A DNA stretch of 64,000 nucleotides, from contig CANPDB010000003.1 of NCBI GenBank assembly GCA_947572725.1, positions 2,296 through 66,295 of the forward strand, given 5' to 3'. This DNA comes from an uncultured Clostridium sp. Lineage in GTDB: Bacteria > Bacillota > Clostridia > TANB77 > CAG-508. Under the pieces are notes generated by a model. The model was not told where the DNA came from. It saw only the letters and a list, made by a program, of their open reading frames with translations, and made no database searches. This document shows positions 1-64,000 of the stretch, one piece after another (the stretch's first letter is position 1; each line of letters begins with the position of its first letter). The translations under genes were made by a program, and so were the position numbers.

Positions 1-207
1 TTTTTCATATTAGTAGAACAATGACATTGAATTATATTTTACAAATATTTTTCTAATATAGCTTAAAATGATTGTCAGAATAATTTGCAAATACTTACTT
101 GATATGATAAAATATGAATGTGCTGAAAATACTATAATTTAAATAGTTATAAACGAAAATAGTATAATTAAGTACGTTACAAAAATACAAATAAAAGGGA
201 AATTTTA

Positions 208-669
208 ATGGAAGAAAAATTTATGAAAATGGCACTAAAAGAAGCAAGAAAAGCATATGATAAGTTGGAAATTCCTGTAGGTGCTGTTATTGTAAAAGAT
301 GGAAAAGTTATTGCAAAAGCTCATAATTTAAAAGAAACAAAATATGATACAACAAAGCATGCAGAAATTCTAGCAATACAGAAAGCAAGCAAAAAGCTAG
401 AAAGTTGGAGATTATTAGATTGTGAAATGTATGTAACATTAGAGCCTTGTTTTATGTGTGCAGGAGCAATAATTAATGCAAGGATAAAAAAACTTTATAT
501 AGGGACACTTGATAATAAAACAGGAGCAGCAGGTTCAGTATTAAATTTATTTGAAGATTACCCATTTAATCATAAAGTAGAAATAGAAAAACAAATAATG
601 CAAGCAGATTGTGAAAAAATATTAAAAGATTTCTTTAAAATGTTGAGAGAACTTAAAAGAAATAATTAA
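208..669 (+). CDS. tadA: tRNA-specific adenosine deaminase
   Basis: 153-aa ORF with deaminase zinc motifs HAE (KHAEILAI) and PCxxC (LEPCFMCAGAI). Lies upstream of ffs-dnaX, as is typical in Firmicutes. Confidence 0.9.
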   Translation: MEEKFMKMALKEARKAYDKLEIPVGAVIVKDGKVIAKAHNLKETKYDTTKHAEILAIQKASKKLESWRLLDCEMYVTLEPCFMCAGAIINARIKKLYIGTLDNKTGAAGSVLNLFEDYPFNHKVEIEKQIMQADCEKILKDFFKMLRELKRNN

Positions 670-691
670 TTATAATAATACGGAGGAAAAA

Positions 692-1441
692 ATGAAAGAA
701 CTTTTCAGAAAATTAATGAATAAAAAACATTTTCATATATCAGTAATAATAATTATTATTGCAATAATATTAGTTGTTTTAGGAGCTATTACTCTAAGAT
801 ATCATGTAGAAGGTGAAACTAATATGCCATTTAATTTATCTAAAATTACAATTATAAGCTCATCAGAGGGAATAGATAAAGAAGCGGGAGAAAATAGATG
901 GGCATTTAATGTTAATCAAAATAATGACATATTTTTATATATAGAAAAAAATAAAAATTATGAAAAAGATGAAGCAATAAAATCAGTAACTATTCAAAAT
1001 GTTCAAATTAATAAAACAAGCGAAAAAGGAGAGATTGCATTATATCATCCAGATAGATTGTTAGAAAGCGCAATATTTAGTAATAAAGATGAAAATAAAG
1101 TAGATAGTATTGAATATACAGGAGACATGGATTCAGATATGAAACAAATGAAAATATCAAATCAGGGTGGAATTGTGGCTTTTAGATATGCAAATAATAA
1201 CATAGCAGAATATATTTCAAATGATGAAGAAATTAATCATAGTAATTTGCTTAAAAAATTAGAATTTAAACAAGAAGATTTACAAGCAAAATTGACTTTT
1301 GATATTATAATAATGGTTGAATCAAGAAAAGAGTATCAAGCTACTATTTCCCTAGATGTTCCAATAGAGAATGTTATAGAAAATGGAACAACTTCTATAG
1401 AGATAACAGATTTAGATAATATTGTTTTTAAAAGAATTTAA
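692..1441 (+). CDS. hypothetical membrane-anchored protein
   Basis: 249-aa ORF with RBS GGAGG 8 nt upstream and one N-terminal TM helix (ISVIIIIIAIILVVLGAI). No recognisable domain. Confidence 0.6.
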   Translation: MKELFRKLMNKKHFHISVIIIIIAIILVVLGAITLRYHVEGETNMPFNLSKITIISSSEGIDKEAGENRWAFNVNQNNDIFLYIEKNKNYEKDEAIKSVTIQNVQINKTSEKGEIALYHPDRLLESAIFSNKDENKVDSIEYTGDMDSDMKQMKISNQGGIVAFRYANNNIAEYISNDEEINHSNLLKKLEFKQEDLQAKLTFDIIIMVESRKEYQATISLDVPIENVIENGTTSIEITDLDNIVFKRI

Positions 1442-1461
1442 ATAAGATTTTTGTATATTAC

Positions 1462-1490
1462 TTGATAAAATTAATAATTAATTATATAAT
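1462..1490 (+). promoter_or_regulatory. sigma-A type promoter for SRP RNA
   Basis: TTGATA, 17-nt spacer, TATAAT, ending about 7 nt before the predicted RNA 5-prime end. Confidence 0.55.
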
Positions 1491-1496
1491 ACAAAT

Positions 1497-1630
1497 GGTA
1501 TGTACTTAATCTTTGTATGGAGAGTATCCAATAAAGACCTATGAATCTTGTCAGGTCCGGAAGGAAGCAGCAATAAATAGTCATCTTTATGTGGAAACTT
1601 TCCATAGAGAGATTGAGTGCAGCCATTTTT
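1497..1630 (+). ncRNA. ffs: signal recognition particle RNA (small 4.5S-like form)
   Basis: Contains the universal domain IV motif GTCAGGTCCGGAAGGAAGCAGC (about 1550-1571). The 5-prime arm (GTACTTAATCTTTGTATGG) pairs with the 3-prime arm (CCATAGAGAGATTGAGTGC), followed by a T-run. Position just upstream of dnaX is conserved. Confidence 0.85.
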
Positions 1631-1654
1631 TAAGTATAAAGGATGTGAAAAAAT

Positions 1655-3289
1655 ATGGGGTACACAGCTCTTTATAGAAAATTTAGACCTCTAACTTTTA
1701 GTGAAATAGTAGGACAAGAACATATTACGCAAACATTAAAAAATCAAATTATAGCAAATAGAGTAGGACACGCATATTTATTTAATGGTAGCAGAGGAAC
1801 AGGAAAAACAAGTGCTGCCAAAGTTTTAGCAAGAGCTATCAATTGCCTAAATCCGAAGGATGGAGAGCCTTGCAATGAATGCGAAATCTGTAAAGGAGCA
1901 ATAAATGGATCTATTACAGATATTGTTGAAATGGATGCTGCATCTAACAATAGCGTAGAAGATATTAGAAGTATTAGAGAAGAAGTTAATTTTTTACCAA
2001 CAAAAGCAAAATATAGAGTATATATTATAGATGAAGTTCATATGTTATCAACAGGAGCATTTAATGCCTTGTTAAAGACATTAGAAGAGCCACCAGAACA
2101 TGTTAAATTTATCTTAGCAACAACAGAACCACAAAAATTGCCAGCAACAATTCTTTCAAGATGCCAAAGATTTGATTTTAAAAGAATATCAAATGAAAAC
2201 ATAAAAAAAAGGTTAGAAATTGTTTGTGAAGAAAGCAAAATAGAAGTAACAGAAGAAGCTTTAAATATAATAGCTGTGCTTTCTGAGGGTGCAATGAGAG
2301 ATGCATTATCAATTTTAGAAAGATGTATACAAGATGGAGAAAATAAAATTGATGAAGATAAAATAAAGGATTTAGTAGGAATTCCTAAAATAACATTTAT
2401 TCACAATATAACAGAAGCAATCATAGATTATAATGTGGATAAAGCATTAGAAAGCATAGATACTGTTTTAGAACAAGGAAAAGATATTACAAATGTACTT
2501 TGGGAAATAATAAAATACAATAAAGATATTTTAGTATATAAAGCATCAGGAAAAGTAGATTTATATAATAAGGAAGAAGTAGAAAATATACAAAAAATTG
2601 CAAACAAAGTATCAAAAGAAAAATTAATTGATTTAGTATATCAGTTATCTGAACTAGAAAACAATATAAAATGGTCTACTCAAAAAACAATTATGTTTCA
2701 AGCAGGAATTATAAAACTATGTAATAAAAATGCAGAAACTAACAGTAATATAGAAGAACGAGTAGAAAAAATAGAAAAATATTTAAAGTCTGGAAAAGGA
2801 ATTAGCGCAGGAATAAACTCAATCCCAGCAAATAATAATCAGATAAATAACCAAAATATACAACCAAGAGCCAATAGTGTAGTACCTAAATCAACAGTTA
2901 ATAATACTACAACGAGTAAGTCAAAAACAATAAATACTACTAAAAAATATTCAAATAAATCTGAGGAGTATTGGCCAGAAATCGTAAATGACCTAAAGCA
3001 AAATGGAAAAATAGTTTTGTATACTAATTTAATGAATACAAAAGCAGTTGAAATGAATGATATGACAGTCGGAATACAATTTCCAAATGGTATGACATCT
3101 TTTGGAAAGACAGTGTTAGAGAAACCAGAAAATGTTAGGGAAATAACTAATTTAGTGTCTATAGCTTGTGGAAAAGAAATGCAAATAAAATATATAGATA
3201 ATTCACAAGTAGAGACGATAGTAGATAAAGGAGAAGACTTGAAGAATTTAGCAAATGAGTCAGATATACCTTTTAATATAATTGATTAG
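1655..3289 (+). CDS. dnaX: DNA polymerase III subunit gamma/tau
   Basis: 544 aa. Walker A GSRGTGKTS, zinc module CxxCxxC (CNECEICK), DEVHML Walker B, SRC motif (ILSRCQRFDF). Confidence 0.95.
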   Translation: MGYTALYRKFRPLTFSEIVGQEHITQTLKNQIIANRVGHAYLFNGSRGTGKTSAAKVLARAINCLNPKDGEPCNECEICKGAINGSITDIVEMDAASNNSVEDIRSIREEVNFLPTKAKYRVYIIDEVHMLSTGAFNALLKTLEEPPEHVKFILATTEPQKLPATILSRCQRFDFKRISNENIKKRLEIVCEESKIEVTEEALNIIAVLSEGAMRDALSILERCIQDGENKIDEDKIKDLVGIPKITFIHNITEAIIDYNVDKALESIDTVLEQGKDITNVLWEIIKYNKDILVYKASGKVDLYNKEEVENIQKIANKVSKEKLIDLVYQLSELENNIKWSTQKTIMFQAGIIKLCNKNAETNSNIEERVEKIEKYLKSGKGISAGINSIPANNNQINNQNIQPRANSVVPKSTVNNTTTSKSKTINTTKKYSNKSEEYWPEIVNDLKQNGKIVLYTNLMNTKAVEMNDMTVGIQFPNGMTSFGKTVLEKPENVREITNLVSIACGKEMQIKYIDNSQVETIVDKGEDLKNLANESDIPFNIID

Positions 3290-3478
3290 AAAATACTAGA
3301 AGAGATAAAAATGTCTAAAGATAAAGCATTAAAAAATACATACTATTTAATCATAAGAATATGTAAAGACGAAGCATTAAAATAAAGAAATGTTATTTAA
3401 TTAATAAAAATTAAAATATTAAGATAAATGGAGATATCGAGAGATAATTATTCATTTATAGAGATAGGAGGAAATAAA

Positions 3479-3826
3479 ATGAGTAAAAGAGGTGGATTCC
3501 CAGGAGGAATGGGAGGATTCGGAGGAATGAATATTAATAACTTAATGAAAGAAGCTAAAAAAATGCAAGCAGACATGGAAAAGTCTCAAGCAGAATTAGC
3601 AGAAAAAGAATTTGAAGCATCAGCAGGTGGAGGAGCAATTAATGTAAAAGTTTCAGGAGAAAAAGTAATAAAAGAAATAAAAATAAAACCAGATGTTGTT
3701 GATCCAGAAGATGTTGAAATGTTAGAAGATTTAATTTTAACATGTGTTAATGAAGCATTAAGAAAAGTAGACTCAGCACAAGCAGATCAACTTGGAAAAT
3801 TTAATATACCAGGATTAGGATTTTAG
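3479..3826 (+). CDS. ybaB: nucleoid-associated protein YbaB/EbfC
   Basis: Start moved to the ATG after RBS AGGAGG. Gly-rich N-terminus, then [10 protein letters not shown]...[14 protein letters not shown] typical of the family. dnaX-ybaB-recR synteny. Confidence 0.9.
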
Positions 3827-3909
3827 AAATTTAATTGCGGTTTGATTTAGATTATTTTAAATAGTATAAATTTCAATATTGTAAGGCAATTAAAATGGAG
3901 GAAGTTTAA

Positions 3910-4509
3910 ATGTCACTATATTCACCATCAATAGAAAAATTAATAGAAAGTTTTGAGCGTTTACCAAGTATAGGACATAAAACAGCAGCTAGACTTGCTT
4001 TTTATATGTTAAACTGTACAGAAGAAGAAACAAATGAGTTTGTTTCTTCTATAATAAATGCTAAAAAAAGTCTAAAATATTGTAGTAAATGTTATAACAT
4101 ATCAGATACAGATCCTTGTTTTATTTGTAGTAATCCCAAAAGGGATGAAACTCAGATTTGCGTAGTAGAAGATGTAAGAGATATTATTGCCATGGAAAGA
4201 ACACATGAATTTAAAGGGGTTTATCATGTTTTACATGGTTCTATATCACCAATGAATGGAATTGGACCAGATGATATAAAAATTAAAGAATTATTATCAA
4301 GATTAATGGATGGACAAGTTAAAGAAGTTATTTTAGCAACAAATCCTAGAGTAGAAGGAGAAGCAACAGCTATGTATTTATCAAAATTAATTAAACCTCT
4401 TGGAGTTAAAGTAACTAGAATTGCTCATGGTATTCCAGTTGGTGGAGATTTAGAATATACAGATGAAATAACCTTAACAAAGGCATTAGAAGGCAGAAGA
4501 GAAGTCTAA
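3910..4509 (+). CDS. recR: recombination protein RecR
   Basis: 199 aa. HhH ([14 protein letters not shown]), C4 zinc finger (CSKCYN...CFIC), Toprim segment ([10 protein letters not shown]). Confidence 0.95.
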
Positions 4510-4682
4510 TTTTTTTCTTGAATTGCTTTTTTAGTAGCAATAATTCCTAGATTATCTCCAAGGCTATTAAAAAAATTAGATAAAATAGATAGTTCATCTG
4601 CATCTAGATTTTCTCCTAATAAAATAGCAAGAGAACTAGATAATCCAATTAAGTCACAACTAGATAAATTGTTAAAAGACAT
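4506..4682 (-). CDS. small hypothetical protein (58 aa)
   Basis: Not in the ORF track because it is under 60 aa. ATG at 4682 follows RBS GAGGTG. Translates to [58 protein letters not shown]. Its stop overlaps the recR stop codon. Confidence 0.4.
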
Positions 4683-4875
4683 AAAAACACCTCATTAAAA
4701 TAGAAGATAACTAAATTTAGTAGTAAAAGATATTTTGTTATTGCAGATACTAAATTAAGTGCACTTTATATTATAATATGAAGTGTTTTTTATTTTGTTA
4801 TAAGTTATAACTTATATTAAGTTATATAAATTTATATTTAAAATAAGTTTGAATTTTTGAACGCTATATTAATTT

Positions 4876-5997
4876 TTATCCTAAAAGTATTTTACAGATT
4901 TCATCAGTTGAAAAAGGTTTTGCAAGAATATTTGTATTTTTTTTCATATTTTTTAATTTTTCTTTATTAGATAATAAAAGGTCAAATACAATTTTACTTT
5001 CATTACTATTTCTTATCCAAACGGCAATTCCCTTACTTTCTAGAAATTCTGCATTTTCTTTTTCTTGACCAGGAATAGGGTTAATAATAACCATAGGCAA
5101 ATGAGATGCAAGACTTTCTGAAGTTGTTAGTCCACCTGGTTTTGTAACAACTAAATTAGAAATACTCATTAATTCTGGAACTTTGTTTGTATATGATAGT
5201 ATTTTTACAGCTTCAGATTTATTATATTTTTTTACTACATTTTCGAAATTTTCTTTCATTTCTGGATTTTTACCAGCAATGGCAATTACTTGCATATTTC
5301 CATCAAATTGTACTAAATTTTCAAAAATTTTTATTGTTTTTGTTTTTCCAAGACCATATTCTCCGCCACCAAAAAATAAGATTGTCTGTTTTTCGGGAGA
5401 TAAATTAAATTCTTTTAATATGTTTTCTTTATTATGTTTTTCTGTAAAACGACTAGAAATTGGTATTCCAGTTGCATATACTTTTTCTTTAGGAATATTT
5501 TTGCTAATTAAATATTCTTTCATAGCTTCATGTGCAACAAAATAATAGTCTGTGAAATCATTCCCAACTAACCATTGATCATGTGGAGCAAAATCAGTCA
5601 TAATTGTCGCAATTTTCGCAGATATTTTTCCCTTTCGTTTTAGATAACTACACATTTGGCTTCCAAAAGGATGAGTAGAAATAATTAAATCTGGATTTTT
5701 TTCTCTTAATAATTTAAGAAGTTTTATTGCCATAATTTTGTTTGACCTAGAAGAAAGATGTGCTAAAGGTCCTTTTTGTGAATCAGCATATATTCTTCCC
5801 CAAGCCCAAGGTGCTTTTTTTGCCATTTCATTGTAAGCCGAAGTTGTTACTTTTTCAATTGTTTTATTAATATATTTCATACAATCTATTAATTCAATAT
5901 CTGAATTATGATAATTGTTTATTATACAATCATTTATTGATTTAGCAGCATTTAAATGTCCTCCTCCATAAGAGGCATAAAAAATTAGTATTTTCAT
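4876..5997 (-). CDS. glycosyltransferase family 28, MGDG synthase / UgtP-like diacylglycerol glycosyltransferase
   Basis: Start taken at MKILIFYASYGGGH, the typical N-terminus. C-terminal GT-B signature (KPGGLTTSESLASHLPMVIINPIPGQEKENAEFL). Confidence 0.8.
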   Translation of the reverse strand: MKILIFYASYGGGHLNAAKSINDCIINNYHNSDIELIDCMKYINKTIEKVTTSAYNEMAKKAPWAWGRIYADSQKGPLAHLSSRSNKIMAIKLLKLLREKNPDLIISTHPFGSQMCSYLKRKGKISAKIATIMTDFAPHDQWLVGNDFTDYYFVAHEAMKEYLISKNIPKEKVYATGIPISSRFTEKHNKENILKEFNLSPEKQTILFFGGGEYGLGKTKTIKIFENLVQFDGNMQVIAIAGKNPEMKENFENVVKKYNKSEAVKILSYTNKVPELMSISNLVVTKPGGLTTSESLASHLPMVIINPIPGQEKENAEFLESKGIAVWIRNSNESKIVFDLLLSNKEKLKNMKKNTNILAKPFSTDEICKILLG

Positions 5998-6030
5998 AAA
6001 TTCTCCTTTTTGCATTAATTTTATCATTAT

Positions 6031-6335
6031 TATAATTTAGATTTAAAATTATCTACTCGCTCCCAGGAGTTTATATTTTAATATTTTTTCGTTATCCCCA
6101 TTCTAAAAATACAAAACCAAGATTTTCTAAACAAGCTTGCTTGTAAGAAAATATAAATTTTGCATAATTAATTTCTACGTCAAGTGCATAAATGCACTTT
6201 CCTAGAACTTAAAAACCTAACAAAAGTTCATAGAACTTTTGAGGATTTTTGAACGGTCCCCACAATTTCACTTCAAAATATTAAAATATAGAACTCCTTC
6301 GCGCTATTTTAAATGTTTTGATTCTAAATTATAAC
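6031..6335. repeat. nested-hairpin repeat, family 1 (CTCCCA...CGGTCCCCAC), copy A with its flanking palindrome
   Basis: The 6053-6315 core aligns with copies at 38712-38857, 22780-22937 and 48896-49036 (reverse). The outer arms GGAGTTTATATTTTAATATTTT and AAAATATTAAAATATAGAACTCC pair. The flanks TATAATTTAGA and TCTAAATTATA are also inverted. Confidence 0.85.
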
Positions 6336-6470
6336 TTACTATTACAAATTTTGTTAATTAAAATTTTAGTATAATGATTTTATCATATATAATAAAAAAT
6401 TTCAAAAAATGGAATATTTTTTAAGAAACAATACAAAATAAGTATAGTATAAAAGAAAAAGGGTGATATT

Positions 6471-6947
6471 TTGAAAAGTATAATAAAAATAGCAATACTA
6501 TTATTAACATTAATAGTGACAATAATTTCAATTATTTTATTAACAACCATTGTAGGAGAGCAAAATATAAGTTATGCTGCTGCATCAACAACTTCAGACA
6601 TTCAACTTATGGCAAGAGCAATCAATGGAGAAGCGAGAGGAGAACCTTATGAAGGGCAAGTAGCAGTTGGAGCTGTAATTTTAAATAGGGTCAAAAACTC
6701 AAGTTTCCCTAACACCATAGCAGGTGTAATATATCAATCAGGAGCATTTACAGCAGTAGCAGATGGACAAATTAATCAACCTATTGCAGAAGGATCAACA
6801 GTATATAAAGCAGCACAAGACGCAAGAAATGGATGGGATCCGACAAATGGCTGTATTTATTATTTTAATCCACAAACTGCTACTAATAAGTGGATATGGT
6901 CTAGACCATTAGTAAAAACAATTGGAAAGCACAGATTTTGTAAATGA
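6471..6947 (+). CDS. sleB: spore cortex-lytic enzyme, SleB/CwlJ family cell wall hydrolase
   Basis: TTG start after a GGGTGA RBS. Hydrolase_2 signature ARAINGEARGEPYEGQVAVGAVILNRV...AGVIYQSGAFTAV. Followed by ypeB. Confidence 0.85.
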   Translation: MKSIIKIAILLLTLIVTIISIILLTTIVGEQNISYAAASTTSDIQLMARAINGEARGEPYEGQVAVGAVILNRVKNSSFPNTIAGVIYQSGAFTAVADGQINQPIAEGSTVYKAAQDARNGWDPTNGCIYYFNPQTATNKWIWSRPLVKTIGKHRFCK

Positions 6948-7081
6948 GACACTTGGGACGGTGCGAAAATGTCTCATAATTAAATTGAAAAATGTCGAAA
7001 GTAAAATAAAATTATAATTAAATATGTTATGACAAAAAACGACAAAAAGATGAGACATTTTTGGACCGTCCCAAGTGTCTC
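6946..7081. repeat. family 2 paired-hairpin element (30-bp inverted terminal hairpins)
   Basis: GAGACACTTGGGACGGTGCGAAAATGTCTC (6946-6975) and GAGACATTTTTGGACCGTCCCAAGTGTCTC (7052-7081) are reverse complements with 2 mismatches. Each is itself a hairpin. The element exactly fills the sleB-ypeB gap. Confidence 0.85.
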
Positions 7082-7097
7082 AAGAAAGGAAAGTTTT

Positions 7098-8471
7098 ATG
7101 AATAAATTAGTAGATTGGAAAAATAGGTTAAAAAAAGGGCATATGTTAAGTGTAATTTGTGCACTTTTAATTATTGTAGCTATATTAGGTGTTATTTTAT
7201 ATAAAAAGCAAAGAGAATATAGACAAGCATCTGAAAATAGTTATAATATGGCATTTTATGAATTAGTAGATTATGTACAAAACGTGGAAACATATTTAGC
7301 GAAATCGTTAATTTCTACAACTCCTGAACATGGAGCAGAAACTTTAACAAATTTATGGAGAGAAGCTAATCTTGCACAAAGCTATTTAAGTATGTTACCA
7401 ATAGAAAGTCAAGAACTAGCAAATACAGAGAAGTTTCTAAATCAGGTAAGTGATTATAGTTATTCATTATCAAGAAAGAATATTTATAATGAAAGTCTGT
7501 CAGATGAAGACTTAAAAAATTTAAAAGATTTATATGGATATAGTGTAGAATTAGAAAATACTTTAAATCAACTATCAGAAGATTTAAATACAGGAAGACT
7601 AGAATGGGGAGAATTAACTAAAAAAGGAAATATAGCATTTGCACAGCAAGTAGATAATATATCAAAAGAGAGTTTTAGTAATTTGGAAGAAAATTTCCAC
7701 GAGTATTCAGGATTAATTTATGATGGAGCATTTTCAGAACATATTACAAGTAATGAGGCAAAAGGTTTAACAGGAGAAGACATAAGCGAAGAACAAGCAA
7801 AAGAAAAGGCAGAAAATTTAATAGGAAAAGAAAATATAAAAGAAATATCAAACTTAGGATATTCAGAAAACGCAACTATTCCAGTATATGATTTTTCAAT
7901 AACAAATAATAATGATGAGTCAATAAATGTATCAATTTCGAAAAAAGGTGGACACATTGTATATATGAATTCAAACAGAGATGTAAATGCAGAAATGATA
8001 TCACAAGAAAAAGCAAATGAGAAAGGTAAAGAGTATTTAACACAAAAGGGATTTCCTAATATGAAAGAGACATATTATTTAAAACAAGAGGGAATAGTAA
8101 CAATTAATTATGCTTATACACAAAATAATGTAATTGTATATTCTGATTTAATAAAAGTAAAGGTTGCATTAGACAATGGGGAAGTCTTAGGGATAGAAAC
8201 AACAGGTTATCTAAATAATCACCAAGAAAGAGATACTAAAAATGTGAAAATTACTAAAGAACAGGCAAAACGAAATTTAAATAAAGAATTAACTATAGAA
8301 AGTGAAGGAATGGCAATTATTCCAACAGAATGGAAAACAGAAATACTTTGTTACGAATTTAAAGGAAGAGTAGAAGAAAAAGAATTTTTAGTTTATATTA
8401 ATGCGGAAAATGGAAGAGAAGAAGATATTTTAGTTATTACAAATACTCCAAATGGTACACTTACTATGTAA
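7098..8471 (+). CDS. ypeB: germination protein YpeB
   Basis: Start moved to MNKLVDW (RBS AAAGGAAAG); the track start at 7029 reads through the repeat. N-terminal TM helix and C-terminal PepSY-like repeats. Conserved sleB-ypeB pairing. Confidence 0.8.
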   Translation: MNKLVDWKNRLKKGHMLSVICALLIIVAILGVILYKKQREYRQASENSYNMAFYELVDYVQNVETYLAKSLISTTPEHGAETLTNLWREANLAQSYLSMLPIESQELANTEKFLNQVSDYSYSLSRKNIYNESLSDEDLKNLKDLYGYSVELENTLNQLSEDLNTGRLEWGELTKKGNIAFAQQVDNISKESFSNLEENFHEYSGLIYDGAFSEHITSNEAKGLTGEDISEEQAKEKAENLIGKENIKEISNLGYSENATIPVYDFSITNNNDESINVSISKKGGHIVYMNSNRDVNAEMISQEKANEKGKEYLTQKGFPNMKETYYLKQEGIVTINYAYTQNNVIVYSDLIKVKVALDNGEVLGIETTGYLNNHQERDTKNVKITKEQAKRNLNKELTIESEGMAIIPTEWKTEILCYEFKGRVEEKEFLVYINAENGREEDILVITNTPNGTLTM

Positions 8472-8755
8472 GTTGCCAAGAGGGACGGGTTTTTTTGGCA
8501 ACTTTTGTTTATCAATTAGAATAAAATAAAAAATTCTAAAATCTGAAAAAAGTGCATTGAAAGTAATTAAATTAGAAATTATTAATTTGGTTTATGGAAA
8601 TAGTTTATTTTTAATGAAAGGGTGCCATAAACCAAATTTAAAATTTCTATGAAAATTAGCTTGAACAAGCATTTTTGATAATTTTAGAATTATTTATTTT
8701 TATTATATATAAATAACGGATAAAGTTGCCCAAAAGACCCGTCCCTTTTGGCAAC
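8472..8755. repeat. family 2 paired-hairpin element, about 285-bp imperfect palindrome
   Basis: GTTGCCAAGAGGGACGGGTTTTTTTGGCAAC (8472-8502) and GTTGCCCAAAAGACCCGTCCCTTTTGGCAAC (8725-8755) are inverted copies. The interior has further inverted pairs (AATTCTAAAAT / ATTTTAGAATT; TTTGGTTTATGG / CCATAAACCAAA). Confidence 0.85.
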
Positions 8756-8765
8756 TTTTAGCATT

Positions 8766-10400
8766 TTAGTGTCTTTTATACATATCTCTTGATAATAATT
8801 CTTGAGATATTATTTTTCCATCTCGTTTTAAGATTTTATATGCTTCAGAATATATTGCTGTTCTACTTCTTCCTGTTTCATATGCACTAATTTGTACTTC
8901 GCAATCGTCTTCTTGTTTTAAACCAAATATTTGAAAATTAGCTACTCCATTTGCAACAGAACAAACTAGTTTAATTGGATATTGTCTATTGTTTTTAAAT
9001 TGAAAATCTATTGCACCATATACAACTGTTGCGTCTCTGCTTGCGGGTGCGTATGATGGAACGAATTGATGGTTTGTTCTTTGGACTATTTCTAAATTTG
9101 CATATAAAACTGCATTGTATAATGTTGTTGTTACTTGGCATATTCCTCCACCTATACCATCTACAACTTTTCCTTCAACATATATAGGAGCTTCTCTATA
9201 TCCTGCTGAGATTGTCCTTGCACCAACTACTTTATTATATGAAAAGGTTTCTCCTGACATTATTACAGTTCCATTAATTTTGTTTGCAGCTAATATTAAG
9301 TTTGTAGTTCTGTTTCTATTACTTACAGCGTAATTGGTAGAATATGTAGATAGCAAATCTGGAAATGCTTCTGTTCCTATCATATTTGTACTAACATTTG
9401 GGTATAATATCTTTAAAGGTATTGTATACTCTTCTTTTTTTTCAGATTCTATTATTGCTTTGGCTTCTTCTAATGAAATATTAAAATCTATACCATTTTC
9501 AGAAGGAAATACAGAAAATGGTTCTTTTGTATAATAAGCGTCAACAGGGTCTTTTTTTATTTCATTATATATTTTATCTATATCTATAGGATCTGGTTGT
9601 TGAGTTGTAACCGCTATTTCAATTGGAACATTATCATGGGAAAAATCGGAGATGGCAGTTTTTATTAATTCAGTTGTAGCGTTTATATCTACTACTTTAC
9701 CTTCTTTTCCTGGAGTTATAATTAGATTAGAGTCTTCTATATAATAACTACTTTGAATAACTGCATCTGGCAATTGTGTTGAAATATCTTCTAAATTTTT
9801 TGATAATTGTTCTTTATTAATAATTAATCTTGGTTCAATATTAACTTTTCCAAACATAGCAGATAATATGTATAAATTATTTTGAAAAATATTTCCTTGT
9901 CTTCCTATATGATATGCTGAATCAGTAGCTGATTTTATATCAAATGAAGTATCAATTTGTGAAAGTGAAATAGATGTCTCAAAATCTCCATATTTTAATG
10001 TTATTTCTTCAGGCAAGTTTTGTTCAACATATTTCTCTAGTTGATATTTGGCATCTGATTTGCTTAAATGTGAAACATTATATCCTTTAATATGTACACC
10101 TGAAATAATATTGCTGTTTAACATATTATAACAAGTTAAAATCAAAAATAATACTATTATAATTACAAATAATATAATAAGTAATATCTTAAATATTGAA
10201 AAAACACTTTTTTCGTTTTGGTTATTGTTTTCAGATATTTCTTTTACTGGTACAAATTTTTCTACACTTTTTTCAACAGACTTGTCTATATTAGTATTTT
10301 TGGTTTCGGATTGTTCAGTAGGTTCAGCTAAATTAGTATCAATATCTTCAGAAATAATTTCTTGTTTTTCTAAATCTTTTTCCTTTTCTTTAACGCTCAT
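8766..10400 (-). CDS. VanW family protein
   Basis: 544 aa. N-terminal TM helix. C-terminal VanW signature (GGGICQVTTTLYNAVLYANLEIVQRTNHQF). Confidence 0.85.
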   Translation of the reverse strand: MSVKEKEKDLEKQEIISEDIDTNLAEPTEQSETKNTNIDKSVEKSVEKFVPVKEISENNNQNEKSVFSIFKILLIILFVIIIVLFLILTCYNMLNSNIISGVHIKGYNVSHLSKSDAKYQLEKYVEQNLPEEITLKYGDFETSISLSQIDTSFDIKSATDSAYHIGRQGNIFQNNLYILSAMFGKVNIEPRLIINKEQLSKNLEDISTQLPDAVIQSSYYIEDSNLIITPGKEGKVVDINATTELIKTAISDFSHDNVPIEIAVTTQQPDPIDIDKIYNEIKKDPVDAYYTKEPFSVFPSENGIDFNISLEEAKAIIESEKKEEYTIPLKILYPNVSTNMIGTEAFPDLLSTYSTNYAVSNRNRTTNLILAANKINGTVIMSGETFSYNKVVGARTISAGYREAPIYVEGKVVDGIGGGICQVTTTLYNAVLYANLEIVQRTNHQFVPSYAPASRDATVVYGAIDFQFKNNRQYPIKLVCSVANGVANFQIFGLKQEDDCEVQISAYETGRSRTAIYSEAYKILKRDGKIISQELLSRDMYKRH

Positions 10401-19530: not shown

Positions 19531-20616
19531 ATGAAATTTGTACATATTGCAGATATGCATTTTGATAGTCCTTTTGTAAATCTTTCAGACAAGGGAGAGC
19601 TAGGAGATTTAAGAAGACTAGAACAAAGAAAAGTATTTAAAAAAGTAATTGAATATATAAAAGAAAATAATATAAAATACCTATTTATTTCAGGTGATTT
19701 ATATGAACAAAAATATATAAAAAAATCAACAATAGAATATATAAATAAGCTTTTTAAGGAAATACCAGAAACTAAAGTATTTATCGCACCTGGTAATCAT
19801 GACCCATTTATTAAAAATTCATATTATAATCAGTTTGAATGGAACGAAAATGTTGAAATTTTTAATTCTAGCATTAAAAAAATAGAAACAGATGAAGCGG
19901 ATATTTACGGATATGGTTTTGACGATTACTATTGTACTGATTGTGGAATAGAAAATTTTGAAATAGATAATAAGGAGAAAACAAATGTGTTAGTTCTACA
20001 CGGAACATTAGATGGAGCAAGTATTGAAGATAAGCAATATAATTCTATATCTAAGAAGATGTTGAAGAATAAAGAATTTGACTATATTGCAATGGGCCAT
20101 ATACATAAGCTTGATTATAACACAGAAGAAGAGCAAAGAATTGCATATCCTAGTTCGCCTATTTCCCTAGGATTTGATGAATTAGGAGAACACGGAATGC
20201 TAGTAGGAGAAATAGAAAAAGACAAAATTAATTTAAAGTTTATTCCTTTAGATGAAGAAGAATTTGTAGAGATTGAACTTGATATAACAGATATTTATTC
20301 TAAAGAAGATTTGATAGAAAATATAAATGACCTTGAAATTAAAGAAAATCAATATGTAAAAATTATATTAATAGGAAATAGAAATTTCGAAATAAATACA
20401 TATGAAATTATTAAATTAATTACAAATGATAGAATTATAAAAATTAAAAATAAAACAAAGATAGCATATGATTTAGAAAAGATGTCTAGTAATAATACAT
20501 TAAAAGGACTATTTGTTAAAAAAATGTTAGAAAACTTAAATGGAGATAATGTAAACGAAGAGAAAAGAAAGATAATTGAAAATGCAATTGAAATCGGATT
20601 AGATGCTTTAGAATAA
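19531..20616 (+). CDS. metallophosphoesterase, SbcD/YhaO-like DNA repair exonuclease
   Basis: Start at MKFVHIADMHFD. Calcineurin-like motifs (DMHFD, GDLYE, GNHD, GHIH). Confidence 0.8.
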   Translation: MKFVHIADMHFDSPFVNLSDKGELGDLRRLEQRKVFKKVIEYIKENNIKYLFISGDLYEQKYIKKSTIEYINKLFKEIPETKVFIAPGNHDPFIKNSYYNQFEWNENVEIFNSSIKKIETDEADIYGYGFDDYYCTDCGIENFEIDNKEKTNVLVLHGTLDGASIEDKQYNSISKKMLKNKEFDYIAMGHIHKLDYNTEEEQRIAYPSSPISLGFDELGEHGMLVGEIEKDKINLKFIPLDEEEFVEIELDITDIYSKEDLIENINDLEIKENQYVKIILIGNRNFEINTYEIIKLITNDRIIKIKNKTKIAYDLEKMSSNNTLKGLFVKKMLENLNGDNVNEEKRKIIENAIEIGLDALE

Positions 20617-20649
20617 AAGCTAATATACTATAATTTTAATTAGCTACAT

Positions 20650-20692
20650 GTTCCCAGAAGTTTATATTTTAATATTTTTTTCGAGCTATTTA
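20650..20692. repeat. internally deleted family 1 repeat
   Basis: TTCCCAGAAGTTTATATTTTAATATTTTTTTCGAGCTATTTA joins the family 1 left end directly to the right-end TTCGCGCTATTTA-like motif. Confidence 0.6.
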
Positions 20693-20743
20693 GAGTAGAT
20701 AATAATTTTAAAAATGGTTCATTCTATTTATACTTAGGAAGGA

Positions 20744-22714
20744 ATGATAGAGAAGATGAAAATAAATAAAATAAAAATAAACAATTATGGAAAATTAAAA
20801 GAAAAAGAAATAGAGTTTAAAGATAAAATAAACATTATTTATGGAGAAAACGAATCTGGAAAGTCAACTTTATTAAACTTTATTAGTAATAGTTTTTATG
20901 GTATTTCTAAAAATAAAAGAGGAAAAGAAATGTCAAACTATGAAAAATATACACCATGGACAGGAGAAGAATTTTCGGGAAAACTAGAATACCAATTAGA
21001 TAATGAAGAAAAGTTTGAAGTTTTTAGAGATTTCAGAAAGAAAAACCCTAAAATATTTAATCAAGACAAAGAAGATATATCAAAACAGTTTAACATAGAT
21101 AAAAATAACGGAAATGAATTCTTTTATGAACAAACAAAAGTAGATGAAGAATTATTTTTATCAACTGTCTTAGTAAATCAACAAGAGGTTAAACTAGGAA
21201 AATCAGAACAAAATATATTAATTCAAAAATTAGCAAATCTAGTTGGTACAGGAGATGATAAAGTTTCTTATCAGAGGGCAATAGATAGAATTAATAGAAG
21301 ACAACTAGATGAAATAGGAACACAAAGGTCTAGAGAAAAACCAATTAATATAGTAGAAAGAAATATTGAAGAATTACAAAGAGAAAAAGAAGAACTAGAA
21401 AAATATGAAGACTTTAAATATGAGATAGAAGAAAAAGAGAACAATGTGAATGAAGATATAACAAATTTAGAAAATGAAAACAACTACTTAAAAGAAATAA
21501 AACTAATGCATGAAAATGAAAAAATCGAATTAGAAAAAATCAAGCTAAAAGAAAATATGAAAAACGAAAACTTACAAAAAGTAGAAACATTAAAAAATAA
21601 ATTAGAAGAGATAAAAAGTAATAACATTTTAGAAGAAAATAATGAAAAAGCAATTAAAAATGATGAAAAAACTGTTAAAAAAGATAAATTAAATAAAGAA
21701 ATAGCTTTATTTTTTATAATTTTAGTAATAATTAATATTGCTCAATTTATATTTAATAAAGAAAATATAACTAAATATATATTTCTCTTAACAATACCAA
21801 TCTATTTAATAATTTCTATATTTATTAAATCTAAAGCAAATAAGAAACAAAACATACAAGAAATAGAAGATAATGAGCTAGAGGAAGGATTAAAACGAGT
21901 AAATTTAGAAATTAGTAATTTGAAAAATGAGATAAATCTATTAGAAAAGAATAATGACTCTTTAGAAGAAGAAATAAATGAATTAAAAAGTAAGTTTAAT
22001 TTAAAAGTAGGTTTGGAAAAAGAAAAGATACAAAATAAGTATTTAACTAAAATAGAAAAAGGTAAATTGGATAAGCTTAAAAATTTAGAAGACATTAATT
22101 ATGAGATACAAGTTTTAGAAAATAAAATAAATGCACAAAAGATTAAATTACATACTTTAGAAATAGATAAGAAAAACATAGAACCAAAATTAGAAAATTT
22201 ATCAAAGATTGAAGAAAAAATAGTTTACAATAATGAAAAAATGTCAACTTTAAAAACATTAGAAGAGAGTATGGAATTAGCAAAAAATATCTTAAGTGAT
22301 TCTTATGAAGAAATGAAAAGTACAGTTACCCCTAAGTTTACACAAAATTTGTCAGAAAATATTTCAAACATAACAGATGGCAAATATACAAATATTAGAT
22401 TTAATGATGAACAAGGATTAATAGTTGAGTTAGAAAATGGTAATTATGTATCTGCAACACAATTAAGTATTGGAACAATAGATCAATTATACTTATCTTT
22501 GAGACTTTGTATGCTTGAAGAATTGTCAGATGAAAAAATGCCAATTATATTAGATGAAGCTTTTGCTTATTATGATACAGAGAGATTAACTAATATTTTA
22601 AAATATATTAATGATAAATTTACTACTCATCAAGTTATTATTTTTACTTGTACTAATAGAGAAAAGGAGATTTTGAATAATTTACATATTAATTATAATT
22701 GCATTAATTTGTAA
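20744..22714 (+). CDS. AAA/SMC-like ATPase, SbcC/YhaN-like
   Basis: N-terminal Walker A (GENESGKST), long coiled coil with two central TM helices, C-terminal signature and Walker B (LSIGTIDQLYLSLRL...PIILDEAF). Alternative start at 20756. Confidence 0.75.
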   Translation: MIEKMKINKIKINNYGKLKEKEIEFKDKINIIYGENESGKSTLLNFISNSFYGISKNKRGKEMSNYEKYTPWTGEEFSGKLEYQLDNEEKFEVFRDFRKKNPKIFNQDKEDISKQFNIDKNNGNEFFYEQTKVDEELFLSTVLVNQQEVKLGKSEQNILIQKLANLVGTGDDKVSYQRAIDRINRRQLDEIGTQRSREKPINIVERNIEELQREKEELEKYEDFKYEIEEKENNVNEDITNLENENNYLKEIKLMHENEKIELEKIKLKENMKNENLQKVETLKNKLEEIKSNNILEENNEKAIKNDEKTVKKDKLNKEIALFFIILVIINIAQFIFNKENITKYIFLLTIPIYLIISIFIKSKANKKQNIQEIEDNELEEGLKRVNLEISNLKNEINLLEKNNDSLEEEINELKSKFNLKVGLEKEKIQNKYLTKIEKGKLDKLKNLEDINYEIQVLENKINAQKIKLHTLEIDKKNIEPKLENLSKIEEKIVYNNEKMSTLKTLEESMELAKNILSDSYEEMKSTVTPKFTQNLSENISNITDGKYTNIRFNDEQGLIVELENGNYVSATQLSIGTIDQLYLSLRLCMLEELSDEKMPIILDEAFAYYDTERLTNILKYINDKFTTHQVIIFTCTNREKEILNNLHINYNCINL

Positions 22715-22738
22715 ATTATTTAGTATCAATTTTATTTA

Positions 22739-22976
22739 GCAATCAATTAATTTTCTTTTAGTTAATTATATTTTTTAAACTACTCACTCCCAGAGGTTTA
22801 TAATTATATATTTTTTCACTGCCCCAACCTAAAAATTCTAAAGAAAAGTTTTTTAAACTTTTCTAAGAATTTTTGGATGGTCACCCCGGAGTCGTTCAAA
22901 AGGTATATAATTATAAACCTCTTCGCGCTATTTAAATTTTAACTTATAATTAACTAAAAGAAAATTAATCGATTGC
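22739..22976. repeat. nested-hairpin repeat family 1, copy C, inside a 38-bp flanking inverted repeat
   Basis: Core 22780-22937. The outer stem AGAGGTTTATAATTATATA / TATATAATTATAAACCTCT is perfect. The flanks GCAATCAATTAATTTTCTTTTAGTTAATTATA and its reverse complement bound the whole unit. Confidence 0.85.
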
Positions 22977-23052
22977 TATATTAATATTGAAAAATATGCC
23001 AATTTGTGGTAATATTAACAAAGTAAAAACAAAAAGGTAAAGGAGAATTTTT

Positions 23053-24111
23053 ATGTTTGAAAAATTAGAAGCTGTTGAGAAGAGATATGATGAGTTAACA
23101 AAATTAATAGCAGACCCAGAAATAATATCAAACCAAGCAGAATGGCAAAAATTAATGAAGGAACATGCAAGTATAGAAGATATAGTAATAAAATTTAGAG
23201 AATACAAAAAAACAAAACAAGACATGGAAGAAGCAGAAGAACTAATGCAAGACCCTGATATGAAAGAATTAGCAGAAAGTGAATATTACACAGCAAAAGA
23301 AGCATTACCAAAAATAGAAGAAGAACTAAAAATATTATTAATACCAAAAGACCCAGATGATGACAAAAATATCATTTGTGAAATCAGAGCAGGAGCAGGG
23401 GGAGAAGAAGCAGCACTTTTTGCAGGAACATTATTTAGAATGTATACAATGTATGCTGAGAAAAAACATTGGAAACTAGAAGTTCTAAATGAAAACGATA
23501 CTGGACTTGGAGGATACAAAGAAATTTCTTTTATGATTACAGGAAAAGGTGTATATAGTAGACTAAAATTTGAAAGTGGAGTACATAGAGTACAAAGAGT
23601 ACCAGACACAGAAAGTAGTGGAAGAATACATACATCAACAGCAACAGTTGCAATGCTTCCAGTAGTAGAAGATGTGGAAATAGAAGTAAATCCAGCAGAT
23701 ATAAAAATGGAAGTATTTAGAGCTTCAGGAGCAGGAGGACAACATATTAACAAAACATCATCAGCCGTAAGACTAATCCACGAACCAACAGGGATAGTAG
23801 TAGAATGTCAAACAGAAAGATCACAATTCCAAAATAAAGATAACGCAATGAAAATGCTTAGAACAAAATTATATGAAATAGAAAAACAAAAACAAGACAG
23901 TGAGATATCAAATGCCAGAAAGTCTCAAGTAGGTTCAGGAGATAGAAGTGAAAAGATAAGAACTTATAACTATCCACAAGGTAGAATTACAGACCATAGA
24001 ATAGGAATGAGTATTTATCAAATGGAAAACTTCTTAAATGGAGATATTGATGAAATGGTAGATAACTTAATTGCAGCAGACAGAGCAGAAAGATTAAAAG
24101 GTGAAGAATAA
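23053..24111 (+). CDS. prfA: peptide chain release factor 1
   Basis: 352 aa. GGQ motif ([11 protein letters not shown]) and the RF1-type recognition loop [17 protein letters not shown]. Confidence 0.95.
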
Positions 24112-24120
24112 ATAATAAAT

Positions 24121-24333
24121 GTGACAAAAGGGGCGTCCCTTTTTGTCACATAAAAATTATATATTTAAAATGTTATTATATTTTTTATTTGCAACTCCCA
24201 ACTGCACACAGTCTGTAAATTCTTAACAGACTGTAGCTTGTCGGTCCCCACGAAATGTTGCTTCATAAAGAAATATAATAACATTTTATAAAAAACAAAT
24301 TTGTGTGACAAAAAAGGGCGCCCCTTTTGTCAC
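24121..24333. repeat. composite palindrome: family 2 hairpin pair enclosing a minimal CTCCCA...GGTCCCCAC unit
   Basis: GTGACAAAAGGGGCGTCCCTTTTTGTCAC (24121-24149) and GTGACAAAAAAGGGCGCCCCTTTTGTCAC (24305-24333) are inverted. Inner core is GCAACTCCCAACTGC-hairpin-AGCTTGTCGGTCCCCACGAAATGTTGC (24191-24261). Confidence 0.85.
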
Positions 24334-24347
24334 AGGAGGTAAAAAAC

Positions 24348-24890
24348 ATGAAATTATTAGTAGTATCAGATATTCATGGGTCAGGATATTATGCGAAAAA
24401 GATAAAAGAAATTTATGAAAAGGAGCAACCTGATAAATTGATTTTATTAGGAGATTTATATTATCATGGACCAAGGAATCCATTGACGGAAGGATATAAT
24501 CCAGGTGAAGTTGCAAGTATATTAAATGGTCTTAAAGATAATATAAAATGCATTAAAGGAAATTGTGATGCAGAAGTAGATGAGATGATTTCAGAGTTTC
24601 CATTAGAAGATTATATTATTATGGATGTTAATGGGTATAAAATCTTTTTTACACACGGACATAAATACAATATAGATAAACTTCCAAAAGAGGATTTTGA
24701 TATTCTTGTTTATGGGCATTTCCACACAGGTTTTATAAAAGAGAAAGATGGTAAATTGTTTATTAATAGTGGCTCAATTACTTTACCAAAAGATAATACA
24801 GAACATAGCTATTTAATAATAGATGAAGATAAAATTGTGTTAAAAAATATAGATGGAAAAATAATAGAACAAAGAGATTTAAAAGCTTAA
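24348..24890 (+). CDS. YfcE/MJ0936-family metallophosphoesterase
   Basis: Start at MKLLVVSDIHGS. Motifs GDLYYHG, GNCD, THGH, GHFH. Confidence 0.8.
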   Translation: MKLLVVSDIHGSGYYAKKIKEIYEKEQPDKLILLGDLYYHGPRNPLTEGYNPGEVASILNGLKDNIKCIKGNCDAEVDEMISEFPLEDYIIMDVNGYKIFFTHGHKYNIDKLPKEDFDILVYGHFHTGFIKEKDGKLFINSGSITLPKDNTEHSYLIIDEDKIVLKNIDGKIIEQRDLKA

Positions 24891-24902
24891 GGAGGGAAAA
24901 TA

Positions 24903-26021
24903 TTGAAAGATAAAAGAATAGAAAAGCTTGCAAATAATTTATTGACTTATTCAATTGATTTAAAACCAAATGAAAATTTATTAATTGAAGTTTTAGGAGA
25001 AGATGGGATACCTCTAGCTAAAGAGTTAATTAAACAAGCAGAAGAAATGAAAGCAAGACCATGTTTCAATATTATAAATTATGAATTATTACGCGAAATG
25101 CTTAAAAATTGTAGCGAAGAACAAATCAAACAGTATGCTAAATATGACTTAGTAAAAATGAAAGATGCAGATGCTTATATTGGAATTAGGGCAAGTAGTA
25201 ATATAGCAGAATTAAGCGATATAGATAATGAGAGGATAGAGTTGTATAACAAATATTATACTTTGCCAGTTCATTTTGAAGAAAGAGTGAAGAATACCAA
25301 ATGGTGTATATTAAGATACCCTAACAATTCTATGGCACAAATGAGTAATATGAGCTTAGAAAAGTTTGAAGATTTTTATTTTGATGTTTGTAATTTAGAC
25401 TATAAAAAAATGTCAAAAGCAATGGATAATCTAGTAAATTTGATGAATAAAACAGATAAGGTACATATACTTGGAAAAGATACAGACTTAACATTTAGTA
25501 TTAAAGGAATACCAGCAGAAAAGTATTGTGGAAACTTTAATATACCAGATGGTGAAGTTGCATCAGCACCAGTAAAAGATAGTGTAAATGGTTATATTAC
25601 ATACAACACAGAAACTTCTTACAATGGAAAGCATTTTAATAATATAAGATTTGAATTTGAAAATGGAAAAATTATAAAAGCAACTTCTAATAATGACGAA
25701 GAACTGAACAAAATACTAGATACTGATGAAGGTGCAAGATATATAGGAGAATTTGCAATTGGTTTAAATCCATATGTCCAAAAGCCAATTGGTGATACAT
25801 TATTTGATGAGAAAATCAAAGGTAGCTTTCATTTTACACCAGGTGATAGCTTAGAAGAAAGCGATAATGGTAATCGTTCAAGTATTCATTGGGACATTGT
25901 AATGATTCAAACACCAGAATATGGCGGAGGAGAAATATGGTTTGATGATGTGCTAATTCGTAAGGATGGAAGGTTTGTATTAGATGAACTATTAAAATTA
26001 AATTCTGAAAACCTAATATAA
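24903..26021 (+). CDS. aminopeptidase, M29 (AmpS/PepS) family
   Basis: TTG start after RBS AAGGAGGG. 372 aa with an M29-like N-terminus (IEKLANNLLTYSIDLKPNENLLIE) and C-terminal EFAIGLNP / SIHWDIV blocks. Confidence 0.8.
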   Translation: MKDKRIEKLANNLLTYSIDLKPNENLLIEVLGEDGIPLAKELIKQAEEMKARPCFNIINYELLREMLKNCSEEQIKQYAKYDLVKMKDADAYIGIRASSNIAELSDIDNERIELYNKYYTLPVHFEERVKNTKWCILRYPNNSMAQMSNMSLEKFEDFYFDVCNLDYKKMSKAMDNLVNLMNKTDKVHILGKDTDLTFSIKGIPAEKYCGNFNIPDGEVASAPVKDSVNGYITYNTETSYNGKHFNNIRFEFENGKIIKATSNNDEELNKILDTDEGARYIGEFAIGLNPYVQKPIGDTLFDEKIKGSFHFTPGDSLEESDNGNRSSIHWDIVMIQTPEYGGGEIWFDDVLIRKDGRFVLDELLKLNSENLI

Positions 26022-26048
26022 TAAATAAAATATTATATTAGGTTTTAT
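26010..26048 (+). terminator. intrinsic terminator overlapping the aminopeptidase stop codon
   Basis: AACCTAATATAAT ... ATTATATTAGGTT followed by TTAT. A second 15-bp hairpin (TTACAGTTTAGTATA / TATACTAAACTGTAA) follows at 26051-26105. Confidence 0.6.
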
Positions 26049-26174
26049 GGTTACAGTTTAGTATAGAAATTATTTAATTGCTTCCATATGTTTATACTAA
26101 ACTGTAACATTTTATGTTAAAAACTATAAAGATAATATTTACAACAACATATTAAAAAGATATAATAAATTTAG

Positions 26175-26930
26175 GTGATGATAATGAAGAAAAAGGAAAC
26201 ATATTTAAATAGACTATTGAATGATATAGTTTTTATAATAATGGGAATTGTAATTTCAATTATTATAGCTAGTGGCTTTTTTTATTTATTTTTTGCAAAG
26301 GATATAGGATTGAAGAATGCTAAAGAAAAAGGAACAAAAGTAATAGCTACAATAGCTGATATAGAAGAACGTGGAAACCCACTTCATAATCCATATGAAG
26401 AAAATCGTTCTATAAGAAATATGACATTAACTTATAGTTATAGAGGAAAGGAATATACAAATGTAACTTCTAGTTCATATAAAAAAGCTAGTATTGGAGA
26501 TGTAATTACAATTTACATTATAGATAATAATCCCAATAATATTGTTGTAGAGCTTCCAAATTCATCATGGATTCCATATTTTGCATTTGCTTTGTTAGGT
26601 TTAATCTTAATTGGTTGTATTTATTCGTTGATTGTAACGATAAAACAATGCTTACTATATAAAAAATCACAGAAATTTACAACTATTACAGGAAACTTTT
26701 CACATATAGAATCACGAAATCATATGGGATATACTAAATATTATATAATTTGTGAATCAGATGAAATAGGAGGATTCAATAGAAGTTTTAAAAGCCATTA
26801 TTATTCTGAAAATCCTTCTGACTTTATAGAAAAGCGTAACAGAAAGACATTTAAAATAAAGTATAATCCAGCAAAGCCAAAAGAGTACATCGTAGATACA
26901 GATGGTTTTGACAACCAATTTTTAAAATAG
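26175..26930 (+). CDS. DUF3592-like membrane protein
   Basis: N-terminal TM helix, beta-rich middle region, second TM helix (IPYFAFALLGLILIGCIYSLIV). Same architecture as the 29137 ORF. Confidence 0.55.
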   Translation: MMIMKKKETYLNRLLNDIVFIIMGIVISIIIASGFFYLFFAKDIGLKNAKEKGTKVIATIADIEERGNPLHNPYEENRSIRNMTLTYSYRGKEYTNVTSSSYKKASIGDVITIYIIDNNPNNIVVELPNSSWIPYFAFALLGLILIGCIYSLIVTIKQCLLYKKSQKFTTITGNFSHIESRNHMGYTKYYIICESDEIGGFNRSFKSHYYSENPSDFIEKRNRKTFKIKYNPAKPKEYIVDTDGFDNQFLK

Positions 26931-27025
26931 AAATCATAGATAAAAAGTTCTAAAAAATGATTAAAAAATTGGAAATTTTTAGAAAATTGTTTGACAAATG
27001 CAAAAGAATACGTTACTATTTAATT

Positions 27026-27105
27026 ACAAAATAAATGAACTTTGAATGTCGCTAGTATTCAAATCATAACAGTGTGTGTACCACGAATACACATGCTATT
27101 TTTTG
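27026..27105 (+). ncRNA. candidate sRNA, copy 1 (paralog of 29701-29787)
   Basis: Promoter TTGACA-17-TACTAT at 26991-27019. Hairpin 1 at 27041-27063. Terminator hairpin AGTGTGTGTA-CCACGAA-TACACATGCT plus T-run. The promoter through +15 is near-identical to copy 2. Confidence 0.45.
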
Positions 27106-27294
27106 TCAAAAATAGAGCAGACCACGAATATGCTCTACGACTAAATACAGCTAATTAGTCTTAACTTTGTTGTCATCTTGCATTTGCTTATGTTGTTGTT
27201 CTAATTGTTGTTGTAATATAATGTTTTTTTAAATGAATAAAATAAAGCTCTTTAAAATAAACTGTATATAAGAATATTTAAAGGAGTTTTTTTA

Positions 27295-27750
27295 GTGGAA
27301 GAAATATTAAAAACAACATTATTAGGTTTATTTTTTGGAACATTTGGTACTACATTAGGAGGAATTATAGGAGTTATTATAAAAAAACACTCAAATAAAT
27401 TTTTGAGTTCAATTTTATCATTTGCATCAGGACTAATGATGGCAGTAATATGTTTTGATTTAATTCCTGAGGCATTAGGAATTAGCAGTATTTTTAATAT
27501 AATAGTTGGAATAGTAGTTGGTATAATTGCAATGATATTTTGTGATATATTAGTTGAAAGAAAATTCAGTAATACAAAAAGATTTGAAGGAGAAAAGAAT
27601 TCATTATTAAAAACAGGCATTATTGTATCAATTGGTTTGGCAATTCATAATTTTCCAGAAGGATTAGCAATTGGATCTGGATTTGAAGCTTCAATGAAAT
27701 TGGGACTAAGTTTAGCTTTAGCAATTTGCTTGCATGATATACCAGAAGGA
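27295..27750 (+). pseudogene. zupT: ZIP family metal transporter (ZupT-like), 5-prime part, interrupted by an integrated element
   Basis: GTG start after AAGGAG. Motifs HNFPEGLAIG and HDIPEG. The frame leaves transporter sequence right after HDIPEG and stops 11 codons later. The rest of the protein (ISMAVPM...GELIPES...) resumes at 34871. Confidence 0.85.
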
Positions 27751-28182
27751 AGATTCCAAAGTAGACACCAAGTGAAATATGCTTGATAAACGATTTGAAT
27801 TTAAATTAAATTTTAAATAGAAAATGCATACGTTATTAAAATAAGTAAAGTATGTATTTTTTTTGCTCAAAATAATTAGATAAATGAAGAATTTTTTGTA
27901 TTAAAAGTATAAAATTTTTGATAATTTGTAAAGTAACAAAATTTGATAGGTATCGAAATGAGCAAACCATTGAAAACAAAAGAGTTTATAATATTGATTT
28001 GATAGTTTTGTGAGTGGAGGTAAGTAGACGATAGCGTATGCTATCGAATATCTTACCATAAGGGACAATTTAGTGATAAATTATAAAAAGAATTTTAAGT
28101 GAACAAATGAAAAGGAATAGAAGATAAAAAAGTTGATTTTTTATTGATTTTAATGTTAATATATATACTAGGAGATTTTTAA

Positions 28183-29106
28183 ATGAACAGAATAAAACAG
28201 AATATAAATGAATTTTTAATGCAATTATGTATTTATTGTATAGTGTTTGTTCCAATAGGAGCTGTTATGATATATGTAAAAGCTAATTTTATAAGTGAAA
28301 TAATAATATGCATTATATCTTTTATAATATTTACATATATTAAAATAAAAATTGAAAAAAAAATAAGAATAAAGCCAATTTTTAATGAAAAATATTATAG
28401 AGATATTCCAAATATAAAACCTGCAATATTGAAATTTTATATTTCTAAAGGAAAATATTATAATGATTATTATGATTTTTATGCTACAATTTTAGATTTA
28501 ATAAATAGGAGATATTTATTATTAAATTTTAAAACAAAAATATTAACAATAAATCAAGGAGCAAATTTAAATAATTTAGAAACATTTGAATTAAATATTA
28601 TTGAATTATTATTTTATAAGAGAAATCAAACAGAGATAGACTTTACAAAACTGAAATATGAATTAGAAAATGATGAATTATTTTATGCAAAAATAGAAGC
28701 ATGGAAAATGCTTGTTATAATAGCAGCTAATAATAATATATATTTAGACACTAATAAGAAAATTGATTTATTAAGAAAAATATCAGGATTAATAGCGGGT
28801 GTTATTCCTTTTATATTTTTAATATTACCTTCAATGTTTCAAATTAATGATATTTGGTGTGGCTTTGTTTGTGCTATCGAAATAGGTGGTTGGTGTTTAG
28901 CAAGTATAAACAATAAAACATATTCAAAAGAAATAATAGAAGAAATTGAAAAATCAAAAGCATTAGCGAGATATGTAAAAGATTATTCAATGATCAAGGA
29001 AAAAGGTATAAATGATGTAGTAATTTGGGAAGGATATTTAGTATATTCAGTTATATTAAATACACCAGATAAAATAAAAAAATATTTCGATGATATATTT
29101 AGATAA
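28183..29106 (+). CDS. DUF2207-like membrane protein (C-terminal half only)
   Basis: 307 aa. YYRDIPNIKPAILKFYIS segment, TM helices, C-terminal WEGYLVYSVILN, reminiscent of DUF2207. Confidence 0.5.
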   Translation: MNRIKQNINEFLMQLCIYCIVFVPIGAVMIYVKANFISEIIICIISFIIFTYIKIKIEKKIRIKPIFNEKYYRDIPNIKPAILKFYISKGKYYNDYYDFYATILDLINRRYLLLNFKTKILTINQGANLNNLETFELNIIELLFYKRNQTEIDFTKLKYELENDELFYAKIEAWKMLVIIAANNNIYLDTNKKIDLLRKISGLIAGVIPFIFLILPSMFQINDIWCGFVCAIEIGGWCLASINNKTYSKEIIEEIEKSKALARYVKDYSMIKEKGINDVVIWEGYLVYSVILNTPDKIKKYFDDIFR

Positions 29107-29136
29107 TAAAACATCAAATGTGTTTCTTTATTAAAA

Positions 29137-29598
29137 ATGAAAGGAAGTGTTGTTATGAATTTTTTTAGGAGAAATTCTGGAGCATTAATTATAGTTGGAA
29201 TAATATTAATAATTTTTTATTTTACAGTTTTATTTTATAATAATTTTTATGAAGATAAAATGAAAACTACAGTATTAAGAACTGGAGAGATCCAAGTTTT
29301 TTATGGAGATGGTTTAAAAGATTTAAAAGATGTTAATACTACAGGATTGGATGATATTACATATTATAAAGACATAACAATAGAGATTAATGGAAAAGAG
29401 ACAGTTTTTAAAGATTCACAACAAACTGTAAGAAAATTAGCAAATATAAATGAAGAAATAACTATATATAAAGATAAAAATGGAAATATACAGAGATATA
29501 CAAACACGACAAAGTTTATGAATTTTTTCTGCCTATTTACTGGAATTATTCTATTGAGTACGGCATTTATTAGCAAAATATCAATAAAAAGAAAATGA
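29137..29598 (+). CDS. DUF3592-like membrane protein
   Basis: N- and C-terminal TM helices flank a beta-rich segment. Possible start at 29155 (MNFFRRN). Confidence 0.5.
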   Translation: MKGSVVMNFFRRNSGALIIVGIILIIFYFTVLFYNNFYEDKMKTTVLRTGEIQVFYGDGLKDLKDVNTTGLDDITYYKDITIEINGKETVFKDSQQTVRKLANINEEITIYKDKNGNIQRYTNTTKFMNFFCLFTGIILLSTAFISKISIKRK

Positions 29599-29665
29599 TT
29601 ATCCATCCTTATATTCTAATTGCAAATTTGGTACAGAAAATATTGGAAAATTCTAGAAATTTGAT

Positions 29666-29694
29666 TTGACAAATGCAAAAGAATATGTTATTAT
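29666..29694 (+). promoter_or_regulatory. consensus-like sigma-A promoter of the candidate sRNA
   Basis: TTGACA, 17-nt spacer, TATTAT. Duplicated at 26991-27019. Confidence 0.6.
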
Positions 29695-29700
29695 TTAATT

Positions 29701-38435: not shown

Positions 38436-38681
38436 ATGGACGAAAAAACAATGGTAAATGACATTTTAGGAAGTGTAAAAGCAGATTTAACAGCATATCA
38501 AACAGCAATATCAGAAGCTGAAAATATGCAATTAAGACAAACATTTCAACAAATTAGAAATAATGACGAAAGTTTCCAATATGAGTTATTTAAAATAGCT
38601 CAATCAAAAGGATATTATGTACCAGCACAAAAAGCTACTGTAACAGAGATAGATGCAGTAAAAACACAGTTACAACAATAA
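38436..38681 (+). CDS. spore coat protein F-like
   Basis: Coat_F-like pattern (MVNDILGSVKADLTAYQTAISEAENMQLRQTFQQIRNNDESFQYELF). RBS GAGGAGG. Confidence 0.6.
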   Translation: MDEKTMVNDILGSVKADLTAYQTAISEAENMQLRQTFQQIRNNDESFQYELFKIAQSKGYYVPAQKATVTEIDAVKTQLQQ

Positions 38682-38711
38682 TAGATACAATGAATATAAA
38701 AAATATTTATT

Positions 38712-38857
38712 TACTCCTAGAAGTTCATATTTTGTATTTTTACGTTATCCCCATTCTAAAAATCCTAACAAAAGTTCTATGAACTTTTGAGGATTTTTGA
38801 ACGGTCCCCACAATTTCACTTCAAAATAAAAATATGAACTTCTTCGCGCTATTTAAA
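38712..38857. repeat. nested-hairpin repeat family 1, copy B (compact form)
   Basis: Same order of blocks as copy A but without A's 105-bp insert. Outer stem is GAAGTTCATATTTT / AAAATATGAACTTC. Confidence 0.85.
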
Positions 38858-39219
38858 TATTCTATACTAAATTGTAAACAATAATATTTTATAAATAATT
38901 ACTTGAGTTAGAGGTTTGTAAATTAAATGCAAACTTCTTAATTATTACCTATAATGTTACAATCCATAGTTTATATAAATTTGTGTATAAAATCAATAAC
39001 AATGAATTGTAAAAAATATAAATTGCTAGAATAACACAGAAGATAAAAATGGGAGATAAAGCGAAAAAAAGAGAGATAATCAATAAAAAAGAAACAAAAC
39101 ATACAAAAATTGGCCTTTTTAATCTTTGCAAAAAAACAAATATTACAATAATATTACAATAACATTACAAATATTTCAAACATACAAGAGAATTAATAAT
39201 AGTACAAAGGAGCCTAAAA

Positions 39220-40239
39220 ATGTTTAAAAAAGTAATGATACATATGAGAAAGGGAATTAAATTTATAATTATCTTTATGATTGCAACATTTTTAATAATT
39301 GGTGCAGTAACATTTTTATATAAACCTATATATAGTGTACATATTAATGGTGAACAAATTGGCTATACTGAAAACAAAGCAGAATTACAACATAAAATAA
39401 ATGATTATATAGAAAATGGAGAGGGAAAAGAAAACACCGCATTTGTACAAGTAGAAAATCTTCCAGAATATAAATTATGTTTATTGAAAAAAGATATTGT
39501 AACAGATGATGATAAAATTTTTAATGAAATAAAAGACCATGGAGTGACATATTATAGATATTATGCTATTACAGAAAATCAAGAAGAAAAGTTATATGTT
39601 GCTAATTTTGAAGAGGCAGAAAATATAGTTAATGCTTTAAGACAGAAAAATAGTAGCAATATAGACAGTATTTCAATTATAGAAAAATATGAGCCAGATA
39701 TGCAAGACTTGATTTCAACAGAGCAAGCAATATCAAAATTATATGTAGAAACACCAGAAGCAATACAAATGGCAAAAACCTCAACAAATGCTACAATAAA
39801 TTATAGCACAACAGGAAGTGTAAATACATCACTAGCAACATCTAAAGCAAAGGTAAATTTAGGGATCTCATTAAAAAAGCCTATATCAGGAACAATAACA
39901 TCAAGATTTGGAGCTGGAAGTTCAATTAGAAGATCATCTCATACTGGATTAGATATAGCAGCTTCAACAGGAACACCTATATCTGCAGCAGCATCAGGTG
40001 TAGTTACATTCTCTGGATATAAAGGATCTTATGGAAATATGATTGTTATATCTCATGGAAATGGAATACAAACATACTATGGACATTGTAGTAAATTATA
40101 TGTGTCAGCTGGAACTCAAGTTTCTCAAGGTCAAAAAATTGGAGCAGTTGGTTCAACAGGAAATTCGACAGGACCACATTTACATTTAGAAGTAAGAGTT
40201 AATGGAGTAGCACATAATCCTCAAAATTATATATATTAA
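39220..40239 (+). CDS. M23 family peptidase (LytM domain)
   Basis: N-terminal TM helix. C-terminal HTGLDIAASTGTPI ... GNSTGPHLHLEVRVNG. Confidence 0.85.
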   Translation: MFKKVMIHMRKGIKFIIIFMIATFLIIGAVTFLYKPIYSVHINGEQIGYTENKAELQHKINDYIENGEGKENTAFVQVENLPEYKLCLLKKDIVTDDDKIFNEIKDHGVTYYRYYAITENQEEKLYVANFEEAENIVNALRQKNSSNIDSISIIEKYEPDMQDLISTEQAISKLYVETPEAIQMAKTSTNATINYSTTGSVNTSLATSKAKVNLGISLKKPISGTITSRFGAGSSIRRSSHTGLDIAASTGTPISAAASGVVTFSGYKGSYGNMIVISHGNGIQTYYGHCSKLYVSAGTQVSQGQKIGAVGSTGNSTGPHLHLEVRVNGVAHNPQNYIY

Positions 40240-40264
40240 TTATAAATAACATATTAACTTTTTT

Positions 40265-40317
40265 GAAGTGTACCACTAAATGTTAGATAAAAATCTAATG
40301 TTTAGTGGTACACTTTT
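40265..40317 (+). terminator. intrinsic terminator
   Basis: GAAGTGTACCACTAAA ... TTTAGTGGTACACTT long stem followed by TTT. Confidence 0.7.
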
Positions 40318-40560
40318 ATATATTATGACAATAAATGTATAAATGTAATATAAAACTAAAGTAAACGTAATATATGAAATGATATTGGCGAAATCCTTAT
40401 ATCCTTAGGAAAGCAAAAGATATGAATTTTATATCTAATAATATGCATATTGACATTGAACTAAAAAGAAGATTAAATAGAATTAGGAAATTAAAATATA
40501 CCGAGATAAATTATGTTTAAAATAGTTCAAAATAAGAGGAATTTTTTAGGAGGAAAGATT

Positions 40561-43500
40561 ATGGAGGAAAAACGAAAGAAAAAAATTGTTGGAGTAGCAG
40601 TTATAAGTGGTGTAATATTAGTTAGTGTTACAGTGGGAACTATTAGATTAGCTGCAAAGAGAGATGAAACAGAGATAAAAACATATGCTACAACAAACAT
40701 AGCAAACTACAATTCAACTCCAACTCAAACTATTGATGGAATAAGATACAATTTAGATGCAAGTAATAAAACTGCAACTGCAATGTATCCAGATAATATT
40801 AGTGCAATAGCTCAAATGCCAAGCGATGCTTCATTAAATGGAGTAATAGGATATAGTAATAGTTCTGGAGTGTGGATAGATATACCACAAGTTGTTACAT
40901 ATAATAATACTGAATATACAGTAACTGCTATCGGAGAAGGAGTACAAAGTTTTATATCAACACCATTAGCATCTCTTATAAGCTCAGTTTCAAATAAAAA
41001 TTTATCAATAATACTACCAAGAACTGTAAGAAATGTAAGTGCAAGTGCATTTGTTTTAAGTAGTGGAACATCTGCGATGGATAGTATAAAAATTATTAAC
41101 TTATCTAATGAAACAACATATGGAAGTTATCAATTATCTTCAAAAATAAAATTTTATGCTGTTCCTGGAAGCGGAATAGAAAAATTAACTACGCAAGCAA
41201 CTAGCTTATATAGTTATACTAAATCAGGAAGTAATGGTAATATTACAATAACTGGATTTAATAATGGAGTATTTGATAACATACCAACACTTGCAAAAGT
41301 AAATATACAACTTCCAGATTTTATATATGAGAATGGAAGTTCTACTCAAAAAGGAATTAAATTCACAGTAAACAAAATATCTAGTTATGCATTCAATGAT
41401 AATGATAGATTAAAAAACATAATAATTCCCGCTAATATAAAAAGTATTGAAACAGAAGCATTTGGAAATTGTGATAATGTAGAAATAGTTAAATTTTTAG
41501 GAAAAGATAAGAATATAAGTGACAATGCATTTTTAAGAACAAATCCATCTAATGTATATTACATTGGAAATGGAACAGTAGGAGATTATGTCTCTAGGTA
41601 TATGTCAACAGTAAGCAAAACTCCTATGAGCTTAAATTCTTTCGAAGTAATGCAATCACCAACTAGGACAAGTTATCAAAGAGGAGAAAGTTATGATGGT
41701 AGAGGTGGAATATACAAGTTAGTATATACTGGAACAGATGGAAATATTAATACTTGTTATTTAGCAGGAGAATCCAGTGATATTACATATTCTCCAAGTA
41801 CGTTTAATACGACAGGAACACAATATGTTTCAGCAACATATGAAGGAAAGACTATTGGCAATTTAGTAGCAATTGTAAGTGATACATCGCAATCTCATGT
41901 GACGATACAAACAAATCAAAATATTACTATAGAAGTAGGAAAAACTCAAGAAATTACTCCATCAGTAATTGGTGCATCAGACACTAGATTGGATTGGAGT
42001 AGCGGAAATCCTAACATTTTAAGTGTAAGTGGAGGAGATAATTCAGCATCTATAACAGGACTGAATACTGGGACAACTACTTTAACTATACGATTACGTA
42101 GCGATAGCAATACATATATTATATGTAAGGTAACAGTAGTGGATATAGAAGGAAAAACTATAAAGATGAACCAAAAGAATGTAATACTTGATGCTGGTGA
42201 ACAAAGGCGATTAAGCTGTACCACAGAACCAAGTGATGCTACAGTTACATGGGAAATATATGATAAAGATAAAAAAACAACAATAGATTCTGCAGGATTA
42301 TTAACAGCGGGTAATGAATACGAAGATGGAGTAGTTAATGCGATAATAAATAAAGATGATTTCGATAAATATGCTACTGATACTTGTAAATATTTTGTGG
42401 GTAGCAGATTGCGAATGTTTAAAAATATATCAAAAACGGAAGATATGTTTAATCAAGAAAGGATAGTTAATAGAACAGGAACACTAACAACAGATGTACC
42501 AACAAGGGAAGGATATAAATTTAAAGGTTGGGCATTAGGAAAAGATAAAAACAAAAAAGTTGTAGGACCAGGGGAAAGATATAATTTTTCAAAAGATGAT
42601 ATAAATATTATAGGAGGATCATTTGCAGCTATAGATTTATATGCTATATGGCAAAATGTAGAATTAGACAATAATACATATACTATGGAAATTGGAAAAA
42701 CAGCTCAAGTAAATGCAAAAGTATTAGTGAATGAAATACAAAATACAAATGAAAGAGTAACTTATGAAATTGCTAATACAGATATAGCTACAATAAATAG
42801 CAATGGCTTAATAACTGGTAAAAAAGCTGGAACAACAACTGTAAAGGTAAAAGATACCTTAGGTAATGAAGTAATAGCAAAAGTACGAGTAGATGAGCCA
42901 ACAGTAACAAGAATAGCAATAACAGCACCAACAAAAAAAGAATACCTTAAAGGAGAATCATTAAATCTTGAAGGTGGAAAAATAAAAGTATTTTATAGCA
43001 ATGATACAGAAAAAGAAATACCATTAACAGAAATAAGTGATAAGATATCAGGGTACAATGCAAATATTACAGGAACACAAACAATAACAGTAACATATGA
43101 TGGACAATCCAATACGTTTAATGTAGAAGTTAAAGAACCAATAATTCATGTAAATAATGTTACATTAAATAAAACATCTTTAAATATAGAAGTAGGACAA
43201 ACAGATAAACTAGAAGCAACAATAAATCCAGAGAATGCATCAAATAAGAATGTAGAATATAGTAGTAGTAATCCAGAAATAGTAACAGTAGAACAAGATG
43301 GTACAATAAGAGGAATAAAAGCAGGAACAGCAACAATAACAGTAACAACAGAAGATGGAAATCACACAGCTACATGTAATGTTGCCGTAGAAGTGCCAAT
43401 AATCAGCGTAGAAGGCATTGAAATAACAAATAAGCCTACAACTAATATGAATATAGGCAATGAGTATGAACTAAACTATGAGATAAGACCAGAAAATGCA

Positions 43501-44832
43501 ACAGATAAAAATGTAACTTGGTCATCAACAGATGAAAATGTAGTATATGTAGATAGTAACACAAATAAATTAATTGCTAATGGAGAAGGAACAGCAACAA
43601 TTACAATAACTACTAGAGATGGAAATTATACAGATTCATTTGAGGTTACAGTAAATCCAGAAATAATTCATGTAGACAGTATTACATTAGATAAATCTTC
43701 ATTAGAAATAAAAGTTGAAGAAACATACAAATTAGAAGCTACTATAAACCCAGAGAATGCATCAAACAAGAATATAACATATAGTAGTAGTAACACAGAA
43801 GTAGCAACTGTAGATGAAAATGGAACAGTAACAGGAATATCAAAAGGAACAGCAACAATAACAGTAACAACACAAGATGGAGCTAAAACAGCTACATGTA
43901 ATGTGACTGTTAAAGAAAAGGCAAGACCTGTAATAACCAATGTTGAAGCTAAAATAGAAGATGATATAAACTATATTGTATATATATCTATAACAGATGA
44001 ATCTGGAGTAAAATCTGTAAAAGTTGCAGATGATGATATAACATTAAATAAAACAGATGATGGAAGATATTATTTTAAACCAAATGAAAATGGAACTTAT
44101 ACAATAAAAGTTATAAATAATGATGGAAATTCTATAACATATAATTACGAAGAAAAAGGCTTAAAGGAACAAGCAACAGCAGATGCAATAACAGATTCAC
44201 AATCAAATAACGTAGTTGGAGTATCTCCAAAAACAAATCATAAAGTTAGTAAAATAACAGTTGAAGGAAAAGAAATTAATTTAAGACCAAAAGATGGAAA
44301 ATACTTATTTACAACGGAAAAAAATGGTACATATAATATTGTTATAACTTACGAAGATGGTGAAACTGAAAGATTAGTATATGAAGAAACCAGATTTAAA
44401 ACTAATGGGGATAATGATGACGACAACAAGGATGACGACAACAAGGGAGACAACGACAACAAGGATGACGACAACAAGGGAGACAACGGAAACAAGGATG
44501 ACGACAACAAAGGAGACAACGGAAATAAGGATGATAACAACAAGGGAGACAATGGAAATAAGGGTGATAACAACAAAGGAGACAATGATAATAAAGGTAA
44601 CAATAGTGTAAACAATGGAAATAGTAGCAACAATAATAGTAGTAATGGAAGCAACAATAGTGGAAATAAAATTAGCAATAATAGTAGTAATAGTGCAAAG
44701 ACAGGAACAAAAACAGATACAAGTACAGCATTAAAAACATTACCTAAAACAGGTACTATAATAAGTCAAGTATTAGCAACAATTACAGGTGTGGCTACAG
44801 CGATAATAGCATGGTTTAAAATGAAAAAATAA
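40561..44832 (+). CDS. LPXTG-anchored surface protein with BspA-type LRR, Listeria-Bacteroides repeat and multiple Big_2 domains
   Basis: Start at MEEKRKKK after AGGAGG. LRR_5-like units (KISSYAFNDNDRLKNIIIPANIKSIETEAFGNC). Flg_new-like TREGYKFKGWALG...LYAIW. Repeated Big_2 units (VTLNKTSLNIEVGQTDKLEATINPENASNKN). C-terminal LPKTG, TM helix and KMKK. Confidence 0.85.
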   Translation: MEEKRKKKIVGVAVISGVILVSVTVGTIRLAAKRDETEIKTYATTNIANYNSTPTQTIDGIRYNLDASNKTATAMYPDNISAIAQMPSDASLNGVIGYSNSSGVWIDIPQVVTYNNTEYTVTAIGEGVQSFISTPLASLISSVSNKNLSIILPRTVRNVSASAFVLSSGTSAMDSIKIINLSNETTYGSYQLSSKIKFYAVPGSGIEKLTTQATSLYSYTKSGSNGNITITGFNNGVFDNIPTLAKVNIQLPDFIYENGSSTQKGIKFTVNKISSYAFNDNDRLKNIIIPANIKSIETEAFGNCDNVEIVKFLGKDKNISDNAFLRTNPSNVYYIGNGTVGDYVSRYMSTVSKTPMSLNSFEVMQSPTRTSYQRGESYDGRGGIYKLVYTGTDGNINTCYLAGESSDITYSPSTFNTTGTQYVSATYEGKTIGNLVAIVSDTSQSHVTIQTNQNITIEVGKTQEITPSVIGASDTRLDWSSGNPNILSVSGGDNSASITGLNTGTTTLTIRLRSDSNTYIICKVTVVDIEGKTIKMNQKNVILDAGEQRRLSCTTEPSDATVTWEIYDKDKKTTIDSAGLLTAGNEYEDGVVNAIINKDDFDKYATDTCKYFVGSRLRMFKNISKTEDMFNQERIVNRTGTLTTDVPTREGYKFKGWALGKDKNKKVVGPGERYNFSKDDINIIGGSFAAIDLYAIWQNVELDNNTYTMEIGKTAQVNAKVLVNEIQNTNERVTYEIANTDIATINSNGLITGKKAGTTTVKVKDTLGNEVIAKVRVDEPTVTRIAITAPTKKEYLKGESLNLEGGKIKVFYSNDTEKEIPLTEISDKISGYNANITGTQTITVTYDGQSNTFNVEVKEPIIHVNNVTLNKTSLNIEVGQTDKLEATINPENASNKNVEYSSSNPEIVTVEQDGTIRGIKAGTATITVTTEDGNHTATCNVAVEVPIISVEGIEITNKPTTNMNIGNEYELNYEIRPENATDKNVTWSSTDENVVYVDSNTNKLIANGEGTATITITTRDGNYTDSFEVTVNPEIIHVDSITLDKSSLEIKVEETYKLEATINPENASNKNITYSSSNTEVATVDENGTVTGISKGTATITVTTQDGAKTATCNVTVKEKARPVITNVEAKIEDDINYIVYISITDESGVKSVKVADDDITLNKTDDGRYYFKPNENGTYTIKVINNDGNSITYNYEEKGLKEQATADAITDSQSNNVVGVSPKTNHKVSKITVEGKEINLRPKDGKYLFTTEKNGTYNIVITYEDGETERLVYEETRFKTNGDNDDDNKDDDNKGDNDNKDDDNKGDNGNKDDDNKGDNGNKDDNNKGDNGNKGDNNKGDNDNKGNNSVNNGNSSNNNSSNGSNNSGNKISNNSSNSAKTGTKTDTSTALKTLPKTGTIISQVLATITGVATAIIAWFKMKK
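44431..44595 (+). repeat. tandem 33-nt (11-aa) coding repeat, 5 copies
   Basis: GATGACGACAACAAGGGAGACAACGRAAACAAG units encoding DDDNKGDNxNK in the stalk preceding the LPKTG signal. Confidence 0.85.
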
Positions 44833-44842
44833 TTAAACAATA

Positions 44843-44872
44843 AAAAACAAGTCTTTATAGACTTGTTTTTTA
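44843..44872 (+). terminator. intrinsic terminator
   Basis: AAAAAACAAGTC-TTTATAG-ACTTGTTTTTT. Confidence 0.8.
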
Positions 44873-45058
44873 TATATTAAAAAGTCATACTGACTTTCTA
44901 ATATATAAAACCCATTGCACACAAATTTATTACATAAATTTGGCGCACGAACAAATTTACGGAAAGCCAAAGGATAAAGTTAAAGTTATGCTAATATTAA
45001 GGCTTTCCGATTTGTTCTTGTAATATTAAGGTTTAATCATATATGTTATCATATGTAA

Positions 45059-45703
45059 TTAAACAAAATACTTTATTCCTGTATCAATAGCATTCTTTTT
45101 GATAATTACTTTACCATATTCAAGAAGTTTATTTTCAAAACTCTTTGAGGGAGATAACAATTTTCCAAATTCTGATGCTATAGAATAGAATGCATTAACA
45201 GATTCATATTTTATATTAATATTTTTAACTACTAAATAGTATGTATTATTATACAAAAATAAAGAAATGTTTTTGGAAAATTTTTTAATATCAAATTTTC
45301 CTGTATTGTTAATACAACTACAGAAATTACAAAATTCTTCAAAAGAATTAAATGAATATATTATATGTTTACTAGAAAAATTAATTGATTTTCTTTTAAC
45401 ATTAATCTTTTTCTTTTTTAGTGTATCTAAAGAGTTATTACAATTAGATAAATCTTTTGGCTGATATTTTGTTATAGTAAAAACTAGAACTTCATCGGTA
45501 GATGAAAAAGCTTCAATTAAAAGTTTGTATCCATCTATATTAAAATTAAGTTCTTCTTCTGCTCTTTCTAAAATTTCAAGAAATAAATTCTGTGTTTCTA
45601 CAGAACGATTCATTATAGCGTTAAAATCTATATTGTTCTTGTCTAAATCATCATTATTTACGATAACGCGTATTTTATTTTCTGTAAGCTTTTCAATTTT
45701 CAT
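45059..45703 (-). CDS. mecA: adaptor protein MecA
   Basis: MKIEKLTENKIRVIVNNDDL N-terminus and C-terminal LYNNTYYLVV...LLEYGKVIIKKNAI blocks parallel B. subtilis MecA. Confidence 0.8.
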   Translation of the reverse strand: MKIEKLTENKIRVIVNNDDLDKNNIDFNAIMNRSVETQNLFLEILERAEEELNFNIDGYKLLIEAFSSTDEVLVFTITKYQPKDLSNCNNSLDTLKKKKINVKRKSINFSSKHIIYSFNSFEEFCNFCSCINNTGKFDIKKFSKNISLFLYNNTYYLVVKNINIKYESVNAFYSIASEFGKLLSPSKSFENKLLEYGKVIIKKNAIDTGIKYFV

Positions 45704-45958
45704 AAAAAAAGTTGCCTCCTTCTATAGTACTAATTATATTATACTACTATTATCATTATATTTAAATGCACAATTTTTGGTAATAGATTTATGAAAAATA
45801 TCTATGATACTATAGCATAGTTAAAAACATAATGCAATAGCAATATTGTAAAAATTTATTAAATTCTCTTGAAAAAAATGCTAATACAGGGTATAATATC
45901 CATATGCGATAAAGAAGAAATATCCGTAGAAGAAAATGTAATTTTAGGAGGGTACAAA

Positions 45959-46216
45959 ATGGCAACAAAAGAGAAAAACATATGGATACTATTAGTATTT
46001 ATTTTATCAGGTTTAGTAGTAGGGGGACTATTAGGAGAACTAGCATCAAAAGTAAACTGGCTTTGGTGGTTATCATATAATCAAAGCTTTGGATTAGAAA
46101 ATCCAATCACTTTAAACTTAAGTGTTGTAACAGTTACATTTGCAATGATGTTTAAAATAAGTATTTCAAGTATTATAGGAATGGTACTAGCTATTTTTAT
46201 TTACAAGAAAATATAA
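45959..46216 (+). CDS. DUF4321-like small membrane protein
   Basis: Start at MATKEKN after AGGAGGG. Two TM helices. Conserved position upstream of radC-mreB in Clostridia. Confidence 0.65.
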   Translation: MATKEKNIWILLVFILSGLVVGGLLGELASKVNWLWWLSYNQSFGLENPITLNLSVVTVTFAMMFKISISSIIGMVLAIFIYKKI

Positions 46217-46273
46217 TTTAAAACAAATAGGGCAAAATAGGGGGAATATAACAAAAAAGAAAGGACTGATATT

Positions 46274-46969
46274 TTGTCTATCAAAATCAAAGAATTACCA
46301 GAATCAGAAAGACCATATGAAAAATTAGAATTATATGGAGAACAAAACTTATCAAATGCAGAATTATTGGCTATAATTATAAAGTCAGGAACGAAAAACG
46401 AAACATCTGTGCAAATAGCACAAAAAATATTAAATTTAAATGATACAAAAATAGATAATCTAAACTTTTTACAGAACTTATCGCTACAAGAATTAATGCA
46501 AATTAAAGGAATTGGAAAAGTGAAGGCAATTCAACTAAAAGCGGTATGTGAATTAAGTCTTAGAATGTCAAAACCATCTAATTATAAAAAAATAGTAGTA
46601 AAAGAACCATATGACTTAGCAAAAATTTTAATGAGTGAATTTAGATTTGAAAAAAGAGAAATAGCAAAAATAGTTGTTTTAAACAATAAAAATCAAATTC
46701 TAAAAATAAAGGATATTGCTTATGGAGGTAGCAATTTTGCTAATGTATCTATTAAAGATATTTTGGTAGAGCCAATTACAATGAAAGCACCAAAAATTAT
46801 ATTAGTGCATAACCATCCAAGTGGCGATTCTACGCCAAGTGAGCAAGATATTCAATTTACAAATAGAGTATTTGAAAGTGCAGAGACATTTGATATACAA
46901 TTAATAGACCATTTAGTAATTGGGGATATGAACTACACAAGTATTTTTTCTCAAATGTTCTCTGATTAA
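46274..46969 (+). CDS. radC: RadC-like JAB domain protein
   Basis: HhH segment (LMQIKGIGKVKA) and JAMM motif HNHPSGDSTPSEQD. Confidence 0.9.
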   Translation: MSIKIKELPESERPYEKLELYGEQNLSNAELLAIIIKSGTKNETSVQIAQKILNLNDTKIDNLNFLQNLSLQELMQIKGIGKVKAIQLKAVCELSLRMSKPSNYKKIVVKEPYDLAKILMSEFRFEKREIAKIVVLNNKNQILKIKDIAYGGSNFANVSIKDILVEPITMKAPKIILVHNHPSGDSTPSEQDIQFTNRVFESAETFDIQLIDHLVIGDMNYTSIFSQMFSD

Positions 46970-46975
46970 ACATAA

Positions 46976-48035
<1,060 letters not shown>

Positions 48036-48052
48036 AAAGTTAGGAGTAAGAA

Positions 48053-48868
48053 ATGTATAAAAACAAAAAAAGTGGAATAATAGGCATTATTATAACAATT
48101 ATAATACTAATATTAATTGTAATTTTTTCAAATGGTGAAAATGGTTCATCATTTTTAGAAAATGCTGCAAGCAATTTAATTATGCCAATACAAAACGGAC
48201 TAACTTATTTAAAAAATAAAATAGGTGGAAATGATACATTTTTTACAGACATTAACAATCTAAAACAAGAAAATAAAAGACTAAAAGAAAAAAATAGTGA
48301 ATTGGAGCAATCATTAAGAGAACTAGAAAATATAAAAACACAAAATGAAACCTTAAAAGAATATTTAGACTTAGCTGAAAAATATGGAGAATACAAAACA
48401 ATACCAGGATATATAATAAATAAAGATATTAGTAATTATTCTAAAACAATTGTTATCAATATAGGTAAAAAAGATGGAGTAGAAAAAGACATGACAGTTA
48501 TAGGCAATGAGGGATTAGTAGGACATATTATATCTGTTACAGATTCTACTGCAAAAGTACAAACGATTATTGATACAGCAAGTTCTGTTAGTTCTATGAT
48601 GAGTACTACTAAAGACAGTATTGTATGCAAAGGAACATTAGATAATTCATCTATATTGAAAGCAATGTATATTCCTACAGATGCAAACATTATACAAGGT
48701 GATAGTATAGAAACATCTGGATTGGGAGGAATATATCCAAAGGGAATTCATATAGGCACAATTAAAAAAGTAACGAATACTCTAAATATGACAGATAGAT
48801 ATGCTGAAGTTGAAACAGCAATTGATTTCGAAAAGCTCAATACAGTTTTGGTTATTACTAACAAGTAG
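48053..48868 (+). CDS. mreC: rod shape-determining protein MreC
   Basis: N-terminal TM helix, coiled coil (LKQENKRLKEKNSELEQSLRELE), C-terminal beta domains (GLVGHIISV, TSGLGGIYPKGIHIGTI). Confidence 0.85.
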   Translation: MYKNKKSGIIGIIITIIILILIVIFSNGENGSSFLENAASNLIMPIQNGLTYLKNKIGGNDTFFTDINNLKQENKRLKEKNSELEQSLRELENIKTQNETLKEYLDLAEKYGEYKTIPGYIINKDISNYSKTIVINIGKKDGVEKDMTVIGNEGLVGHIISVTDSTAKVQTIIDTASSVSSMMSTTKDSIVCKGTLDNSSILKAMYIPTDANIIQGDSIETSGLGGIYPKGIHIGTIKKVTNTLNMTDRYAEVETAIDFEKLNTVLVITNK

Positions 48869-48895
48869 AAATTGTAATTCAATCTATTAAAATAT

Positions 48896-49036
48896 TAGCG
48901 CGAATGATGTTATATATTTTATTTTTTGAGTGGTTCCAGGGTGACCGTTTTAGAATATGTTTGAACGAATGTGAAATACATATTCTTAAATGGGGCAACG
49001 AAAAAAAATACAAATATATAACATTATGGGAGCGGA
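48896..49036. repeat. nested-hairpin repeat family 1, copy D (reverse orientation), inside the mreC-mreD spacer
   Basis: The reverse complement reads CCGCTCCCA-outer stem-TTTTTCGTTGCCCCATTT-inner hairpin-AAACGGTCACCC...-outer stem-TTCGCGCTA, matching copies A-C block for block. Confidence 0.8.
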
Positions 49037-49111
49037 AATTTATAGATTAACTTTAATATGACAAATAGAAGGCGGAAATTTATAGATTAGTTATAAGATA
49101 ACAAATAAAAG
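49032..49111 (+). repeat. tandem duplication, 2 x 40 bp
   Basis: GCGGAAATTTATAGATTAACTTTAATATGACAAATAGAAG and GCGGAAATTTATAGATTAGTTATAAGATAACAAATAAAAG, directly upstream of the mreD RBS. Confidence 0.8.
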
Positions 49112-49117
49112 AAAGAG

Positions 49118-49660
49118 GTGAATCAATTGAAAAAGACTATTATTAATATTATTCTTGTTGTAATTGCATTATTTATATACTTTTTACAATCAAACTTTTT
49201 CAATTGGTTTAACATAGCAGGCATTATGCCAAATATGTTTGTTATATTTGTTTTATTTATAGGATTATTTGCAAGTACAAAAATGGGAAGTATTTATGGC
49301 TTAGCACTTGGTTTTATATTGGATTGTGTCATAGGAACAAAAATAGGGATTTATGCAGTATGTTTAGGGATTGTAGGATTTTTATCAGGAACATTTGATA
49401 AAAATTTTTCTAAAGATAGTAGAATGACAATTATGCTAATGGTATTAGGAAGTACAATAGTTTTTGAAGTAATTAAATATATATTAAATTATTTCTTTAT
49501 TTCATCAAATGTTGAAATATTTAATTTTATAAAGATATTAATAATAGAAACTTTATACAATATTATTTTAACAATTATTTTATATCCAATATTCAGAAAA
49601 TTTGGATATTATATAGAAAATGAATATAAAGGGAATACAGTATTAACACGATATTTTTAA
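49118..49660 (+). CDS. mreD: rod shape-determining protein MreD
   Basis: Polytopic membrane protein of about 180 aa in the mreD position. GTG (49118) or TTG (49127) start. Confidence 0.7.
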   Translation: MNQLKKTIINIILVVIALFIYFLQSNFFNWFNIAGIMPNMFVIFVLFIGLFASTKMGSIYGLALGFILDCVIGTKIGIYAVCLGIVGFLSGTFDKNFSKDSRMTIMLMVLGSTIVFEVIKYILNYFFISSNVEIFNFIKILIIETLYNIILTIILYPIFRKFGYYIENEYKGNTVLTRYF

Positions 49661-49681
49661 TATAGAAAAGAAGGTGAAAGT

Positions 49682-51799
49682 TTGGCAAAAAATACGAAGA
49701 ATATAAGTAAAAGTAATATTAATTTAAGATTTAATATTTTAACAGTATTAACATATATAGTAGGAATTATACTAATTGCCAGACTATTTAATCTTCAAAT
49801 AGTGCATGGTGCTGAGTATAGGGAAGGATCTAATACAAGACTTACAAGAGAAAGTGTTTTAGAGGCATCAAGAGGTTCAATAATAGACAAAACAGGAACA
49901 ACCTTAGTAAATTCAAAAATGGAATTTTCTTTAGAAATGTATAAAAGTAAAGTTGATACTGAAGTTTTAAACCAATCAATTTTGAATATGGTAAATATAT
50001 TAGAAAAATATGAACTTGATTATGTGGATTCTCTACCAATAAAAGTGGAACCTTTTGAATATAAAATTTCTGAAAAAGAATTAGAAAATTGGAAAAAGGC
50101 AAATAACTTAGAAAATGACTTATCAGCAGAGCAGGCTTTTTACAAGTTAAAAGATAAATACAAAATTAAGAATGATGATATACAAGAAACAAGAAAGATT
50201 ATGACCTTAAGATATGAATTATCTCAAAAGGGATATAGTAGCACTAAAGCTGTTAAAATAGCTGGAAATATATCAAGAGAAGCTGTTGCAGAATTTAGTG
50301 AAAGTTCAGAAAAATTTGCAGGTATTAACATTGTAGTGCAACCTATAAGACAATATACTTCTGGAAACTTAGCATCACACATTTTAGGATATGCGGGAAA
50401 AATAAGTAGTGAAGAGTATGAAAAAAGGAAAAGTACTTACGGCAGTAATGACCTGATAGGAAAAACTGGAATTGAATATGTATTTGAAGAATATCTAAAA
50501 GGAAAAAACGGAACAAAACAAATCGACATGGCCGTTGATGGAACAACAACAGCGGAATATGTTTCACAAGAAGCAATAGCAGGCTCAGATATTGTATTAA
50601 CAATAGATGCTAATTTACAACACATAGCAGAAAATGCACTTGCATCTAACATTCAAAAAATATCTAGTGGAGGATTTGGACGAGCATATGATGCTAAAGC
50701 TGGTGCTTGCGTAGTTATGAATGTTAACTCAGGAGAAGTATTAGCAATGGCAAGTTATCCAGATTACAATCCAGAAGATTTTGTTGGTGGAATAAGTAAT
50801 GAAGCATGGAATAAATATACAAATAATTCAGCTAAACCACTAGTAGATAAAGCAATACAAAATTCATATTCACCAGGTTCAACATTTAAGATGATAACAG
50901 CTATAGCAGGACTAGAATCAGGAGCAATAAATTTAAATACAAAAATCAATGATACAGGTGTATATAAAAAATATGGAATTTCAATGAATTGTTGGTATTA
51001 TACAGATTACCATAGAGGACACGGATACTTAGATGTATCAGGTGCAATTGAAAAGTCATGTAACTATTTCTTCTATGAAACAGGAGATAGAATGGGAATT
51101 GACAAATTAGCAGAATTTGCTAGATATTTTGGACTTGGTGGAAAAACAGGAGTAGAGCTACAAGGAGAAACAGGAGGAGTATTAGCAAGTAGAGAAACAA
51201 AAAGTCAAATGCATCCAGATGATCCAAACTGGAATCCAGGAAACACTCTAAATGCTACAATAGGACAAGGAGATAATGAATTCAGCCCAATACAAATGGC
51301 CAGATACATAAGTATGCTCGCAAATGGAGGACACAAAATCGATGTTAGTATAGTAAAAACAATAAGGAATGCAGATGGGTCAGAGGTATCTCGAGAAGAT
51401 ATTAATAAATTTGTAAATAAAAAATTAGGGCTAGAGGAAGATACCACAGAAGAACTACAAATAAATCAAAATCATTTAAAGGCTGTATTACAAGGTATGA
51501 AATCTGTTACAAGTGATACAGAAGGAACAGCATACGTTAGATTCAAGGATTTTGATATAAGTGTAGGTGGTAAAACAGGTTCAGCAGAAGCACCAAATAA
51601 TCAAGTACATGCATGGTTTGTTGGATTTGCGCCATTTGAAAATCCTGAAATAGCAATAGTTGTTATGGTAGAAAATGGAGGTCATGGAAACTATACAGCA
51701 GAAGTAGTTAGGGATATTATGGCTGAGTACTTTGGAATGAATACTCAAAATATAGAAGAAAATATGAATGCAACACCATTTATAGAAATAATGCAATAG
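49682..51799 (+). CDS. mrdA: penicillin-binding protein 2 (class B transpeptidase)
   Basis: TTG start. N-terminal TM helix. Motifs STFK (GSTFKMIT), SCN, KTGS. Confidence 0.9.
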   Translation: MAKNTKNISKSNINLRFNILTVLTYIVGIILIARLFNLQIVHGAEYREGSNTRLTRESVLEASRGSIIDKTGTTLVNSKMEFSLEMYKSKVDTEVLNQSILNMVNILEKYELDYVDSLPIKVEPFEYKISEKELENWKKANNLENDLSAEQAFYKLKDKYKIKNDDIQETRKIMTLRYELSQKGYSSTKAVKIAGNISREAVAEFSESSEKFAGINIVVQPIRQYTSGNLASHILGYAGKISSEEYEKRKSTYGSNDLIGKTGIEYVFEEYLKGKNGTKQIDMAVDGTTTAEYVSQEAIAGSDIVLTIDANLQHIAENALASNIQKISSGGFGRAYDAKAGACVVMNVNSGEVLAMASYPDYNPEDFVGGISNEAWNKYTNNSAKPLVDKAIQNSYSPGSTFKMITAIAGLESGAINLNTKINDTGVYKKYGISMNCWYYTDYHRGHGYLDVSGAIEKSCNYFFYETGDRMGIDKLAEFARYFGLGGKTGVELQGETGGVLASRETKSQMHPDDPNWNPGNTLNATIGQGDNEFSPIQMARYISMLANGGHKIDVSIVKTIRNADGSEVSREDINKFVNKKLGLEEDTTEELQINQNHLKAVLQGMKSVTSDTEGTAYVRFKDFDISVGGKTGSAEAPNNQVHAWFVGFAPFENPEIAIVVMVENGGHGNYTAEVVRDIMAEYFGMNTQNIEENMNATPFIEIMQ

Positions 51800-51915
51800 G
51801 TTGCCAACGGTTCCGGGTTTTTTTGGCAACTTGTAATACATATATTTATTATTTATAGCTGAATATAAGTTTAATGTTGTAATAGTTGCCAAAAAAACCC
51901 GGAACCGTTGGCAAC
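51800..51915. repeat. family 2 paired-hairpin element with perfect 31-bp inverted ends
   Basis: GTTGCCAACGGTTCCGGGTTTTTTTGGCAAC (51800-51830) and its exact reverse complement (51885-51915). The 54-bp spacer begins and ends with TTGTAATA. Confidence 0.9.
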
Positions 51916-51939
51916 CTCTTAGCAAGGAAAGGATGTAAA

Positions 51940-52551
51940 ATGAAAAATTGTGTTAGTATTAACTTAAGAACAGACAAAATAGTAATCAAATTAAATGACG
52001 AAGTAGAACATAAAGATATAGTTGAATGTCTAAAAAAGAAATTACCAGAGCTTAAAAAGTTATATAAAGATGAGAAAACGCCAATTAACGTTACAGGAAG
52101 AGTACTAAAGAATAAAGAAATAAAAGAACTGGAATCACTAATTAAGGAAAAAATTGATGTTGAAATTGATTTTGATATGCCAAAGACTCTAGGGCTACAT
52201 AGCATTAAGAAAACTTTTGAAAAGGACATAGTATTGTCAGAGACGAAGTTTCACGTTGGTTCTTTACGTTCAGGAAAGAAAATAGAATCAGAGGGCAGTA
52301 TTGTTATTGTTGGAGATGTTAACTCAGGGGCAGAGGTAATAGCATCAGATAATATTGTAATACTTGGCACTTTGAGAGGGCTAGCGCATGCAGGAGCAAA
52401 AGGTAATAGGCAAGCAATTATTGCAGCAGGACTAATTGATACTGTTCAAATAAGAATTGCAGATATTGTAAAAGAAATAAATAGAGCTGAAGAGCCTATG
52501 CACAAACAATCCTGTGTTAGAATTATAGATGAAAAAATAGTAATAGAATAA
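51940..52551 (+). CDS. minC: septum site-determining protein MinC
   Basis: Start at MKNCVSINL after AAGGAAAGG. C-terminal beta-helix signature GSIVIVGDVNSGAEVIASDNIVILGTLRGLAHAG. Confidence 0.85.
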   Translation: MKNCVSINLRTDKIVIKLNDEVEHKDIVECLKKKLPELKKLYKDEKTPINVTGRVLKNKEIKELESLIKEKIDVEIDFDMPKTLGLHSIKKTFEKDIVLSETKFHVGSLRSGKKIESEGSIVIVGDVNSGAEVIASDNIVILGTLRGLAHAGAKGNRQAIIAAGLIDTVQIRIADIVKEINRAEEPMHKQSCVRIIDEKIVIE

Positions 52552-52632
52552 TTATATTAAAAGATATACTAATATCATATAGCAAATGAAACTAGCTTGT
52601 AATAAAAAACAACTAGTCCAAAAATAACAAAA

Positions 52633-53073
52633 TTAGCTTAATAGTAATAAAATTAATGCAATAAATAGCATTTCATCTCTAACGTCTTCTTTATACAAAA
52701 GAAAAAGCAAGCATAAAATAATAATATCATCTAAATATAATTTAATACCAAATGCTTCTATTATAGGACTATCAGAGTCAGAAAGACCATTAAAATCAAA
52801 GGCAAAAGGTAAAGAAAATAGGTTATTTATTTTAGGTGATGACATCTTTCTAGTATTAAGAAGGCTATTTCTGTTTTGTACAGAAGAGGAAGCCTCTTCT
52901 GTATTTGCATTGTTATGGCTTTGAGAATTATCATTTTGAGAATTACTATTGCTTATTTGCAAGTCCGTGTTTTGTTGCTTCTCAGAATGATTGTAATTAT
53001 GATATTGATTTTGATTATAATACCTGTAATACGGATGCTGAAAAGGAAATCCAAAGTACGGAAACCTAGCCAT
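52633..53073 (-). CDS. hypothetical Tyr/Asn/Gln-rich protein with C-terminal hydrophobic segment
   Basis: 146 aa. N-terminus FPYFGFPFQHPYYRYYNQNQYHNYNH, C-terminal LCLLFLL...IALILLLLS. Overlaps the upstream gene by 8 nt. Confidence 0.5.
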   Translation of the reverse strand: MARFPYFGFPFQHPYYRYYNQNQYHNYNHSEKQQNTDLQISNSNSQNDNSQSHNNANTEEASSSVQNRNSLLNTRKMSSPKINNLFSLPFAFDFNGLSDSDSPIIEAFGIKLYLDDIIILCLLFLLYKEDVRDEMLFIALILLLLS

Positions 53074-53587
53074 TGTTATTCTCCTTTTGGTTATCTTTGA
53101 AAATATCTGCCATTTTAGTAATATTAAGCAGATTTACATATTGGTCTAATTTATCTTTTTTGCCATCTCTAAGATATGGTTTTAAAGAATATAATAAATT
53201 TGCTCTAGGATCATTTTTATCATTCATTTTTCCTAAAGCAGAAGTTAATTTCATAATTGTTGCAGGATCAATATTATTAAAATCAAAACCAGAAGAATTA
53301 GAAGAACTATTAGAATTACTAGAATTATTATTTATATTACCATTATTATGATTATTGCTATTTTGGGAATTTGCACTGGTATTAGAATTAGGATTATAGT
53401 TAGAATTATTAGAAGCATTATTATTAGAACTATTAGAATTATTATTACTTAACATTTTAGAGACATTTTCTAACATCTCTGGAGAAATCTGTGATATAGC
53501 ACCTGAAAAGTCACCACTATCAACCATATTCTTGATGTTATTCATAGTATTCTCATCTAAATTTAAATTATTGCTCAAAGTAATCAC
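53066..53587 (-). CDS. hypothetical protein with a long Asn/Ser-rich linker
   Basis: 173 aa. Structured ends (ISPEMLENVSKML; LKPYLRDGKKDKLDQYVNLLNITKM) flank an N/S low-complexity core. Confidence 0.5.
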   Translation of the reverse strand: MITLSNNLNLDENTMNNIKNMVDSGDFSGAISQISPEMLENVSKMLSNNNSNSSNNNASNNSNYNPNSNTSANSQNSNNHNNGNINNNSSNSNSSSNSSGFDFNNIDPATIMKLTSALGKMNDKNDPRANLLYSLKPYLRDGKKDKLDQYVNLLNITKMADIFKDNQKENNNG

Positions 53588-53857
53588 CTCTTATAATATA
53601 ATATTAAAGTATGTAAGTATATATTAGTAAGATATGAAAAAAAATATAAATAGTTACAAATTTTAAAATATTACAAAATGTAACAAAAAAGTAATATATT
53701 TTTAATAATCACAAAAGAAAAATAGAAAAATAAATGTCCATACACAAAGAAGACATAATATGGAAAAATCGTAAAAAACTGACATTGAAATACATAAGAA
53801 GAATCTTATATAATATAAGAGAAGGATTAGATTTTATTGCAAATTAAGGAGGAAATT

Positions 53858-56800
53858 ATGAAAGGTAAAATTTTAAAGGCAAGTGTTATTATCTTATTAA
53901 TTATAACTATGACTATTGCAAATTTTATATTTGTAGGCAATACATTAATTAGTTATGCTTTAGATAATATAAGCACAAATAACAATAACATCGAATTTAG
54001 TGCATATTTTAGAAACGAAAATGGAGACGAAGTAACCAATATAGAAAGAGGAATAAATTCTTCTAATACAAATTTATATTTTCGTCTAAAAGTAAAGAAA
54101 CAGGGATACTTTAATGGGAAGATATTGCTAAATGAATCAAACTTTAAATTAGGAGAAGTTAAAAATACATACATAAACAAAATAGATGGAAATGTAATAA
54201 AATTAAATCAAATTAATGCAGGAGAAGATATTGAAATTGAGATACCAGTAGAATTTACTCGTACAGAAACATTTGATTTAAGTGTATTAAGTATGGAAAG
54301 TAAAATTAGATTAGAAGGAATATATAAAGATAGTAGTGAAAAAGATAAAGAAATAGAAGCTGATAAATCTGTAACTTTAAAAATAGTACCTGAAAACAGT
54401 TCTCCTGAAAATATAGAAAATTCTAGCAAAATACTTACAAATAAAACATTAACGGTTGCTGGAGAAGAAAAAAGAGTAGTTCAACTTTTATTAAATATAG
54501 GATTAAAAGATAATAATTATCCTGTTAAAGAAATTAATATAAGTACAAATGTACCAGATATGAATAAAGAACAACCACAAGTAACTACAATTTCTAACTT
54601 AAACACAATGACAAATTATCAAGATAATTATGAGAATAAACAATTAAATATCAATTTCCAAAACAATAAAACACAAGAAAACACTGTGTTATGGAAAAAT
54701 AGTGGAAGTGAATCAGTTGTATTAACTTACTTGTATAAAGCGACAGATATAGAAGATATAAAAATAAATGGAAAAATATCAGTAACTTTATATGATGAGA
54801 CAAAAATAGAAGCTGATTTACAAGAAATTATAGTTAATAAAGATGAGGAAAAAGAAGAGATAGTAACAACAAATATAGAGCAATCTGAAACAACAATGTA
54901 TAAAGGGAAACTTTATCAAGGAATTGATAGAGATTATGCAACAAAATCATCTATTAATGTAAATACAGAAAACATTATAAGTTATATGGAAATAAAAGAA
55001 AAACATGTATTTGTTAAAACTGCTGATTATGAAATAAATACTCCTTTACAAGGAACAACAGCTAATGTTATATACAAAAATACAATTATTAATAAAGAAC
55101 AATTATTTAACATATTAGGCGAAGAAGGAAATGCTGTTATAACAAACGAAAATGGAGAAACTATAACAACTATAACAAAAGATACACAAGCAGGAGAAGA
55201 TGGAAACATAGTAATAAACTATGGAGACGAAGGGCAAAAAGGAATTACAATAAAAACAACAGCACCTGTTAAAGGTGGAAGAATAGATATTACAAATTAT
55301 AAAACAATTAAGCAAAGTGATGAAAATTTAATAAGAGAAAGTATCAATTTTAATACTGCATTATTTGTTACAACAAATCTAAATGAAAACACAGAAGATA
55401 GAGAATATCCAAAACAAATAGTAAAAACAGAATTAAAAGATACAGTAACAGAAGCTACATTAGAAACAAATAGAAAAGAATTATCAACAGTTATAGAAAA
55501 TGAAGTTGAACTAAAAGCTATACTAAAATCTAAAAGTGAATCAAATGACTTATATAAAAATCCTATTTTAAATGTAGAATTTCCAGAAGATGTAGAAGAA
55601 ATTACAATAAATGATGTTTCAATTATGTATGAAGACGAATTAAAAGTAAAAAATTGTGCATTAGATGGACGAGTTCTAAAAATAGAAATTGAGGGAGAAC
55701 AAACACAATATAGCGGAAGTGCAGTTGAAGGAGCAAATATTGTAATTAATGCAAAAGTAAGATTAAATAAAAAATCTGCAACAAAAGATACAAAAATTAC
55801 AATGACATATGCTAATGAAAATGCAAAAGCATATGCAAATGAAGGGAGAGCATTTGCTGATATAAAAGTAGTAGCACCTACTGATGTAACAACAGTAACA
55901 ACAATTGAACAATTAAATGTAGAAGAAGTTAGCCAAGATACTACAAAAGAAGTTATGCTTCAAAGAGGTACAGAACAAAAAGAAATTACACCTAAAATAG
56001 AGGTAATTAATAATAAAAATGTAACTATTAAAGATGTTAAAGTACTAGGGAACTTCCCAACAGAAGAAGGAGAAGGAGCTGTTGGAATTAATCTTACAAG
56101 TCCAATTAATGTAGAAAATGGAACAGTATATTATACGGAAAATGAACATGCAACAGATGACTTATCAAACCAAGAAAATAAATGGAGTGAACAAATAGAA
56201 AATCAATCAGCAGTTAAGAAATACTTAATAGTAGCAAATGAAGTTAATTCACAAGATAGCATTATTGCAAGTTATAATGCAGTAATACCTGCAAACTTAG
56301 AATATAACGAAAATGCAAGCCAAGATTATCAAGTAACATATACAGATAGTGAAACAAACTTATATAGCACAGTAAAATCTACACAAGTAACAATGACAAC
56401 AGGTACAGGACCAAAATTAGAAGCTAAAATAACTGCAAAAGTTGGAAATGATGAAATAAAAAATGGAGACCAAGTAAAAGCAGGAGAAGTTATTAGATAC
56501 CATATAGAAGTAGCTAATACAGGAACAGAGACAGTGAATAATGTAACAATATCTGCACCAGTACCAGAAGGAACAACTTATGTACAAGCAAAAAAAGACT
56601 TTGAATTTGAAGGAGCTTCTTATTATGTAGAAGTTGACAAAGACAAATGTGAAGAAACAATTGATCAAATATCAGTGGGAGAAACGATTACAAGAGAATA
56701 TGAAGTAAGAGTAAATAAAGACATATCAGATGGAACAACTACAAGTAATAAATGTACAGCTAAATTTAATGATGTAACAACAGAGTCAAATGAAATTAGT

Positions 56801-58735
56801 AATATATTAAAATCAGGAGATATTAGAGTTAGCCTTAAGAGAATAACTACTAATGAAGTTATATTATACAAGAATCAGGTTATAAAATATTATGTTTTAG
56901 TAGAAAATTTAGCATCAAAACAACAAAAAAATGTAAAATTGAAAACAAATCATATTGATGGAATAGATGTAGAAAATATAGAATTAATTACAGGAAGTGT
57001 CGATGAAGAGCTGTCAAATAAAGATGGGCTAACTTCAACAGAGATTTCTCTTACTAATGAGATTGATCTAGGCGATTTTGCAGTAGGAGAAATGAAGTTG
57101 TTATATTATGTTATTAACCCTAAAATATCAGGAAAAATACATCTTTCTATGGTAGCAGAACAAGAAAACAATAAATATAGGTCAAATGAATGGGAAGATA
57201 CAGTTGTAGAAAAAAAAGCAGAAATTTCTATAGCCAGTGAGCAAAAAAAATATGTAAAAAGTGGAGATACAATAGAATATACAATAACTGTTACTAATAC
57301 AGGTACAGCAGAAATTGAAGGTTTAGTAATTAATGATGAAATAAGCCAATTCTTAGAAGTCAACAATATAACGCTAAATGGTGAAAAGATAGAACTTGAA
57401 GAAGAAAATAAAGTAGATATTGTAGTTGATTTGGAAGTAGGAGAAAAAGCAGTTGTTAAAATATTTACTAAAACAATAGATGAATCAGATATAGATGTCA
57501 ATTCAAATACAGTAATAATAACTAATAAAGCTATTTTAAAATATAGTGGAGAAGAAATTGCAAAGACAGAAGAGATAACACATATTATGCAATTAACAAA
57601 TCAATCAATATATGATGAAAATCCAGATGGTGTTGAAAATAATCCTAATGAAAATCCTGATGATAATAACGAAGGTAATGATATAACAAATGGAAAAAAT
57701 ATAATTAGTGGTATAGCATGGTATGATGAAAACAGAAATGGTAAAAAAGATGATAATGAAAAGACATTAAGTGGCATTACAGTTAATTTATTAAATTCTG
57801 AAACAAATAAATTAGTAAAAGATAAATCAGGAAATGTGATTACAGCAACAACAAGTGAAAATGGTACATATATAATAAATAATGTAGCTAAAGGAAAATA
57901 TATTGTTATATTTAATTATGATACAAAAGCATATACAATAACAAAATATAAAGCAGAAGGAATAGATGAATCAAGAAATTCAAATGCTATAATAAATGAA
58001 ATAACAATAGATGGAAATAGTAAAAATGTAGCGTCAACAGATATAATTCAAATTGTGGATAACAATATTTCTGATATTAATATAGGATTAATAAGATTAC
58101 AAAATTTTGATTTAAAATTAGAGAAATTTGTAAGTAGAATACTAATCCAAAATAGTGCAGGAACAACAGTAAAAGAATATAATGATGCTACTATGGCAAA
58201 AGCAGAGATACATTCTAAATTTATAAATGGTTCAACTGTAATTATAGAATATAAAATAAGAGTAACAAATGCTGGTGAAGTAGATGGATATGTTAAGAAA
58301 ATAGCAGACTATATACCAAATGATTTAAAATTTAGTTCAGAATTAAATAAAGATTGGTATCAAACTGGTTCAAACTTATATAATACAAGTTTAGCAAATG
58401 AAAAGTTACTTGCAGGGGAATCAAAAGAAATAACTCTATTATTAACAAAAACGATGACAGAAAATAATATAGGAAGAGTTAATAATACAGCAGAAATTGC
58501 AGAAGCATATAATGAGTTAGGATTACAAGATAGTAATTCTATACCAGGAAACAAAACTCAAGGAGAAAATGATATGGGTTCAGCAGATGTTATTATAAGT
58601 ATTCAAACAGGTGAAGCTATATTATATACATCAATTATTGTCATATGTGCGATTGCAATATTAAGTGGAGTTGCAATAATACTAGTTAAGAAATTAAAGA
58701 AAAATGAAATAGGTCAAAAGCCTAAGAAAATTTAG
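53858..58735 (+). CDS. giant surface protein: DUF11-type repeats, SdrD B-like domain, non-canonical sorting signal
   Basis: Start at MKGKILK after AAGGAGG. Repeated DUF11-like units (GEVIRYHIEVANTGTETVNNVTISAPVPEGTTYV; DTIEYTITVTNTGTAEIEGLVINDEI). SdrD-B-like ISGIAWYDENRNGKKDDNE...TSENGTYIINNVAKGKYIV. C-terminus is SIQTGE, a TM helix and KKLKKN. Confidence 0.8.
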   Translation: MKGKILKASVIILLIITMTIANFIFVGNTLISYALDNISTNNNNIEFSAYFRNENGDEVTNIERGINSSNTNLYFRLKVKKQGYFNGKILLNESNFKLGEVKNTYINKIDGNVIKLNQINAGEDIEIEIPVEFTRTETFDLSVLSMESKIRLEGIYKDSSEKDKEIEADKSVTLKIVPENSSPENIENSSKILTNKTLTVAGEEKRVVQLLLNIGLKDNNYPVKEINISTNVPDMNKEQPQVTTISNLNTMTNYQDNYENKQLNINFQNNKTQENTVLWKNSGSESVVLTYLYKATDIEDIKINGKISVTLYDETKIEADLQEIIVNKDEEKEEIVTTNIEQSETTMYKGKLYQGIDRDYATKSSINVNTENIISYMEIKEKHVFVKTADYEINTPLQGTTANVIYKNTIINKEQLFNILGEEGNAVITNENGETITTITKDTQAGEDGNIVINYGDEGQKGITIKTTAPVKGGRIDITNYKTIKQSDENLIRESINFNTALFVTTNLNENTEDREYPKQIVKTELKDTVTEATLETNRKELSTVIENEVELKAILKSKSESNDLYKNPILNVEFPEDVEEITINDVSIMYEDELKVKNCALDGRVLKIEIEGEQTQYSGSAVEGANIVINAKVRLNKKSATKDTKITMTYANENAKAYANEGRAFADIKVVAPTDVTTVTTIEQLNVEEVSQDTTKEVMLQRGTEQKEITPKIEVINNKNVTIKDVKVLGNFPTEEGEGAVGINLTSPINVENGTVYYTENEHATDDLSNQENKWSEQIENQSAVKKYLIVANEVNSQDSIIASYNAVIPANLEYNENASQDYQVTYTDSETNLYSTVKSTQVTMTTGTGPKLEAKITAKVGNDEIKNGDQVKAGEVIRYHIEVANTGTETVNNVTISAPVPEGTTYVQAKKDFEFEGASYYVEVDKDKCEETIDQISVGETITREYEVRVNKDISDGTTTSNKCTAKFNDVTTESNEISNILKSGDIRVSLKRITTNEVILYKNQVIKYYVLVENLASKQQKNVKLKTNHIDGIDVENIELITGSVDEELSNKDGLTSTEISLTNEIDLGDFAVGEMKLLYYVINPKISGKIHLSMVAEQENNKYRSNEWEDTVVEKKAEISIASEQKKYVKSGDTIEYTITVTNTGTAEIEGLVINDEISQFLEVNNITLNGEKIELEEENKVDIVVDLEVGEKAVVKIFTKTIDESDIDVNSNTVIITNKAILKYSGEEIAKTEEITHIMQLTNQSIYDENPDGVENNPNENPDDNNEGNDITNGKNIISGIAWYDENRNGKKDDNEKTLSGITVNLLNSETNKLVKDKSGNVITATTSENGTYIINNVAKGKYIVIFNYDTKAYTITKYKAEGIDESRNSNAIINEITIDGNSKNVASTDIIQIVDNNISDINIGLIRLQNFDLKLEKFVSRILIQNSAGTTVKEYNDATMAKAEIHSKFINGSTVIIEYKIRVTNAGEVDGYVKKIADYIPNDLKFSSELNKDWYQTGSNLYNTSLANEKLLAGESKEITLLLTKTMTENNIGRVNNTAEIAEAYNELGLQDSNSIPGNKTQGENDMGSADVIISIQTGEAILYTSIIVICAIAILSGVAIILVKKLKKNEIGQKPKKI

Positions 58736-58756
58736 AGAGAAAGGAGGGAAAAATAT

Positions 58757-64000: not shown

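Follow-up and report, generated by a model that had tools for sequence, protein, structure and literature searches.

The 64-kb window, by which is meant the whole stretch of DNA analysed here, is chromosomal, has a GC content of 27% and belongs to a spore-forming member of the Clostridia. Among its genes are those for the SRP RNA, dnaX, recR, sleB/ypeB, murein genes, sbcCD, prfA, uvrD/pcrA and mreBCD. A ZIP transporter gene is split by an island of approximately 7 kb, unrelated to the repeats described below, with a split large serine recombinase (30606-32178) and a Fic protein.

The window contains an intergenic repeat family of approximately 140–165 bp, here called family 1. Four full copies (A to D), one remnant and two core-only relatives give seven related sites in 64 kb (Table 1). 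Every copy is intergenic, the neighbouring proteins are essentially unrelated from copy to copy, and for most copies a stop codon lies between a few and about 100 nt upstream.

Table 1. Positions of family 1 elements and associated features in the 64-kb window (P1, outer stem; P2, inner helix)
Feature	Position	Strand	Context	Basis
Copy A, full element, C-type subfamily, with 105-bp insert	6055..6310	+	divergent promoter region	sequence, alignment
Insert in copy A, in the 5' arm of P2, two hairpins	6111..6215	+	copy A	gap against B, C and D; folding
Second core-only relative, multi-hairpin insert of ~170 bp in the P2 loop	14720..15006	+		sequence read directly
Internally deleted remnant	20640..20695	+	sbcD/sbcC spacer	nhmmer match 20637-20680; covariance model 15 bits
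AT-rich locus-specific palindrome enclosing copy B, ~32 bp per arm	22735..22978	.		self-reverse-complement match 22726-22990
Copy B, full element, CACTGCCCC / GGTCACCCCGGAGTCG subfamily	22782..22934	+	sbcC/prfA spacer	covariance model 132.6 bits; fold z = -8.5
Paired inverted hairpins TGTGACAAAAGGGGCG.CCCTTTTTGTCACA flanking the core-only relative	24120..24334 (24120-24150, 24304-24334)	.		sequence; second hairpin terminator-like
Core-only relative, outer blocks missing	24168..24287	+		covariance model 37.3 bits over model positions 9-136; pattern match
Copy C, full element	38709..38855	+		covariance model 127.1 bits
Copy D, full element	48892..49037	-	mreC/mreD spacer, antisense inside the mreCD operon	covariance model 122.3 bits

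Copies in the window and their fold

An earlier note, made by reading the sequence, had described at least four full copies of a nested-hairpin repeat with a common order of blocks. Sequence and alignment bear out these four and their block order, and the remnant and the two core-only relatives are to be added to them. The pattern CCCCA..GGTCNCC..TTCGCGCTA matches copies B, C and D (expectation in dinucleotide shuffles of the window, 0.00), and TTCGCGCTA occurs exactly four times in the window, in each case within a full copy. The copies are recovered by a profile HMM (nhmmer) at E = 1e-35 to 1e-43, and with a covariance model derived from 13 copies, B, C and D reach 122–133 bits on the strand named in Table 1 versus 14–32 bits on the opposite one.

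Copy A is matched by the covariance model as two halves (6057-6169 and 6175-6308) and, insert included, still folds as a nested hairpin (z = -7.3). It had been equated with copy B plus 105 bp placed exactly at the base of the inner hairpin. The insert is real and folds into the two hairpins described, but it begins six bases inside the 5' arm of P2, after AAAAAT, and copy A is nearest to copy C (83–88% identity), copy B belonging to another subfamily. No second copy of the insert is present in the window or in any of the fetched loci of other genomes; its sole match in the fetched loci is at the same site in a contig of the same species (L127).

The remnant consists of the left block GTTCCCAG and the 5' arm of P1 fused directly to TTCGAGCTATTT. 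The core-only relative at 24168-24287 retains P1, CTCCCAAC, P2 and GTCGGTCCCCAC, and that at 14720-15006 contains a GGTCCCCAC match at 14967 and gives a weak nhmmer match (14966-14998).

Using the covariance model and counts of paired positions, a nested fold in the order P0-P1-P1b-P2 was obtained. P0 is a closing helix of 3 bp (CGC/GCG), next to which lies an asymmetric internal loop with TCCCA opposite TTC. P1 is an AT-rich outer stem of 20–25 bp, and several subfamilies keep an extrahelical G or GG in its 3' arm, approximately 7 bp from the base of the stem. The junction contains a 2-bp helix (variants GT/AC, AC/GT and GC/GC), and the inner hairpin P2 is closed by CC/GG, the GG of CGGTC being paired with two C residues of CCCCA. 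Folding into these long stems is stable, with z between -5 and -8.5.

Four conserved blocks lie on the same strand: GCTCCCA, CCCCA, GGTCNCC and TTCGCGCTA, with nearly constant spacings of 29–33 nt and 33–36 nt. Their invariance is partly forced by the search patterns, which required the blocks; the two patterns demanded different subsets of them, and copies that came to light only through the HMM or the covariance model have them too. These C-rich blocks had been read as single-stranded, which does not hold for CCCCA with its two paired residues. They are the sole sequence kept across distant copies, which fits the recognition role suggested for them.

In a MAFFT alignment of 30 copies, 93.8% of the P0 and P1 cells are paired (72% in shuffles) and 118 are double changes (36 in shuffles); none of 500 shuffles reached the observed value on four measures, and one of 500 did so on the fifth. 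The model-fitted alignment of 36 matches, which leans toward the model, gives 95.3% paired cells over all helices against 68.6% in shuffles, and 306 double-change cells against 87, with none of 500 shuffles reaching the observed values. When the 3' partners were slid by 1–3 columns, pairing fell to 37–66% in both alignments. Two-sided changes occur in every variable helix, and the CC/GG pair closing P2 is invariant. Alignment, covariance model and pair counts thus agree with the initial view of one repeat family with a nested-hairpin plan. The identity of the element is its folded shape together with the short blocks, the stem sequence being free as long as it stays Watson-Crick complementary.

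Copies from one and the same genome have nearly identical interiors, and the differences fall in 8–10 bp of P1 beside the outer blocks. This hypervariable box was seen in the genome Lapin-033 (5 copies), the JAEEGL contigs (4), CAKPPF (4) and copies A and C of the window. Variable columns make up 27 of 80 in the box versus 33 of 453 elsewhere (Fisher p = 1.8e-9), and the 10 variable pair positions show 23 Watson-Crick pair types with only 2 unpaired cells. CAKPPF, for example, has four 335-bp repeats of about 98% identity which differ by TTG/CAA, TCG/CGA and TCA/TGA. Copying of the box from the target site was considered and rejected, box 7-mers being present in the 80-nt flanks of 3 of 30 copies (3.5 expected). 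By analogy with REPINs, whose spacers have been described as free to drift while the remainder is needed for propagation (PMC3116915), the box of family 1 may drift freely and the rest of the element may be what propagation requires. Alternatively, a hairpin-templated step may copy one arm of P1 from the other.

Insertion status, ends and distribution

Three sister species, located via MreC (83–89% identity) and PrfA (96–97% identity), are syntenic with the window and compact. The mreC-mreD spacer measures 14 and 25 nt in sister species and about 250 nt in the window; the corresponding values are 9 and 127 nt for sbcD-sbcC, 116–131 nt (with an ordinary terminator) and 338 nt for sbcC-prfA, and 63–88 and 216 nt for prfA and its next gene. 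Intergenic DNA is inflated by the family, with four window spacers 130–240 nt longer than in the sister species and the conserved operon junction mreC|mreD split by an element. Ordinary terminator hairpins fill two of the same spacers in the sister species, and a search with the covariance model over more than 50 kb of syntenic sister-species sequence yielded no copy. Because these syntenic loci are without copies, the copies are lineage-specific insertions, with boundaries that are not fixed to the base, the flanks being AT-rich and the sister species diverged. The other genomes that carry the family show almost no synteny with the window, and the empty sites came from the sister species found through MreC and PrfA. 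A conserved cis-regulator of particular genes was rejected, given the essentially unrelated flanking proteins and the sister species without copies.

Wherever a contig of the window species covers the site of copy B, C or D, the copy is there, and D is present in all of these contigs. Empty sites were found between species; within the species, for which the earlier note had suggested a comparison of strains, no precise presence/absence polymorphism was seen among these contigs, the variants being deletions only. In one contig (L097) 33 bp, including the GCGCG block, have been lost from copy D, and in another (L126) copy A is reduced to the left block and 5' arm, like the remnant of the window; copies decay, then, by deletion. 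Short-read assemblies of the species break inside copies, and several contigs end within copy C.

One end of the element, (C)CGCTCCCAG, is not the reverse complement of the other, CTTCGCGCTA, and the P1 pairing arms differ in sequence from copy to copy. Conserved terminal inverted repeats and target duplications are absent; a flanking direct repeat (z > 3) was detected in only 2 of 27 copies. The bases of the left flank vary by subfamily (..CTAC, ..TAAT and others) with no single motif.

The family is associated with palindromes: 10 of the 27 copies lie centrally in larger locus-specific inverted repeats with arms of up to about 30 bp, and the flanks of copy B have an inverted-repeat score of 25 (z = 11.9). 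At the prfA locus a sister species (L147) has one terminator-like hairpin, and in the window two, inverted, surround the core-only relative; in this one case the flanking hairpin was duplicated in inverted form and not split. In one Hadza gut genome the element belongs to a composite repeat 335 bp long, which has a 12-bp terminal inverted repeat (AAATTGTAATTT) and also contains a second hairpin module that is GC-rich. Insertion of the core into a pre-existing small hairpin with the outer blocks was also considered and rejected, no uninterrupted CTCCCAG..CTTCGCGCTA hairpin being present in the window or the fetched loci.

It had been proposed that elements land inside earlier elements. Nesting itself is seen in the insert of copy A, in the insert of the relative at 14720-15006 and in the 10 of 27 copies within palindromes, and landing is one reading of it. 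Insertion into ordinary hairpins could also produce nesting, as could palindromes that grew outward or were duplicated.

When one genome of each prokaryotic species was scanned with a sequence pattern, at least 94 stretches were obtained, which were then scored with the HMM. About 75 of these were chance matches in GC-rich genomes and were dropped after nhmmer; the true matches among those listed are all in low-GC assemblies of uncultured Clostridia from the rabbit and human gut. A stricter pattern applied to a metagenome collection gave 17 stretches, of which 12 are real. Apart from the window species, at least nine assemblies carry the family, several of them more than once, and the covariance model recovers 32 copies in the fetched loci outside the window. 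The search for further copies proposed in the earlier note thus extended the family well beyond the window. Its spread is patchy, marking particular lineages, and between genomes the elements are 75–86% identical while the flanking genes can barely be aligned. Searches of viral contigs and of phage and plasmid records brought no real family member; a single pattern match in a viral contig was a chance one, in GC-rich DNA beside a tRNA. The covariance model can be used for copy counts and for a co-occurrence search for a partner gene.

Relation to known mobile elements

Much work has been done on small structured repeats of Proteobacteria (REP/REPIN, ERIC, Correia) and hardly any on those of uncultured gut Clostridia. 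A literature search for the motif strings and for Firmicute repeats of a comparable kind gave no relevant result. REPINs have conserved ends and a hairpin-forming spacer in which compensatory changes are common (Bertels and Rainey 2011, PMC3116915). Family 1 resembles them in being extragenic, multi-copy, non-coding and about 100–150 bp long, in forming a long hairpin in single-stranded DNA, in the short conserved blocks that flank a pairing region with compensatory changes, and in its decay products (singlets or remnants). It differs in having no pair of inverted REP units, the left half being unrelated to the reverse complement of the right half; all of its blocks have one common C-rich strand, and the two ends do not form an inverted repeat. 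Furthermore it possesses a second, inner hairpin and a structured junction, and no GTAG-like 5' tetranucleotide was seen. Inverted hairpin doublets that are truly REPIN-like do occur in the window, at 8470-8757, 51795-51925 and 24120-24334.

With elements derived from IS200/IS605 (PATEs) family 1 shares asymmetric ends and the lack of terminal inverted repeats and of target duplication. Recognition of such elements by hairpin shape, extrahelical bases and short unpaired motifs would also be a point in common, if family 1 is recognised in the way we infer, and one replication strand is mildly preferred, though IS200/IS605 elements themselves are known for a much stronger bias. The ends of the latter, however, are separate left and right subterminal hairpins and not one hairpin nested in another, and they insert 3' of a fixed tetra- or pentanucleotide, whereas no fixed motif was seen in the left flank of family 1. 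Neither TnpA nor TnpB was found in the DNA examined, and there was no Rfam match to IS605-orfB RNAs.

The attC sites of integrons offer a further parallel. Here too the folded single strand is conserved and its sequence variable, with short conserved boxes at the base only, extrahelical bases and a variable terminal structure that can hold large insertions. Family 1, by contrast, lacks the RYYYAAC and GTTRRRY boxes (its ends being GCTCCCA and TTCGCGCTA), its copies are single and scattered among housekeeping genes and not arrayed behind cassettes, and there is no IntI. Integrons are not known to occur in this phylum.

MITEs (Correia/NEMIS, RUP, BOX, Rickettsia palindromic elements) are likewise small, non-coding and intergenic, expand in particular lineages, form hairpins when transcribed and can sit inside operons. 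They have sequence-conserved terminal inverted repeats that match a parent IS, and target-site duplications, whereas the pairing arms of family 1 vary and neither a duplication nor a parent IS was found in the DNA examined. Family 1 lacks the defining features of MITEs, REPINs, IS200/IS605 derivatives and attC sites; what it shares is a conserved fold with free sequence, and in this way of working it comes closest to REPINs, IS200/IS605 derivatives and attC sites.

A transposase was sought in several ways. No transposase domain was found in the window ORFs examined, as the earlier note had stated, or among the Pfam labels of the syntenic loci. A tblastn search with IS608 TnpA and Escherichia coli RAYT queries (approximate sequences) gave nothing in the window or the fetched loci. 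The RAYT or IS200/IS605-type transposase with matching ends for which the earlier note had proposed a search was thus not found in the window or the fetched DNA, nor was any transposase or recombinase linked to a copy. A longer, gene-carrying version with the same ends (blocks 300–6000 bp apart) was likewise not found in the fetched low-GC DNA, apart from two separate copies in L033.

Interpretation and alternatives

The reading which we favour, with a probability of roughly 0.55, is that family 1 is a non-autonomous mobile DNA element whose folded single strand is recognised by an enzyme encoded elsewhere. Such an enzyme would move the element in trans, and recognition would resemble that of REP or IS-end hairpins by HUH transposases of the RAYT/IS200 type, or of attC by integron integrases. 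The recognition sequence would be kept, since only competent copies would leave descendants, and stem positions, above all the 8–10 bp at the base of P1, would drift, with pairing restored by selection or by hairpin-templated correction. Landing would be preferentially in or beside existing hairpins, and copies would then decay via deletions between short repeats. Effects on neighbouring genes, such as wider operon spacing and RNA hairpins in transcripts, would be a by-product. In favour of this reading are the dispersal in many copies, the insertion status and patchy spread of the family, its DNA-type pairing, the lack of terminal inverted repeats and target duplications, the association with palindromes and the decay by deletion. 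Against it weigh the negative searches for a transposase, recombinase or longer version in the DNA examined, the fixation of copies B, C and D within the species and the weakness of the orientation bias. The conserved fold and free sequence point to a structure-reading enzyme, as a candidate only, and the strong conservation of the interior, next to neutral positions that are saturated, may equally well stem from a function that each copy serves for its host.

A stronger form of the mobile-element reading, which we hold to be distinctly doubtful, is that the copies are substrates of an undescribed recombination system of the Clostridia that reads folded single-stranded DNA, attC-like or HUH-like, with its own recognition code. 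The code would consist of three same-strand blocks of the YCCCCA type plus TTCGCGCTA on a nested hairpin with an extrahelical G. Such a system would insert preferentially at hairpins, and the P1 box would stem from hairpin-templated copying in transposition or repair and not from slow drift. A link to a new structure-reading recombinase would greatly increase the importance of the family.

Of the alternatives to mobility, one holds that the copies are structured RNA genes or cis-acting modules read from the C-rich strand, whose stems covary under selection for an RNA fold. Two or three C-rich motifs of such an RNA (UCCCA, CCCCA and UCCCCAC) could then pair with Shine-Dalgarno-like G-rich sequences, as do the C-rich loops of Firmicute sRNAs such as RsaE/RoxS, or bind an RNA-binding protein. 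Strong covariation in all helices and the conservation of unpaired motifs across distant genomes accord with this, as does one subfamily in which a small local hairpin has CCCCA in its loop and a covarying stem, either ACGAA..TTCGT or TGCGC..GCGCA. A U.G pair is present at the base of P2 on the C-rich strand in four independent copies, and each copy appears to be conserved in its own right, although positions in the loop and the box are saturated. In about 13 of 17 unidirectional contexts the C-rich strand runs in the same direction as the neighbouring genes (p = 0.05).

The type of pairing speaks against an RNA. G-U accounts for about 23 of 1202 cells (~2%) in the model-fitted alignment, unlike RNA families, and over approximately 660 positions of P1, G.T was counted 8 times and A.C 7 times. 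Selection for an RNA fold would tolerate G.U but not A.C, and since the two are equally rare, the complementarity is Watson-Crick at the DNA level and not RNA-like. No promoter-like or terminator-like site was found in a scan of copy B (22782-22934) and the remnant; terminator-like calls in 20500-24400 are confined to the TGTGACAAAAGGGG hairpin, and the element has no GC-rich stem followed by a T-run, as an intrinsic terminator would. The impression in the earlier note that these do not look like simple terminators is in keeping with this result. Both orientations occur, copy D being antisense inside the mreCD operon, and the copies are lineage-specific insertions beside unrelated genes. Rfam 15 at the gathering level matched only the SRP RNA in the whole window, and in E-value mode copy B and a composite element (L012) gave only weak miRNA-precursor noise, so that the family does not belong to any known ncRNA family. 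A resemblance of the G-rich strand GGGGUGACCGCC to the T-box sequence was judged coincidental, the Rfam T-box model giving no match and the genomic context being wrong. An RNA origin of the conservation is, on this evidence, unlikely.

It is also conceivable, but improbable to a high degree, that the copies are host-domesticated DNA sites, where the C-rich blocks, on extruded or single-stranded hairpins, are bound by a chromosomal protein with a part in nucleoid organisation, replication, repair or sporulation, and the family is maintained for host function and not by transposition. The DNA-type pairing accords with such sites, as do the conservation of each copy, the fixation of the copies in the species and their high density. 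The C-rich strand lies on the G-rich replication strand, as judged by GC skew, in 21 of 31 cases (p = 0.07); taken with the orientation relative to genes, this amounts to a mild bias and not a rule. Over more than 50 kb of syntenic sequence, however, close sister species have no member of the family, and an essential chromosomal function is for this reason unlikely. The patchy distribution across the Clostridia and the decay of copies by deletion without apparent penalty also speak against domesticated sites, for which no candidate binding protein was identified in this analysis.

Finally, plain long intergenic hairpins (terminators, insulators or stabilisers of mRNA 3' ends) that look alike through AT-rich composition and convergence would account for the position of most copies shortly past a stop codon, for the long, stable stems and for the terminator hairpins in two of the same sister-species spacers, but this is barely credible and as a full explanation is largely refuted by the sequence-specific conservation of four blocks at fixed spacing in several genomes, far beyond chance, with both orientations represented, copy A situated in a divergent promoter region and the interior of the element free of terminator-like calls. 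A terminator or stabiliser effect is possible as a by-product.

Composite repeats carrying the family 1 element

In one Hadza gut Clostridia genome, the family 1 element, an intergenic nested-hairpin repeat, also occurs within a 335-bp composite repeat, of which it makes up the left half. The edges of this composite are formed by a 12-bp inverted repeat (AAATTGTAATTT / AAATTACAATTT), and it also holds another nested hairpin module, whose core (CGGCCTGACAGCCCTTTGAGGCGGGGAATACCCGTTAGCCTGGAAGGCC) is GC-rich; a search of Rfam gave no match for this second module. In the window, full copies C and D are likewise flanked by AAATTGTAA-like strings, and the flank of copy A contains AAATTATAA, one mismatch removed from AAATTGTAA.

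Features of the window and of related loci (window coordinates unless a locus, i.e. a fetched contig region, is named)
Feature	Location	Details
Composite repeat	L012 885-1216; also L021, L032, L069	Copies 96-98% identical
18-bp direct repeat	49032-49049 and 49072-49089	TAATCTATAAATTTCCGC; minus strand; two occurrences
REPIN-like doublets	8470-8757; 51795-51925	Terminator-like hairpin, two inverted copies each; GTTGCCAA...TTGGCAAC
REPIN-like doublet	24120-24334	Terminator-like hairpin, two inverted copies; TGTGACAAAAGGGGCG.CCCTTTTTGTCACA
ZIP gene, N-terminal piece	27295-27786	
ZIP gene, C-terminal piece	34793-35158	
Large serine recombinase, first ORF	30606-31232	Resolvase domain
Large serine recombinase, second ORF	31369-32178	Recombinase domain and zinc ribbon
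Fic protein	32247-33185	Inside ZIP island
Direct repeat near ZIP island	26963-27142 and 29637-29828	76% identical
Bacterial small SRP RNA	1515-1610	Rfam, 63.9 bits
Internal tandem repeats	43071-43904; 60128-61103	DNA level, 66-77% identity
TraG/VirD4-like coupling protein	17502-19028	Type IV secretion
Group II intron reverse transcriptase	L143 86-1351	RVT_1 and GIIM domains; one sister-species contig

Variation at the ends of copy D

Comparison of the spacer between mreC and mreD, in which copy D lies, revealed that changes within the species (L095, L096, L097, L098 and L099) concentrate in the TAGCGCGAA block at 48896-48904. This block is altered by two distinct point changes, TAGTGCGAA in one case and TAGCGCAAA in the other, as well as by a deletion of 33 bp, and the rest of the spacer (approximately 260 nt) shows one other SNP. 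The right-end block is removed or disrupted in all three deletion variants seen, namely those of same-species contigs L097 and L126 and an internally deleted family 1 remnant in the window. This cluster could stem from a hotspot at methylated CpG or from active cleavage at this site.

The opposite, left end of copy D is associated with the 18-bp direct repeat, which is made up of the initial bases of that end together with 11 nt of flanking sequence. Its second occurrence lies 40 bp farther outward from copy D and may be the footprint of another family 1 copy, since deleted.

REPIN-like doublets

The inverted hairpins of the REPIN-like doublets are separated by spacers of 54-220 bp. One related hairpin only, TTTGCCAAAAAGGCCCGGCCCTTTTGGCAAA, follows prfA in the sister-species locus L147, and a family 1 copy at position 2387 of L033 sits between the arms of a hairpin of this doublet type.

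The ZIP island and other features

The gene for a ZIP transporter is present in two pieces separated by an island of approximately 7 kb; in sister species it is unbroken and immediately precedes uvrD. The island includes a large serine recombinase broken into two ORFs, and several of its further ORFs gave no Pfam match. Of all Rfam families, the SRP RNA alone reaches gathering level in the window. Both sets of tandem repeats are unrelated to the hairpin repeats: the first falls inside a 1439-aa ORF (40513-44832), the same-species counterpart of which bears LRR and Big_2 domains, and the second is situated past the last listed ORF.

The coupling protein gene is solitary and lies upstream of sbcD. 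It looks like a long-standing relic of a conjugative element, since the same arrangement is kept in sister species (L144 and L147). In L143, the reverse transcriptase stands where other contigs have prfA and a metallophosphatase gene.

Follow-up and report, generated by a model that had tools for sequence, protein, structure and literature searches.

The stretch of DNA analysed here (64 kb; referred to as the window) has a G+C content of 27% and carries housekeeping genes, including those for SRP RNA, prfA, mreCD and ddl. The spacer between sbcC and prfA (22715-23052) was found to form a single long hairpin built up in layers, which contains the repeat copy designated C. The core of copy C (22780-22933, minus strand, 154 nt) was matched with 129.6 bits by a covariance model built on the G-rich strand, which is the minus strand at this copy. 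Read along the C-rich plus strand, the core is made up of CTACTCACTCCCAG, an outer stem, a loop, an inner hairpin, a loop, the returning outer stem and TTCGCGCTATTT. The two terminal strings CTACTCACTCCCAG (22780-22793) and TTCGCGCTATTT (22922-22933) do not pair with each other. The arms of the outer stem, 25 nt each (22792-22816 and 22898-22922), are 92% complementary, and between them lie the left half of internal loop 2 (CACTGCCCCAAC, plus strand, 22817-22828, with a YCCCCA motif), the inner hairpin (approximately 22829-22876) and the right half of loop 2 (ATGGTCACCCCGGAGTCGTTC, plus strand, 22877-22897, with a GGTCMCC motif). The folding energy of the 154-nt core was -48 kcal/mol (z = -8.6) and the whole 272-nt region gave a z of -12.1; no shuffled sequence folded as well in either case.

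Short spacers separate the core strings from a 40-nt inverted repeat, the outer palindrome, with arms at 22731-22770 and 22945-22984 which are 93% complementary; the right arm ends just 5' of the -35 box of prfA (TTGAAA, 22987). The first-pass annotation had reported a flanking inverted repeat at 22739-22778 and 22938-22976, and the repeat does exist, a few bases away from those positions. Its description as locus-specific was borne out, as among the DNA compared the palindrome was found only at the orthologous locus, where it is kept in L023, L026 and L037 and partly in L032 (L numbers designate the compared loci). In a relative with 98% PrfA identity (L034:9313-9955, also L035 and L036), a toxin-antitoxin gene pair (nucleotidyltransferase/HepT-like) replaces the hairpin element in this spacer.

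Four full copies of the same repeat (family 1) are present in the window, A, C, D and E, together with a remnant, B. The whole unit of copy A (6030-6334, plus strand; core 6053-6308) has the terminal inverted repeat TTATAATTTAG...CTAAATTATAA. Copy D (38683-38876, plus strand; core 38707-38854) is a whole inserted unit of 194 nt with the ends ..TACAAT and ATTGTA. Copy E (48893-49039, plus strand) is located between mreC and mreD and has its G-rich strand on the plus strand, i.e. opposite to the other family-1 copies of the window. Remnant B (20643-20690, plus strand) is a deletion derivative in which the 5' arm is retained and joined at a TTCG microhomology to TCGAGCTATTT. Two further copies, F (about 14720-15005, plus strand) and G (24166-24288, minus strand), were assigned to a second family; copy F has about 170 nt of extra hairpins nested at its apex, and copy G has internal loop 2 as in family 1 (TCCCAAC / CGGTCCCCAC) and is devoid of the CTCCCAG / TTCGCGCTA ends. 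The common ground between the two families is restricted to the inner loop motifs TCCCAAC and CGGTCCCCAC. A 56-nt shell at 38957-39012, with the ends TTACAATCCATAG...CAATGAATTGTAA, is a flipped and centre-deleted version of a 181-nt family-2 unit found at L039:17-197. In total, the window contains five family-1 copies (including remnant B) and two family-2 copies, and others were found in five more genomes; the units are small (150-300 nt, below the limit of about 400 bp applied to MITEs), non-coding and dispersed, as are MITEs. The sister copies listed in the first-pass annotation (A, D, E and F, the last near 14720) were all recovered at the positions given there, and copies G and B were found in addition.

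Copy A is interrupted by 106 nt (6110-6215) unrelated to the element, which lie within the 5' arm of its inner stem, contain two small hairpins of their own, are bounded by CTAAAAAT and CTTAAAAA, and occur a single time among all the DNA compared. The neighbouring open reading frame (4876-6027, minus strand, MGDG-synthase-like) is about ten codons longer than its homologues of 373-374 aa; judged from these, its true start is probably near 5997, which would leave more room before copy A. Just after copy E, at 49028-49108, about 40 nt starting with GCGGAAATTTATAGATTA occur in tandem, and each unit ends in a string similar to ACAAATAGAAG, reminiscent of the end of mreC. In a relative with 97% MreC identity (L039:10038-10199, also L040 and L041), the mreC-mreD spacer contains two remnants, one of the E type, centre-deleted and in opposite orientation to copy E of the window, and another which is the end of a further copy. 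Remnant B and those of L039 (10095-10154) and L047 all retain the arm with CGCTCCCAG.

DNA identical to the window was found in gut metagenome assemblies only, and PrfA has many relatives at 93-99% protein identity. Identity to the window at third codon positions of prfA was 0.88 for L037, 0.85 for L023, 0.81 for L026, 0.77 for L032 and 0.71-0.75 for L029 and L015, and the DNA of the relatives is diverged from the window at about species level. Pattern scans were made with patterns derived from few copies and too narrow: there were nine hits in genomes, of which three were real, all three in rabbit-gut 'uncultured Clostridia' MAGs; two hits in metagenomes, on two contigs; and no hits in viral sequences. 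A BLAST search with copy D against plasmid and phage collections gave no match. Several metagenome contigs end inside hairpin elements or at their apex (L037:1, L023:1, L042:9982 and L025:9394).

The covariance model was derived from 11 copies, and ten full copies (from about six genomes) were realigned to it for the counting of pairs. Fitting of the alignment to the model and the relatedness of the copies make these counts lean towards structure, but the margin is still large: 92.6% of the cells were paired, in comparison with 77.3% in shuffles and 39-50% when the partners were slid; 30 of the 54 pairs had changed on both sides (13.1 in shuffles); and the covariation score was 0.411, against 0.147 for shuffled and 0.06-0.12 for slid partners. 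None of 500 shuffles equalled the observed value on any covariation measure. These figures uphold the earlier claim that pairing rather than stem sequence is conserved, and also the claim that the inner stems behave like the outer ones, with both-side changes in 13 of 24 and 16 of 23 pairs, respectively. The outer stem strings quoted in the first-pass annotation as differing between copies and pairing within each were correct; to call them perfectly paired was too strong, the stem of copy E having an A.C mismatch (G.U on the other strand).

Comparison of orthologues gave the same picture. Between copy C and its orthologue in L032, eight pairs had changed on both sides and were still paired, three were kept via wobble and six were broken on one side. 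About 23% of the stem sites differ between the two, and independent change would hit about three pairs on both sides and leave about one of these still paired. Both-side changes still paired numbered three between L023 and L026 (two broken) and six between L023 and L008 (none broken). With third-codon identities of prfA of 0.77-0.88, the divergence is roughly neutral. Covariation of this strength is no proof of a functional RNA, since a mobile DNA hairpin yields the identical signal.

Copies C, D, E and G are each missing at the orthologous site in relatives, as expected of MITEs. The clearest case is copy D, which is cleanly missing from the L025 allele. Relative to this empty allele the window is longer by 203 bases, which correspond to the 194-nt unit plus a second AACAATAAT, so that the unit is flanked by a 9-bp target duplication (38674-38682 and 38877-38885, plus strand), the one unambiguous target duplication found. 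The outer inverted repeat of copy D is part of the inserted 194 nt, and the empty site of L025 has no palindrome at the insertion point; a terminator hairpin is located about 25 nt downstream in both alleles. It follows that at copy D the outer palindrome belongs to the mobile unit. In L044, the empty site of copy E is a 23-nt mreC-mreD spacer without a palindrome, in an alignment shakier than that at D; it is compatible with a target duplication, but natural near-repeats around the mreC stop codon make this ambiguous. The closest relative has a deletion derivative at the site of copy A and no empty allele, and copy G is absent from L023, L026 and L037. In the L015 group and in L029-L031 the sbcC-prfA spacer (117-131 nt) is without the element and holds a short terminator hairpin that bears no relation to the 40-bp palindrome; the alignment is too diverged to decide the question of a target palindrome for copy C.

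Related ends recur among the units, TTAYAAT on copies A and F, on the 38957 shell and on two L039 units, and ATACAAT on copy D; the outermost ends differ on copies C, L008, L027 and L032. A search of about 670 kb of compared DNA for TTACAAT ends 0.04-4 kb apart (TTACAAT...ATTGTAA), as would mark an autonomous partner, found none, and no transposase domain was noticed when the Pfam families of the compared loci (about 670 kb) were read by eye. A TTACAAT pair at 26506/26628 falls within a coding region and was for this reason rejected as element ends.

At the sbcC-prfA locus the element occurs in both orientations. Nucleotides 1-79 of L037 match the reverse complement of the left half of the window element at 77 of 79 positions and its right half as read at 56 of 69, with the flank matching at 103 of 106, which indicates the same element in opposite orientation, with the adjacent spacers moved along. 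The outer palindrome is common to L037, L023 and L026. The centres of L023 and L026 also align better when flipped, and both hold a core of the A/D type; L032 has a C-type core in the same orientation as the window. An assembly artefact is an unlikely source of the flipped orientation, since the loci are from different assemblies, the loops break the exact identity of the arms, and the word sizes suggested by the MEGAHIT contig names (k119, k141) are much longer than the 40-bp arms. Changes shared by the two arms were also observed. Each flank arm has TTTTCTTTTAG in the window where each has TTTTCTTTTTAG in L023, a shared indel; three adjacent pairs differ on both arms between L023 and L026; and the apical loop is ATA in copy A and TAT in copy D, reverse complements of each other. 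The flank palindrome of L032 has only the outer GCAATCG part in common with that of the window, and its own two arms are nearly identical.

Template switching of the polymerase between the arms of inverted repeats is known to produce homogenised arms, inverted spacers, multi-nucleotide changes and expansion (PMC8604942, PMC8794818, PMC13100816). The flips, shared indels and clustered both-arm changes of the present elements bear the signature of such switching from arm to arm. The first-pass annotation had offered homogenisation of the arms by hairpin-templated repair as one of two possibilities, and a templated process gains direct support from the flipped centre at one locus, the flipped apical loop of A and D, the indel shared by the flank arms and the three adjacent changes on both arms. 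Homogenised arms, multi-nucleotide changes on both arms and inverted spacers, all predicted by the model (PMC8604942, PMC8794818, PMC13100816, PMC5941160), were observed in the present elements; the model also predicts arm expansion, with which the unusual length of the outer arms of copy C would agree. Most descriptions of the process concern short inverted repeats, RNA genes and eukaryotes, and no account of it was found for a bacterial mobile repeat family; it gives no explanation of the conserved asymmetric loops. A site-specific inverton was considered as well and gained no clear support: both orientations are present between lineages, but no recombinase was noticed among the Pfam families within 10 kb and no internal promoter was predicted.

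The unit is one long hairpin broken by two conserved asymmetric internal loops, with CGCTCCCAG opposite TTCGCGCTATTT in loop 1 and CGTTATCCCCA opposite CGGTCCCCACAATTTCAC in loop 2. Three YCCCA motifs (UGGGR on the other strand) are all on one strand. Among A, D, L008, L023 and L026, the cores agree at about 95% over loop 2 and the inner hairpin, in contrast to the 8-10 bp adjoining loop 1 and to the outermost arms, which show no relation from copy to copy. In addition, one outer palindrome at sbcC-prfA houses two core types in different lineages. Neither cores about 95% alike in unrelated outer arms nor two cores in one palindrome are predicted by simple transposition followed by drift, and the two cores in one palindrome suggest core replacement bounded by CTCCCAG and TTCGCGCTA, via gene conversion or re-insertion. 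Asymmetric loops would not survive template switching by itself; some selection must therefore act on them as well, and, given their conservation, selection on a single-stranded structure may be involved.

A structured RNA would account for part of these observations. If the elements were genes for such an RNA, or parts of one, with the G-rich strand as the working strand (5'-AAAUAGCGCGAAG...GUGGGGACCG...UGGGGAUAACG...CUGGGAGCGAGUAG-3'), selection on RNA pairing would give the compensatory changes and the loops would be functional. Conserved unpaired segments are indeed found beside strongly covarying stems, although covarying helices with conserved loops are equally expected of a DNA-level explanation. 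The G-rich strand folds better by 3-16 kcal/mol in 11 of 11 copies, and an A.C on the C-rich strand, equivalent to G.U on the G-rich strand, is kept in nine of ten copies (columns 56/110). On the G-rich strand there are 24 G.T cells and 12 A.C cells, but nine of the 24 come from one inherited column. The stem changes are mostly swaps of A-U to U-A with very few G.U intermediates, and the outer flank arms, though not conserved, co-vary as well. Nor was a consistent transcription context found: about half of the copies lie each way with respect to the neighbouring genes, the orientation flips between sister lineages, and prediction gave neither a promoter nor a terminator within the element. A search of the window and of copies C and D against Rfam 15, on both strands, gave no match for the element, with SRP RNA elsewhere as the only result at gathering thresholds and generic hairpin (miRNA) noise in E-value mode. 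Remnants which have lost an arm persist (B, L039, L047). The strand preference of the covariance model (130-168 versus 20-32 bits) was discarded as evidence for RNA, because any strand-asymmetric conserved sequence behaves in this way. Given the mixed orientation, the G.T excess due to one column, the few wobble intermediates, the co-varying flanks and the lack of a predicted internal promoter or terminator, a DNA-level process is favoured over RNA for the stems, and a structured RNA is considered rather unlikely.

The nested arrangement could also have arisen from the insertion of a smaller mobile core into the centre of existing palindromes (terminators or older hairpin elements), the flanks then being the split target. 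IS1397 and ISKpn1, to which the first-pass annotation had compared the elements, are full insertion sequences with a transposase which target the loop of a pre-existing REP pair in enterobacterial BIMEs. The likeness consists in a repeat found inside a palindrome, and several features would agree with it: the similarity of the cores is far above that of the outer arms, two core types are found within the same outer palindrome in different lineages, copy F has further hairpins nested at its apex, copy G lies between two terminator-like palindromes where empty sites have a single one, and a terminator hairpin is found at roughly this position in the sbcC-prfA spacer of the element-free relatives. 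This last hairpin is nevertheless short and unrelated, the 40-bp palindrome of copy C being missing from those relatives; copy G, an ambiguous case, is flanked by two whole palindromes, not by halves; and the 56-nt shell at 38957 is more readily explained by a deletion between TTAT microhomologies. The suggestion that the flanking palindrome pre-exists as an ordinary terminator failed at the empty sites of D (L025) and, on a shakier alignment, E (L044), which are without a palindrome, and at D the outer repeat arrived with the element; unlike in the case of IS1397/ISKpn1, the element itself is the palindrome. Palindrome targeting is considered very unlikely.

REP doublets (REPINs), which a RAYT-type Y1 transposase moves in single-stranded form, were a further candidate; the elements share with them hairpins confined to intergenic DNA and strand-asymmetric conserved motifs, and the G-rich strand ends in GTAG in six of 11 copies. 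GTAG is, however, not conserved in D, E, L010, L012 and L027, and the stems, A+T-rich and of 20-25 bp, differ from the short G+C-rich REPs. REPINs are hairpin doublets with strand-asymmetric conserved bases, without target duplication, with short G+C-rich stems and an accompanying RAYT gene (PMC2817692); of the latter three features none is seen in the new family, copy D having a 9-bp target duplication and no Y1 transposase having been noticed among the Pfam families of the genes in the compared loci. It is hard to conceive of the elements as REPINs. Retrons, integron attC sites, IS200/IS605 ends and single-strand origins were also considered and dropped, since a 9-bp duplication was seen, the copies are dispersed singly and the motifs that define those systems are lacking.

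Copy C is thus probably a member of a new family of small, non-coding foldback repeats of the MITE type, nearly fully self-complementary, in uncultured gut Clostridia with 27% G+C, which would be moved in trans by a transposase and whose arms would be kept complementary mainly by template switching. The family is new but of a known kind, a MITE-like repeat, and no new type of system. Units would be moved in trans by a putative transposase. After insertion, intramolecular template switching or arm-to-arm conversion during replication would mainly keep the arms complementary, copying a change or indel from one arm to the other, flipping the unpaired centre and being able to lengthen the arms. 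Purifying selection would guard the asymmetric loops, which the mobilising enzyme or a host factor perhaps recognises, and the 40-bp palindrome of copy C would be the outer layer of the element structure and no prior target.

The loops with their three YCCCA motifs might go further than this and form a strand-specific, single-stranded recognition module (in DNA or RNA) for a hairpin-acting enzyme or host factor, which might also flip the centre and exchange cores between outer shells at the CTCCCAG / TTCGCGCTA boundaries. Such a module seems quite unlikely; if true, it would mean a cassette-like mobile hairpin system in Firmicutes, not passive template switching on an ordinary MITE. The conserved asymmetric loops provide a defined target for finding a factor that recognises the elements.

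By description, the closest known systems appear to be MITE-like repeats with compensatory changes, above all bcr1 and then the ERIC and Correia elements. Long stem-loops are described for MITEs, and compensatory changes for bcr1 (PMC3184786). The bcr1/group A repeats of the Bacillus cereus group resemble the new family in being about 150 nt long, of a Firmicute, non-coding, intergenic, dispersed and variable in presence between strains, and also in their short flanking direct repeats and stable fold with compensatory base-pair changes (PMC3184786, citing Okstad 2004 and Klevan 2007). The bcr1 repeats have 5-bp direct repeats, a two-hairpin, cruciform-like fold and known transcription; in contrast, the new family, compared by description, has one long nested hairpin, two conserved asymmetric loops and a 9-bp duplication seen once. 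The ERIC/IRU and Correia/NEMIS elements are, likewise, imperfect intergenic palindromes of 100-170 nt, found in either orientation, sometimes with internal insertions, and forming long hairpins; they occur in Proteobacteria and the sequence of their arms is well conserved (PMC3184786). In the new family, by contrast, almost none of the arm sequence is shared between copies, and conservation is confined to the loops. The family offers a clean natural record of how a bacterial genome keeps long palindromes perfect, provides an uncultured A+T-rich lineage of gut Clostridia with a further repeat family, and probably fragments the assemblies of this lineage, as contigs end inside elements (L037, L023, L042).

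A second kind of repeat was observed in the window, made up of terminator-like palindromes of about 31 nt with a G+C-rich centre, GTTGCCAAAAGnCCCGnCCCTTTTGGCAAC or GTGACAAAAGGGGCGCCCCTTTTGTCAC (8470-8500, 8723-8753, 19486-19516, 24117-24147, 24306-24336, 51797-51832 and 51883-51913). One of these mini-palindromes, in L029:11070-11110, is cleanly missing from the otherwise identical L030, and AAATTTG is repeated at the junctions; they thus appear to be mobile too. Two of them flank copy G (24117-24336 region). The centre of the left one, GGGGCGTCCC, is the reverse complement of GGGACGCCCC, the centre of the lone copy at the L037 empty site, and the one to the right has kept the ancestral orientation. 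The pair would be due either to direct duplication followed by a loop flip or to inverted duplication.

Other repeats were noted in the window as well. In-frame tandem repeats of 15, 18 and 33 nt (GACGACAACAAGGATGAC..) were found at 44387-44623 inside an open reading frame of 1439 aa (40513-44832), and internal repeats of 260 nt at 43112-43915. A 75-nt direct repeat, 81% identical between 26963-27037 and 29638-29712 and containing TTGACAAATGCAAAAGAATAYGTTAYTATTTAATTACAAAATAAATG, looks like a duplicated promoter or leader.

Follow-up and report, generated by a model that had tools for sequence, protein, structure and literature searches.

The locus and its repeat

In the window, i.e. the whole 64-kb stretch of DNA that was analysed, the gene of a PBP2-type transpeptidase (49682–51799, plus strand; the start is the unrefined one of the ORF track) is followed by minC (51940–52551, plus strand). 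Two hairpin units in inverted orientation, further referred to as a doublet, occupy most of the gap between them. The left arm is a unit in the G-form (defined below) at 51800–51830 on the plus strand, with the sequence GTTGCCAACGGTTCCGGGTTTTTTTGGCAAC, in which the stem GTTGCCAA/TTGGCAAC encloses the loop CGGTTCCGGGTTTTT. Its first base is the one immediately after the PBP2 stop codon. The right arm, a unit in the C-form (51885–51915, plus strand), is the exact reverse complement of the left one, and the match of 31/31 reported in an earlier note on this DNA is thus confirmed by the sequence. It ends 24 nt upstream of the minC ATG at 51940, which is the true start, and 8–9 nt upstream of the minC Shine-Dalgarno sequence; the start given in the ORF track, 51886, falls within the arm itself. 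The repeat finder extended the arms to 51795–51841 and 51874–51920, with 89% complementarity.

The spacer between the arms (51831–51884, 54 nt) is AT-rich. An 8-bp direct repeat, TTGTAATA, is present at both of its ends (51831–51838 and 51877–51884), and the earlier note took this as a hint of yet another insertion. The spacer does contain a relic of another insertion, namely one terminal repeat (TTTATTATTTATAGCTGAATA, 51845–51865) of a palindromic MITE, which is complete at this junction in the sampled strains L001 and L002. However, the copies of TTGTAATA do not directly flank the MITE, and their reading as a target duplication is unproven.

Other copies in the window

The whole window contains four inverted doublets and one solo unit, in total nine hairpin units of 31–35 nt. 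No further copies in the 64 kb were obtained with the loop-core words or with a screen for G/C-containing loops closed by a perfect 6-bp stem, so that the earlier count of four paired loci and one solo is complete. All four pairs rank within the seven longest inverted repeats of the window according to the repeat finder.

The doublet between sleB and ypeB has the stem TGAGACA. Its G-form arm (6945–6977, plus strand) includes the sleB stop codon TGA as a part of the stem, its C-form arm (7050–7082, plus strand) lies 15 nt upstream of the ypeB ATG (7098), and the two are 94% complementary. The next doublet starts directly 3' of the ypeB stop codon with the G-form arm AAGTTGCC...GGCAACTT (8470–8505, plus strand), which has a 15-bp stem, a 5-nt loop and a T-rich tail. 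A convergent VanW-like gene (8766–10400, minus strand) has its stop codon 8 nt away from the C-form arm of this doublet (8722–8757, plus strand; 92% complementary to its partner), and the spacer between the arms, of 216–218 nt, is itself a long imperfect palindrome. At the third doublet, with the stem TGTGACA, the G-form arm (24120–24150, plus strand) is situated about 7–8 nt 3' of the prfA stop codon and the C-form arm (24304–24334, plus strand) 13 nt upstream of the ATG of a yfcE-like gene (24348). The spacer at 24151–24303 contains another palindromic repeat, and the extended arms (24120–24186 and 24268–24334, 67 nt each) are 84% complementary. The solo unit is a C-form at 19490–19516 on the plus strand, 14 nt upstream of the ATG of a yhaO-like gene (19531).

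The distances from the stop codon to the left arm at the four doublets are −4, −2, 7 and 0 nt, and those from the right arm to the start codon are 15 nt (ypeB), 13 nt (yfcE-like), 24 nt (minC) and 14 nt (the solo, yhaO-like). The gene identities proposed earlier are supported by Pfam, which yields a SleB-type hydrolase, YpeB, RF-1, a PBP transpeptidase, MinC and two Metallophos proteins. As had been reported, stem sequences vary from one locus to another (TGAGACA, GTTGCC, TGTGACA), whereas the two arms of a doublet have the same one. The statement that the right hairpin precedes a start codon holds for ypeB, the yfcE-like gene, minC and the solo upstream of the yhaO-like gene, but not for the arm at 8755, which faces the VanW-like gene and its stop codon. 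The location of the solo between divergent genes is a weaker point, given that its divergent partner is a 91-aa ORF with a marginal Pfam match only. False N-terminal extensions in the ORF track are indeed caused by the elements: four ORFs start at TTG or ATG codons within right arms (7029, 19489, 24327 and 51886).

A repeat family of gut Clostridia

The unit of this family is 31–35 nt long: a stem of 7–10 bp, variable in sequence, encloses a loop whose conserved core reads GGGACGG or, on the opposite strand, CCGTCCC (GGTTCCGGG is the version of the subtype present at the focal locus). The G-form has the consensus GTTGCCAAAGGGGACGGGCCATTTTGGCAAC; its complement is the C-form. Scanning one genome per species, we found at least 113 stretches that match a degenerate unit pattern. 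Among the matches listed, about 80 low-GC loci belong to about 15 species of gut Clostridia known as MAGs, labelled uncultured Clostridia, Clostridium sp. or Eubacteriales, and the remaining ones are single chance hits in unrelated phyla. The locus sample was selected with the pattern of the TTGCC subtype, and hence copy numbers and subtype frequencies are biased; other units in the sampled loci, as well as the window itself, were not selected by this pattern.

The stem test was anchored on the hexamer CGTCCC alone, so that the stem was not presupposed. Related low-GC DNA totalling 654 kb contains CGTCCC 156 times; in 116 cases a perfect stem of at least 7 bp encloses it, and most of the others are imperfect or composite members of the family. 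In view of this proportion and of the G+C content of the window (27%), chance is excluded, and G/C-cored palindromes are no effect of composition. The same loop core is found in at least ten unrelated stems (TTGCCAA, TAGGGAT, GGGATTT, AGGGAAA, GATGATT, TTGAACG, TGTCCAA, ATCGGGA, TGAGACA and TGTGACA); thus the conserved part is the loop and the variable part is the stem.

Terminators and 5'-UTR hairpins of the ordinary sort, of independent origin and alike by chance or base composition, would be expected where the units sit, and some units do pass a generic terminator scan. Nevertheless, nearly identical units of 31–35 nt recur in different species and at dozens of loci that are not orthologous, a stem nearly always encloses the core hexamer, and within loci asymmetric loops are duplicated exactly in inverted form. 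We consider independent origin refuted by the near-identical units at non-orthologous loci together with the CGTCCC stem test, and give it a negligible probability. The PBP2-minC doublet is one copy of a large, lineage-specific family of small palindromic repeats analogous to REP/BIME. The analogy with dispersed repeats of this kind had been drawn from the window; more than 100 copies are now seen in relatives.

The organism of the window was seen in metagenome assemblies only (exact matches to MinC), and no other contig with the exact YpeB sequence was found. The unit sequences had no match in the literature text searched. At the gathering score Rfam contained no matching family, the sole hit in the window being the SRP RNA. 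When permissive E-values were applied to three loci, only generic long-hairpin models (miRNA precursors) below the cut-off were retrieved, and a known RNA family was rejected. Phage origin was rejected as well, the scan of viral contigs having produced one chance hit with 39% G+C. The family, found in a group of uncultured gut Clostridia and apparently not described before, probably ends or punctuates transcripts.

Position and polarity relative to genes

In the sampled loci 109 of 113 elements (about 96%) are outside called genes, and the four intragenic exceptions resemble gene-calling artefacts at locus edges. Solos were compared with a null model of uniform placement in the same gaps: 26 of 57 are at most 12 nt from a gene end, while 13.7 ± 2.6 are expected, and none of 5000 randomisations reached 26. 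Hence the placement of solos is non-random with respect to gene boundaries; this comparison with random positions had been proposed in the earlier note. Doublets fill the median of 74% of their intergenic gap. Typically the stop codon is 0–18 nt away from the doublet on one side and the next start codon 13–24 nt away on the other, the Shine-Dalgarno sequence included. For the reported exact fill from stop codon to RBS, insertion into very short gaps followed by survival is the simplest cause.

The order of the parts on the plus strand, G-form, AT-rich spacer and C-form, is the same in all 36 of 36 doublets, whose spacers are mostly 38–47 nt long and whose total length is about 104 nt. Of 50 solos near a boundary, 40 show the G-form on the strand that leads away from the closest gene, at stops and starts alike. 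As seen from the mRNA, G-forms come after stop codons and C-forms 0–8 nt upstream of Shine-Dalgarno sequences; ypeB, with the C-form at its 5' end and the G-form at its 3' end, is flanked by complementary cores. The family is thus multi-copy, intergenic, enriched at gene boundaries and of fixed polarity.

RNA folding, termination and promoter tests

Owing to G-U pairs, the G-form RNA has a stem of 12–15 bp and a loop of 5–6 nt. The consensus folds at −17.4 kcal/mol in the G-form versus −14.8 kcal/mol in the C-form. Individual units fold at −8 to −21 kcal/mol, mostly well under shuffled controls, and local G-form hairpins reach −16 kcal/mol (8470) and −21.3 kcal/mol (24120). The T frequencies at positions +2 to +5 after the G-form are 0.77, 0.89, 0.72 and 0.62, and at least five T in eight positions follow 59% of G-form strands as compared with 31% of C-form strands. 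A generic terminator scan of the region 6000–25999 returned seven sites. Three of them are family units flagged as terminator-like, all in the G-form orientation: 8470–8504 (plus strand), 24334–24304 (minus strand) and 19516–19490 (minus strand); a fourth site overlaps the 24304–24334 unit. The conclusion that the elements are not plain terminators was therefore too strong, as the outward form is the more stable hairpin and carries a T-tract.

At the focal locus the left arm forms a weak local hairpin (−12 kcal/mol, z = −2.2) with four T in the next eight positions, and it was not flagged. In a read-through RNA across the doublet the arms pair with each other at −74.8 kcal/mol (z = −13.3). Long perfect RNA duplexes are the kind of substrate cleaved by RNase III. 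Given a left arm that is weak, T-poor and unflagged, the predicted arm-to-arm duplex seems a likelier RNA effect than termination at this locus.

Hexamers of the −10 type were not concentrated at any distance from the start of the C-form, nor at 16–19 nt from the TTGGCA of the arm. A promoter in the spacer, or a −35 box supplied by this TTGGCA, was dropped as an explanation on these grounds. One promoter-like match, TTGGCA-18 nt-TATTAT, extends across the focal left arm and the spacer at 51823–51852.

Evolution at orthologous sites

Orthologous junctions vary by species and contain a doublet, a solo or unrelated sequence. Locus L119 is syntenic with positions 21454–38356 of the window (76–88% identity). 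At the prfA junction it has one solo with the fully compensated stem TTTGCC/GGCAAA, whereas the window has the TGTGACA doublet with a spacer of about 152 nt. At the PBP2-minC junction the doublet is kept in relatives with 83–84% MinC identity, with 0–1 mismatches between the arms. The arms co-vary there as AACGG/CCGTT, AATGG/CCATT and AAAGG/CCTTT, position 9 being C, T or A, and a TTT-to-AAA block is altered in both arms. Loci L135 and L136, from two samples of the same species, are distinguished by partial duplications, each with its mirror image in the opposite arm. In a 79% relative the gap of 65 nt contains only one unit, which is decayed, and in a 94% relative another core subtype adjoins minC.

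At orthologous sites the elements turn over, their arms change in concert and their spacers evolve freely. Since mirrored duplications are hard to explain otherwise, we suggest that template switching occurs between the arms as close inverted repeats; template switching or gene conversion within the element would keep the arms identical. Arm co-variation can be explained by such DNA conversion alone, without an RNA function.

The sequence variants of the units track orthologous loci across species rather than genomes, which indicates vertical inheritance with constraint and rules out genome-wide homogenisation. Units are near-invariant, loops included, at orthologous sites whose flanking genes are 72–96% identical. 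Spacer similarity between orthologous doublets is gone (L060 versus L076, z about 0).

This contrast between units and spacers would be expected if the unit were a host cis-element under its own selection, with the loop core as a putative binding site of a dedicated RNA- or DNA-binding protein and copying secondary, or, in a variant of the same idea, if within one transcript the C-loop of the 5' UTR paired with the G-loop of the 3' UTR. Constancy of the loop core over at least ten unrelated stem families, the position of C-forms 0–8 nt upstream of Shine-Dalgarno sequences and genes such as ypeB, with complementary cores at the two ends, agree with it. At the PBP2-minC junction, however, the loop sequence changes between species and only the identity of the arms is kept. 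Inter-arm conversion accounts for much of the conservation of doublets, and no candidate protein was found. Taken as the primary cause, in either variant, selection of this kind appears rather unlikely to us, although it is compatible with the main explanation proposed below and does not exclude it.

The spacer is inverted between the orthologous doublets of L019 and L040: the alignment has z = 9.4 in the reversed and 0.7 in the forward orientation. Mini-invertons, where 31-bp inverted repeats serve as recombination sites and a promoter in the spacer flips to control the downstream gene, would explain this pair, and the promoter-like match across the focal left arm and spacer is of the kind they need. 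The minC-proximal spacer of the Logan contigs L008 and L132 is also opposite in orientation to that of the window and L001, but both contigs were assembled with k=31, where inverted repeats of at least 31 nt leave the orientation arbitrary, and they were not counted as evidence. To our knowledge, spacers of 20–47 bp, as found here, are too short for synapsis by known invertases. In addition, −10 boxes show no preferred position with respect to C-forms or the TTGGCA, Pfam analysis of neighbouring genes revealed no recombinase near the elements, and a lone inversion between species is what template switching at inverted repeats would be expected to produce. We regard inversion control as very improbable.

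Copying, insertion and the search for a mobilising enzyme

A doublet with the AGGGAAA stem recurs together with its spacer at unrelated places: the copies at L024:2051 and L040:5793 are 85% identical over 104 nt while their flanks are unrelated, and more copies occur in one metagenome. Spacers of the TTGCC subtype, which is the main one, are mostly unrelated, and for this reason copying of the doublet as a unit is established for the AGGGAAA subtype alone. At two unrelated loci this subtype is nested between half-units of another stem family. The nesting junction is identical at both and lies just after the outer loop core, GGGGACGGACGA|AAAGGG. Alignment of the L024 doublet with L086 and L091 gave no clean empty site, leaving the ends of the insertion undefined.

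Elements are also places of insertion and rearrangement. Long spacers are secondary; they hold other palindromic MITEs, which occur away from the hairpins as well. In L001 and L002 a Tad-like locus stands in place of the genes upstream of minC, with the rearrangement junction inside the element. Both rearrangements and contig breaks occur at the elements.

No RAYT/IS200-type gene was found by tblastn in the window and about 0.75 Mb of sampled loci with IS608 TnpA and E. coli RAYT as queries (approximate sequences). According to Pfam, genes with units on both sides are housekeeping ones (QueA, PheS, a flavoprotein and YpeB), and neither these nor the L001 genes that replace PBP2 include a transposase, all being housekeeping or Tad-like. 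Direct repeats flanking the doublets, i.e. target-site duplications, were not found.

These observations bear on a classical MITE with terminal inverted repeats, in which the hairpins would be the ends of a cut-and-paste element moved by a DDE transposase in trans and solos would be decay products. It would account for the preferred doublet size (spacers mostly 38–47 nt, about 104 nt in all), for the recurrence of one doublet type with its spacer at a non-orthologous locus, and for the rearrangements and contig breaks. It is contradicted by the lack of a target-site duplication at any doublet and of a transposase in the sampled DNA. Moreover, the outermost bases vary by subfamily (GTTGCC, TAGGGAT, AGGGAAA, TGAGACA, TGTCCAA and others) while the conserved core is 9–17 nt inside, and solos outnumber doublets and are conserved at orthologous sites. 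Hence we consider this explanation improbable, if less so than inversion control.

Comparison with known repeat systems

REP, BIME and REPIN elements are defined in Enterobacteria and Pseudomonas, where they are mobilised by RAYT (TnpA_REP) (PMC6006769, PMC3337134, PMC3116915). The Clostridia repeats share with them many features. They are imperfect palindromes in many copies and of similar length (20–40 nt in REPs, 31–35 nt here), nearly all extragenic, often just 3' of stop codons and between genes of an operon. As in BIMEs and REPINs, two inverted units are separated by a short spacer and have a fixed relative orientation (36/36 here). Several sequence subfamilies per genome, long-lived vertical inheritance, and the role of hot spots for other insertions and rearrangements are common to both as well.

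There are also differences. A REP has a conserved 5' GT[AG]G foot and a flanking RAYT gene (PMC6006769). The Clostridia family lacks this foot; its unit feet (AAGTTGCC, ATAGGGAT, AAAGGGAA, ATGAGACA, ATGTGACA and TGTCCAA) have no common tetranucleotide. Here the loop is conserved and the stems are variable, the reverse of REPs, and spacers are mostly unconserved between copies. A whole-doublet replicator, as in BIMEs and REPINs, is seen for the AGGGAAA subtype, unlike the TTGCC subtype with its unrelated spacers. No RAYT gene or REPtron was found in the window and about 0.75 Mb of sampled loci. The host is a low-GC Clostridia lineage, whereas RAYT groups with abundant REPs have been described mainly from Proteobacteria, and from Clostridia only the repeat-poor Group 1 is reported (PMC5581495). 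The family works like REP/BIME, but its membership among them is not demonstrated.

Small intergenic stem-loop repeats, the same general class, have been catalogued in Firmicutes, e.g. in C. perfringens, C. tetani and S. pneumoniae (PMC2267715); the present units differ from them in matching no literature text searched and no Rfam family. Another system with a short conserved word in terminator-like hairpins downstream of genes is that of uptake sequences: inverted copies of DUS in Neisseria and USS in Pasteurellaceae form such hairpins (PMC2267715, PMC1852404). In the Clostridia family, by contrast, each hairpin has a single copy of the word, located in the loop. Copies are also far sparser, about one per 10 kb in the window, and almost absent from coding DNA. 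The uptake-sequence reading was dropped because of this low density and near absence from coding DNA, and nothing points to a link with competence.

Correia elements of Neisseria (CREE/NEMIS) are inverted-repeat elements of about 100–150 bp located near genes. They are transcribed as long hairpins cleaved by RNase III and can be terminators or promoters. Their body is conserved, their terminal repeats of 26 bp have fixed ends, and a TA target duplication is present; their arms are not self-folding hairpins. We know of no cognate transposase for them. The Clostridia doublets resemble them as inverted-repeat elements close to genes for which no cognate transposase is known, but have no conserved body, fixed ends or target duplication, and their arms self-fold. 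Both DDE-type MITEs and Correia elements thus fit the family poorly, as it has no target duplication, variable termini and an unconserved body.

Proposed mechanism and its consequences

We propose that the Clostridia repeats are a REP/BIME-like (REPIN-like) family whose members act as oriented terminators, protectors of RNA ends and RNase III-type punctuation of operons, with a probability of roughly 0.6. All functional readings, including this one, are based on sequence and folding, from which both the function of the family and its mode of spread are inferred. Doublets would enter very short gaps between a stop codon and the next RBS, and survival would be limited to those copies that leave the stop codon and the Shine-Dalgarno sequence intact, so that the gap would seem exactly filled. 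Once in place, the outward G-form RNA of a gene, a 12–15 bp hairpin followed by a U-tract, may be an intrinsic terminator or a 3'-end protector of that gene. If transcription reads through, the arms would pair into a duplex of at least 31 bp, a probable substrate of RNase III, and cleavage would leave the downstream mRNA, e.g. that of minC, with a 5' hairpin just upstream of the RBS. In this way the doublet may uncouple or attenuate the expression of PBP2 and minC.

The spread of the repeats may depend on a putative enzyme specific for single-stranded hairpins (HUH/RAYT-like) that would read the loop core. The core GGGACGG/CCGTCCC could be the recognition or nicking site of a dedicated putative enzyme or RNA-binding protein, given that it is kept in at least ten stem families and adjoins the nesting junction GGGGACGGACGA|AAAGGG. 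This is a tentative idea that we rate as possible but well short of probable. Were it true, Clostridia would have a REP-RAYT-like, vertically inherited partnership of repeat and enzyme in which the loop is read and not the foot, and hundreds of gene boundaries would be marked by oriented terminator or processing modules. Should the RNA roles hold, the stoichiometry of mreBCD-PBP2 and minCDE (cell shape and division) and of sleB and ypeB (spore germination) would be affected.

REP/REPIN-type repeats are well studied in Proteobacteria and poorly documented in Firmicutes. The Clostridia family offers a second, independent system for the spread and persistence of repeats and their role in transcript architecture, distinguished by a conserved loop, variable stems, strict polarity relative to genes and concerted arms. 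The practical effects are visible already in annotation and assembly. Gene callers are misled by the repeats into adding false N-termini to ORFs, short-read assemblies break at them, and in gut MAGs they mark points of rearrangement. The arms are a simple annotation marker of true gene boundaries.

Rearrangement and insertion at doublet spacers

Two samples of the same species as the window (L001 and L002, 1–2950) differ from window positions 48940–51840 in the region preceding minC, where mreD–PBP2 gives way to a Tad/Flp-like locus in the opposite orientation, encoding a SAF-domain protein and a ParA/MinD-like ATPase. From minC onward the identity is 99.9%. Because the breakpoint falls within the spacer of the doublet (two inverted hairpin units) and the MITE-like repeat it contains, comparison of these sequences indicates a chromosomal rearrangement at the repeat, upstream of minC in both samples.

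Other long palindromic MITE-like repeats were found in the window (14706–15020, 22731–22984 and 24151–24303) and in relatives (L001 2737–2925, L014 4135–4369 and L021 676–905). At least two families of such palindromes reside within doublet spacers, in different species, and these families are also present away from hairpins (L085 4146–4315, L041 2635–2785). The spacers of doublets thus appear to be preferred sites of insertion. Many short-read contigs start or stop inside doublet spacers or MITEs (L006–L009, L124–L130, L132); thus, these repeats break up the assembly of this lineage from metagenomes and can lead to chimeric contigs, e.g. L128.

Nested, duplicated and composite units

At two unrelated loci (L040 5771–5921 and L140 5901–6049), a doublet with the AAAGGGAAAT stem is enclosed by half-units of a different stem family, arranged as the 5’ stem plus core and, on the other side, the core plus 3’ stem. 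Both loci share an identical junction, GGGGACGGACGA|AAAGGG, immediately 3’ of the core in the outer loop, and this could be a specific insertion or cleavage point.

Some stems carry tandem partial duplications of 9–14 nt each (L001 2677–2722, L008 54–105, L133 2339–2500, L135 2346–2500, L136 2319–2500), for example three copies of GGTTGCCAA immediately 3’ of the PBP2 stop codon. The duplications are mirrored by the other arm and differ among samples of one species. Since units of the composite subfamilies contain two GTCCC words each (ATGTCCCAAACAGAAACGTCCCCAATTGGACA; GGTCTGTCCC...CACGTCCC; L041 2552–2867, L043 7742–7856, L046 1880–2060, L095 3445–3490, L115 3848–3934), the elemental conserved word may be GGGAC/GTCCC, at times occurring also within the stem.

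Other repeats in the window

The window also contains copies, with 73–88% identity, of two other dispersed repeat families that bear no relation to the hairpin units: the first at 6045–6334, 22786–22940 and 38699–38877, and the second at 26963–27142 and 29637–29828. Neither has an Rfam match at the gathering score. The motif GGTCCCCAC, common to the repeats of the first family, is present at 14970 and 24246 as well. The solo (single) hairpin unit is closely preceded by an unrelated 11-bp inverted repeat (TACTAGTCAGC ... GCTGACTAGTA, 38-nt loop) at 19420–19479, and a conventional terminator-like hairpin lies at approximately 19050–19075, 3’ of the gene ending at 19028.
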